Part shown: piece after piece, positions 1 through 32,000 of the stretch
How the letters are laid out: the number at the start of each line of letters is the position of its first letter
How positions within the stretch are numbered: position 1 is the first letter of the stretch
NCBI RefSeq assembly: GCF_037902255.1
Contig: NZ_CP147990.1
Coordinates: 1,620,001-1,652,000 of the forward strand
Length of the DNA stretch: 32,000 nt
Origin: Candidatus Electrothrix sp. GW3-4
GTDB lineage: Bacteria > Desulfobacterota > Desulfobulbia > Desulfobulbales > Desulfobulbaceae
Direction: 5' to 3'
Notes under the pieces: generated by a model
Database searches by the model: none
What the model was told of the DNA's origin: nothing
The model's input: only the letters and a program-made list of their open reading frames with translations
Program-made: the position numbers and the translations under genes

Positions 1-860
1 TTGAACTGGCGTGGAGCAGTATCTGGCCAGCGGATCATCCTGATTTTGAAACCAATCCGGGTGGCAAGCTCACGGGCAGCGGAAATAGACTCCGGGCTAT
101 GGTTGACGCAGAGAAAGACGGTATTGAGCCAGGCCAGTTGTTCCGTTGCCAGGTGAGCAAATTCACTGATAGCAGGCAGGGCAATGCCGGGTAGCCCCAT
201 CTGCCGGACAGCAAGCAGGTTATCTTCGCCTTCTATGATCACCAGGCTGCCGTTCTCACAGCGTTGAATATCCTCCAGATTAAAAATTTGCAATCCGGGC
301 TGGGCAAAGTCTTCATCGCCATGCCAAAAGCTGTCTTCGGGTTTGTCGGGATGGACACAGCGGGCTGCATAACAGTTGCCGTCTGCCTGAAGATAGGGGT
401 AGACCAGGTAGCGCCCGTTGTAGCCGATCTTCATTTCCCGGAGGACAGCCCGAGAGACTCCTGATTGGGCAAAGCGCTCAATCAGGTCATCGGTCATCCT
501 GTCCATGAAGTCTCGTACTTCATGGTTAATATTCTTGACCGGGTAATTGAGCTGACTGGCAGCGTAATCCCGGTCTGGATCAAAACCAGGGGCCAAGCTC
601 AGGTCAAGATGTGCTTGGCGGGCAAAATAGAGCGGAAAACCACCGGGAGAGCAGCGATTGAGGCAGCGGTAATAGCCATGAAAATAGCTTTCTGGATTCA
701 GAAAGACGACAAGGGCTTTTCCTCCCTTTTGCCGTTTTTTGTTTGATGACGCACCGGTCCGGGTGCAAAAAGGGCAGTCTGCTGTCAGGACCTTATTATG
801 CAGCTTTGCTCCTGGGAGTTGGGTCAGATAGAAATCAGTTACCGGGTCAGTACGGTTCAT
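1..860 (-). CDS. Primase-like zinc-finger / Toprim domain protein (partial; C-terminus lies beyond the left window edge)
   Basis: This gene is not in the ORF track. My manual minus-strand translation from the ATG at 860-858 (AAGGA about 8 nt upstream) gives MNRTDPVTDFYLTQLPGAKLHNKVLTADCPFCTRTG...YYRCLNRCSPGG (a Cys4-type finger like the DnaG CHC2 region), then ...GSLVIIEGEDNLLAVRQMGLPGIALP (Toprim Glu motif). It stays open to position 1. The plus-strand ORFs 264-464 and 465-746 are antisense shadows of it. Confidence 0.6.
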   Translation of the reverse strand, partial: MNRTDPVTDFYLTQLPGAKLHNKVLTADCPFCTRTGASSNKKRQKGGKALVVFLNPESYFHGYYRCLNRCSPGGFPLYFARQAHLDLSLAPGFDPDRDYAASQLNYPVKNINHEVRDFMDRMTDDLIERFAQSGVSRAVLREMKIGYNGRYLVYPYLQADGNCYAARCVHPDKPEDSFWHGDEDFAQPGLQIFNLEDIQRCENGSLVIIEGEDNLLAVRQMGLPGIALPAISEFAHLATEQLAWLNTVFLCVNHSPESISAARELATRIGFKIRMIRWPDTAPRQF

Positions 861-875
861 GGGTAATATCCTTGG

Positions 876-1460
876 TTACTCATCAATAAAGATTGAAGAT
901 AATGCTATTTGGAGCTGATCAAACTGGATTGAGAGCAAGGTGTCATCACGGTCTAAAATCTGTGCTTTGCTGTATTGGCCGTCTTGCTCCAGGGTGTAGA
1001 GCATGGCGATTTTATCTATGGGATGCAACAGCCAGTACTCTGTTACACCGTGCTGTTCATAGAGAAAGCGTTTGACTTTGAGATCCTTGGCTGCGGTGGA
1101 GGGCGATAATATTTCAATCACCAGGTCCGGTGCTCCGACACAGCCACGCTCATCAAGCTTTTTCCGGTCACAGATGACAGAGATATCCGGTTGAACAACT
1201 GTGACGATCTCGGTATCTTCAGCTTCCTCCTTGTCAGGTAATCGGACGTCAAAGGGAGCTACATACACCTCACAGTTTTTTTCTTTGAAATAATCGAATA
1301 AGGCATAAAGAATTCTGGACAGCACAGCTTGATGAAGGCGCGAAGGGGCAGGGGACATAGCCCACACTTCTCCGTTGATCAGCTCCCAGCGTTCCTGATT
1401 ATCCCAGGAAATATAATCAGCATAACTGTATCTGGTCTGGGATTGCTGCGGTAATGCCAT
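876..1460 (-). CDS. Uma2 family (DUF820) endonuclease
   Basis: The family signature is present across the ORF: YSYADYISW...WELINGEVWAMSPAPSRLHQ...APFDV...VVQPDISVICD...GAPDLVIEILSPST...K...Y...GV.EYW. I prefer the ATG at 1460 (MALPQQ; GAGG 6 nt upstream) over the track start at 1547. It ends 15 nt upstream of the primase-like gene on the same strand. Confidence 0.85.
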   Translation of the reverse strand: MALPQQSQTRYSYADYISWDNQERWELINGEVWAMSPAPSRLHQAVLSRILYALFDYFKEKNCEVYVAPFDVRLPDKEEAEDTEIVTVVQPDISVICDRKKLDERGCVGAPDLVIEILSPSTAAKDLKVKRFLYEQHGVTEYWLLHPIDKIAMLYTLEQDGQYSKAQILDRDDTLLSIQFDQLQIALSSIFIDE

Positions 1461-1599
1461 AACACGACCTCTGAGTTGGTATTTTGCTGGATTGTATCGG
1501 ATCGGTTGCCAAATCTGAGCGGGAAAGGTAGTATTGCCTTCGTACAAAGATGATAGATATTTTTTACTCTATTTTCTCAGGAAAAACAATGGAGCTGGT

Positions 1600-2262
1600 A
1601 TGGATTCGCCTAAGGAATCTTGTGCTAATCCGTGCAGTGCCAAACTGATTCCAATGAAGATTATCTCATTTTCTCTTGCTCTTTTCTTCCTCATCTGCTT
1701 TTCTCCGGCTATTATTGTTCAAGCTGGGCGAAATAAGGTGAGTGAAGATATCAGCGGCGGACTTATTCGGGCAGCGCTGGAGCGCACCACCTATCTGGTC
1801 AGGTATGATGGCAGCTATCGCCAGCTTGCCTATCCCGGCGGGGATGTACCAGGGGATATCGGTGTCTGCACCGATGTGGTTATTCGCTCGTATCGTAAGG
1901 TCGGTATTGATTTGCAAAAAGAGGTCCATGAAGACATGCGGAAAAATTTTTTCCTCTATCCCAAAAAATGGGGGTTGGCTGGACCGGATAAGAATATCGA
2001 TCATCGCCGGGTACCGAACCTCCAGGTCTTTTTTCGTCGGCATGGTAAGGAATTGCCCGTGACCAAGGATAGCCAAGATTATAAGGCCGGAGAGCTGGTA
2101 ACCTGGATGTTGCCGGGAAATCTGCCCCACATCGGTATTGTGATCGACAGAAAAACTACTGATGATCAGCGGCCTTTGATTGTCCATAATATCGGACGAG
2201 GTCCCAAGCTGGAGGACATGCTGTTTCAGTACCCGATAACAGGGCATTATCGCTTCCCTTGA
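1600..2262 (+). CDS. DUF1287 domain-containing exported protein
   Basis: The sequence RYDGSYRQLAYPGGDVPGDIGVCTDVVIRSYRKVGIDLQKEVHEDM...NIDHRRVPNLQVFF...LPGNLPHIGIV...PLIVHNIG...ITGHYRF matches my memory of DUF1287. The start is ambiguous: ATG 1600 has GGAG 6 nt upstream, while ATG 1654 begins directly at the hydrophobic signal-like MKIISFSLALFFLICF. Confidence 0.8.
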   Translation: MDSPKESCANPCSAKLIPMKIISFSLALFFLICFSPAIIVQAGRNKVSEDISGGLIRAALERTTYLVRYDGSYRQLAYPGGDVPGDIGVCTDVVIRSYRKVGIDLQKEVHEDMRKNFFLYPKKWGLAGPDKNIDHRRVPNLQVFFRRHGKELPVTKDSQDYKAGELVTWMLPGNLPHIGIVIDRKTTDDQRPLIVHNIGRGPKLEDMLFQYPITGHYRFP

Positions 2263-2270
2263 GGGGGTAT

Positions 2271-2438
2271 AGCTGATTCATGGACAATCACATCAAACAG
2301 CTCGACGTGATTGTCCAATCCTTTAATAAATTCATCCAAACTTTGGGTAAGAAAGTCCAACGACTGGATCATGTTATCCAAAGTTTAGATAAAAAAGCCC
2401 ACTTATTGGATAAGCTCATTGAAGCGTTTGATAAAGAA
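2271..2438. repeat. Four degenerate tandem copies of a 42-bp unit
   Basis: Units start at 2271, 2313, 2355 and 2397, exactly 42 bp apart. The shared skeleton is GTCCAA-N5-GGAT-N6-ATCCAAA-N2-TT-N-GATAA-AAA, and the first copy is the most diverged. Confidence 0.55.
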
Positions 2439-2579
2439 AGAGTAAACTTTTATTCTTTCTTCAGGTGGATACATTATATATGTTCTCTCCTGGCGAGAAA
2501 GGTCACTGGCTGGCATGGGCCGATCTACCATGCTGACAAAGGACAGGACAGTCTCAGCAGGCTGAGCCGCAAGACATGA
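2280..2579 (+). CDS. Hypothetical small protein with 14-residue amphipathic repeats (coding status uncertain)
   Basis: This is a 99-aa ORF. The N-terminal half consists of in-frame 42-bp/14-aa repeats (VQSFNKFIQTLGKK / VQRLDHVIQSLDKK / AHLLDKLIEAFDKE). I recognise no family. Confidence 0.3.
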   Translation: MDNHIKQLDVIVQSFNKFIQTLGKKVQRLDHVIQSLDKKAHLLDKLIEAFDKERVNFYSFFRWIHYICSLLARKVTGWHGPIYHADKGQDSLSRLSRKT

Positions 2580-2618
2580 ACAACATACTCTCTTTGCTCA
2601 AAAATAATCTAAACGAAT

Positions 2619-4274
2619 ATGATACGATCCCAAGTAAAAACACTTGTTGACCAATGTTTCCAGCAGGGCGTGGACCAAGGCCTCTGGTCTGATGCTGCCG
2701 CAAATATCTATAACGTGGAAGTGCCCCGCCATGAGGGGCAAGGTGATTTTTCCACCAACTTTGCTATGGTGCTGGCTGGCAAGGAAAAACGCAATCCCCG
2801 TGAAATCGCCGGGCAGCTGGTGGACTTACTAAACAAGGATGAGGACTTGCTGGATAAGGTGGAAATCGCTGGTCCGGGCTTTGTGAATCTTTTTCTCAGG
2901 CCTTCGGTCTGGAGCACCGTCCTTGCACCTATCAGCGAGCAGGGCAAGGCCTTTGGTCTGTCCGATATCGGTCAGGGGAAAAAGGTGCTGGTAGAGTTTG
3001 TCAGTGCCAACCCTACCGGACCGCTCAGTGTGGGCCACGGTCGTAATGCCATCCTCGGGGATACCATTGCCCGCCTGCTCAAGGCCACTGGTCATGATGT
3101 CAGCCGAGAGTATTATTTCAATAATGCTGGTCGCCAGATGCGGGTGCTGGCCGACTCCCTGCGGGCACGCTATCTGGAACGACTGGACCTGGAAAATGAA
3201 TTTCCGGAAGATGGCTACCAAGGAGATTATATTTACGAGATCGCCCAGGGGATGATTGATGAGGCCGGGGCCAATTTTCAGGAGGCGGAGCAGGATTTCT
3301 TCCGTAAACGGGCCCAGGATGCCATCTTTGCTGATATTGATGCTACCCTGAAGCGCATTGGTATTGCCTTTGACTCCTATTATAATGAGCACACCCTGTA
3401 CGAGGAAGGAAAGATTGAGGATGTGGTCACAGAACTGCGGGCAAAGGGATTGGTGTATGAGCAGGATGAAGCGACCTGGTTTAAGACCACTGAATTCGGT
3501 GAACAGCAGGATCGGGTGATTATCAAAAATACTGGTGAGCCCACCTATCGTCTACCGGACATTGCTTATCATCGCGAAAAATTTCGCCGTGGCTTTGACT
3601 GGATGATCAACGTCTTTGGGGCAGATCATATTGCCACGGTGCCCGATGTCCTAGCTGGTGTGGAGGCCTTGGGCTATGATAAATCCAAGGTCCATGTGGT
3701 CCTCTATCAGTTTGTCACCCTGCTCCGGGACGGCAAGCAGGTCAAGATGTCCACCCGTAAAGCCACCTTTGTCACCGTAGATGAGTTAGTGGATGAAGTG
3801 GGCGTTGATGCCCTCCGCTTTTTTTTCCTGATGCGCAAACCGGATTCTCAGCTGGAGTTTGATCTGGAGCTGGCCACAGCCCAGAGTCAGGAAAATCCGG
3901 TCTATTATGTCCAGTACGCCCATGCCCGACTCTGCTCCATTGCCCGGATGGCAACGGAAAAGGGTGTTGCTCTGCCTGTTCTTGCCGAAACCGATCTTTC
4001 ACCCTTACAGGAGGAGGAAGAGCACCAGCTGCTCAAGACCCTGGCCTCCTACCCGGCCTTGGTTGCAGATGCTGCCACTGACCTGGCTCCCCATCGGATT
4101 ATCTTTTTTCTTATGGAGCTGGCCGGGAATTTCCATTCCTTTTATAATAAGCATAAGGTGGTGACCGAGGAGCAGCAGCTCACCGCAGCACGGCTCTGTC
4201 TCTGTCAGGGCATTAAGACTGTGCTGGCTAATGGACTGGACTTAGTTGGGCTGACAGCACCTGAGAGGATGTAG
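2619..4274 (+). CDS. argS: Arginine--tRNA ligase
   Basis: It is 551 aa long. The class I HIGH-type motif (SANPTGPLSVGHGRN), a KMSK-type motif (VKMSTRK) and full-length ArgRS-like sequence (DFSTNFAM, GEPTYRLPDIAYH, DALRFFFL) are all present. Confidence 0.97.
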   Translation: MIRSQVKTLVDQCFQQGVDQGLWSDAAANIYNVEVPRHEGQGDFSTNFAMVLAGKEKRNPREIAGQLVDLLNKDEDLLDKVEIAGPGFVNLFLRPSVWSTVLAPISEQGKAFGLSDIGQGKKVLVEFVSANPTGPLSVGHGRNAILGDTIARLLKATGHDVSREYYFNNAGRQMRVLADSLRARYLERLDLENEFPEDGYQGDYIYEIAQGMIDEAGANFQEAEQDFFRKRAQDAIFADIDATLKRIGIAFDSYYNEHTLYEEGKIEDVVTELRAKGLVYEQDEATWFKTTEFGEQQDRVIIKNTGEPTYRLPDIAYHREKFRRGFDWMINVFGADHIATVPDVLAGVEALGYDKSKVHVVLYQFVTLLRDGKQVKMSTRKATFVTVDELVDEVGVDALRFFFLMRKPDSQLEFDLELATAQSQENPVYYVQYAHARLCSIARMATEKGVALPVLAETDLSPLQEEEEHQLLKTLASYPALVADAATDLAPHRIIFFLMELAGNFHSFYNKHKVVTEEQQLTAARLCLCQGIKTVLANGLDLVGLTAPERM

Positions 4275-4294
4275 CCCAAAAAATAATGAAAAAA

Positions 4295-4330
4295 GGAGGA
4301 GTATCTCAAATATATTTGAGATACTCCTCC
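4295..4330. terminator. Bidirectional intrinsic terminator between convergent argS and the rhodanese gene
   Basis: It is a perfect 36-nt palindrome, GGAGGAGTATCTCAAATA|TATTTGAGATACTCCTCC. An A-run lies on the left (4286-4294) and T/A-rich sequence on the right. It sits 21 nt after the argS stop and 35 nt after the minus-strand stop at 4365-4367. Confidence 0.7.
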
Positions 4331-4364
4331 TGAGTATAAAACATCGCCTGATGAGGCAGTTTGT

Positions 4365-4730
4365 TTACTTTTCTTCCACAGGGTATTCTTCTCTGTTTTC
4401 CTGGCGGAGCCATTTTTTCCATACGCCTTTAAGCGCATAAACTTCTTTGATTCTTTTTTCTTCGATCAATGTGCGTGCCAAACTGGCACTGCTTCCTTCA
4501 TTGTTTCAGGCGCAGTAAATAACCAGCTTTTTATTCTCGCTCTCCTTGGTAATACCGGGCAGCCATTCATCAATGGAGTCTGCTGCTGTCCGTATTGCAC
4601 CTTTGATTTTGAATTCACTGGATTTCCAGTCTTTACCAGAGCGGGCATCCATAATAATGACCTCACCTGAGCCCATTGCAGCCTTGAGTTCCTCTTTGCT
4701 TATGCGTGGAGCCTCAGCAGCAAGAACGAT
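4365..4730 (-). CDS. Single-domain rhodanese-like sulfurtransferase with an in-frame TGA (candidate selenocysteine) at 4506-4508
   Basis: My manual translation reads ...ISKEELKAAMGSGEVIIMDARSGKDWKSSEFKIKGAIRTAADSIDEWLPGITKESENKKLVIYCA[TGA]NNEGSSASLARTLIEEKRIKEVYALKGVWKKWLRQENREEYPVEEK*, and it looks like rhodanese on both sides of the TGA in a single frame. The start is uncertain. The in-frame options are ATC at 4730 (AAGAGG 7 nt upstream, directly after an in-frame TAA) or ATG at 4676, which would truncate the domain. The track lists only an out-of-frame 66-aa ORF here. Confidence 0.6.
4475..4489 (-). promoter_or_regulatory. SECIS-like hairpin downstream of the in-frame UGA
   Basis: The minus-strand RNA forms GUGCCA-GUU-UGGCAC: a 6-bp perfect stem with a G/U-containing apical loop. 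The stem begins 16 nt after the UGA, so the loop starts 22 nt after it. That is within the spacing I recall for bacterial SECIS elements. Confidence 0.45.
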
Positions 4731-4884
4731 AAATTAACCTCTTTCAAAGCAAAAGTTTTTTTCTCACACATGGTGTGAGGGGGGCATGGATTTCAGTATG
4801 CGTCGTTGTCAGCTTTGGTGAAAAATGGTATCCTTTCTTGCAAATAAATTGCACTGGTTGTATTTACCTTAACGTTCTTGAATA

Positions 4885-5625
4885 ATGAAAAAAACACATG
4901 CTGCTATAACTGGCAAAGGGTCGCCGTTATCCAAGTATCAGGACGTAATCATCGGCAATCGCTCATTATTTTCCTTCTTGTACTATGAGTGGTGCCAGTT
5001 ATTAGGTCCAATTCCAGGGGCACTTGGAATGATTCTGCGCAAATTATTTTGGCCTGCTCTGTTTGCCAGCTGTGGAAAAGGATGCATGTTTGCAGCTGGT
5101 ATCGTCCTACGCCAGCCTGGTAAAATCCATCTTGGTGATGCCGTGGTCCTCAGTGAGGGATGCATACTTGATGGCCGACATGGAACCGAGTCTGTCTCTA
5201 TCCGTCTTGGCAATAATGTTATTCTCTCTAATGATGTGATGATTTCATGTAAAAATGGCACCGTCACTCTTGGGAATAACTGCGGCGTGAATTCCAGGAG
5301 CATTATTCAGTCCACCAATAACTGCCCTGTGGTCATCGGGCCGGATTGTATTATTGGCCAGCAATGTTTTCTTGTTGGGGGAGGAAGTTATCATTATGAT
5401 CGTTTGGATATCCCCATCCGAGAGCAGGGAATACGGGCCGATGGTGGTGTTCAGCTTGAGGAAGATGTCTGGCTCGGTGGGAATGTCACTGTGCTTGGTG
5501 GGGTGAAGATGGGCAAGGGAAGTATGGCCGGAGCTGGCGCTCTCATGACCCGTTCTGTTGCTGCCTACACAATTTCACTGGGTACGCCAGCCCGGGTTGT
5601 CAAGAATCGCAAGGGTAAGGCATGA
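4885..5625 (+). CDS. Hexapeptide-repeat (left-handed beta-helix) acyl/acetyltransferase, WcaF-like
   Basis: Hexapeptide-type repeats run through the C-terminal two thirds (IRLGNNVILSNDVMISC, VTLGNNCGVNS, VVIGPDCIIGQQC, VWLGGNVTVLGGVKMGKGSMAGAGALM). Its stop overlaps the next gene's start (ATGA at 5622-5625). Confidence 0.85.
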   Translation: MKKTHAAITGKGSPLSKYQDVIIGNRSLFSFLYYEWCQLLGPIPGALGMILRKLFWPALFASCGKGCMFAAGIVLRQPGKIHLGDAVVLSEGCILDGRHGTESVSIRLGNNVILSNDVMISCKNGTVTLGNNCGVNSRSIIQSTNNCPVVIGPDCIIGQQCFLVGGGSYHYDRLDIPIREQGIRADGGVQLEEDVWLGGNVTVLGGVKMGKGSMAGAGALMTRSVAAYTISLGTPARVVKNRKGKA

Positions 5626-6608
5626 GTGGAAAGAGAAAAAGGCAGCTTTTCCTTGTCATTAAAATATTATTCAGTTCCACCTTGATGTTTATCCTCTATC
5701 GGAGGATTCCTTTGGAGGACCTGCAAGAGGTGCTGGCATCACTGAACTATCTTTATTTTCTGCCGATTTGCCTCCTGCTCTTTATGAACACGGTGCTGAG
5801 CGCCCTCAAATGGCGTCTCTTGCTCGCTGCCGATGGGGTTAATATCCCTCTCTCAACCCTGACAATGACCTATCTGATCGGGAGCTTTTATAACCTTTTT
5901 CTTCCCTCAAATATAGGGGGAGATTCGTACCGAATCTACGATATAGCTCAAAAAAGCAGAGACAGCGTACGCTCAGCTGCCTCTGTGTTTGCCGATCGAT
6001 TTTCTGGTTTTCTCGCCCTTGTTTCACTCAGCTTGGTCTCCTCCATCCTCGTAGCGCGTGAATTTAACAATCTGTTCTTTTTTCTCGCTCCCTTGCTGAT
6101 TTTTCTAATTATGCTTGTTGTGCTCATTGCCTTAGTCAGGGAAAAACCTGTACGGAGTCTCCTCAGGTTGACCCGCTTAGATCGTTTTCCCTTTCTGGTT
6201 AAGCTTACTGAAAAGTTTTTTCTCTCTTTTCAGTGCTATGGCGCTGATCGTAAATTGTTGAGCCAGGTTATGCTGATTTCTTTTGTTTTTCAATTATCAG
6301 TTATTCTCATCGTGCAACTACTGGCCCTTTCTCTCCATGCTTCGGTATCTTTTTTTTACTTTAGTGCCTTTGTACCGCTCATTACGCTCATGGAAGCTCT
6401 CCCCGTTTCTATGTTTGGGCTGGGGTTACGAGATATGGGCTATGTATTTTTCTTTGGCTGGGTCGGCATGACCGATGTGCAGACCAGGTCCCTTGCCCTC
6501 CTTTTTCTGGCAACTTCTGTCGGGTATTCCTTGATAGGAGGCGTTGTCTACCTGCTGCGCCTTTTGACTTCTGAACCGAAGAGACAGGTGGATGGTTCGG
6601 TGAGTTGA
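5622..6608 (+). CDS. UPF0104 / LPG-synthase-TM 'flippase-like' polytopic membrane protein
   Basis: It is a 328-aa protein with many hydrophobic segments. The family-typical motif ...LIGSFYNLFLPSNIGGDSYRIYD... is present. It is translationally coupled to the acetyltransferase. Confidence 0.8.
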   Translation: MSGKRKRQLFLVIKILFSSTLMFILYRRIPLEDLQEVLASLNYLYFLPICLLLFMNTVLSALKWRLLLAADGVNIPLSTLTMTYLIGSFYNLFLPSNIGGDSYRIYDIAQKSRDSVRSAASVFADRFSGFLALVSLSLVSSILVAREFNNLFFFLAPLLIFLIMLVVLIALVREKPVRSLLRLTRLDRFPFLVKLTEKFFLSFQCYGADRKLLSQVMLISFVFQLSVILIVQLLALSLHASVSFFYFSAFVPLITLMEALPVSMFGLGLRDMGYVFFFGWVGMTDVQTRSLALLFLATSVGYSLIGGVVYLLRLLTSEPKRQVDGSVS

Positions 6609-6666
6609 TAATATTAATAAGATAAAGCTCGGGAGGCCGTGGAGCTCTTCGGTTTCCAGGATAGCT

Positions 6667-8754
6667 ATGCTGAATAATCGTTTTTTTCTCAAAGCACTCG
6701 TGTCTCTTGGTCTTTCCCTGTTTCTTCTTGCCTTGCTCATCAACAGTATTGATGGGGCAGCAGAGCTTGCGATCAGGCCAAAACTCTTCTCCGTACTGGC
6801 GCAGACCTCTGGGAATGCTCTCTTGCTCTACATGTTGGCAAGTGTTCTGCAAACCTTTTTTCGAACAATTCGTTACAGGGTTCTTCTGAAAAGTTCTCTC
6901 AAGAATAATGAAGTGCTGCCTGGTTTGTCACGCCTCTTCATGGTCACGATGAGCAGGAACATGTTTACGGACATGCTTCCGGCCCGCTTGGGTGAGCTGA
7001 GCTACATTACTATGTTGAATCTGGGGTTTAAGGTCAAAGCAGACGCCTGCCTGAGTTCGCTTGCGCTCTCCTTTGTTTTTGACCTGATCGCCTTGGCTCT
7101 CTTGCTCCTGGGGATGATCGGTTACCAGATGTTCCTTTCAGGAATTGAATTATGGCTGGTCGCAACCTTAATCATTTTATTAGTTATCTGCGGCCTTCTT
7201 TTGTTGATTCTTTTTCCGACCCTTCAACGAATGAGTGAATATCTGTCCAGCAAATTTTCCAGTAATGGCAAAAGGGACGGGAAAGCAGGAAAGCTGATCA
7301 AGCTTCTCCACGACACCTCTCTCTCTTTACAGAAGGCCGCCCAAAGAGGCATTGTAGGTCGGGTACTGATTCTTTCCTTGGGAGTACGTATTGCCAAATA
7401 TACAGGCCTGTACCTGCTCTTTTGTGGAGTGGTGGACTCTTTTCCCGATATAACCAGAGAGCTTGTTGATGTCGTTATCGCCCTGATCAGTGCTGAAGCC
7501 GGAGCTGGCTTACCTATCCCAACCTTTATGAGTTTCGGCACCTATGAAGCGGGCGGAACCCTGGCTCTCATTGCCCTGGGAGCAAGTAAGGCAAGCTCTG
7601 TTGTGGTGATGCTTGCTTTACATATCTGGAGCCAATGTATTGACTATGCCTTTGGTATCGGAGCCACAGTCCTTTTCACCCTATCAGTCATTGACCGGGA
7701 ATTGCTTTTTAAGAAAGCGAGAAATGATGGAAGAAGACAATGGAAAATATTGTCCTGTGCGCTGCTCATGCTCTTTGGGGGAATCTTTTTTTTAGGGGGA
7801 CAGTTATGGAAAATACATAAAACCGGCTGGGTTCATCCGCCAAGCCCTGGTAAGGCCATATCCATATCGAGTACTGCTGAGCGAAGAACCAACCCTGTCT
7901 TTGATCACCTGCACGGCTTTGTCATCTGGAGCAGTAATAGGTTCGGCAATCATGATCTTGTCATGTTAACCTTGCCGGAATTAGAGTTGACCCGCTTGAC
8001 AACAGATCCGTACACAGAGTATTTTCCACGAATTTCACCGGACGGCAGCAAGGTGCTTTTTTGTCGGTCTCAGGAACCTTGGGTGTCCCAGAGAAATCAA
8101 TTCGCCTGGGATACCTGGATCCTGGATTTAGCAAGCGGTACGACCCACTTGTTAGCCAAAAACGCCAATACGCCGACTTGGTCTGCTGACGGCGAAAAGA
8201 TCTATTTTCTTCGTCAAGCAAATCAGTTTGTGGAATATACCCTTGCCAATCAAAAAGAAATTGTGGTATTTGAAACAGGGAAGAATCACTCACTGAATGC
8301 CTCTATTTATCTTGAAACCCCTGTCTGGAGCGATACCAGACAGACCTTGGCTGTGACGCTCCGGGGCGGAGCAAGAGGGACCTTTGTTATCAATAAAGAT
8401 AAATCGCTCCAACAAGTCGGCAAGGGATGTCAATTAAATTGGGCCCCTGATTCCTCGTTCCTTTATCTGGTTGACCATACGAAAACAGGTAGCAACGCGT
8501 TTTTTATAGTTGATCCTGAAACGTTGGAGAAAAAGCTTTGGTTCGATGCCCCTGGTGCATTTAGTCATGAATACTTCCCGAAGGTTTCCAATACAGGCGA
8601 TATACTGGTCTTTGGTGCAAGTACAGGAGGACATGAGCACGATAGAGCGGATTATGAAATTTTTCTCTGGCCTATCGGAACCCCTATGGGCAACACAGCA
8701 AGACTGAGCTTTCATACTGGCAATGATAATTGGCCGGATATTTTTTTGTATTAG
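6667..8754 (+). CDS. Fusion protein: N-terminal UPF0104 flippase-like membrane domain plus C-terminal TolB-like (PD40/WD40-like) beta-propeller
   Basis: The N-terminal ~375 aa are polytopic and carry FTDMLPARLGELSYI, which parallels the GGD..R motif of the upstream paralogue. The C-terminal ~300 aa carry repeated PD40-type motifs: YFPRISPDGSKVLF, NTPTWSADGEKIYF, NWAPDSSFLYLV, EYFPKVSNTGDILVF, and a terminal RLSFHTGNDNWPD. Confidence 0.75.
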   Translation: MLNNRFFLKALVSLGLSLFLLALLINSIDGAAELAIRPKLFSVLAQTSGNALLLYMLASVLQTFFRTIRYRVLLKSSLKNNEVLPGLSRLFMVTMSRNMFTDMLPARLGELSYITMLNLGFKVKADACLSSLALSFVFDLIALALLLLGMIGYQMFLSGIELWLVATLIILLVICGLLLLILFPTLQRMSEYLSSKFSSNGKRDGKAGKLIKLLHDTSLSLQKAAQRGIVGRVLILSLGVRIAKYTGLYLLFCGVVDSFPDITRELVDVVIALISAEAGAGLPIPTFMSFGTYEAGGTLALIALGASKASSVVVMLALHIWSQCIDYAFGIGATVLFTLSVIDRELLFKKARNDGRRQWKILSCALLMLFGGIFFLGGQLWKIHKTGWVHPPSPGKAISISSTAERRTNPVFDHLHGFVIWSSNRFGNHDLVMLTLPELELTRLTTDPYTEYFPRISPDGSKVLFCRSQEPWVSQRNQFAWDTWILDLASGTTHLLAKNANTPTWSADGEKIYFLRQANQFVEYTLANQKEIVVFETGKNHSLNASIYLETPVWSDTRQTLAVTLRGGARGTFVINKDKSLQQVGKGCQLNWAPDSSFLYLVDHTKTGSNAFFIVDPETLEKKLWFDAPGAFSHEYFPKVSNTGDILVFGASTGGHEHDRADYEIFLWPIGTPMGNTARLSFHTGNDNWPDIFLY

Positions 8755-8872
8755 GCCTTGATAATTCATTGTTATGTTTTTATGTGTTCATACCAAGGTC
8801 TGACTCAGCAACCCCGAAAAAAATGAACCTAAAAAGCCCCTCTTAAATTGAATACTGATAAAAAGGAAGAGA

Positions 8873-9838
8873 ATGAAACTCTCTGTCGTAATACCTATCT
8901 ATAATGAAGAAGAAAATATCAATCTCCTTTACGATGAGTTAAAAGGGGTTCTTAAGACCATAGAGCATGAACACGAGATTGTCTTTGTCGATGACGGCTC
9001 AAGTGATGCAAGTTTGACCTTGCTGGAAAAAATACAACAGCTGGATAAAGATGTAGTGGTTGTGTCCTTTCGCCGCAACTTTGGTCAGACCGCTGCTATG
9101 TCTGCGGGTTTTGATTATGCCACCGGTGATGTGATCGTGACTATGGACGGGGATATGCAAAATGACCCCCATGATATCCCCATATTCCTGGAAAAAATGG
9201 AAGAGGGGTATGAACTGGTCAGCGGCTGGCGCTACGACCGTCAGGACCCTTTTCTTAATCGGCGCCTCCCCTCTATGATTGCCAACAAGATCATCTCAGT
9301 GGTGACAGGTGTCCATTTGCATGACTACGGATGTACTCTAAAAACCTTCAGAAAAGAGATTACCCAGGGGATCCGGCTCTACGGAGAAATGCATCGATTT
9401 ATCCCAGCTATTGCCAGTGGTGTGGGCGGAAAAATTACTGAGGTCAAGGCCAATCACCGCCCTCGGCGTTTTGGCACCTCAAAATACGGCATTTCCAGAA
9501 CCCTCCGTGTTGTATTGGATCTGATGACGGTTAAATTTTTGCTCAGCTATGCCACTCGCCCCATTCATGTTTTTGGTATGCTAGGACTTGTCAGTGGAGG
9601 CTCAGGATTTCTTATCGCCCTGATAATGACTGTTCAGCGAATGTTTTTTGAGGTTCCCATGGCAAACAGGCCTCTCCTTTTACTGGCAATCCTACTTATC
9701 CTCATGGGAATGCAATTTATCTATATGGGCTTATTAGGAGAGCTTCAGGTCAGGACCTATCATGAATCGCAAAAAAAGCCAATTTATGTGGTACGGAGCG
9801 TTTTCGGCTGTCAGGATCAAGAAGAAAAAAACAACTGA
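8873..9838 (+). CDS. GT2 polyprenyl-phosphate glycosyltransferase (GtrB/ArnC/DPM1-like) with two C-terminal TM helices
   Basis: Supporting motifs are LSVVIPIYNEEENI, VFVDDGSSDAS, FRRNFGQTAAMSAGF, TMDGDMQNDP and YGEMHRFIP. The two C-terminal hydrophobic helices are typical of lipid-phosphate sugar synthases. A strong SD (AAAGGAAGAG) precedes the start. Confidence 0.9.
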   Translation: MKLSVVIPIYNEEENINLLYDELKGVLKTIEHEHEIVFVDDGSSDASLTLLEKIQQLDKDVVVVSFRRNFGQTAAMSAGFDYATGDVIVTMDGDMQNDPHDIPIFLEKMEEGYELVSGWRYDRQDPFLNRRLPSMIANKIISVVTGVHLHDYGCTLKTFRKEITQGIRLYGEMHRFIPAIASGVGGKITEVKANHRPRRFGTSKYGISRTLRVVLDLMTVKFLLSYATRPIHVFGMLGLVSGGSGFLIALIMTVQRMFFEVPMANRPLLLLAILLILMGMQFIYMGLLGELQVRTYHESQKKPIYVVRSVFGCQDQEEKNN

Positions 9839-10893
9839 TGAGTGATGAACAGGTTTCAGCGGTCAATATAGTTATTCCGAACTGGAATGGTCTGCGTTTT
9901 CTTCCTGCTTGTTTAAGCTCAATCGAACAGCAGGACTTTGTATCCCGACAAGTTACCGTTGTTGATAACGGCTCAAGCGATGGCTCCTTGGAGTATTTGC
10001 GCGAAAATCAACCGCAGGTCCGAGTCATTGAACTGCCGGAAAATAGGGGGTTCAGTGCGGCAGTCAACAAAGGGATCCTGAGTAGCAGCGCTCCCTTTGT
10101 TTTTTTACTGAATAATGACACAGAATTAGATTTTTCTTGTTTGTCTCATCTTGTGGACGCAGCTAAAGATCTGAAGGCTTTTGATTTTTTTTCACCTAAA
10201 ATGCTGAGTTTTCATAACCGTACCGTCTTAGACGGGGCAGGTGACGGGTATCTCCGCGGCGGGGCAGGGTATCGTTTGGGGACAATGGAGCTGGATGGCC
10301 CTGTATATAATAGGCCTGGCCCAACCTTTGGTGCCTGCGCAGGGGCAGTTCTGTACCGCCGCTCACTGTTTGATCATATTGGTCTGTTTGATGAAGATTT
10401 TTTTGCCTATCTCGAGGATGTTGATTTAAACCTGCGTATCAATTATTCAGGCAGGCGAGGCTATTACGTACCAGCTGCTAAGGTTTATCATATTGGCAGT
10501 GCATCCAGTGGTTCCAAGATTAATCCTTTTACAATCCGTCTTTCCACCCGTAATTCCTGCTACGTACTGCTGAAAAATTACCCAACAGGGCTTTTCTTCC
10601 GCCTGTTGCCGGTTATTGTAATCTATCAATTTTTCTGGTTGCTTTTTGTCATAAAAAAGAGGCAGATTTTAGCCTATCTGCAAGGGATCGGGAAAGCCGT
10701 TATCGGTATGAGAAAAATGCGAAAGAAACACAGAGAAATCAGTTTATATGATTCTCTGACTTCTGCTGAATTTGCTGATCGCTTATCTCTAGCGGAAAAG
10801 GTGGTCGTAGAGTCCATCATGCGTAGACGAAGTGCGGAAGGGAAAAATAATTGGCTGCTGAATTTCTATCTTGTTTTCTTTTGTAGAAAGTAA
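9838..10893 (+). CDS. GT2 glycosyltransferase (WbbL/RfbF rhamnosyltransferase-like)
   Basis: Supporting motifs are VIPNWNG, VVDNGSSDGS, NRGFSAAVNKG, LLNNDTE, CAGAVLYRRSLF..GLFDEDFFAYLEDVDLNLR. The start overlaps the upstream stop (TGATG). Confidence 0.85.
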   Translation: MSDEQVSAVNIVIPNWNGLRFLPACLSSIEQQDFVSRQVTVVDNGSSDGSLEYLRENQPQVRVIELPENRGFSAAVNKGILSSSAPFVFLLNNDTELDFSCLSHLVDAAKDLKAFDFFSPKMLSFHNRTVLDGAGDGYLRGGAGYRLGTMELDGPVYNRPGPTFGACAGAVLYRRSLFDHIGLFDEDFFAYLEDVDLNLRINYSGRRGYYVPAAKVYHIGSASSGSKINPFTIRLSTRNSCYVLLKNYPTGLFFRLLPVIVIYQFFWLLFVIKKRQILAYLQGIGKAVIGMRKMRKKHREISLYDSLTSAEFADRLSLAEKVVVESIMRRRSAEGKNNWLLNFYLVFFCRK

Positions 10894-11008
10894 GTTATGG
10901 ATAATACTTTTGTGAAACCTCAGACTGTATGGGATAAAAAAAAATATTTTGTTCCCAATAATTATAGTCCTGCTCGCCATATGCTTTTTTTATTCTGTCA
11001 ATTCTAGT

Positions 11009-12067
11009 TAGGAGTTACGCAGTTGGTAGAGATCCGTTAGTATAGCAGCATGAACAAGCCCAAGATAACAGAATACGATTACATAGATTTCCTTATCGGC
11101 ACGCAAAAAGTTTATAGCTGCACGGAAGCGGAACGAGTTAATCCAGGTGAAACCTCTGGTCCGTCGCACGATGCGTACACCCGGCAGCTGCACCGCCTTT
11201 TTCCAAGCACTGATCGACTTTGGATCGAAGCTAAAGAGCATGTCGACCTGAAGAAAGGGTACCTGATTGCCGACGACAGCACCTCTGGACAAGTTTTACA
11301 GTCGTAAAATTAAACTGGTAACCCGCCATTGGTCGGGTAAACACAAAAAGGTCGTCTCTGGGATCAACCTATTGACTCTGCTGTGGACCGATGACGAGTG
11401 GTATATCCCTATAGATTACAGGAGTTACAACAAGTCCGTCGATGATTTAACGAAAAATGATCACTTTCGCACTATGCTGTGGACAGCTGCGGAACGGGGA
11501 GTTAGCCCAGAAGCTGTACTTTTTGACAGTTGGTATTCCGGCCTGGATAATCTTAAGCTCATCCGATTGCTCGGGTGGCTATGGATGACTCGCTTGAAGG
11601 GTAACCGTCTGATCAATCCCGATCGATCAGGAAATATTGCCGTTAGTCAGGCAAAAATTTCAGAACACGGCGAGGTAGTTCATCTTAAAGGATACGGTAT
11701 GATTAAAGTATTCAGGACTGTCAGAACAGACGATGACGCTGAATATTGGGCGACCAATGACCTGAAGATGAACGACCTTGAACGACTAAAATACTCCGAA
11801 CTTAGCTGGATGATTGAAACATATCATCGAGGTATCAAACAGTTCTGTGGTGCCGAACGTTGTCAGGCTCGTTCCGAACGGGCGCAGCGAAATCACATCG
11901 AATTGGCATTACGTGCTTTTTTACGCATAGAGTATCATTGTTTCGTTAAAGGGATTTCTTGGTTCGAGGCAAAGACTTCAATCATCCGTGATGCTGGTCG
12001 GGCTTATTTAGCTCAGCCGATTTATACGCTTGATCCTATCAACCTTTATGCAACTGCGTAACTCCTA
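11009..12067 (+). mobile_element. Insertion sequence (~1.06 kb) with 15-17 bp perfect terminal inverted repeats and a frameshifted IS701-like DDE transposase
   Basis: The left end is (TA)GGAGTTACGCAGTTG at 11009-11025 and the right end is CAACTGCGTAACTCC(TA) at 12051-12067; the two are exact reverse complements. The outermost TA could be part of the IR or a 2-bp target duplication. The transposase stop codon lies inside the right IR. Confidence 0.8.
11050..12061 (+). pseudogene. IS701-like (IS4-superfamily) DDE transposase split by a 1-nt frameshift near 11284
   Basis: ORF1 ends ...LIADDSTSGQVLQS*. Skipping the T at 11284 joins the two ORFs as ...LIADDST|LDKFYSRKIKLVTRHWSGKHKKVVSGINLLTLLWTD..., about 336 aa in total. 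The C-terminal WMIETYHRGIKQFCGAERCQARS..RNHIELALRAFL resembles the IS701/IS4 YREK region. There is no slippery heptamer at the junction. Confidence 0.75.
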
Positions 12068-12150
12068 TTTAATCTGGTTATTCTTTCAGTTACATACAAT
12101 CTTTTCTTTCTTCAGAAAAAATAAAGAGAAACAGAGAGTTTGATGTCGTT

Positions 12151-13830
12151 ATGGAGGTAAAAGAATATTGCAAATTATCTGTTATTATTCCAATATACAA
12201 TGAAGAAAAGACGCTCAGTAAGGTGGTCAATGCTGTCCAGAGAGTTGAACTTCCTCTTGCGAAAGAAATTGTCATTGTTGATGATGCCTCAACGGACTCA
12301 ACCCGCCAGGTTATTGAACAGTTTCCCGATAAGAATTTTGTAAAGATTTTTCATGATAAGAACCAGGGAAAAGGGGCTGCATTGCGCTCCGGTTTTGCCA
12401 GAGCAACCGGAGATGTCATCTTAATTCAGGATGCCGATTTGGAGTATAATCCAGCTGAGTACCCCAAGTTACTGAAGCCCATATTGGACGGTAAGGCCGA
12501 TGTGGTTTATGGGTCGCGATTTATCGGTTCAGATGCCCATCGGGTCCTCTATTTTTGGCACATGGTAGGTAACCGTCTTTTAACACTTTTTTCAAACACA
12601 TGCTCCAATCTTAATTTAACAGATATGGAGACCTGCTATAAGGTGTTCAAAAAAGATGTGATTGGGCGGATTGAGTTAGAGGAAAATCGTTTTGGAATTG
12701 AACCCGAAATGACGGCAAAGATAGCCCGGTTAGCACAAGATCAAGAGATTGCCATCTATGAGGTTGGGATATCTTATTTTGGACGTACTTATAGTGAAGG
12801 CAAAAAAATTGGTATTAAAGATGCGTTTCGTGCTGCATGGTGTATCTGGAAATATAATACAACGACAACGGCAAAAATAATTAAGTACGTTACTCATGGT
12901 GGCATTGTCGCTCTGTCTCAGTTTCTTTTGATGGTCCTTCTTGTTCAAGGAGCCAGTTTAACGACAGCGTATGAGCTGAATGTAGCAAATATACTGAGCA
13001 TTGAAGGGGCCTTACTTATAGCTTTCTTGCTTCATTCAACCCTCACCTGGCATGTTCGGTTTATCTCAATCCAAAAAGTTATAAAGAGTCTCCTCGAATT
13101 TCACCTTGTTACGAGTATAAGTATCCTGACGAGAATCGGCAGCTTTTACTTTTTGAATTTCCTCGGACTCAATTATATTCTTAACCTTACCATCGGAATT
13201 ATCGCCGCTGTTTTAATTAATTACTTTGGTTATGAAAAAATTGTTTTTAATGGAGAGAGGGAGAAGCAAGAACCTTTTATGGAACCCATTCTCCGCAGAA
13301 TGAGGATCAGGAGGGTACTTCAAGAAATCAGGAAAAAACCTAAATCTGCTCTACTTGACGTGGGATGCGGTTTTAATCATGCATTTCTATCTGCTATAGG
13401 ACCCTATATCGGAAGTGGTACCGGGATTGATTTTAAGGTTCAAGAAAAAAAATCTGCTAATATTTCTACTATTCAAGCTCGATTGGATAAAAAACTGCCC
13501 TTTGAAAACGCTACCTTTGATACCGTAACAATGCTTGCCGTACTTGAGCATCTCGATCATCCATTAGCAATTACACGCGAAATAACGAGGGTGCTTAAAC
13601 CTGGTGGGAAATTAATCCTCACCGTGCCTGGAAAACGGGCAAAACCTGTGCTTGAATTCCTTTCCTTTAAATTGGGAATTGTTAACCGCGCCGAGATTGA
13701 AGATCATAAAAAATATTACGACCTTGAGGAATTAAAAGAGCTTATTCGACAAATCGACCCCTTGGAGATTATTGAACATAGACATTTTCAGTTTGGCATG
13801 AATAATTTTTGCATAATACAAAAGAAGTAG
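12151..13830 (+). CDS. Tri-domain protein: GT2 glycosyltransferase, GtrA-like membrane domain and class I SAM-dependent methyltransferase
   Basis: The GT2 domain shows LSVIIPIYNEEKTL, VIVDDASTDST, QDADLEYNP and GSRF. The GtrA-like hydrophobic segment spans roughly residues 245-365 (IIKYVTHGGIVALSQF...NYFGYEKIVF). The methyltransferase domain shows LLDVGCGFN (motif I), FDTVTMLAVLEHL and LKPGGKLILTVP. Confidence 0.8.
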   Translation: MEVKEYCKLSVIIPIYNEEKTLSKVVNAVQRVELPLAKEIVIVDDASTDSTRQVIEQFPDKNFVKIFHDKNQGKGAALRSGFARATGDVILIQDADLEYNPAEYPKLLKPILDGKADVVYGSRFIGSDAHRVLYFWHMVGNRLLTLFSNTCSNLNLTDMETCYKVFKKDVIGRIELEENRFGIEPEMTAKIARLAQDQEIAIYEVGISYFGRTYSEGKKIGIKDAFRAAWCIWKYNTTTTAKIIKYVTHGGIVALSQFLLMVLLVQGASLTTAYELNVANILSIEGALLIAFLLHSTLTWHVRFISIQKVIKSLLEFHLVTSISILTRIGSFYFLNFLGLNYILNLTIGIIAAVLINYFGYEKIVFNGEREKQEPFMEPILRRMRIRRVLQEIRKKPKSALLDVGCGFNHAFLSAIGPYIGSGTGIDFKVQEKKSANISTIQARLDKKLPFENATFDTVTMLAVLEHLDHPLAITREITRVLKPGGKLILTVPGKRAKPVLEFLSFKLGIVNRAEIEDHKKYYDLEELKELIRQIDPLEIIEHRHFQFGMNNFCIIQKK

Positions 13831-13899
13831 ATTATCCTACAAGCAGTCCCAAACACTCTTTGAGTGAGAGCCAGCTTCTTTTTTTAACCCCACAACGCT

Positions 13900-14730
13900 A
13901 TGGCTGAACTTGCCGTCATTATTGTTACCCATAATTCTCAAGATGTGCTGCCTCGCTGTTTGGCTGCTCTTCGCCAGCAAACGATGCAGGCTGATATCGT
14001 CTTGGTAGATTCAGGGTCAAAGGATGCTTCTTATCTGAATGCCTACAAGGATTGGGTTGGAATCAGTGTTCTTTTTTTAGAAAATATTGGATTTAGTCGA
14101 GCTAATAATATCGGCTATCAAAGGGTATATCAAACAGCAAAATTTATCCTTTTTCTTAATCCAGACGCCTTTCTCTCAGAGAACACCCTCGAATATGCCC
14201 TTGCCGTTCTTAAAAAGAATAATAAAGTCGGATGTATAGGAGGGAGGCTGTTGGGCTATGACCAGAGTAATGATCAACCTACAGGCCTTTTGGATTCCAC
14301 CGGGGTATTCAGGAAATGGTATGGCTGTTGGTATGACCGAAGTCAAGGCGAGAAGGATGCCGGGCAGTATCTGATCCAAGAAGACGTCCCCGCTCTTTGT
14401 GGGGCCTTTCTTTTTTGCCGTCAGGCTATGCTGGCTCAGCTTTCCATAGAGCTGGGGTCTGATAACGAGGTTTTTGATCCAGACTTCTTTCTATATAAGG
14501 AAGATATTGAACTCTGCCTGCGAATCAGTAAATTGGGATGGAGGATTGTTTACTCTCCGGCAATACAGCTCTACCATTGCAGGGGCTGGCAGAAAAAACG
14601 ACAACAGATTTCCTACCAACAGCGTTTGATAGCGGCTCGAAGTGAGCTCATCTTGTATAAAAAACACCTTTCCATATATATTTTCTGGGCCTGGTTTAAG
14701 TATGTGCTGGTACGTTGGTTCAAAATATAG
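13900..14730 (+). CDS. GT2 glycosyltransferase (rhamnosyltransferase-like)
   Basis: Supporting motifs are AVIIVTHNS, LVDSGSKD, NIGFSRANNIG, FLNPDAF, CGAFLFCR and FDPDFFLYKEDIELCLR. Confidence 0.8.
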   Translation: MAELAVIIVTHNSQDVLPRCLAALRQQTMQADIVLVDSGSKDASYLNAYKDWVGISVLFLENIGFSRANNIGYQRVYQTAKFILFLNPDAFLSENTLEYALAVLKKNNKVGCIGGRLLGYDQSNDQPTGLLDSTGVFRKWYGCWYDRSQGEKDAGQYLIQEDVPALCGAFLFCRQAMLAQLSIELGSDNEVFDPDFFLYKEDIELCLRISKLGWRIVYSPAIQLYHCRGWQKKRQQISYQQRLIAARSELILYKKHLSIYIFWAWFKYVLVRWFKI

Positions 14731-14743
14731 CTGCTGACTGGCG

Positions 14744-15691
14744 ATGAACAAAAATCAGACCGTCTCCTTAATTATACCCACCTTAAACGCTGAGCCCTGG
14801 CTTGCTGGTCTACTCTCTTCCTTGGTGCGACAGACCCTCTTGCCTGATGAAATCTTATTGATCGATTCAGGATCAACCGATGGGACACTTGCTATTGCGG
14901 AAGGCTATATACGCAGGTATCCCGTTATCCGTCTTTATCAAATTCAGCAACAAGACTTTGATCATGGCGGAACCCGTACCATGGCGGCCCGGAAAACAAC
15001 AGGGGAGATCTTGATCTTTATGACCCAGGACGCTGTGCCAGCAGAGGACCGCGCCCTTGAGCTGCTGATTCGCTCATTTGCAAGCAATCAACAGCTTGCC
15101 GCAGCCTATGGCAGGCAACTTCCTGTACAGGATGCGACCTTCTTTGGTGAGCATCTCCGCCTTTTTAATTATCCAGAAAAACCACAGTTGCGTTGCCAGC
15201 AGGATTGGGGCATCTACGGCTTTAAGACGGTTTTTATTTCTAATTCCTTTGCAGCATGGCGGCGGGACCTGTTGAGGGAACAAGGGTATTTTCCAGGACA
15301 GTTGCTCTTTGGGGAAGACACTGTAGCGCTGGCAAAAATGCTTGAAAAGGGATATTATGTAGCATATGTGAGTGATGCTGCGGTGTATCATTCTCATAAC
15401 TATTCAATTGCCCAGGATTTTAAGAGGTATTTTGACATTGGCGTCTTGCATGAGACACAGGCTCAATACCTTTTGCAGCATGGGGGGCCAGCTGGAGCTG
15501 GCAGAAAATATGTCCTGTCGGAGTTGACGTTGCTCGCCAAGAAAAAAAAATATTATTTACTTCCAGAGGCATTGCTCCGTAACCTAAGCAAGTTTATTGC
15601 CTATAAGGTAGGGAGAAGGTTCAAGATGCTTCCCAGTGATTGGCCAGCTCGTTTAAGTATGAATCCTGGCTGGTGGTCCAAGTCTCTATAA
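14744..15691 (+). CDS. GT2 glycosyltransferase
   Basis: Supporting motifs are VSLIIPTLNAEPWL, ILLIDSGSTDGT, FDHGGTR, FMTQDAVP and GEDTVALAKML. Confidence 0.8.
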   Translation: MNKNQTVSLIIPTLNAEPWLAGLLSSLVRQTLLPDEILLIDSGSTDGTLAIAEGYIRRYPVIRLYQIQQQDFDHGGTRTMAARKTTGEILIFMTQDAVPAEDRALELLIRSFASNQQLAAAYGRQLPVQDATFFGEHLRLFNYPEKPQLRCQQDWGIYGFKTVFISNSFAAWRRDLLREQGYFPGQLLFGEDTVALAKMLEKGYYVAYVSDAAVYHSHNYSIAQDFKRYFDIGVLHETQAQYLLQHGGPAGAGRKYVLSELTLLAKKKKYYLLPEALLRNLSKFIAYKVGRRFKMLPSDWPARLSMNPGWWSKSL

Positions 15692-15693
15692 TT

Positions 15694-17121
15694 ATGTCTC
15701 CTGCCTTATCCTGGAATCTGCGTCAGCGCAGTTCAATTATTTATAAACTGCTCCATATTCTTGACTGTTCGTTAGTTTGTGGCTATCTTTGGTTGCTTGT
15801 TTTCTTATACAAGGTTCCTTGGAGCCGTTATTATACCTGGTTGGAAGTTGTTGTCTTCACCTTAGCCTTTCTCTGTTTTCAATACCTTCAGCTGTACCGT
15901 TCCTGGCGCGGCTGGAAACTCTACCTTGAATTTTTTGTTATTCTTAAGGCTTGGGCCTCTGTTGTTGGTCTCCTGCTTTTTTATTTCTTTATTTTTAAGG
16001 TATCTGAAGGATATTCCAGGGTCGTTTTTATCTTATGGTCACTCACTACCCCTTTTTTAATTTTTTTTTCCCATCTTCTTGTTCGTCAGTTCTTACGCCA
16101 TTATCGAACACAGGGGAAAAATATTCGTCATGCCGTTATTGTTGGTGCCGGTGATCTCGGGCTTAAAATGGCCATGCAATTGGACGCCATTCCTTGGGCG
16201 GGTATCGAAATTGTAGGTTTTTTTGATGATAAACTTCAGGGGAATGCCTTAAACAGCACCGGGAAACCTCTGCTTGGCCGAATCGATAATATCCACGAAT
16301 ATCTTCTCTCTAATGACATTGATTATGTGTATATAGCCTTGCCCATGCGGGCTGAGCGGAAAATTTTTTGGATTTTGCGTGAATGCCGTGATCTTGGCGC
16401 ACAAATTTTCCTCGTGCCAGACCTCTATATCTTTGGCCTACATCACGCAGAAATTCAATCCGTTGGTGATATGCTGGTTCTGAATTTCAATCCGGTCTCT
16501 GGCTGGAAACGAGGCTTTGATATTGTCTTTTCATTGACGATTCTTCTGCTCAGCAGCCCGGTTATGTTGCTTATCATGCTGCTTATTAAGGTTGACAGCA
16601 AAGGGCCAATTTTTTACCGACACCGCAGGATTACAGCCACAGGGCGCGAGTTCGGATGTCTGAAGTTCAGAACTATGGTTGTTGATGCAGATAAAAAATT
16701 AAACGAGCTGTTACAAGAAAATCTGTCCCTTGCTGAGGAATGGAATAGAAGCTTTAAACTCAAAGATGACCCACGAATTACCAGGGTAGGGCGTTTTCTT
16801 CGCAGGACGAGCCTTGATGAGTTCCCGCAATTTTTTAACGTCCTGAAAGGAGAAATGAGCGTGGTTGGAGCACGCCCCATTGTTGGGAGAGAGCTTAAGG
16901 AATATTATAAAGGGAATGGTGAACAGAGTGCTGGCCGTTATGTCTCAATGAAACCAGGTATTACTGGTCCCTGGCAGGTAACAGAACGAAGTGATATAGA
17001 AAATTATAAGCAAAGAATCGAGCTTGATGATTGGTATGTCCTCAATTATTCGCTGCTCTGCGATCTAAAAATTATCCTTAAGACTATTCGTTGTATGTTT
17101 ACGGGCAAAGGGGCGTATTAA
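15694..17121 (+). CDS. Polyprenyl-phosphate hexose-1-phosphate transferase (WcaJ/WbaP-type priming enzyme, bacterial sugar transferase family)
   Basis: The N-terminal TM bundle is followed by a Rossmann-like region (AVIVGAGDLG). The C-terminal catalytic domain shows KRGFDIVFS, KGPIFYRHRRI, KFRTM, DPRITRVGRFLRRTSLDEFPQFFNVLKGEMSVVGARP and KPGITGPWQV. I prefer the ATG at 15694 (MSPALS), 2 nt after the upstream stop, over the track start at 15640. Confidence 0.9.
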   Translation: MSPALSWNLRQRSSIIYKLLHILDCSLVCGYLWLLVFLYKVPWSRYYTWLEVVVFTLAFLCFQYLQLYRSWRGWKLYLEFFVILKAWASVVGLLLFYFFIFKVSEGYSRVVFILWSLTTPFLIFFSHLLVRQFLRHYRTQGKNIRHAVIVGAGDLGLKMAMQLDAIPWAGIEIVGFFDDKLQGNALNSTGKPLLGRIDNIHEYLLSNDIDYVYIALPMRAERKIFWILRECRDLGAQIFLVPDLYIFGLHHAEIQSVGDMLVLNFNPVSGWKRGFDIVFSLTILLLSSPVMLLIMLLIKVDSKGPIFYRHRRITATGREFGCLKFRTMVVDADKKLNELLQENLSLAEEWNRSFKLKDDPRITRVGRFLRRTSLDEFPQFFNVLKGEMSVVGARPIVGRELKEYYKGNGEQSAGRYVSMKPGITGPWQVTERSDIENYKQRIELDDWYVLNYSLLCDLKIILKTIRCMFTGKGAY

Positions 17122-17348
17122 TCGTATCCGTGCATTTCCCTGGCTGGCGTGACTTCGGCACAGGGCTCGTCCTGCGCCAGGGGGCATCATCTTGATAGCC
17201 GCCAATTTCGAGAATCATGATATATGTGCTCGTTGACGTACTTTGAAGAGTAGCCGCCCTGTATCGTAGCGACCACTTCATCTATAAATAAACTCCTGGA
17301 ACAGCTGGCCCGCACCCATCCTGTCCAGCCAGAACCCGACCCATAAAA

Positions 17349-17365
17349 GGCAGACAGCGTCTGCC
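17349..17365 (-). terminator. Intrinsic-terminator-like hairpin oriented for the minus strand (orphan)
   Basis: The stem-loop is GGCAGAC-AGC-GTCTGCC (7-bp GC-rich stem). The U-tract (UUUUAU) follows it only on the minus strand. There is no credible minus-strand gene upstream of it. Confidence 0.35.
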
Positions 17366-17461
17366 GTTACCCAGAAGATCGCTGGCTTTTTCCAGAACGC
17401 GCCTGGTTTAGGCAAGCAACCTTCTCGCTCTCACCCAGAAAATTTCTTCCTTAACCCAAAC

Positions 17462-19273
17462 ATGTTCCTTCCTACCACCCAACAAGAACTGCAAGAGCTC
17501 GGCTGGGACTGCCTGGATATCATCCTGGTTAGCGGCGATGCCTATATCGATTCCCCTTTTATCGGGACCGCCGTGATTGGCCGGGTACTGGCAGATGCTG
17601 GTTTCCGGGTGGGGATCATTGCCCAGCCCGACCTGCAGGGTGAAGACATCTGTCGCCTTGGTGAACCCAAGCTTTTCTGGGGCGTGAGCGGGGGCTGTGT
17701 GGACTCCATGGTGGCCAATCGCACGGCTTCCGGGAAACGACGAAAACAGGACGACTATACCCCTGGCGGTAAAAATAGTCATAGACCGGATCGGGCGGTA
17801 CTGATCTATGCCAACCTTATCCGCAGCAAGTTCAAAAACACCTGCCCCCTTGTTCTGGGCGGTATCGAGGCCAGCCTCCGCCGTATTGCCCATTATGATT
17901 ACTGGTCTAATTCCGTGCGTCGTTCCATCCTCCTGGATGCCAAGGCAGATTTCCTCCTCTATGGTATGGCTGAGCGGGCGGTGCTGGAGCTCGCTACCTG
18001 TCTGCAGGAGGGCGATGACCCGCGTATTCTTCGCGGTCTTTGTTATCCTGCTCCAGAACGACCAGCAGATTCTCTCAAGCTGCCAGCTTTTGCAGAGGTC
18101 TCTGGGAGCAGCCCCCAGGCCAAGAAGGCCTTTACCCGGATGTTTCGCCGCTTTTACGCAAATAATGATCCCATCACAGCACAACCCCTGGCCCAACTGC
18201 ACGGCAGCCGCTGGTTGGTTCAGAATCCACCCCAGCCCCATCTCTCCCCAGAGGAGCTGGATCATGTCCATAGCCTTGATTATCAGCTTGATCTCCATCC
18301 TTATCATCAGCAGCAGGGAGATGTCAGGGCCTTGGAGACCATTCGTTTCTCCCTTGCCACCCATCGGGGCTGTTATGGCGAGTGCAATTTCTGTGCTATT
18401 GCTGTTCACCAAGGGCGAACTATTGTCCAGCGGAGGAGAAAATCGATCATTGCTGAGGCCCGCCGCTTCCTCAAGCATCCTGCCTTTAAGGGGAGAATCC
18501 ACGATGTGGGCGGACCCACGGCCAATATGTACGGGGTGGAATGCCGCAAGAAGCTGAACAAGGGCTGCTGCCCGGATAAACGTTGCCTCTTTCCCCAAAA
18601 ATGTCAGGCCCTGCCGATAGATCATGGTGAACAACTGCGCCTGCTGGAGGAACTGCGCCAACTCAAAGGGGTAAAGCAGGTGGTGATCTCATCCGGCATC
18701 CGCTATGATCTGATCCTGGCTGATCAGAAAAACGGCCTGACCTACCTGCGCCAGGTGGTGCGCCATCATGTCTCAGGTCAGATGAAGGTAGCGCCGGAGC
18801 ATTGCCAGGATACGGTGCTGGCCTGTATGGGTAAGCCTGGCCGGGCCAGCCTGCTCCGCTTCCGGGATCTCTTTAATCGCATGAGCGCCCAGGAAGGACT
18901 GAAGCAGTTCCTCACCTATTATATCATTGCGGCCCATCCTGGCTGTCGTCAACAGGATATGCAGGCCTTGAAAAAGTTTGCCCTCAAGGAACTCCAGGTC
19001 CTGCCCAGGCAGGTGCAGATCTTTACCCCCACCCCCTCGACCTGGTCCACCCTGATGTATTGGACTGGCGAGAATCCCTTTACCGGCCAACCCTGTTTTG
19101 TGGAAAAGGACAACCAGGCCCGGGAGCGGCAAAAGGCCGTGCTGACGGGACCGGCTCAGAGGCCCCAAAAGGGCCAGGGGCAGAACCGTAGTTTTGCGCC
19201 AAAGAAGGGACAAAAGGCAGGGGCTGGACCAAGGAAAAAGGGGAGGGTTACTCCTCGAAAAAAAAGAGGCTGA
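17462..19273 (+). CDS. ygiQ: YgiQ-family (UPF0313) radical SAM protein
   Basis: It is 603 aa long. The CX3CX2C cluster motif appears in HRGCYGECNFCAI. The N-terminal DIILVSGDAYIDSPF... and the Lys/Arg-rich C-terminal tail are as I recall for YgiQ proteins. Confidence 0.9.
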   Translation: MFLPTTQQELQELGWDCLDIILVSGDAYIDSPFIGTAVIGRVLADAGFRVGIIAQPDLQGEDICRLGEPKLFWGVSGGCVDSMVANRTASGKRRKQDDYTPGGKNSHRPDRAVLIYANLIRSKFKNTCPLVLGGIEASLRRIAHYDYWSNSVRRSILLDAKADFLLYGMAERAVLELATCLQEGDDPRILRGLCYPAPERPADSLKLPAFAEVSGSSPQAKKAFTRMFRRFYANNDPITAQPLAQLHGSRWLVQNPPQPHLSPEELDHVHSLDYQLDLHPYHQQQGDVRALETIRFSLATHRGCYGECNFCAIAVHQGRTIVQRRRKSIIAEARRFLKHPAFKGRIHDVGGPTANMYGVECRKKLNKGCCPDKRCLFPQKCQALPIDHGEQLRLLEELRQLKGVKQVVISSGIRYDLILADQKNGLTYLRQVVRHHVSGQMKVAPEHCQDTVLACMGKPGRASLLRFRDLFNRMSAQEGLKQFLTYYIIAAHPGCRQQDMQALKKFALKELQVLPRQVQIFTPTPSTWSTLMYWTGENPFTGQPCFVEKDNQARERQKAVLTGPAQRPQKGQGQNRSFAPKKGQKAGAGPRKKGRVTPRKKRG

Positions 19274-19276
19274 GTC

Positions 19277-19591
19277 ATGAAGAGAGGGACGACGCATTTT
19301 TGGGAGCCTGCTGTCCGTGAACTCTGCCGGGCTCAGGATTTACGTCCCTGGCTGGAGGCAGATTCCGGTAAGTTACGGGTTTGCCTAGTACTGATCCTCT
19401 GTGGTGGAGCAGTCTATGGAGCATCTTTGGGGATCTGGCGGGCCCCCTTGCAGGCTGTCTTTGTTGCAGTAAAGTTTCCCCTCTTGCTCAGCACCCTGCG
19501 ACCAATCCTGGGGACGTCAGATAAGCTCCTCACAGCAGAGAAAAAGTTCTTCCTTGCTCATTGGGTTGACTCAATAGACAAGGGGGAGTAA
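19277..19591 (+). CDS. Hypothetical small protein, possibly the N-terminal remnant of a membrane protein
   Basis: This 104-aa ORF starts 3 nt after the ygiQ stop. It has one clear hydrophobic stretch (LRVCLVLILCGGAVYGASLGIW...FVAVKFPLLL), followed by non-hydrophobic sequence and about 125 nt of non-coding DNA. I recognise no family. Confidence 0.3.
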   Translation: MKRGTTHFWEPAVRELCRAQDLRPWLEADSGKLRVCLVLILCGGAVYGASLGIWRAPLQAVFVAVKFPLLLSTLRPILGTSDKLLTAEKKFFLAHWVDSIDKGE

Positions 19592-19715
19592 CAGCTTCTT
19601 CTCTTTGCTCTCTTGTCCTGATTCTCGAAATACGGTACACTGTGGCCTTTTCTTTGTACAGAAGTATGCAGGAGGAGGAAAGAAAGACAAACCACTTTAA
19701 TAAAAAAGAAAGATT

Positions 19716-20981
19716 ATGGATAATAAGGAAATAGATCAACTCATCACCGCTATGGCGGAAAAAGGGCGTCAGGCGGCCCGCAAACTGGCTGCTCTCTCCA
19801 CCTCGGTAAAGAATGATATTCTGCTGGCCACAGCTGAGCAGCTCAAGACAGAGCGTGACCTCATCCGCAGAGAAAACGAGAAAGACCTGGCTGCCGGGCG
19901 CGAGAAAGGCCTGTCTCCAGCTATGCTAGATCGGCTGGAGCTCAGCGATAAGGTCATTGCCTCCATGATCCAGGGCCTGGAAGAGATCGCAGCCCTGCCT
20001 GATCCGGTGGGTGAGGTGGATGATATGAAGCGTCGTCCCAGCGGGATCACGGTTGGGCGGATGCGGGTTCCGCTGGGGGTTGTGGGCATGATCTATGAGT
20101 CCCGGCCCAATGTGACCATTGATGCCGCTGCCCTCTGCTTTAAGGCAGGCAACGGGGTCCTGCTTCGGGGTGGCTCTGAGGCTATTCATTCTAATCTGGC
20201 CCTGGCTGGCCTGCTGCAAAAGGTATTAGAGGCCCATAAGGTGCCCAAGGAGGCGGTGCAGGTCATCCCGGTGACGGATCGCTACGGGGTTAATGCCATG
20301 CTGGCCCAGGAGGCCTTTGTGGATGTGATTATCCCCAGGGGCGGGGAGGGGCTGATTCGCTTTGTCACAGAGAACTCCAGTATCCCGGTGCTCAAGCATT
20401 ATAAGGGCGTCTGTCATCTCTATATTGATGAGAGCGCTGACATAGACACCGGAATTCGCATTGCCATCAATGGCAAGACCCAGCGGCCTGGTGTCTGCAA
20501 TGCCCTGGAAGGGATGCTGGTCCACAAGGGGATTGCTGAGCGCTTCCTGCCTGCGGCAGCCAAGGAGCTGATGGGTGCCGGGGTTGCATTGCTCGGTTGC
20601 GAACAGAGCTGCGCCTTGGTCCCGGAGATCCGGCCAGCAGCGGATTCAGATTGGGGCACCGAGTTTCTCGAGCTGAAGATGGTAGTTAAAGTGGTGGATG
20701 ATATGGACGGGGCAATGGCCTATATTGCCCAGCACGGTTCCCAGCATACCGAGGTCATTGTGACCGAGTCCTATGCCAACAGCCAGCGTTTTCTCCGCGA
20801 GGTGGATGCCTCGGCGGTGATGATTAATGCCTCCAGTCGCTTTAATGACGGCGGTCAGTTCGGCCTTGGGGCGGAGATCGGTATTTCCACCACCAAACTA
20901 CATGCCTATGGTCCTATGGGCCTGGAAGAGTTGACCGCCAAGAAGTTTGTGGTTTACGGCGAAGGAGAGGTTCGACAATAG
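19716..20981 (+). CDS. proA: Glutamate-5-semialdehyde dehydrogenase (gamma-glutamyl phosphate reductase)
   Basis: It is 421 aa and ProA-like along its full length: RVPLGVVGMIYESRPNVT, LRGGSEA, IIPRGG, RPGVCNA.E.LLVH, HGS.HTE.I.T and ASTRFNDG-type ASSRFNDGGQFG. Confidence 0.97.
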   Translation: MDNKEIDQLITAMAEKGRQAARKLAALSTSVKNDILLATAEQLKTERDLIRRENEKDLAAGREKGLSPAMLDRLELSDKVIASMIQGLEEIAALPDPVGEVDDMKRRPSGITVGRMRVPLGVVGMIYESRPNVTIDAAALCFKAGNGVLLRGGSEAIHSNLALAGLLQKVLEAHKVPKEAVQVIPVTDRYGVNAMLAQEAFVDVIIPRGGEGLIRFVTENSSIPVLKHYKGVCHLYIDESADIDTGIRIAINGKTQRPGVCNALEGMLVHKGIAERFLPAAAKELMGAGVALLGCEQSCALVPEIRPAADSDWGTEFLELKMVVKVVDDMDGAMAYIAQHGSQHTEVIVTESYANSQRFLREVDASAVMINASSRFNDGGQFGLGAEIGISTTKLHAYGPMGLEELTAKKFVVYGEGEVRQ

Positions 20982-21662
20982 GTGAGGGAGACGGACAGCA
21001 ATATAAGGATTGGCCTGTTTGGAGGTGCCTTTGATCCGGTCCATAACGGTCATCTGGCCATTGCCCATCAAGCCACTAAAGAGGCCTGGCTGGATGTGGT
21101 GCTCTTTATCCCAACGGCTGATCCTCCCCATAAGGCAGGGCTCGGTGCCTCGTATTGGCATCGGGTGGCCATGCTGGAAACTGCTCTGACTGGGGCATCT
21201 ATGGCCCAGGAGCATTTTGTTATCTCTCTGCTGGAAGCAGAACTCTCCTTTCCCTCCTATACCGTCAATACTCTGTCCGAGCTCAAGAAACGGCTCCTTG
21301 ACCCAAGATGTTATTTCATTATCGGGGCGGATTCCTTGCTGGATCTTCATCTCTGGTACCAATATCAGAAGCTGCTCTGTTTGACCCATTTGATCGTCAT
21401 TTCCCGCCCTGGCATCCCTCTTTCAGCCATGCAGCAAGCTATTGAGTGCCTGCCTGGCTTTTTTCACCCAGATACGTCTGGCCAACGTTGGCGCCGCTCT
21501 GATGGGGCTGAAATTCTTTTGCTCATGAATCAACTGACAGAGGATATTTCCTCCACCATGATTCGCGTAGAGCTGCAGCAGGGCAGGGTGCCCCAAGAAG
21601 TAGACAGCCGGGTAAGGGCGTATATTGAAGAGTATGGATTGTACCAGGAGGAAGGTCCTTGA
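20982..21662 (+). CDS. nadD: Nicotinate-nucleotide adenylyltransferase
   Basis: A GTG start directly abuts the proA stop. Supporting motifs are GLFGGAFDPVHNGH, the PPHK motif and a C-terminal ISST.IR motif (DISSTMIR). The proA-nadD adjacency is a classical arrangement. Confidence 0.93.
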   Translation: MRETDSNIRIGLFGGAFDPVHNGHLAIAHQATKEAWLDVVLFIPTADPPHKAGLGASYWHRVAMLETALTGASMAQEHFVISLLEAELSFPSYTVNTLSELKKRLLDPRCYFIIGADSLLDLHLWYQYQKLLCLTHLIVISRPGIPLSAMQQAIECLPGFFHPDTSGQRWRRSDGAEILLLMNQLTEDISSTMIRVELQQGRVPQEVDSRVRAYIEEYGLYQEEGP

Positions 21663-21717
21663 TTCTACAATCTTCTGTAGAAGACAGCCCGGGGTACATC
21701 CAGGCACTTGGCAAAAA

Positions 21718-22845
21718 CTATTTGGTCCCGATGGATGGGGCTTGCCAGGTGTATACGGCGGTAACCGCGTAATTCCAGACAGAGCTGACCCCTATTCCGG
21801 CCAGAGCCGAGAGCATCCAATTGGTCTGCCGTTGAAATAGGAGCGAGGCAATGCCGACATTGGCAGCCGCTCCAACCCCGCAAACCAAGATAAAGGAAAA
21901 CCAGCCAGTAAGTAGCTTCCAGCCCTTGAGCTGGACATCGTTATAGGTGAAGAGATTATTCAGCAGATAATTGGTGGTCATGGCCACCAGCGTGGCCGCA
22001 GCCTGTCCGTAAGCAAAAGGCGCGCCGGTTATGCGGAAGAGCAGCAACAAGACCAGAAAATGGACCAGTACTCCAATCCCCCCTACCAGGACAAAGGCGG
22101 CAAAACGGACCGGAATTATATGTCCGATCCATTTATCCAGGAGGAGCATGCCAAATTCAAGCAAGGCCCGATTGTCCAGTTTGCTTTCTCCGGCATGGCG
22201 CTCCTTAAAGGTGTAGGGGAGTTCCAAAAAACGCAGGGGGGTTGAGGAAGAGGCAAAGAGGTCCAGCAGGATCTTAAAGCCTACGCCGGATAATCTACGA
22301 ACCCGTTGCATCAAGGCTTCCCGCTGGATCATAAAAAAACCGCTCATGGGGTCGGTCAGCTCTGTCTGGGTGAAATAGCGGCTGATACGGGTCGCAAAGC
22401 GGCTGTAGGCGGCTCTCTTGGTATCCCAGCTTCCAATCCCACCGCCGTCTATGTAGCGGCTGCCCACCACAATATCAAGCTGCTGACTGCGCAAGGCTGT
22501 CAGCATATCAGGAAGCAGGGTCGCATCATGCTGGAGATCAGCATCCATCACAGCAAGGTAGGGGGCAGAGGTGGAAAGCATCCCCTCTACGCAGGCTGAA
22601 GAAAGGCCCCGTCGTCCAATGCGGTGAATGAGACGGACCCTCGGATTTTGAAAGGCCATATCTGCGATCTTTTGGCTTGTTTTATCTGGGGAGTCATCAT
22701 CAACAAAGATGACTTCCCAGGGGATGCCTTGAAGCGTTTCGCTAAGATGGCGGGTCAGCTCCTCCACATTTTCAACTTCATTATAGCAGGGAACCACGAC
22801 AGAGAGCAACGGTGCTGCAGTGGAAAGAGAGTCTTTATTGTTCAT
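21718..22845 (-). CDS. GT2 polyprenyl-phosphate glycosyltransferase fused to a C-terminal GtrA-like membrane domain (DPM-synthase-like)
   Basis: Supporting motifs are LSVVVPCYNEVENV, VIFVDDDSPD, MDADLQHD and PMSGFF. The C-terminal ~120 aa are hydrophobic and GtrA-like (VRFAAFVLVGGIGVLVHF...NYLLNNLFTY). I prefer the ATG at 22845 (MNNKDS) over the TTG at 22884. Confidence 0.85.
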   Translation of the reverse strand: MNNKDSLSTAAPLLSVVVPCYNEVENVEELTRHLSETLQGIPWEVIFVDDDSPDKTSQKIADMAFQNPRVRLIHRIGRRGLSSACVEGMLSTSAPYLAVMDADLQHDATLLPDMLTALRSQQLDIVVGSRYIDGGGIGSWDTKRAAYSRFATRISRYFTQTELTDPMSGFFMIQREALMQRVRRLSGVGFKILLDLFASSSTPLRFLELPYTFKERHAGESKLDNRALLEFGMLLLDKWIGHIIPVRFAAFVLVGGIGVLVHFLVLLLLFRITGAPFAYGQAAATLVAMTTNYLLNNLFTYNDVQLKGWKLLTGWFSFILVCGVGAAANVGIASLLFQRQTNWMLSALAGIGVSSVWNYAVTAVYTWQAPSIGTK

Positions 22846-22968
22846 GAATAAGTCCACTTCATTCGGAGTGGTTTTGTACAACAAGATAAAAAGGTGCGAC
22901 TACAAAACGATCTCATTTGCTCTCTGTCGTAAGAGCGTTTGTGGCGTATTTTGTGAGCTACTCTTAGC

Positions 22969-23616
22969 TTAGATAACCTGCTTCTGTTTAAACCAGGTAT
23001 GCCAGCTGGTATTACAACATGGAGTCGGGCATTGTTTGCCGTGATAACGGCAGTCATTTCCTCGGGAACAGTCATTGTGTTGGCAACGAGGACGGCAGTG
23101 ATGCTCGATATTCGGCTTATAGTGGACGCCACAGAATTGACAGCGAACTTCCCCGCAATGGTGTTTCATACCCTGGCGATAATGCATACCACATGTTTCA
23201 CACTGTACTATGCCGCAGCGATGTTCAACATCTCGAAGATGTACCATGCCACATCGCTGGCATTGGATTTTATTGCAATAATGATCAACTCCTTTGGGAT
23301 AACGGGTACCACAGAGCTTGCACTGTACTGTGGTAATTTGTTCTGTTTTCTGCGTACAGGTTGTTTGGCATTGGTAGGTATGCTTATGAACTACCTTTTT
23401 ATTGCACGAACGAGAGAGGGCGCATTGCTTGCATTGACCACAGCGGGTAGGGCAGGGCTGTGGGTGTCTGTGTCGCATGCTTTGGCATTGGGGACAGTTG
23501 CAAGGGCGAATTTGCGGTGGGGTTCTTTCGTAGCAATCATAAGAAAGAGCCGTGCTCGCTGTTAATACTGTTAAGAATAAGGTGGCAAAGAAACTGATCG
23601 TAAAAATAGATTTCAT
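22969..23616 (-). CDS. Secreted Cys/His-rich protein with four tandem 20-aa CxxCG...HxC repeats (unknown family)
   Basis: The start is preceded by GGGAGG 4 nt upstream. The N-terminus is signal-peptide-like (MKSIFTISFFATLFLTVLTASTALS|YD). By my count there are about 29 Cys and 16 His in 215 aa. Residues 97-176 form four repeats: VQCKLCGTRYPKGVDHYCNK / IQCQRCGMVHLRDVEHRCGI / VQCETCGMHYRQGMKHHCGE / VRCQFCGVHYKPNIEHHCRP. There is no CXXCH motif. Confidence 0.7.
   Translation of the reverse strand: MKSIFTISFFATLFLTVLTASTALSYDCYERTPPQIRPCNCPQCQSMRHRHPQPCPTRCGQCKQCALSRSCNKKVVHKHTYQCQTTCTQKTEQITTVQCKLCGTRYPKGVDHYCNKIQCQRCGMVHLRDVEHRCGIVQCETCGMHYRQGMKHHCGEVRCQFCGVHYKPNIEHHCRPRCQHNDCSRGNDCRYHGKQCPTPCCNTSWHTWFKQKQVI
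23089..23328 (-). repeat. Four in-frame tandem 60-bp repeats encoding the CxxCG-x9-HxC units
   Basis: This span corresponds to residues 97-176 of the 22969-23616 protein. The period is exactly 20 codons, with conserved Cys, Gly and His positions. Confidence 0.7.
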
Positions 23617-23799
23617 ACTTCCTCCCGTTATTGAAAATGAGTTATTGAGGCCTCATTGATGAGGGATACCCTACTTTTTTAGTGAGAACAATAAAAAAAG
23701 ACTACAAGAGCGAGGTGCAGCTGGAGAGCAAGATGTTTTTTCTCTGAGTTGAGATTGTTGATCATCAGGATATCTCTCCATATTATTGGGAATGTTACC

Positions 23800-26235
23800 T
23801 TATGCCTTGATGGAATAAAACTTGTCAATCATTCGCTTATGATTCAAGGCAACGCTACAGTCACGCAGCAGTAAGCCCGTCATCTCTTTTTCCGGGATGG
23901 GGGGACTGAAGAGAAAGCCTTGCCCTTCGTGGCATTGGTTTTTTTGCAAGAAGAAAAGATGTTCCTCAGTTTCTATGCCCTCCGCAATAACTCTGAAGCG
24001 CAGGTTCTGGGCAATGGCAATGATACCCAGGGTGATAGCTGCATCAGTATTATTCGTGGTGACATTGGTAATAAAAGAACGATCAATTTTGATTTTATCT
24101 ACCTGGAGATGTTGTAAATAACTCAGCGATGAATACCCGGTTCCAAAATCATCAATAGCCAGTTTTATTCCTTCTGCCCGCAGTTTGTTGATCAGATCCA
24201 CCGTGAAGTCCATGTTTTCAATGAGTACTCCCTCAGTGAACTCAACTTCCAGGGAGTCAGGCGGAAAGCCTGTGCTTTCTATACAGCTCATAATCTGATA
24301 AAACAGGTCACGCCGGCGGAGCAGGCGTCCTGAAATATTTACTGCCATGATAAATTTTCTAAAGCCCATATCCCGCCATTTCTTTCCCTGTAAACAGGCC
24401 TGACGAACAAGATCAATACCCAGTTTTTCAATGAGCCCTGTGCTCTCAGCAATAGGAATAAAGGCCGCAGGTGAAACAAGGCCTTTTACCGGATGAATCC
24501 AGCGGGCGAGGGCCTCCATTCCGCAGATGGAACCGTCGGTGAGGTTAATTTGCGGCTGATAGAAGTTAATCAGGGCGTCATCCGCCACAGCCTGACGGAG
24601 ATCATTTTCCAGATACAGGCTTTGTGCGGCCTGTATTTTCATGCCACTGTTCCATGAACAGATTCTGTTTCCTCCTTCGCCTTTTGCGGCCTCCATAGCT
24701 GTATCTGCGTTGCGCAGGACATCCAGTGGGGTCTCACCGTCGTCTGGATACACACTGTAGCCGATACTGGGTCTGATAAGGATGGCACGGGATTCATTAT
24801 TGACCGGGGTCCGAAATCGTTGCATGATTTTTAGGGCAAGCTTCTGCGCATGCTCCCTGTCCGAAGGAGGAGGGAGGATAATGGCAAATTCATCACCACT
24901 GAGTCTGGCAATAAGGTCTGCGCCAGCTTCTTGGCCGCATTGCTGGAGGATGGTGGAAACACTACAGAGTATTTTGTCGCCAAAGCCGGGGCCGAAGATC
25001 TGATTAATGCGTTTAAAATGGTCCAGGTCAACATAGAGGAGCCCTATTCTACTGTCATCTTCTTGCGCGGCCTGTATGGAATCCTCAAGATATTGCTGGA
25101 AGGAAGGTCTGTCTACAAGTCCGGTTAATGTGTCATAGGTCAGTTCTGCTGACAGGTGATTGCCAGAGTCCTTCTGGAACCCCCATTTGAGGGGCGAGGA
25201 TGGGCTTAGCGATTCTTCCAGATGGAGCAAACAGATAAAGCCCTTTTCCTGTCCTTCCTCTTGTCCATCTGAATATTTAAAGGAGATAATAGATGACTTT
25301 TCCTCTGGTTGTTCTGCATCTTCCCCACCCTGCCAATTTCCCTGCCGAATGGCATCTTTGAGAAAGGCCCTCCCTTCCCAATTTTCTTGATGTACAGACT
25401 GCTTCATGGCCTCTTTGATCGTACTGCCTGCATCCGCCAAGCGGACGACCTGATCAATCCGTTTGGCCTGGATGGCCTTTAAGCTGTAGCCGGTTCGCTT
25501 CAGGAAAACGGGGTTGGCATAAACGATGCGTTGCTCGAGATTAATAAAAAGGATTCCGCAATCCTGATTGTCCATGACCTGGCGCCGAATAGACAACTCT
25601 TTCTGTAATCTGAATGAGGTGGTTTTTGCCTGATGCAATTGGGTTTTATATTCAGCCAGTTGCTGGTGCAGAATCTCATGGTTCTCATCCCATCTCTTTC
25701 CCGAGTTGTCTCCCCCAGTGAGAGGGCTGTCTCTTTTTGTCTTCTCCCCCTTTACTTTGCTTTCCTTAGGAGAGGTATCGAGCTGCTGTTCATAGGAAAT
25801 ATTTATTGTTCCCCAGCTCATAAGATGCTCTTCGCAGTAAATCAACCCAGCCCCGTTAAATCCGGGTTGGAGGATACTGTCTGTGCCCAAGGGCTGAATA
25901 ATGACAGTAAAGCTGTCAGCGGCTATTTTTTGTACGCTGATGAGATGGGAAAAATCGTGAAATGGTTCAAGCGTGAGCTCAGGGGCCTGAATGTCGGTGA
26001 CCTTAAAGATAAGTTGAAAGCGCTGTTCCTCTTTTTCTGTTTCCGACCCGAGGTGCAATACTTCTGGCTCCCAGGTAATACCGGGGTTGCTGCCAGTGCT
26101 TTGTCGATCCTGATCAAGAAAGGGGAACGGGCTGTTGAAGCCGCAGAATTGACAGGTGAAGCTATTATTTTCGATCAGGGAGGGGGTCAGGGTGATACTG
26201 TTTCTCTGACCGCATTCTTCACAAAAGAGAATCAT
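23800..26235 (-). CDS. Zinc-ribbon / PAS / GGDEF / EAL multidomain c-di-GMP turnover protein
   Basis: The N-terminus has CEECG-x22-CQFCG. A PAS-like segment (ILFINLEQRIVYANPVFLKRTGY) follows. The GGDEF domain carries the variant SGDEF (RLSGDEFAIIL). The EAL domain has intact motifs: YQPQ, EALARW, N.SG, DDFGTGYSSLSYL, KIDRSF, EGIETEE and QGFLFSPP. Confidence 0.9.
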   Translation of the reverse strand: MILFCEECGQRNSITLTPSLIENNSFTCQFCGFNSPFPFLDQDRQSTGSNPGITWEPEVLHLGSETEKEEQRFQLIFKVTDIQAPELTLEPFHDFSHLISVQKIAADSFTVIIQPLGTDSILQPGFNGAGLIYCEEHLMSWGTINISYEQQLDTSPKESKVKGEKTKRDSPLTGGDNSGKRWDENHEILHQQLAEYKTQLHQAKTTSFRLQKELSIRRQVMDNQDCGILFINLEQRIVYANPVFLKRTGYSLKAIQAKRIDQVVRLADAGSTIKEAMKQSVHQENWEGRAFLKDAIRQGNWQGGEDAEQPEEKSSIISFKYSDGQEEGQEKGFICLLHLEESLSPSSPLKWGFQKDSGNHLSAELTYDTLTGLVDRPSFQQYLEDSIQAAQEDDSRIGLLYVDLDHFKRINQIFGPGFGDKILCSVSTILQQCGQEAGADLIARLSGDEFAIILPPPSDREHAQKLALKIMQRFRTPVNNESRAILIRPSIGYSVYPDDGETPLDVLRNADTAMEAAKGEGGNRICSWNSGMKIQAAQSLYLENDLRQAVADDALINFYQPQINLTDGSICGMEALARWIHPVKGLVSPAAFIPIAESTGLIEKLGIDLVRQACLQGKKWRDMGFRKFIMAVNISGRLLRRRDLFYQIMSCIESTGFPPDSLEVEFTEGVLIENMDFTVDLINKLRAEGIKLAIDDFGTGYSSLSYLQHLQVDKIKIDRSFITNVTTNNTDAAITLGIIAIAQNLRFRVIAEGIETEEHLFFLQKNQCHEGQGFLFSPPIPEKEMTGLLLRDCSVALNHKRMIDKFYSIKA

Positions 26236-26330
26236 GGGGAACGTACATTACTTATTTTTTTTATCAAAAACTTGTTGTGCCATTCTTAATGATGTGGTCA
26301 GTTTTCGGAGGTTATGAAGACCTGTCAATG

Positions 26331-26870
26331 TTATGTCGTTGCAACGTAACGGCTCAAAACACGATACAGCATGTCTGGCAGATCGTTTTTATTACGCGAA
26401 CTGCGCTGGATCTGCTTAAGGCATTTTTTCAAGGTGAGTTTTTCTCCAAGAAAAATGTGGCGAAGAATCAGGGAAATGAGTCGGGTTATTGTGGTCAGGT
26501 TGGATATTCGCGACTGCAATTCATGATCGCGATCAAAAGCGGTTGACGCAAAGACCTCTACGGGGTGTCCATCAACCTCACTGACCGAGAGATACCATTT
26601 ATTTTGATCTCGATCAATGGTTCGATAGCGTTTGCCGTCCAAAACCTCTGGAAGTTCTGGATCGGTTTCTCTTGTTTCTGCGGCTCCGTTGCTCCAGCTG
26701 GGTCTGTCTTGGATGTACGGTAAGACGTTCTCTATAATAGAGGGATGTTTTTTCAGAGTTTCCACGAGGGTACAGCAGGAGGAACATACCTGAAATCCAG
26801 CCTTGCGGACTGTTTGTTTTTCGGCCCCGCATAATTGACAACACGGGGACGACATTTTTTTCACCTCCAC
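26331..26870 (-). CDS. Zinc-ribbon protein with a C-terminal TSCPD-like (ribonucleotide-reductase C-terminal-like) domain lacking the Cys
   Basis: A strong SD (AAGGAGG) lies 4 nt upstream of the ATG at 26870. The N-terminus has CCQLCG-x15-CSSCC. The C-terminal GHPVEVFAS...ITRLISLILRH...NDLPDMLYRVL parallels the P.EVF...RLISLALRHG...TSCPDA pattern I recall for TSCPD domains. Confidence 0.5.
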   Translation of the reverse strand: MEVKKMSSPCCQLCGAEKQTVRKAGFQVCSSCCTLVETLKKHPSIIENVLPYIQDRPSWSNGAAETRETDPELPEVLDGKRYRTIDRDQNKWYLSVSEVDGHPVEVFASTAFDRDHELQSRISNLTTITRLISLILRHIFLGEKLTLKKCLKQIQRSSRNKNDLPDMLYRVLSRYVATT

Positions 26871-27107
26871 ATTGCCTCCTTTGAACTGACTCTGTTAAGT
26901 ATACTTTCTCCTATCAGAGTACAACGTGTTGACAAAAAGAACAACTGTAGTTCTGCAAAATAGTAGGTAATACGGAAAAAGATATACCAGGGAAGTATGA
27001 AGAAATGGCAACTTGTCTGGATCAAGAAAACGAGCCGGAAATTTCGGCGTGGTTATTTTTATGATATTACCCGGTGGCCGCATAGGACCACCGGAGGAGA
27101 GTGAAAT

Positions 27108-27701
27108 ATGGCGAGACGCTATAATAAGCGATTGGACATTGAAACCCGTTATGAACAGGCCCGACGCCGAAACCTTGTGAGCGCAAAACCGGGGTTGCAT
27201 GAGTATATTTTGGTGCTGGACGGATTAAAGCCGGATTTTAATATCGGCAAAATTTTCAGGGCAGCAGATGCCTTTGGAGCCCGCGAGATACATTTGGTAG
27301 GCGTGCAGGCCTTTAACCCGGACCCAGCCAAAGGTTCTGTACGCTGGGTCAAGTTTTATCATCATAATGATTTTTCTTCCTGTTATAAAAAACTGACCGA
27401 GAAGGGATATGTTTTTATGGTGTTTGAGCCAGGATGTTCCAAACTTCTGGGAAGCTGTTCCCTGGAAAAAAAATCTGCCTTTGTGATGGGCCATGAAGAA
27501 TTCGGTATCAGTTTTGACAGGTCGGACTATCCAGATATTGAAGCAATCTCCATCCCCCAGTGGGGGCATGTTCAGAGCTTGAACGTCAGCGTTGCTGCCT
27601 CTATTGTCATGTATGAATATGTTCGACAGCATGGGAAACCGATTTCAGAGGGACTTCCGCAAAAAGAAGCCGGAGTGAGTAGAAGGTCTGTGCAGAAATG
27701 A
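27108..27701 (+). CDS. SpoU/TrmH-family RNA 2'-O-methyltransferase
   Basis: GGAGGAG lies upstream of the start. SPOUT motifs are present: DGLKPDFNIGKIFRAADAFG, FVMGHEEFGIS and IPQWGHVQSLNVSVAASIVMYE. Confidence 0.85.
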   Translation: MARRYNKRLDIETRYEQARRRNLVSAKPGLHEYILVLDGLKPDFNIGKIFRAADAFGAREIHLVGVQAFNPDPAKGSVRWVKFYHHNDFSSCYKKLTEKGYVFMVFEPGCSKLLGSCSLEKKSAFVMGHEEFGISFDRSDYPDIEAISIPQWGHVQSLNVSVAASIVMYEYVRQHGKPISEGLPQKEAGVSRRSVQK

Positions 27702-28026
27702 GAGGGGAACAGGAAGGATGCGGTAAGGGAAGGGCCAATTTTCAATCTGATAGAGTCGATAATCGTCCCCCTTGATGGCCTCTATATGGGGCCTCTGTCA
27801 TTATTCATCTGAATTGTGCGAATGCGCAGCTACTTTTTTTTCTTGACGATAGGCTGAGCATGTATTAATCCTAGTAAGATCATTCAAAAAGAGTTGATTT
27901 TAACTTTACCTTTCTCAGTCGACGTTGAGCGAGAAATAGGTCTCTAAACAAGTCGTGCTACTGCGGATGGTTGAGTTTTCATTGCAGGTTGTATTAACAT
28001 ATCTTATTTTAGAAGGAGAAAGAATT

Positions 28027-28323
28027 ATGAAGTTATCTGTTATTGGTTTCGCTGCTGCATGTCTGCTGGTTGCCGGGTCTGCTTTTGCAAATGACGTTGA
28101 TATAGCTGCTGCTAAAGCGGCGACAGCGAGCTGCAATGGCTGTCATTCAGGTGCGATGGCTGTTAAGTTTGCGGATATAGAAAATAAGGACAGTGAGCAC
28201 ATTAAAAGCGCAATCGTTGATGGTCTGGATACGGACAAGCCTGGGGTTATGCCGAAACAGGACTTAGGAGATAAGCTTGACAACGTCGTCGCATGGATCG
28301 CAGCAGGGGCTCCTGAAGAGTAA
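28027..28323 (+). CDS. Small periplasmic monoheme class I c-type cytochrome
   Basis: I prefer the internal ATG at 28027 (AGGAGAAAGAATT-ATG) over the track start at 27955. It has a signal peptide (MKLSVIGFAAACLLVAGSAFA|ND), a single CNGCH haem-binding motif and a distal GVMP that could supply the Met ligand. Confidence 0.8.
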   Translation: MKLSVIGFAAACLLVAGSAFANDVDIAAAKAATASCNGCHSGAMAVKFADIENKDSEHIKSAIVDGLDTDKPGVMPKQDLGDKLDNVVAWIAAGAPEE

Positions 28324-28398
28324 TTTTCTCCTGTAGTTGCTGATGCAACTTGTTCGACGTGCTTGAACTTTCGTTTAAGTGCCTCAAACAATTTTTAA

Positions 28399-28419
28399 GG
28401 GCAGACGTCTTGTCTGTCC
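28399..28419 (+). terminator. Possible weak terminator of the cytochrome c gene
   Basis: The hairpin GGGCAGAC-GTCTT-GTCTGTCC has 8 bp including one G.U pair. Only TT follows it, so the U-tract is poor. Confidence 0.35.
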
Positions 28420-28828
28420 TTGAATTGCCTACCTCTCTAAGCTAAGCCTCCCCTTTATACACCACCTACCGGCTCAGGTTGCCCTCAGTTCAGAGCATCT
28501 TTTTGTTATTTCCTTACGCTATTGTGATATCGAATAGCTCTTGAAACCACTGTGTAAATACGGTTGCCTGTGGAGAGTGAGGCGCTAAAATGCGCTTTTT
28601 GATCGCATTATGCAATTGTCTGCCCGGCGGATTTTGCCATGCCAGCCAAGTTGGATTTTGGCTTTATCTGTATAGGCTTGTTTAAATGTTGCGTAGCTTC
28701 TCAGTAAGTGCTGGTAATGAATAAAATCAGAGTGTTACGTCAATGAAAATATTACAGCAAGCAAAATGCGCGCCAATAGCACAGCTCAAGCTGCTCAATC
28801 ATCGTTCAAACCTCTATTGCACGGATAC

Positions 28829-28865
28829 AAAAAAAGAAGCCCCCGCTGATAATGAATCAGGGGGG
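28829..28865 (-). terminator. Intrinsic terminator of valS
   Basis: The minus-strand RNA reads GCCCCCUGAU-UCAUUAU-CAGCGGGGGC, followed by UUCUUUUUUU. It begins 17 nt after the valS stop. Confidence 0.7.
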
Positions 28866-28881
28866 CGTGTTAAGCTCATTT

Positions 28882-31575
28882 TTACCCTAACTTCATCAAT
28901 CTCGTCTTTGACTCCTCATTTTTGGCCAAGCGTGTCTCTAACTCCTCCAGCTTACCACGCTCTTTTTCTACCACATCTGCCGGGGCATTATTGAGGAATT
29001 TCTCATTGCCCAGCTTGCCCTGTACCCGTTTGAGCTCCTGCTCAATCTTTTTGCGGTCACGGGCTAGCTTGTCCAATTCCGCTTCCACATCAATCAGATC
29101 CTTGAGTGGAACAAAAACTTCGACCCCGCTTTCAGTGAGGATATGCCCGGCATCATCAGGTACGGTACCGGTTTCCATGATTGAGAGAGATTCAGAGCGG
29201 GTCATGGAACAGAGTGAATTGTTAAAGTCATTGAGCAGATCACGCTTGCCTGCATCGGCGCAGATGATTGAGGCATGCACTTTGGCACTCGGATGAACAT
29301 CAGCCTCGCTGCGGATGGTACGGGTAGCAGAGATCACATCCATCAGCAGCTGCATGGATTGATCCGCCCCTGTATCCTGCCAAGCCAGGTTGGCCTCAGG
29401 AAAGGCCTCCAGCATAATGGTGCCGCGTTCGCCGGGCAGCTGGCTCCAGATCTCCTCGGTAACAAAGGGACAGATGGGATGGAGTATCTTGAGGATATTT
29501 TCCAGCACACAAAGCAACACGCCTCTGGCCTGCTCGCGTTTTGTTACATCATCAGAAAACAGATCTGCCTTGATCCATTCCACATACCAGTCGCAAAATT
29601 CATGCCAGGTGAACTGGTAGATGGCTGAGGCGATCAGATTGAAATCATAGCCGTCCAGGGCCTTGCGCACGTCACGGATGGTGGCCTCGGTGCGACTGAG
29701 GATCCAGCGATGGGGTAAGGCAAGTTCCGCAGGTTTCTCAGTTACTGCCACAATCCCCGGCTCGCTCTCCTTGATGTGCATCTGGGCGAAGCGGGCCGCG
29801 TTCCAGAGCTTATTAATGAAACGGCGGTAGCCGTCGATCCGCTCCTCATCCATCTTGATCTCACGCCCTTGGGCTGCAAAGGCGGTCAGGGTGAAGCGGA
29901 AGGCATCGGTGCCATATTGGGCAATCATATCCAGCGGGTCAATGACATTGCCGGTGGACTTGGACATCTTCTTGCCGTGCTTGTCACGGACCAGGGCGTG
30001 CAGGTAGACGTCGTGGAAGGGTACCTCGTCCATAAAATGGAGGCCCATCATCATCATCCGGGCGACCCAAAAGAAGAGGATGTCAAAGCTGGTAATCAGC
30101 ACCGAGGTGGGGTAGAAAGTGGCCAACTCCTTGGTCTGTTCGGGCCAGCCCAGGGTGGAAAAAGGCCAGAGGGCCGAGGAAAACCAGGTGTCGAGGACGT
30201 CCGTTTCCTGCTCAAGATCCTCGTTGCCGCAGACAATGCATGCTTCAGGGGTTTCCAAGGCCACCATCAGCTTGCCACATTCCTGACAGGTCCAGGCCGG
30301 GATACGATGGCCCCACCAGATTTGGCGGGAAATACACCAGTCGCGGATGTTATCCATCCAGGCATAGAAGGTGTTGTACCAGGTATCCGGGTAGAGCTTG
30401 ATCCGTTCTTCCCGGACCGCCTTGACCGCCTTGTCTGCCAGGGGACGGACAGAGACAAACCATTGCTTGGAGGTGGTGGGTTCGACCACAGTGGCGCAGC
30501 GGTAGCATTTGCCCACCGCATGGTCGTACTCCTCGGTCTTATCCAGAAAGCCCAGCTCCTCCAGGTCCTTGACGATCTGCTCCCGGCAGGCAAAACGATC
30601 CATGCCAGCGTATTTCCCGGCCTGCTCGTTCATGATGCCGTGGTCGTCCATGATCTTGATCCGTTCCAGATCATGACGCAGGCCGATCTCGTAGTCGTCC
30701 CGGTCATGGGCCGGGGTAACTTTGAGGGCACCGGTCCCGAAATCCCGTTGAACATGGTGATCCAGCACCACCGGGATGGTTCGATCGACAATGGGCAGGC
30801 GGATGCCGATCTCCTGCAGTCCTGCATAGCGTTCATCATCAGGATGGACCGCAATAGCTGTATCGCCGAGCATGGTTTCCGGGCGGGTGGTGGCGATGAC
30901 CACGGAGCCGGAGCCGTCCGCATAGGGATAGCGGAGATGATAGAGCTTGCCCTTGGTAGGATCGTGCTCCACCTCGTCATCGGCCAGGGCCGTATGACAG
31001 CGGGGGCACCAGTTGACAATATAGTCGCCCTTGTAGATCAGCCCTTCATCATAGAGGCGGACAAAGACCTCGCGCACCGCCTGGGATAGCCCTTCATCCA
31101 TGGTGAAGCGCTCCCGGTCCCAATCGCAGGAGGCCCCCATCCGTTTGAGCTGGTTGATGATGGTGCCGCCTTTTTCTTCACGCCATTGCCAGACCCGTTT
31201 GATAAAGTCATCCCGGCCCAGATCATGACGGGTTTTATCCTCTGTGGCCAGCTGTCGTTCCACCACGTTCTGGGTGGCAATACCCGCATGGTCGGTGCCC
31301 GGCACCCAGAGGGTGTTGTCGCCCTTCATTCGATGGTAACGGGTCAGCAGGTCCTGGAGGGTGTTGTTCAGGGCATGGCCGATATGGAGCACTCCGGTGA
31401 CATTGGGCGGGGGAATGACGATGGAAAAGGCATCCTTGCCCTCTGTCATCTCGGCGCTGAAGGTTTTGTGTTCCAGCCAGTATTCGTACCAGCGCTGTTC
31501 CACTTCTTCAAAGGCATAGGCCTTGGGGAGGTCATATTTGGCCGAAGTCCGCTCCGGGGTGGTTTTTTCTGTCAT
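28882..31575 (-). CDS. valS: Valine--tRNA ligase
   Basis: It is ValRS-like along its full length: PPPNVTGVLHIGHAL (HIGH), KMSKSTGN (KMSKS), the editing-domain sequence and a C-terminal coiled coil. I prefer the ATG at 31575 (MTEKTTPERTSAKYDL...) over the track start at 31671. Confidence 0.97.
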   Translation of the reverse strand: MTEKTTPERTSAKYDLPKAYAFEEVEQRWYEYWLEHKTFSAEMTEGKDAFSIVIPPPNVTGVLHIGHALNNTLQDLLTRYHRMKGDNTLWVPGTDHAGIATQNVVERQLATEDKTRHDLGRDDFIKRVWQWREEKGGTIINQLKRMGASCDWDRERFTMDEGLSQAVREVFVRLYDEGLIYKGDYIVNWCPRCHTALADDEVEHDPTKGKLYHLRYPYADGSGSVVIATTRPETMLGDTAIAVHPDDERYAGLQEIGIRLPIVDRTIPVVLDHHVQRDFGTGALKVTPAHDRDDYEIGLRHDLERIKIMDDHGIMNEQAGKYAGMDRFACREQIVKDLEELGFLDKTEEYDHAVGKCYRCATVVEPTTSKQWFVSVRPLADKAVKAVREERIKLYPDTWYNTFYAWMDNIRDWCISRQIWWGHRIPAWTCQECGKLMVALETPEACIVCGNEDLEQETDVLDTWFSSALWPFSTLGWPEQTKELATFYPTSVLITSFDILFFWVARMMMMGLHFMDEVPFHDVYLHALVRDKHGKKMSKSTGNVIDPLDMIAQYGTDAFRFTLTAFAAQGREIKMDEERIDGYRRFINKLWNAARFAQMHIKESEPGIVAVTEKPAELALPHRWILSRTEATIRDVRKALDGYDFNLIASAIYQFTWHEFCDWYVEWIKADLFSDDVTKREQARGVLLCVLENILKILHPICPFVTEEIWSQLPGERGTIMLEAFPEANLAWQDTGADQSMQLLMDVISATRTIRSEADVHPSAKVHASIICADAGKRDLLNDFNNSLCSMTRSESLSIMETGTVPDDAGHILTESGVEVFVPLKDLIDVEAELDKLARDRKKIEQELKRVQGKLGNEKFLNNAPADVVEKERGKLEELETRLAKNEESKTRLMKLG

Positions 31576-31839
31576 AGTATTGATAAAAAATATGTGAATG
31601 AAATGAGGGGAATTACTGATAATGTTCAAGGTGATACCCATCCCTCCCGCTGGTGAGGGACAACAAAACATGAAAGTTGATGGGACGATTTCAAGAAGTC
31701 GTCAATACTTTCATATAAAAGCGGCAGTATATAACAGCCAGGACAAGGGTTCAAGGAATACTGGCAGGGGACGTTCAGGAAATACCTGAAAAAGACGGAC
31801 AGGAGTTACTTATCCCTATCTTTCTCTGCTGGTATCTTC

Positions 31840-32000
31840 TCACAATAGAGTTGCTGTCAACGGCAGGTGATCAGAGGCGATCCGGGAGAGCGGCGTGTTG
31901 TGTCGTATTCTTGTGCTGATCAGGTTCGAAGGATGACACCAGATTCGGTCCAGGGCAAGCAGAGGGAATCTGCCCGGATAGGTTGCAGGCGAAGAAGGGT
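31840..32000 (-). CDS. Endonuclease/exonuclease/phosphatase (EEP) family protein, C-terminal fragment (N-terminus lies beyond the right edge)
   Basis: This is not in the ORF track. My manual minus-strand translation gives ...YPGRFPLLALDRIWCHPSNLISTRIRHNTPLSRIASDHLPLTATLL*, with the stop at 31840-31842. The terminal LDRIW...ASDHLPL pattern is the conserved EEP C-terminus. Confidence 0.55.
   Translation of the reverse strand, partial: PSSPATYPGRFPLLALDRIWCHPSNLISTRIRHNTPLSRIASDHLPLTATLL

What the first reader, a model, noticed from the sequence alone, without database searches (positions are those of the whole stretch)
4365..4730. Rhodanese gene continuous only through an in-frame UGA, with a SECIS-like hairpin: candidate selenoprotein missing from the ORF track
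The minus-strand frame reads as a normal single-domain rhodanese both before the TGA at 4506-4508 (EVIIMDARSGKDW...KIKGAIR...KKLVIYCA) and after it (NNEGSSASLARTLIEEKRIKEVYALKGVWKKW). Both halves are in the same frame. The TGA falls in the active-site loop. My by-eye alignment to E. coli GlpE (...VMCYHGNSS..., recalled from memory) puts it at or within one residue of the catalytic Cys, and a Cys lies two residues upstream (C-A-U). A perfect hairpin, GUGCCA-GUU-UGGCAC, starts 16 nt downstream. Rhodanese-related sulfurtransferases have been reported as a bacterial selenoprotein family, so the class is not new, but this gene would be mis-annotated as two fragments or as a pseudogene. A second oddity is the start. 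No ATG, GTG or TTG lies between the upstream in-frame TAA and the start of the domain, leaving only ATC at 4730 with a well-spaced AAGAGG.
Basis: partly seen in the sequence, partly recalled or inferred. Interest (0 to 1): 0.65.

Follow-up and report, generated by a model that had tools for sequence, protein, structure and literature searches.

The report
Truncated remnant of known seleno-rhodanese gene
This is a copy of an already catalogued selenocysteine-containing rhodanese gene whose recoding signals are intact, but a deletion has removed its promoter, start codon and export signal, so it is most likely a dead remnant.

Summary
The minus-strand frame 4723-4365 encodes one rhodanese domain interrupted only by TGA at 4508-4506. 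A perfect hairpin starts 16 nt downstream. The protein matches the curated NCBIfam selenoprotein family NF041203 'rhodanese_LYCAU' (136.5 bits, cutoff 115). This family is listed in selenoproteome reviews as the CxU rhodanese form. Of 81 relatives with a readable motif, 79 carry TGA at this column and 2 carry Cys. The core five-pair stem forms in 55 of 55 Sec members, with compensatory changes. The loop G is invariant. The Sec lies two residues after the canonical catalytic Cys, not on it. The odd start has an ordinary explanation. Homology to every relative begins at 4723, about codon 20. Upstream DNA is the conserved intergenic region, including the -35 box and spacer of the ancestral promoter. 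The deletion starts exactly where the -10 box should be. It removed the -10 box, an upstream permease gene or its remnants, the ribosome-binding site, the ATG and 19 signal-peptide codons. Two glycines conserved in 85/86 and 86/86 relatives are also mutated. The best reading is a recently inactivated pseudogene of a known selenoprotein family.

The parts
4365..4723 (-). Remaining coding sequence of the LYCAU seleno-rhodanese, from about codon 20 (…LAAEAPRISKEEL…) to the TAA stop at 4367-4365. The frame is intact apart from the Sec codon.
   Evidence: Translation. BLASTN homology to L001, L005, L007, L010 and L011 begins at 4723. NF041203 scores 136.5 bits against a cutoff of 115. Pfam PF00581 spans both halves.
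4506..4508 (-). In-frame TGA, the selenocysteine codon of the C-A-U motif.
   Evidence: TGA is conserved in all close relatives. Among 81 unique relatives with a readable motif, 79 have TGA and 2 have Cys at this column.
4512..4514 (-). TGC, the Cys of LYC. It aligns with the canonical rhodanese catalytic Cys, two residues before the Sec.
   Evidence: HMMER alignments to 6mxv and 6pfz rhodanese domains. In 9 relatives this position is also TGA, giving a UxU motif.
4473..4492 (-). Bacterial SECIS hairpin. The core is GUGCCA-GUU-UGGCAC at 4489-4475. It extends by G4492-C4473 and C4491-G4474, with A4490 bulged. The apical loop starts 22 nt after the UGA and its first base is G, followed by U.
   Evidence: Fold. 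The stretch AGCAGTGCCAGTTTGGCACGCA is identical in all four sequences aligned, the window plus L001, L005 and L007. The core 5-bp stem pairs in 275 of 275 cells of 55 sequences, with UA->CG six times and GC->AU once. The loop G is invariant although its codon encodes S, R, G or W. It meets the published bSECIS constraints (PMC13188914).
4723..4725 (.). Deletion junction (±2 nt). Conserved intergenic DNA (…TTTATCGTT) is joined to codon ~20 of the rhodanese (TTGCTGCTGAGG…).
   Evidence: Alignments A1, A4 and A5. BLASTN breakpoints.
4725..4747 (-). Remnant of the ancestral operon promoter: -35 TTGAAA (4747-4742) plus a 17-nt spacer. The -10 hexamer is missing; CTTGCT stands in its place.
   Evidence: At the homologous site the scanner calls TTGAAG-17-TATTAT or TATCAT in L010, L001 and L011. 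It calls no minus-strand promoter in the window between the gene and the neighbouring hexapeptide-transferase gene. Alignment.
4452..4454 (-). AGA (Arg) where 85 of 86 relatives have Gly (the K-G-[L/Y/F] position).
4422..4424 (-). GTA (Val) where 86 of 86 relatives have Gly (second G of the rhodanese L-K-G-G-W motif).
4294..4331 (-). 17-bp hairpin followed by a T-run: an intrinsic-terminator-like site after the rhodanese stop, between it and the convergent argS (2619-4274, + strand).

Best explanation
The locus is an orthologue of the known periplasmic 'LYCAU' rhodanese selenoprotein (NCBIfam NF041203, the CxU form of rhodanese-related sulfurtransferase). In intact relatives the mRNA is made from a sigma-70-like promoter that usually also drives an upstream APC-type permease gene. 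The product has a signal peptide. The UGA two residues after the canonical catalytic Cys is decoded as selenocysteine when SelB with Sec-tRNA(Sec) binds the GUGCC-NGKNN-GGCAC hairpin 16 nt downstream. In this window the Sec codon and SECIS are intact. However, a deletion of roughly 0.3-1.6 kb (the size depends on the ancestral state) removed the -10 box, the 5' UTR, the permease gene or its remnant, the ribosome-binding site, the ATG and the first 19 signal-peptide codons. What remains is a promoter-less, start-less fragment without an export signal. It has begun to collect damaging substitutions (G->R and G->V at near-invariant glycines). It is most likely a recently formed pseudogene, not an overlooked functional selenoprotein. 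Shown here: family membership, Sec/Cys pair, SECIS covariation, deletion breakpoints, loss of start codon, signal peptide and -10 box. Inferred: lack of expression, and the SelB mechanism (from established Sec biology).
For: NF041203 hit above the curated cutoff. The family is listed as a CxU selenoprotein in PMC9312934 and PMC13188914, and the UxU variant in PMC1976440. TGA and the downstream frame are conserved in L001-L011. After the UGA, dN/dS among the relatives L001, L005 and L007 is 0.02-0.06. At the Sec column, 79 relatives have U and 2 have C. Stem pairing is 100% with compensatory changes, and the third-codon positions C33 and G39 and the loop G35 are invariant. All relatives have an N-terminal signal peptide. 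Window homology starts at 4723. The window keeps the -35 and spacer but not the -10 of the conserved TTGAAG-17-TATYAT site. All supported genes from 4885 to 21662 lie on the + strand, so no co-directional gene upstream could supply read-through transcription. The window breaks 2 of 22 columns that are at least 97% conserved, whereas 76 of 86 relatives break none and only the three most divergent break two or more. For the part after the UGA, dN/dS of the window against relatives is 0.10-0.14, compared with 0.02-0.06 among relatives. The partner permease is also decayed or absent in other cable-bacterium genomes, which fits an operon being lost in this clade.
Against: The remaining 118 codons have no frameshift or extra stop, and the SECIS is untouched. 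Branch-specific substitutions (8 nonsynonymous, 5 synonymous) do not differ statistically from those of intact relatives. Two of 8 window changes hit conserved columns, against 0 of 18 in L001, L005 and L007; my own hand-calculated Fisher test gives p of about 0.09. So decay, if real, is recent. An in-frame ATC with a Shine-Dalgarno-like AAGAGG 7 nt upstream, or the internal ATG at 4676, could in principle start translation of a cytoplasmic product. The promoter scan is a consensus match only. I found no independent assembly of this junction, so an assembly artefact is not excluded.
Confidence: 0.75

Rival explanations
1. The truncated gene is still functional. It is translated from the non-canonical ATC at 4730 (with AAGAGG as Shine-Dalgarno) or from ATG 4676, and yields a cytoplasmic Sec-rhodanese without a signal peptide.
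For: The frame, Sec codon and SECIS are intact. AAGAGG lies 7 nt before the ATC. Overall pairwise dN/dS against relatives is still 0.10-0.20.
Against: AAGAGG…ATC is homologous to the -35/spacer of the promoter in relatives, so it was inherited rather than evolved as a start site. The -10 box is deleted and no minus-strand promoter-like site remains. Every relative examined is exported, so a cytoplasmic form would be unprecedented in this family. G->R and G->V hit two near-invariant glycines. Starting at ATG 4676 would delete the conserved PR(I/M)SKEEL start of the domain.
Confidence: 0.12
2. The deletion is an assembly or binning artefact. The real genome carries an intact signal-peptide-bearing selenoprotein gene like its relatives.
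For: No second assembly confirms the junction. The only other contig carrying the identical ArgS (L088, Logan SRR28154589) ends 49 nt after argS, before the rhodanese. This region varies in structure among relatives.
Against: Both flanks are collinear with relatives (hexapeptide transferase and argS). The junction is clean, with no Ns or repeats. The window-specific G->R and G->V substitutions are independent of the junction. Independent deletions of the upstream permease in L007, L010 and L011 show that real deletions are common here.
Confidence: 0.1
3. The TGA is a true stop or a sequencing error for TGC/TGT, so this is an ordinary truncated or Cys-type rhodanese.
For: Gene callers end relatives at this codon. 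Two relatives have Cys here.
Against: TGA is present in 79 of 81 relatives from many phyla. The downstream frame is under strong purifying selection, and a covarying hairpin sits at a fixed distance.
Confidence: 0.02

Closest known systems
NCBIfam NF041203 'rhodanese_LYCAU', rhodanese-related (seleno)protein. [quoted passage not shown]
   Same: It scores above the equivalog cutoff (136.5 against 115). It has the same (V/L)(I/L/F)YCA-U motif, the same SECIS position and the same C-terminal …YPVEEK tail.
   Different: This copy lacks the promoter -10 box, ribosome-binding site, start codon and signal peptide. It has Arg and Val at two near-invariant glycines. The cable-bacterium clade has UNNEGSS rather than the commoner UPNEGTS after the Sec.
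UxU double-Sec variant of the same family, first reported in the Olavius algarvensis delta-1 symbiont (PMC1976440).
   Same: Same family, with a SECIS at the same position. I saw it in 9 of 81 relatives with a readable motif, for example L045, L049, L063, L064, L079, L080 and L081.
   Different: The window has Cys (TGC), not Sec, at the first position.
Single-domain rhodanese sulfurtransferases GlpE and PspE (PF00581).
   Same: Same fold. The Cys of LYC aligns with their catalytic Cys, and the G-x-x-x-x-x-L-x-G-G-W C-terminal motifs are shared.
   Different: The active-site loop is 2-3 residues longer and contains a Sec at +2. The match to the GlpE model is only 18.5 bits against a cutoff of 102. 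The catalytic chemistry of the CxU form has not been tested.
Other Sec-containing rhodanese forms: UxxS, UxxG and TsoB UxxxxU (PMC13188914).
   Same: A rhodanese domain combined with selenocysteine.
   Different: The Sec position and motif differ. TsoB scores only 16.3 bits, and only for a relative.

Membership tests
NF041203 rhodanese_LYCAU selenoprotein (CxU form) | Whole-protein HMM score at or above the curated equivalog cutoff (115 bits) | tested here: met
   136.5 bits, E 3.7e-40, with U read as C. Relatives score 148-165 bits.
NF041203 rhodanese_LYCAU selenoprotein (CxU form) | L-Y-C-A-U motif with an in-frame TGA at the U column and a Sec/Cys pair among homologues | tested here: met
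   The window has VIYCA-TGA. At this column 79 relatives have U and 2 have C; motif counts are CAU 65, UAU 8 and CAC 2.
NF041203 rhodanese_LYCAU selenoprotein (CxU form) | Bacterial SECIS: upper stem of 4-16 bp, apical loop of 3-9 nt with G in its first two positions, loop 16-37 nt after the UGA (PMC13188914) | tested here: met
   6-bp stem (8 bp with one bulge), loop GUU, loop starting 22 nt after the UGA. The stem pairs in 55 of 55 family members with compensatory changes, and the loop G is invariant.
NF041203 rhodanese_LYCAU selenoprotein (CxU form) | Complete gene: start codon, ribosome-binding site and N-terminal signal peptide, as in all relatives | tested here: not met
   Homology starts at codon ~20. 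Upstream in frame are TAA and TGA, with no ATG, GTG or TTG. The signal-peptide region is absent.
NF041203 rhodanese_LYCAU selenoprotein (CxU form) | Conservation of family-invariant residues | tested here: not met
   20 of 22 columns that are at least 97% conserved are kept. G->R (85/86) and G->V (86/86) are broken.
Sec-decoding trait (needed for any selenoprotein) | selA, selB, selC and selD in the same genome | not testable with these tools
   The 32-kb window has no tRNA or Rfam hit and no sel gene among its ORFs. The genome itself is not in the searchable collections. Indirect support: related Electrothrix and Desulfobulbaceae genomes keep the UGA, the SECIS and a selected downstream frame.
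Canonical rhodanese sulfurtransferase (GlpE/PspE type, PF00581) | Rhodanese domain with Cys at the start of the active-site loop | tested here: met
   PF00581 E 4.9e-12. The Cys of LYC aligns with the loop Cys of 6mxv and 6pfz.
Canonical rhodanese sulfurtransferase (GlpE/PspE type, PF00581) | Short active-site loop of the sulfurtransferase type; score above the GlpE or PspE equivalog cutoffs | tested here: not met
   A 3-residue insertion in the loop relative to 6mxv. The window scores 18.5 bits on GlpE against a cutoff of 102 and does not match the PspE model; only the E. laxa relative does, at 17.6 bits against 102.
Expressed gene (as opposed to pseudogene) | A promoter or a co-directional upstream gene that supplies transcription | tested here: not met
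   The conserved TTGAAG-17-TATYAT site of relatives has lost its -10 box in the window. No minus-strand promoter-like site lies upstream of the gene. Upstream genes are on the opposite strand. This is a consensus scan only, not an expression measurement.

The most novel reading that the evidence does not exclude
The truncated copy is not dead. It would be transcribed from a cryptic promoter and initiated at AUC 4730 (or AUG 4676), producing a cytoplasmic CxU seleno-rhodanese without a signal peptide. That would be a relocalised, non-AUG-initiated selenoprotein arising in a cable bacterium after loss of its permease partner.
Probability: 0.07. Interest if true: 0.5.

Novelty: already known. Interest (0 to 1): 0.2.

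Why it matters
The practical value lies in annotation. This family is still truncated at the UGA in most public records: about 50 of 59 database relatives end at …YCA. A scan that simply reads through the TGA would call this copy a selenoprotein, whereas comparison with relatives shows it has lost everything needed for expression and export. It also documents that cable-bacterium relatives (Candidatus Electrothrix and other Desulfobulbaceae) carry a Sec-rhodanese. The searchable literature does not mention this. The operon it belongs to appears to be eroding in that clade. None of this changes what is known about selenocysteine decoding or about rhodaneses.

Tried and rejected
- Rfam at gathering thresholds and ARAGORN on the whole window found nothing, so there is no tRNA-Sec or curated SECIS model hit.
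- The thermodynamic test of the hairpin region alone was not significant (z = -0.83). I relied on comparative data instead.
- I looked for the window's own genome or a second assembly of the junction. The ArgS exact-match look-up found only a 5.4-kb Logan contig that stops before the rhodanese. The genome contigs and metagenome-contig scans found no closer relative than the fetched loci L001-L008 (86-89% amino-acid identity for their proteins), and none with the same junction.
- I first thought AAGAGG…ATGATTTCG in relatives marked the start of the upstream gene. This was rejected: in L001 and L005 that gene starts about 100 nt further on (ATGAAACGC…), and the conserved block is the promoter-like TTGAAG-17-TATYAT site.
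- Branch-specific N/S counts do not separate the window from intact relatives (8:5 against 6:7, 7:12 and 5:3).
- Gene neighbourhoods of distant members show no conserved partner other than the upstream permease (MsrAB, AhpC-like and HD-domain genes).
- Literature searches linking cable bacteria or Electrothrix to selenoproteins found nothing relevant.
- I did not search for Sec machinery with E. coli SelA or SelB queries. Hits would be dominated by close enterobacterial relatives, and the window's genome is not identifiable in the databases.

Full report
**1.

On the minus strand the frame reads …TAA-FIVLAAEAPRISKEELKAAMGSGEVIIMDARSGKDWKSSEFKIKGAIRTAADSIDEWLPGITKESENKKLVIYCA, then TGA, then NNEGSSASLARTLIEEKRIKEVYALKGVWKKWLRQENREEYPVEEK, then TAA. 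The TGA is at 4508-4506 and the final stop at 4367-4365. With the TGA read as a residue, Pfam Rhodanese (PF00581) covers both halves as one domain (residues 13-110 of 122, E 4.9e-12). The N-terminal fragment alone falls just below the gathering score and the C-terminal fragment scores nothing. The hairpin GUGCCA-GUU-UGGCAC is at 4489-4475, 16 nt after the UGA. No ATG, GTG or TTG lies between the in-frame TAA (4736-4734) and the domain. ATC is at 4730-4728 and AAGAGG at 4743-4738.

**2. It belongs to a genuine, already catalogued selenoprotein family**

- A search of 5.8 billion proteins returned 59 relatives. About 50 of them are 74-107 aa long, cover about 60% of the query and end exactly at …YCA. 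Gene callers stopped at the same TGA.
- Five relatives are full length (136-137 aa). At the U column they carry C (two proteins), Q, S or R.
- I fetched the DNA of close relatives L001-L008, which are Desulfobulbaceae or Electrothrix MAGs. They share the same neighbourhood: argS, the rhodanese, a hexapeptide transferase and LPG-synthase-like genes. All keep the TGA and the same downstream frame, with synonymous differences.
- After the UGA, dN/dS among these relatives is 0.02-0.06. The downstream part is therefore translated.
- A scan of one genome per species found 148 relatives. A metagenome scan added 52 more loci. Among 81 unique sequences with a readable motif from the fetched loci, the Sec column is TGA in 79 and Cys in 2. 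Motif counts are CAU 65, UAU 8 and CAC 2, with a few single variants.
- The taxa include Thermodesulfobacteriota, Nitrospirota, Methylomirabilota and Entotheonellaceae.
- The window protein scores 136.5 bits on NCBIfam NF041203 'rhodanese_LYCAU, rhodanese-related (seleno)protein', whose cutoff is 115.
- Reviews list this family as the CxU rhodanese form (PMC9312934; PMC13188914). The UxU variant was reported in 2007 (PMC1976440).

**3. The SECIS is real**

I aligned 55 Sec-containing members in codon register. The five core pairs (GUGCC with GGCAC) form in 275 of 275 cells. UA changes to CG in six sequences and GC to AU in one, and there are several G·U wobbles. The structure beats all 500 shuffles on percentage paired and on covariation score, and it beats every slid register.

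Three columns are invariant even though the protein does not demand it:
- a four-fold-degenerate Ala third position (C33);
- the third position of a codon that encodes L, V, T, A, G or M (G39);
- the loop G35, the middle base of a codon that encodes S, R, G or W.

The element meets the published bacterial SECIS constraints: a 4-16 bp stem, a 3-9 nt loop with G in its first two positions, and a loop 16-37 nt from the UGA (PMC13188914). In the window the loop begins 22 nt after the UGA. One Cys-form relative (L057) has lost the hairpin. Thermodynamic stability alone was unremarkable (z = -0.83).

**4. Position of the Sec**

HMMER alignments to solved rhodanese domains place the canonical catalytic Cys on the Cys of LYC (TGC, 4514-4512). 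The Sec is two residues later, in an active-site loop that is 2-3 residues longer than in GlpE-type enzymes. A C-x-U or U-x-U pair suggests selenylsulfide or diselenide chemistry. That is inference; the biochemistry of this family is uncharacterised (PMC9312934).

**5. The odd start is a deletion scar**

- Every relative begins with a signal peptide, MKKI(V/L)…LF(A/T)GS(L/F)AA(V)AAE(A/V)PR(M/I)SKEEL.
- BLASTN homology of the window to all relatives begins at 4723, which is codon ~20.
- The 160 nt between 4885 (start of the divergent hexapeptide-transferase gene) and 4724 align with the part of the intergenic region next to that gene in L001, L005, L010 and L011.
- That block contains a promoter-like site on the rhodanese strand, TTGAAG-17 nt-TAT(C/T)AT. 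The scanner calls it independently at the homologous place in L010 (3809-3837), L001 (1627-1655) and L011 (3699-3727).
- The window keeps the -35 box (TTGAAA, 4747-4742) and the 17-nt spacer (GAGGTTAATTTATCGTT). At the -10 position it continues with CTTGCT GCT GAG…, which is rhodanese codon ~20.
- The scanner finds no minus-strand promoter-like site upstream of the gene in the window.
The TAA and ATC lie inside that spacer.
- The deletion removed the -10 box, the 5' UTR, the upstream gene or its remnants, the AGGAGAAA ribosome-binding site, the ATG and 19 signal-peptide codons.
- All supported genes from 4885 to 21662 lie on the + strand, so no read-through transcription is available from a co-directional upstream gene.

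**6. Signs of decay in what remains**

The window has Arg (4454-4452) at a Gly conserved in 85 of 86 unique relatives, and Val (4424-4422) at a Gly conserved in 86 of 86. The second is the second G of the rhodanese L-K-G-G-W motif. Of 22 columns that are at least 97% conserved, the window breaks two. Seventy-six of 86 relatives break none, and only the three most divergent break two or more.

After the UGA the window has six private amino-acid changes, against one to three in L001, L005 and L007. Its dN/dS against relatives there is 0.10-0.14, compared with 0.02-0.06 among the relatives. The counts are small. Private changes total 8 nonsynonymous and 5 synonymous, which intact relatives also approach. 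I therefore treat this as supportive only. The deletion is the main evidence, and it is probably recent.

**7. Context: a conserved permease partner**

In L001-L005 a 401-416 aa polytopic membrane protein gene lies directly upstream, and in L001-L004 its stop overlaps the rhodanese start. tblastn finds a homologue directly upstream on the same strand in 67 of the 145 loci fetched. It has no Pfam or NCBIfam hit in the cable-bacterium clade. A 39-sequence profile matches APC-superfamily transporters: ApcT 3gi8 at E 1.4e-8, xCT 7ccs at 2.4e-7, and AdiC and LAT2 at about 1e-5. Fifteen of the 39 members hit PF13520 AA_permease_2.

The ancestral unit is thus an APC-type permease plus a periplasmic CxU seleno-rhodanese. 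In Candidatus Electrothrix laxa (L011/L141) and in L009 only the C-terminal remnant of the permease survives. L010 (E. aarhusensis) gave no tblastn hit but still aligns with the gene's 3' end, and L007 does likewise. In the window the permease is gone entirely. The operon appears to be eroding in this clade, which makes loss of the rhodanese itself plausible.

**8. Verdict**

This is a rhodanese read through UGA with a true SECIS, from a known selenoprotein family that is often mis-annotated. The Sec is at +2 from the catalytic Cys. This particular copy is most likely a non-functional 5'-truncated remnant (confidence about 0.75).

The rivals are a still-expressed cytoplasmic form started at AUC or AUG (about 0.12), an assembly artefact at the junction (about 0.10), and a true stop or sequencing error (about 0.02).

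I could not test the Sec machinery of this genome. The window holds no tRNA, no Rfam hit and no sel gene, and the genome is not in the searchable collections. Novelty: already known. Interest: low.

Noticed in passing
L001 1754-3004, L005 1844-3049 and 65 further fetched loci; absent from the window (expected between 4724 and 4885): A divergent APC-superfamily permease gene (400-470 aa) lies immediately upstream of the LYCAU seleno-rhodanese, on the same strand and often overlapping its start. This holds in 67 of 145 loci from several phyla. In cable-bacterium relatives it is reduced to remnants. I did not find this pairing in the passages of the four selenoproteome papers I read.
   Followed up: partly
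L045, L049, L063, L064, L079, L080, L081, L144 (motif Y-U-A/T-U): Nine of 81 relatives with a readable motif have a second in-frame TGA at the canonical catalytic-Cys position (UxU). This is the variant first reported in the Olavius delta-1 symbiont. The same single hairpin follows the second UGA.
   Followed up: partly
window 4294-4331: A 17-bp perfect-stem hairpin flanked by T-runs lies between the convergent argS (2619-4274, + strand) and the rhodanese remnant. It is probably a bidirectional intrinsic terminator.
   Followed up: no
window 11267-12061 (+): A DDE_Tnp_1 transposase ORF sits inside a long run of family-2 glycosyltransferase, sugar-transferase and LPG-synthase-like genes (4885-17121). 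Mobile-element activity in this region may relate to the local rearrangements.
   Followed up: no
L010 3640-4000, L011 3560-4000, L007 2480-3000: Independent internal deletions of the upstream permease gene leave its 3' end and, in L010 and L011, the upstream promoter region as well. The rhodanese stays intact. The interval between the hexapeptide-transferase gene and the rhodanese is a recurrent deletion site in this clade.
   Followed up: partly
window 23800-26235 (-), 26331-26870 (-), 17462-19273 (+): These ORFs encode a GGDEF-EAL protein, a TSCPD-domain protein and a Radical_SAM_N protein. They are ordinary annotations and none relates to selenium.
   Followed up: no
public protein records P0001-P0059: Most database entries for this family are truncated at the Sec codon and named 'hypothetical protein' or 'predicted/putative sulfurtransferase'. 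One example is the Candidatus Electrothrix laxa record P0013, at 88 aa. This is systematic mis-annotation of a known selenoprotein.
   Followed up: yes

Follow-up and report, generated by a model that had tools for sequence, protein, structure and literature searches.

A predicted exported protein with four 20-residue Cys/His repeats, a candidate metal-binding array of the cable bacterium Candidatus Electrothrix

A CxxCG motif at the turn of a beta-hairpin is the classic metal knuckle. The bacterial SmtA/BmtA and Hpn-type proteins are small Cys/His-rich metal buffers, and they are cytoplasmic. TRAF-type fingers have a longer C2HC spacing, and the Cys-repeat modules of TNFR are of about 40 residues with six Cys that form three disulfides. 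In bacteria with a Dsb system the cysteines of extracytoplasmic proteins are usually disulfide-bonded. A 20-residue Cys3His module carried by proteins with signal peptides, as described here, departs from the general expectation that zinc fingers stay inside the cell and that exported Cys are disulfide-bonded.

The module is encoded by Candidatus Electrothrix sp. GW3-4, a marine electricity-conducting cable bacterium. The literature of 2024-2026 had not yet identified the proteins of the cable-bacterial fibres, for which Cys links and S-rich proteins are invoked only hypothetically; the periplasmic fibres contain more than 95% of cellular Ni, Ni(ett) oligomers have been suggested to carry Cys end-caps, and the cartwheels show co-localised Cu and S (PMC13534509; bioRxiv 10.1101/2025.10.10.681601; PMC11247825). 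The family to which the protein belongs, of which no account was found in the literature on cable bacteria, bears on how the nickel-sulfur conductive fibres are built, loaded or anchored by proteins. Earlier bioinformatic searches for fibre proteins would miss it, having been guided by annotations of known Ni proteins and by conservation in the two genera.

Reading frame and N-terminus of a Cys/His-rich gene

The stretch of DNA analysed here, referred to as the window, is 32,000 nt long. An ORF on its minus strand (22969..23616, stop codon included) starts with ATG and is translated into a product of 215 aa with 29 Cys and 16 His, as had been counted approximately in the original prediction. 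All of these residues fall within the ~190-aa part that follows an N-terminal hydrophobic segment, giving this mature part a composition of 15% Cys and 8% His. The ribosome binding site, already described as strong, reads GGGAGG (23621..23626, minus strand) and ends 4 nt 5′ of the ATG; in the upstream alignment GGAGGA is identical in eight of nine regions, the exception being YB6 with GGAGGG. Twenty-four full-length homologues were found, and dN/dS in the minus-strand frame ranges from 0.11 to 0.37, versus 0.05-0.15 in the neighbouring genes, the protein evolving about three times faster than its neighbours. On these sequence comparisons, the ORF is a real protein-coding gene under purifying selection.

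That there is no gene here at all, the ORF having arisen by chance or as the shadow of a plus-strand ORF at 22999-23565, is barely credible. The exact protein is recorded only from Logan assemblies with no NCBI source, the YB6 orthologue was passed over by the gene caller, and the antisense ORF extends for 188 aa. A long antisense ORF is expected here from codon make-up, since no stop codon arises when TGY, CAY or CAR is reverse-complemented. Moreover, the dN/dS values are well below 1, the full-length homologues differ by indels of unit size, the Shine-Dalgarno sequence is conserved, and the antisense ORF is split into several shorter, differing ORFs at both orthologous loci examined. The plus-strand ORF was therefore rejected as a gene, its frame not being conserved and dN/dS being below 1 on the opposite strand, and the earlier choice of the minus strand stands. 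Rfam and tRNA scans of the window returned nothing.

Residues 1-25 (23542..23616, minus strand) form a predicted Sec-type signal peptide with cleavage after A-L-S. Inspection of the N-terminus found M-K-S (with K2), a run of ~19 hydrophobic residues (mean Kyte-Doolittle 1.6-1.7) and A-L-S before Y26; the n, h and c regions are thus all present with small residues at -3 and -1, whilst neither a twin-arginine motif nor a lipobox (L-x-x-C) was found in this segment. AlphaFold places a helix at residues 5-24, and across the family A-[GS]-T-A-[LF]-[SA], followed over the predicted cleavage site by Y-[DQE]-C, is near-invariant (alignment A1). These features, all classical for a Sec signal and family-conserved, agree with the N-terminus as originally predicted. 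We infer that the protein is exported by the Sec pathway, though the predicted N-terminal helix could alternatively be an uncleaved anchor. A Tat-exported Fe-S protein and a lipoprotein were both rejected, the former for the lack of an RR motif and the latter for the lack of a lipobox. The Sec route exports proteins unfolded, in contrast to Tat. With a signal of the Sec rather than the Tat type, the protein would therefore leave the cytoplasm unfolded, and only simple ions gained in the periplasm would be plausible as cofactors.

The 20-residue unit, its flanks and its other carriers

Residues 97-176 consist of four 20-residue units of exact period, each with the pattern [VI][QR]-C-x2-C-G-x2-[YH]-x5-H-x-C-x2. 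Unit 1 (residues 97-116; 23269..23328), with a pLDDT of ~90, has the putative ligands C99, C102, H112 and C114. Units 2 to 4 follow without interruption: residues 117-136 (23209..23268; putative ligands C119, C122, H132 and C134), 137-156 (23149..23208; C139, C142, H152 and C154) and 157-176 (23089..23148; C159, C162, H172 and C174), all coordinates being on the minus strand. When the mature sequence was shuffled 200,000 times, at least two units arose in 0.085% of trials, with a maximum of three and never four. The four exact repeats of the original prediction are thus recovered. Only 7-9 of the 20 residues are common between units and Tandem Repeats Finder detected no repeat at the DNA level, so the repeat is old and has been maintained at the protein level.

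The unit also behaves as a module. The search pattern fixes C, C, H and C; beyond these, 90% of 117 strict units from 35 proteins have G immediately after CxxC, and 96% have Y or H at position 10. Indels within the family are of whole units, with a copy number of 2-5. Together, this conservation and these indels argue that the unit is a self-standing module. Only one of the 24 family members, P0014, lacks an intact CCHC set in unit 1, a 20-residue deletion having fused its units 1 and 2; unit 4 is missing from six homologues through unit-sized deletions. AlphaFold models the repeat block with pLDDT 80-93 and two short strands around each CxxCG, so that each unit is confidently modelled as a beta-hairpin knuckle.

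Loss of putative ligands follows the boundaries of the units. All nine units with a damaged CxxC also lack their own His, whereas the His of the preceding unit is lost in only two of the nine, a count that represents about six independent and phylogenetically clustered events. Such co-loss of CxxC and His within a unit favours one Cys3His site per unit. The clade resembling E. gigas retains the protein despite substitutions of ligands in units 2-4 (H to Y; C to R, Y or D), so multiple intact sites are not essential.

The two Cys-rich regions that flank the repeat block bring 17 further Cys, of which six are conserved. The N-terminal region (residues 26-96; 23329..23541, minus strand) has 11 Cys, including C-x-C-x2-C and C-x3-C-x2-C-x2-C, and a pLDDT of 38-51; its conserved positions are Y26, C28, C59, C62, Y81, Q82, C83, T85 and T96 (alignment A1). 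The C-terminal region (residues 177-203; 23008..23088, minus strand), also of low pLDDT, contains six Cys, of which C196 and C201 are near-invariant in the alignment. The protein ends with a conserved amphipathic helix (residues 204-215; 22972..23007, minus strand; modelled by AlphaFold at residues 204-213) with the motif (E)T(R)WHxWFKNQ, and W205, W208 and F209 are near-invariant in this helix across the family.

The same unit, in the form C-x2-C-[GK]-x2-Y-x2-G-x2-H-x-C, was found in tandem in proteins of unrelated architecture using the family profile (E 2e-14 to 2e-5). P0028 is a protein of 753 aa with a signal peptide and seven units; P0030/P0032, of 407-411 aa, have a signal peptide, an NPKTG sorting signal and four units; and P0031, of 351 aa, has three units and a phage-type integrase gene nearby. 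These are large proteins with the units placed stalk-like between other domains. Unlike the Electrothrix family, they have neither the Cys-rich flanks nor the C-terminal WHxWF helix and are not encoded beside GT2-GtrA. All 21 Cys of P0028 occupy ligand positions of the units, as do all 12 Cys in the mature part of P0030, a sortase-anchored Gram-positive protein. The occupancy in these two proteins and the co-loss within units both favour the Cys3His site that had been proposed for each unit. Pfam scans of the distant carriers gave only noise, and P0031 had no match in a scan of viral contigs.

Distribution and gene neighbourhood

The full-length homologues share 37-100% identity over at least 96% of their length. 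The window protein has every hallmark of the family: a signal peptide, SYDCY, a YQCxTTCT segment, between two and five CCHC units, the WHxWFKNQ helix and a position 5′ of a GT2-GtrA gene. All named homologues are from Electrothrix. An HMM search of 1.84 billion representative proteins gave nine matches only, the repeat-only profile returned a single fragment from an index of 5.8 billion proteins, and a scan of metagenome contigs added just two loci. No homologue named as Electronema was returned by the homologue searches; gene callers can skip the gene, as at the YB6 locus, and the DNA scan covered narrow patterns only. An Electronema orthologue of the partner GT2-GtrA gene was likewise missing from its best 120 matches. 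Overall, the family appears to be essentially specific to Electrothrix. It was also observed that the gene is often not called as a gene at all.

The partner gene (21718..22845, minus strand) lies 123 nt downstream in the same orientation and encodes 375 aa from an ATG at 22845. By Pfam, its product joins a GT2 catalytic domain to a GtrA/DPMS transmembrane domain and is of the polyprenyl-phosphate hexose synthase type; P0038 of Candidatus Electrothrix sp. GW3-4 matches it with 100% identity. GT2-GtrA is directly 3′ of the Cys/His gene in all seven loci long enough to include it (L001, L003, L005, L006, L010, L011 and L015), and a terminator scan found no convincing terminator between the two genes. 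A large glycosyltransferase cluster lies near the Cys/His gene. This cluster and the adjacency to GT2-GtrA point to an envelope context for the protein. The original prediction had called for distribution and neighbours to be checked, and the answer is a family found almost only in Electrothrix with a constant downstream partner.

Upstream of the gene, a promoter-like element (23655..23700, minus strand) consists of a T-run, ATTGTTCTCAC and then GGGTATCCCTCATC. It is the sole strongly conserved block in the upstream alignment and occurs in all species examined, the gigas copy having the 3′ half only; a similar element lies 5′ of the distant member P0026. A consensus promoter scan did not call the element, and no metal-regulator operator was recognisable in it. 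From its conservation and position, we infer that it would act as a promoter.

Possible functions and comparison with known systems

The reading that we prefer, and hold to be somewhat probable, is that the protein is a Sec-exported array of Cys3His mini-fingers binding metal in the Electrothrix cell envelope. A basic protein of ~190 aa would be delivered by Sec to the envelope of this marine bacterium. At its core, four autonomous mini-fingers of 20 residues would follow one another, each folded as a beta-hairpin knuckle whose turn carries CxxCG. Each unit would close a tetrahedral-type Cys3His site with its own C1, C2, His and C3, taking up one metal ion after export. Zn2+ would be the default metal for Cys3His ligands, with Ni2+, Co2+ and Cu+ as further candidates. 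The 17 flanking Cys would form metallothionein-like CxC/CxxC clusters, serving either further metal binding or disulfides. The most likely role would be that of a thiolate-rich periplasmic metal-binding element, whether a metal buffer, a chaperone or a metal-stapled structural rod. Transcription would apparently start from the gene's own conserved promoter, possibly jointly with the downstream polyprenyl-phosphate sugar synthase.

The choice of metal over disulfides is suggested by the presence of three Cys and one His in every unit, and by P0028 and P0030, where the mature Cys are confined to ligand positions. A disulfide-rich structural envelope protein devoid of metal, with disulfides within or between units and the His kept for packing or pH sensing, is in our estimation unlikely. 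It would fit the predicted extracytoplasmic location and the even number (six) of conserved Cys among those outside the units. Moreover, the degenerate units of the E. gigas-like clade typically retain two Cys (such as DCYC, CRYC and YCYC), as if a disulfide had replaced a metal site. However, each intact unit has three Cys, and complete pairing is impossible in P0028 because its 21 Cys, all within units, are odd in number. The His, too, stands at a fixed spacing from the Cys and disappears along with the CxxC of the same unit, the CxxCG sits at a modelled hairpin turn, and the fold resemblances are solely to metal-binding modules. Less probable by far is a role in periplasmic electron transfer, for which the units would hold rubredoxin-like Fe(Cys3His) centres in a row, one per 20 residues. 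The CxxCG knuckle is the rubredoxin motif, rubredoxin is among the weak fold matches, and the host lives by long-distance electron transport. Against this, there is no Pfam rubredoxin match, each site has a single knuckle with HxC in place of the second, Sec export would require Fe to be loaded in the periplasm, and the ligands are lost in one clade. Nor is electron transfer likely in other carriers of the unit, namely a Gram-positive surface protein anchored by sortase and a product whose gene lies close to one for a phage-type integrase.

A link between the protein and the nickel conduction machinery is possible. Its fullest form, in which the protein is an Electrothrix-specific part or assembly factor of that machinery, acting as a periplasmic Ni (or Cu) chaperone, as a Cys-donating scaffold or cap for nickel bis(dithiolene) ribbons, or as a component of the Cu/S-rich cartwheel junction, we regard as quite unlikely, a little more so than a purely disulfide-bonded protein. 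The named homologues are confined to cable bacteria, export of the protein is predicted, its Cys and His content is extreme, and the published work on fibre proteins, periplasmic Ni, Cys end-caps and Cu/S cartwheels gives such a part a place (PMC13534509; bioRxiv 10.1101/2025.10.10.681601; PMC11247825). However, neither a homologue attributable to freshwater Electronema, which has the same Ni fibres, nor an Electronema orthologue of the partner among the best 120 GT2-GtrA matches was found. The protein is also fast-evolving, the E. gigas-like clade has lost ligands in units 2-4, the Cys3His unit recurs in surface proteins of unrelated bacteria, and its tetrahedral-type ligand set differs from the square-planar S4 site reported for fibre Ni. 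Were a role in conduction true, no protein of the cable-bacterial wire system would have been identified before this one. If metal binding as in our preferred reading holds true, a new domain family would be defined; the interest would be modest if the protein were a general metal buffer of the envelope or a filler rich in disulfides. The family is a concrete and cheap target, providing a query for proteomics of the fibre skeleton and a construct for metal-binding assays.

Comparison with described families returned little, in keeping with the original statement that no family was recognisable. Scans of the protein against Pfam and NCBIfam (E up to 10) and against PHROGs gave no match, and in sequence searches of the PDB neither the single sequence nor the repeat profile had a match below E 0.01. 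Fold or profile resemblances, none significant, were only to Zn-binding RING/IBR, TRAF-type, zinc-knuckle and rubredoxin modules: a TRAF-type zinc finger protein of Pithovirus, itself a predicted viral protein (E 9e-4, TMq 0.27, weak), TRAF6, TRIM and AIR2 (E 0.01-0.03, weak) and the TMEM55B RING-like module and RBR ligases (E 0.03-0.3, weak). The weak fold matches all fall in the zinc-knuckle/zinc-ribbon class, defined by fold rather than by sequence, where a CxxC at the turn of a beta-hairpin provides two of a metal ion's four ligands. As had been noted from the start, the protein contains no CXXCH: a regular-expression search found six CxxC motifs, none followed by His, and a multihaem c-type cytochrome was rejected. 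The TNFR cysteine-rich domain, under which P0006 is named at NCBI, was also rejected, there being no Pfam match and the units having 20 residues with three Cys and one His; the name appears to be a compositional pattern match.

Rubredoxin shares with the units a CxxCG at a hairpin turn. However, it has two knuckles (CxxCG/CPxCG) and an Fe(Cys)4 centre, whereas each unit here combines one CxxCG with HxC in a protein with a Sec-type signal; with one knuckle per unit and no match to Pfam Rubredoxin at E up to 10, the protein was not assigned to that family. The bacterial metallothioneins and buffers (SmtA/BmtA, Hpn-type) resemble the protein in being small and rich in Cys and His, with CxC/CxxC clusters, a variable number of sites and fast evolution. 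The protein nevertheless has no Pfam or NCBIfam match to SmtA/BmtA at E up to 10, and it differs from metallothioneins in having a regular, confidently folded repeat in place of a single metal-thiolate cluster domain. The eukaryotic CCHC/C2HC fingers (TRAF-type, RING-IBR and retroviral/AIR2 zinc knuckles) are alike in having three Cys and one His per small module, a CxxC at a beta-hairpin turn and tandem, elongated arrays. The units differ from TRAF-type fingers in being shorter, C-x2-C-x9-H-x-C, with a strict 20-residue period, and Pfam zf-TRAF gave no match, the weak structural likeness to the Pithovirus protein standing alone. Moreover, the eukaryotic families are cytosolic or nuclear, whereas the Cys/His-repeat protein, P0028 and P0030 have (predicted) signal peptides. 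On a bolder reading, independent of any role in conduction, the 20-residue Cys3His unit would be a new extracytoplasmic 'zinc-finger' module that serves diverse bacteria as a metal-stapled building block outside the cell.

The Cys/His gene and its coding strand

The Cys/His gene (22969-23616, minus strand) starts with an ATG placed 4 nt after a GGGAGG Shine-Dalgarno sequence and encodes 215 aa. As originally predicted, 29 Cys and 16 His all lie C-terminal to the N-terminal hydrophobic segment, a search of the whole 215-aa translation found no CXXCH, and residues 97-176 form four exact 20-residue units, [VI][QR]-C-x2-C-G-x2-[YH]-x5-H-x-C-x2. When the mature sequence was shuffled 200,000 times, at least two units arose in 0.085% of shuffles and four units in none. 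The units share just 7-9 of 20 residues and no DNA-level tandem repeat was detected in the gene, so the repeat is ancient and maintained by protein-level selection. The mature protein is basic (29 K+R vs 11 D+E).

Among 5.8 billion proteins searched, 24 homologues of 162-256 aa were found; they are 37-100% identical to the Cys/His protein across almost the full length and contain no Pfam domains. In the family alignment the signal-peptide region is conserved and is directly followed by a nearly invariant SYDCY motif; a conserved YQCxTTCTxKTEQITTVQC segment runs into unit 1, and a C-terminal helix, (E)TRWHxWFKNQ, is also retained. Unit number varies from 2 to 5 through insertion or deletion of whole units.

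The minus-strand gene is real. In this frame dN/dS is 0.11-0.37 across seven orthologues (Nei-Gojobori); between E. laxa and E. aarhusensis, for example, dS is 0.48 and dN 0.094, a ratio of 0.20. The plus-strand ORF at 22999-23565, which the original prediction had treated as a shadow, is rejected as a gene, the antisense strand of the two orthologous loci examined being broken into differing pieces of 100-136 aa. Its length is explained by Cys/His/Gln-rich codons, whose reverse complements contain no stop codons. A 417-aa ORF (17408-18661, minus strand) opposite a radical SAM gene (17462-19273, plus strand; Radical_SAM_N plus DUF3362) is most likely another shadow ORF. The coding status of a 122-aa ORF (27955-28323, plus strand) is uncertain; Pfam does not match it, and its one counterpart among related loci, in L005, is weak and partial (40% identity over 73 aa).

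The sole conserved block of the upstream intergenic region, the remainder of which is not alignable, is an element of ~45 nt (23655-23700, minus strand) lying 40-85 nt before the ATG and comprising a T-run, ATTGTTnTCAC and GGGTATCCC. It was found in nearly all aligned Electrothrix loci, including that of Electrothrix sp. YB6, and again ahead of the gene of a distant homologue, P0026; outside the window it is placed at L014:345-400. It is probably the gene's own promoter, or an operator. No convincing terminator was found between the Cys/His gene and the downstream gene GT2-GtrA, so co-transcription of the two is possible.

Distribution and pairing with GT2-GtrA

Strain GW3-4, whose genome is closed, is described as a new species of Electrothrix (PMC11247825). 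All named homologues of the Cys/His protein are from Electrothrix (laxa, ATG2, EH2). When one genome of every GTDB species was scanned at the DNA level, six loci were recovered, from E. laxa, E. marina, E. aarhusensis, E. gigas, another Electrothrix and one 'Desulfobulbaceae' MAG, the last with synteny identical to the others. The family HMM, searched against all 1.84 billion representative proteins, gave just 9 matches at E up to 0.001, and a metagenome scan added two further loci. The family thus has a very narrow distribution. None of its members could be assigned to the freshwater cable genus Electronema, an apparent absence given that the DNA-scan patterns are narrow (they would miss the YB6 form too) and that the gene is often uncalled. 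Indeed, the closed YB6 genome (CP178758.1) contains an uncalled 259-aa family member (L010:5066-5845, plus strand), and the exact window protein is recorded only from Logan assemblies, its neighbour protein being recorded from NCBI. Gene callers thus seem to skip the family, and protein-database surveys therefore under-count its members.

The gene order is SpoU methylase, TSCPD protein, GGDEF-EAL protein, Cys/His gene, GT2-GtrA. Upstream of the Cys/His gene this order is identical in the window and in each of the six species loci; four of these loci extend far enough downstream to show the next gene, which in every case is GT2-GtrA. Between species the flanking proteins share 68-90% identity but the Cys/His protein just 42-59%, with dN ~3 times that of neighbouring genes. 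In YB6 the upstream genes are different, yet the Cys/His gene still lies directly upstream of GT2-GtrA, as it does in loci L011 and L015. What is conserved is thus the gene pair, and the distribution and neighbours singled out for checking in the original prediction resolve into a narrow, essentially Electrothrix-specific family, paired with GT2-GtrA in every locus that extends far enough to show it.

The GT2-GtrA protein (21718-22845, minus strand) joins a GT2 catalytic domain to a GtrA/DPMS transmembrane domain, as polyprenyl-phosphate hexose synthases do; those enzymes provide the sugar donors used for glycosylation in the periplasm. Orthologues within Electrothrix are 81-90% identical, after which identity falls abruptly to 64% or less, in Chromatiaceae and other Proteobacteria; the named next matches (Chromatiaceae, Halochromatium, Thiosymbion, Competibacteraceae, Ideonella) are all Proteobacteria, and the best 120 matches include no Electronema or other Desulfobulbaceae. 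This pattern suggests that the ancestor of Electrothrix acquired the gene horizontally. No Cys-rich neighbour of the GT2-GtrA homologue was seen in two such genomes inspected, one being Halochromatium salexigens.

Other genes of the window were also noted. The GGDEF-EAL neighbour (23800-26235, minus strand) is an 811-aa PAS-GGDEF-EAL protein whose double-CxxC, zinc-ribbon-like N-terminus (MILFCEECGQ...FTCQFCGF) is nearly identical across seven Electrothrix species; residues ~40-215 have no Pfam match. The 179-aa TSCPD-domain protein (26331-26870, minus strand), invariably between the SpoU methylase and GGDEF-EAL genes, has a conserved N-terminal CCxLCG. A DDE transposase ORF (11267-12061, plus strand; DDE_Tnp_1) is inserted in a run of glycosyltransferase/envelope-polysaccharide genes (~4885-17121).

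A putative Cys3His site in each unit

Units of strict spacing (C-x2-C-x9-H-x-C) numbered 117 in 35 proteins; their C, C, H and C positions were set by the search pattern itself and do not count as independent evidence. Outside the pattern, G follows CxxC in 90% and Y or H occupies position 10 in 96%. Among divergent homologues, all nine units with a damaged CxxC had also lost their own His, whilst the preceding unit's His was lost in 2/9 and the third Cys (C3) was retained in 8/9; unit 1 is intact in 23/23 sequences possessing it. The co-losses represent some six independent events, support that is suggestive rather than statistical.

Moreover, the family profile recovered the unit in unrelated proteins. 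P0028 (753 aa, signal peptide) has 7 units, with 21/21 Cys at unit ligand positions, and P0030 (407 aa, signal peptide) has 4, with 12/12 Cys of the mature part so placed. P0030 and P0032 (407-411 aa, metagenomic, four units) end in an NPKTG sorting signal, a hydrophobic membrane anchor and a KKRAY tail, as in Gram-positive-type surface proteins; by these signals, cell surfaces beyond Desulfobulbaceae carry the unit too. The C-terminal half of P0031 (351 aa; L007:2688-3743, L008:2213-3268) contains 3 units. At its start P0031 overlaps the last part of an 830-aa protein, a phage-type integrase gene lies ~700 nt downstream and PHROGs gave no informative match; P0031 may belong to a prophage or mobile element, as a surface or tail protein. 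The odd number of Cys per unit and the His at fixed spacing argue for a metal site over a disulfide knot. Taken together, these data support one Cys3His site per unit.

Proposed role and relation to known metal modules

The predicted signal of the Cys/His protein is Sec-type and lacks a twin-arginine motif. From what is established about Sec and Tat export, such a chain should pass the membrane unfolded and acquire only simple periplasmic ions, which speaks against Fe-S clusters assembled beforehand and against organic cofactors. Once exported, the chain would pick up such ions in the periplasm, and every unit would fold round one ion held by C1, C2, His and C3. Zn2+ would be the default for this ligand set, with Ni2+, Co2+ and Cu+ also candidates. 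The flanks of the repeat block contribute 17 more Cys, arranged as CxC and CxxC clusters; six are nearly invariant (C28, C59, C62, C83, C196, C201). The flanking Cys may bind additional metal or form disulfides. We lean towards reading the protein as an exported tandem Cys3His metal-binding protein, and rate any specific role as much less likely. The copy number of 2-5, the fast divergence and the lost ligands in units 2-4 of an E. gigas-like clade would favour metal buffering, a chaperone or a metal-stapled envelope structure over an enzyme.

In cable bacteria >95% of the cell's Ni is located in the periplasmic fibres, where it forms a nickel bis(dithiolene) framework; the fibre proteins are reported as unidentified, Cys links to Ni oligomers are a modelling hypothesis, and Cu and S co-localise at cartwheel junctions (PMC13534509; bioRxiv 10.1101/2025.10.10.681601; PMC11247825). 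Published bioinformatic searches for periplasmic Ni proteins relied on known annotations and between-genera conservation. An Electrothrix-specific, predicted exported, Cys/His-rich protein is thus an obvious candidate to test for conduction. However, we consider its membership of the conduction machinery improbable: Electronema apparently lacks both the protein and a close GT2-GtrA orthologue (best 120 matches), the protein is fast-evolving with ligands eroded in one clade, the unit is present in non-cable bacteria too, and Cys3His is unlike the square-planar S4 site that has been reported for the Ni of the fibres.

That the repeat lies outside described domains, as first proposed, agrees with the searches: the protein had no match in Pfam or NCBIfam at E up to 10, none in PHROGs and nothing significant among PDB sequences. 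AlphaFold2 with the family alignment gave pLDDT 80-93 at residues 91-176, the flanks being of low confidence, and a repeat-only model averaged 81; in both, two short strands bracket CxxCG in every unit, forming a knuckle hairpin. Foldseek found no significant PDB match (best E 0.03, TM-scores up to 0.2), the weak matches all being metal-binding mini-modules (TMEM55B RING-like, RBR/IBR, ZCCHC4, rubredoxin), and the best match in the viral set was a TRAF-type zinc-finger protein (E 9e-4, TMq 0.27). The literature searched contained no paper describing the family. The Cys3His repeat is the same in kind as CCHC knuckle-type metal modules, a known principle; what is new here is its strict 20-residue period and predicted extracytoplasmic setting in a lineage-restricted protein.
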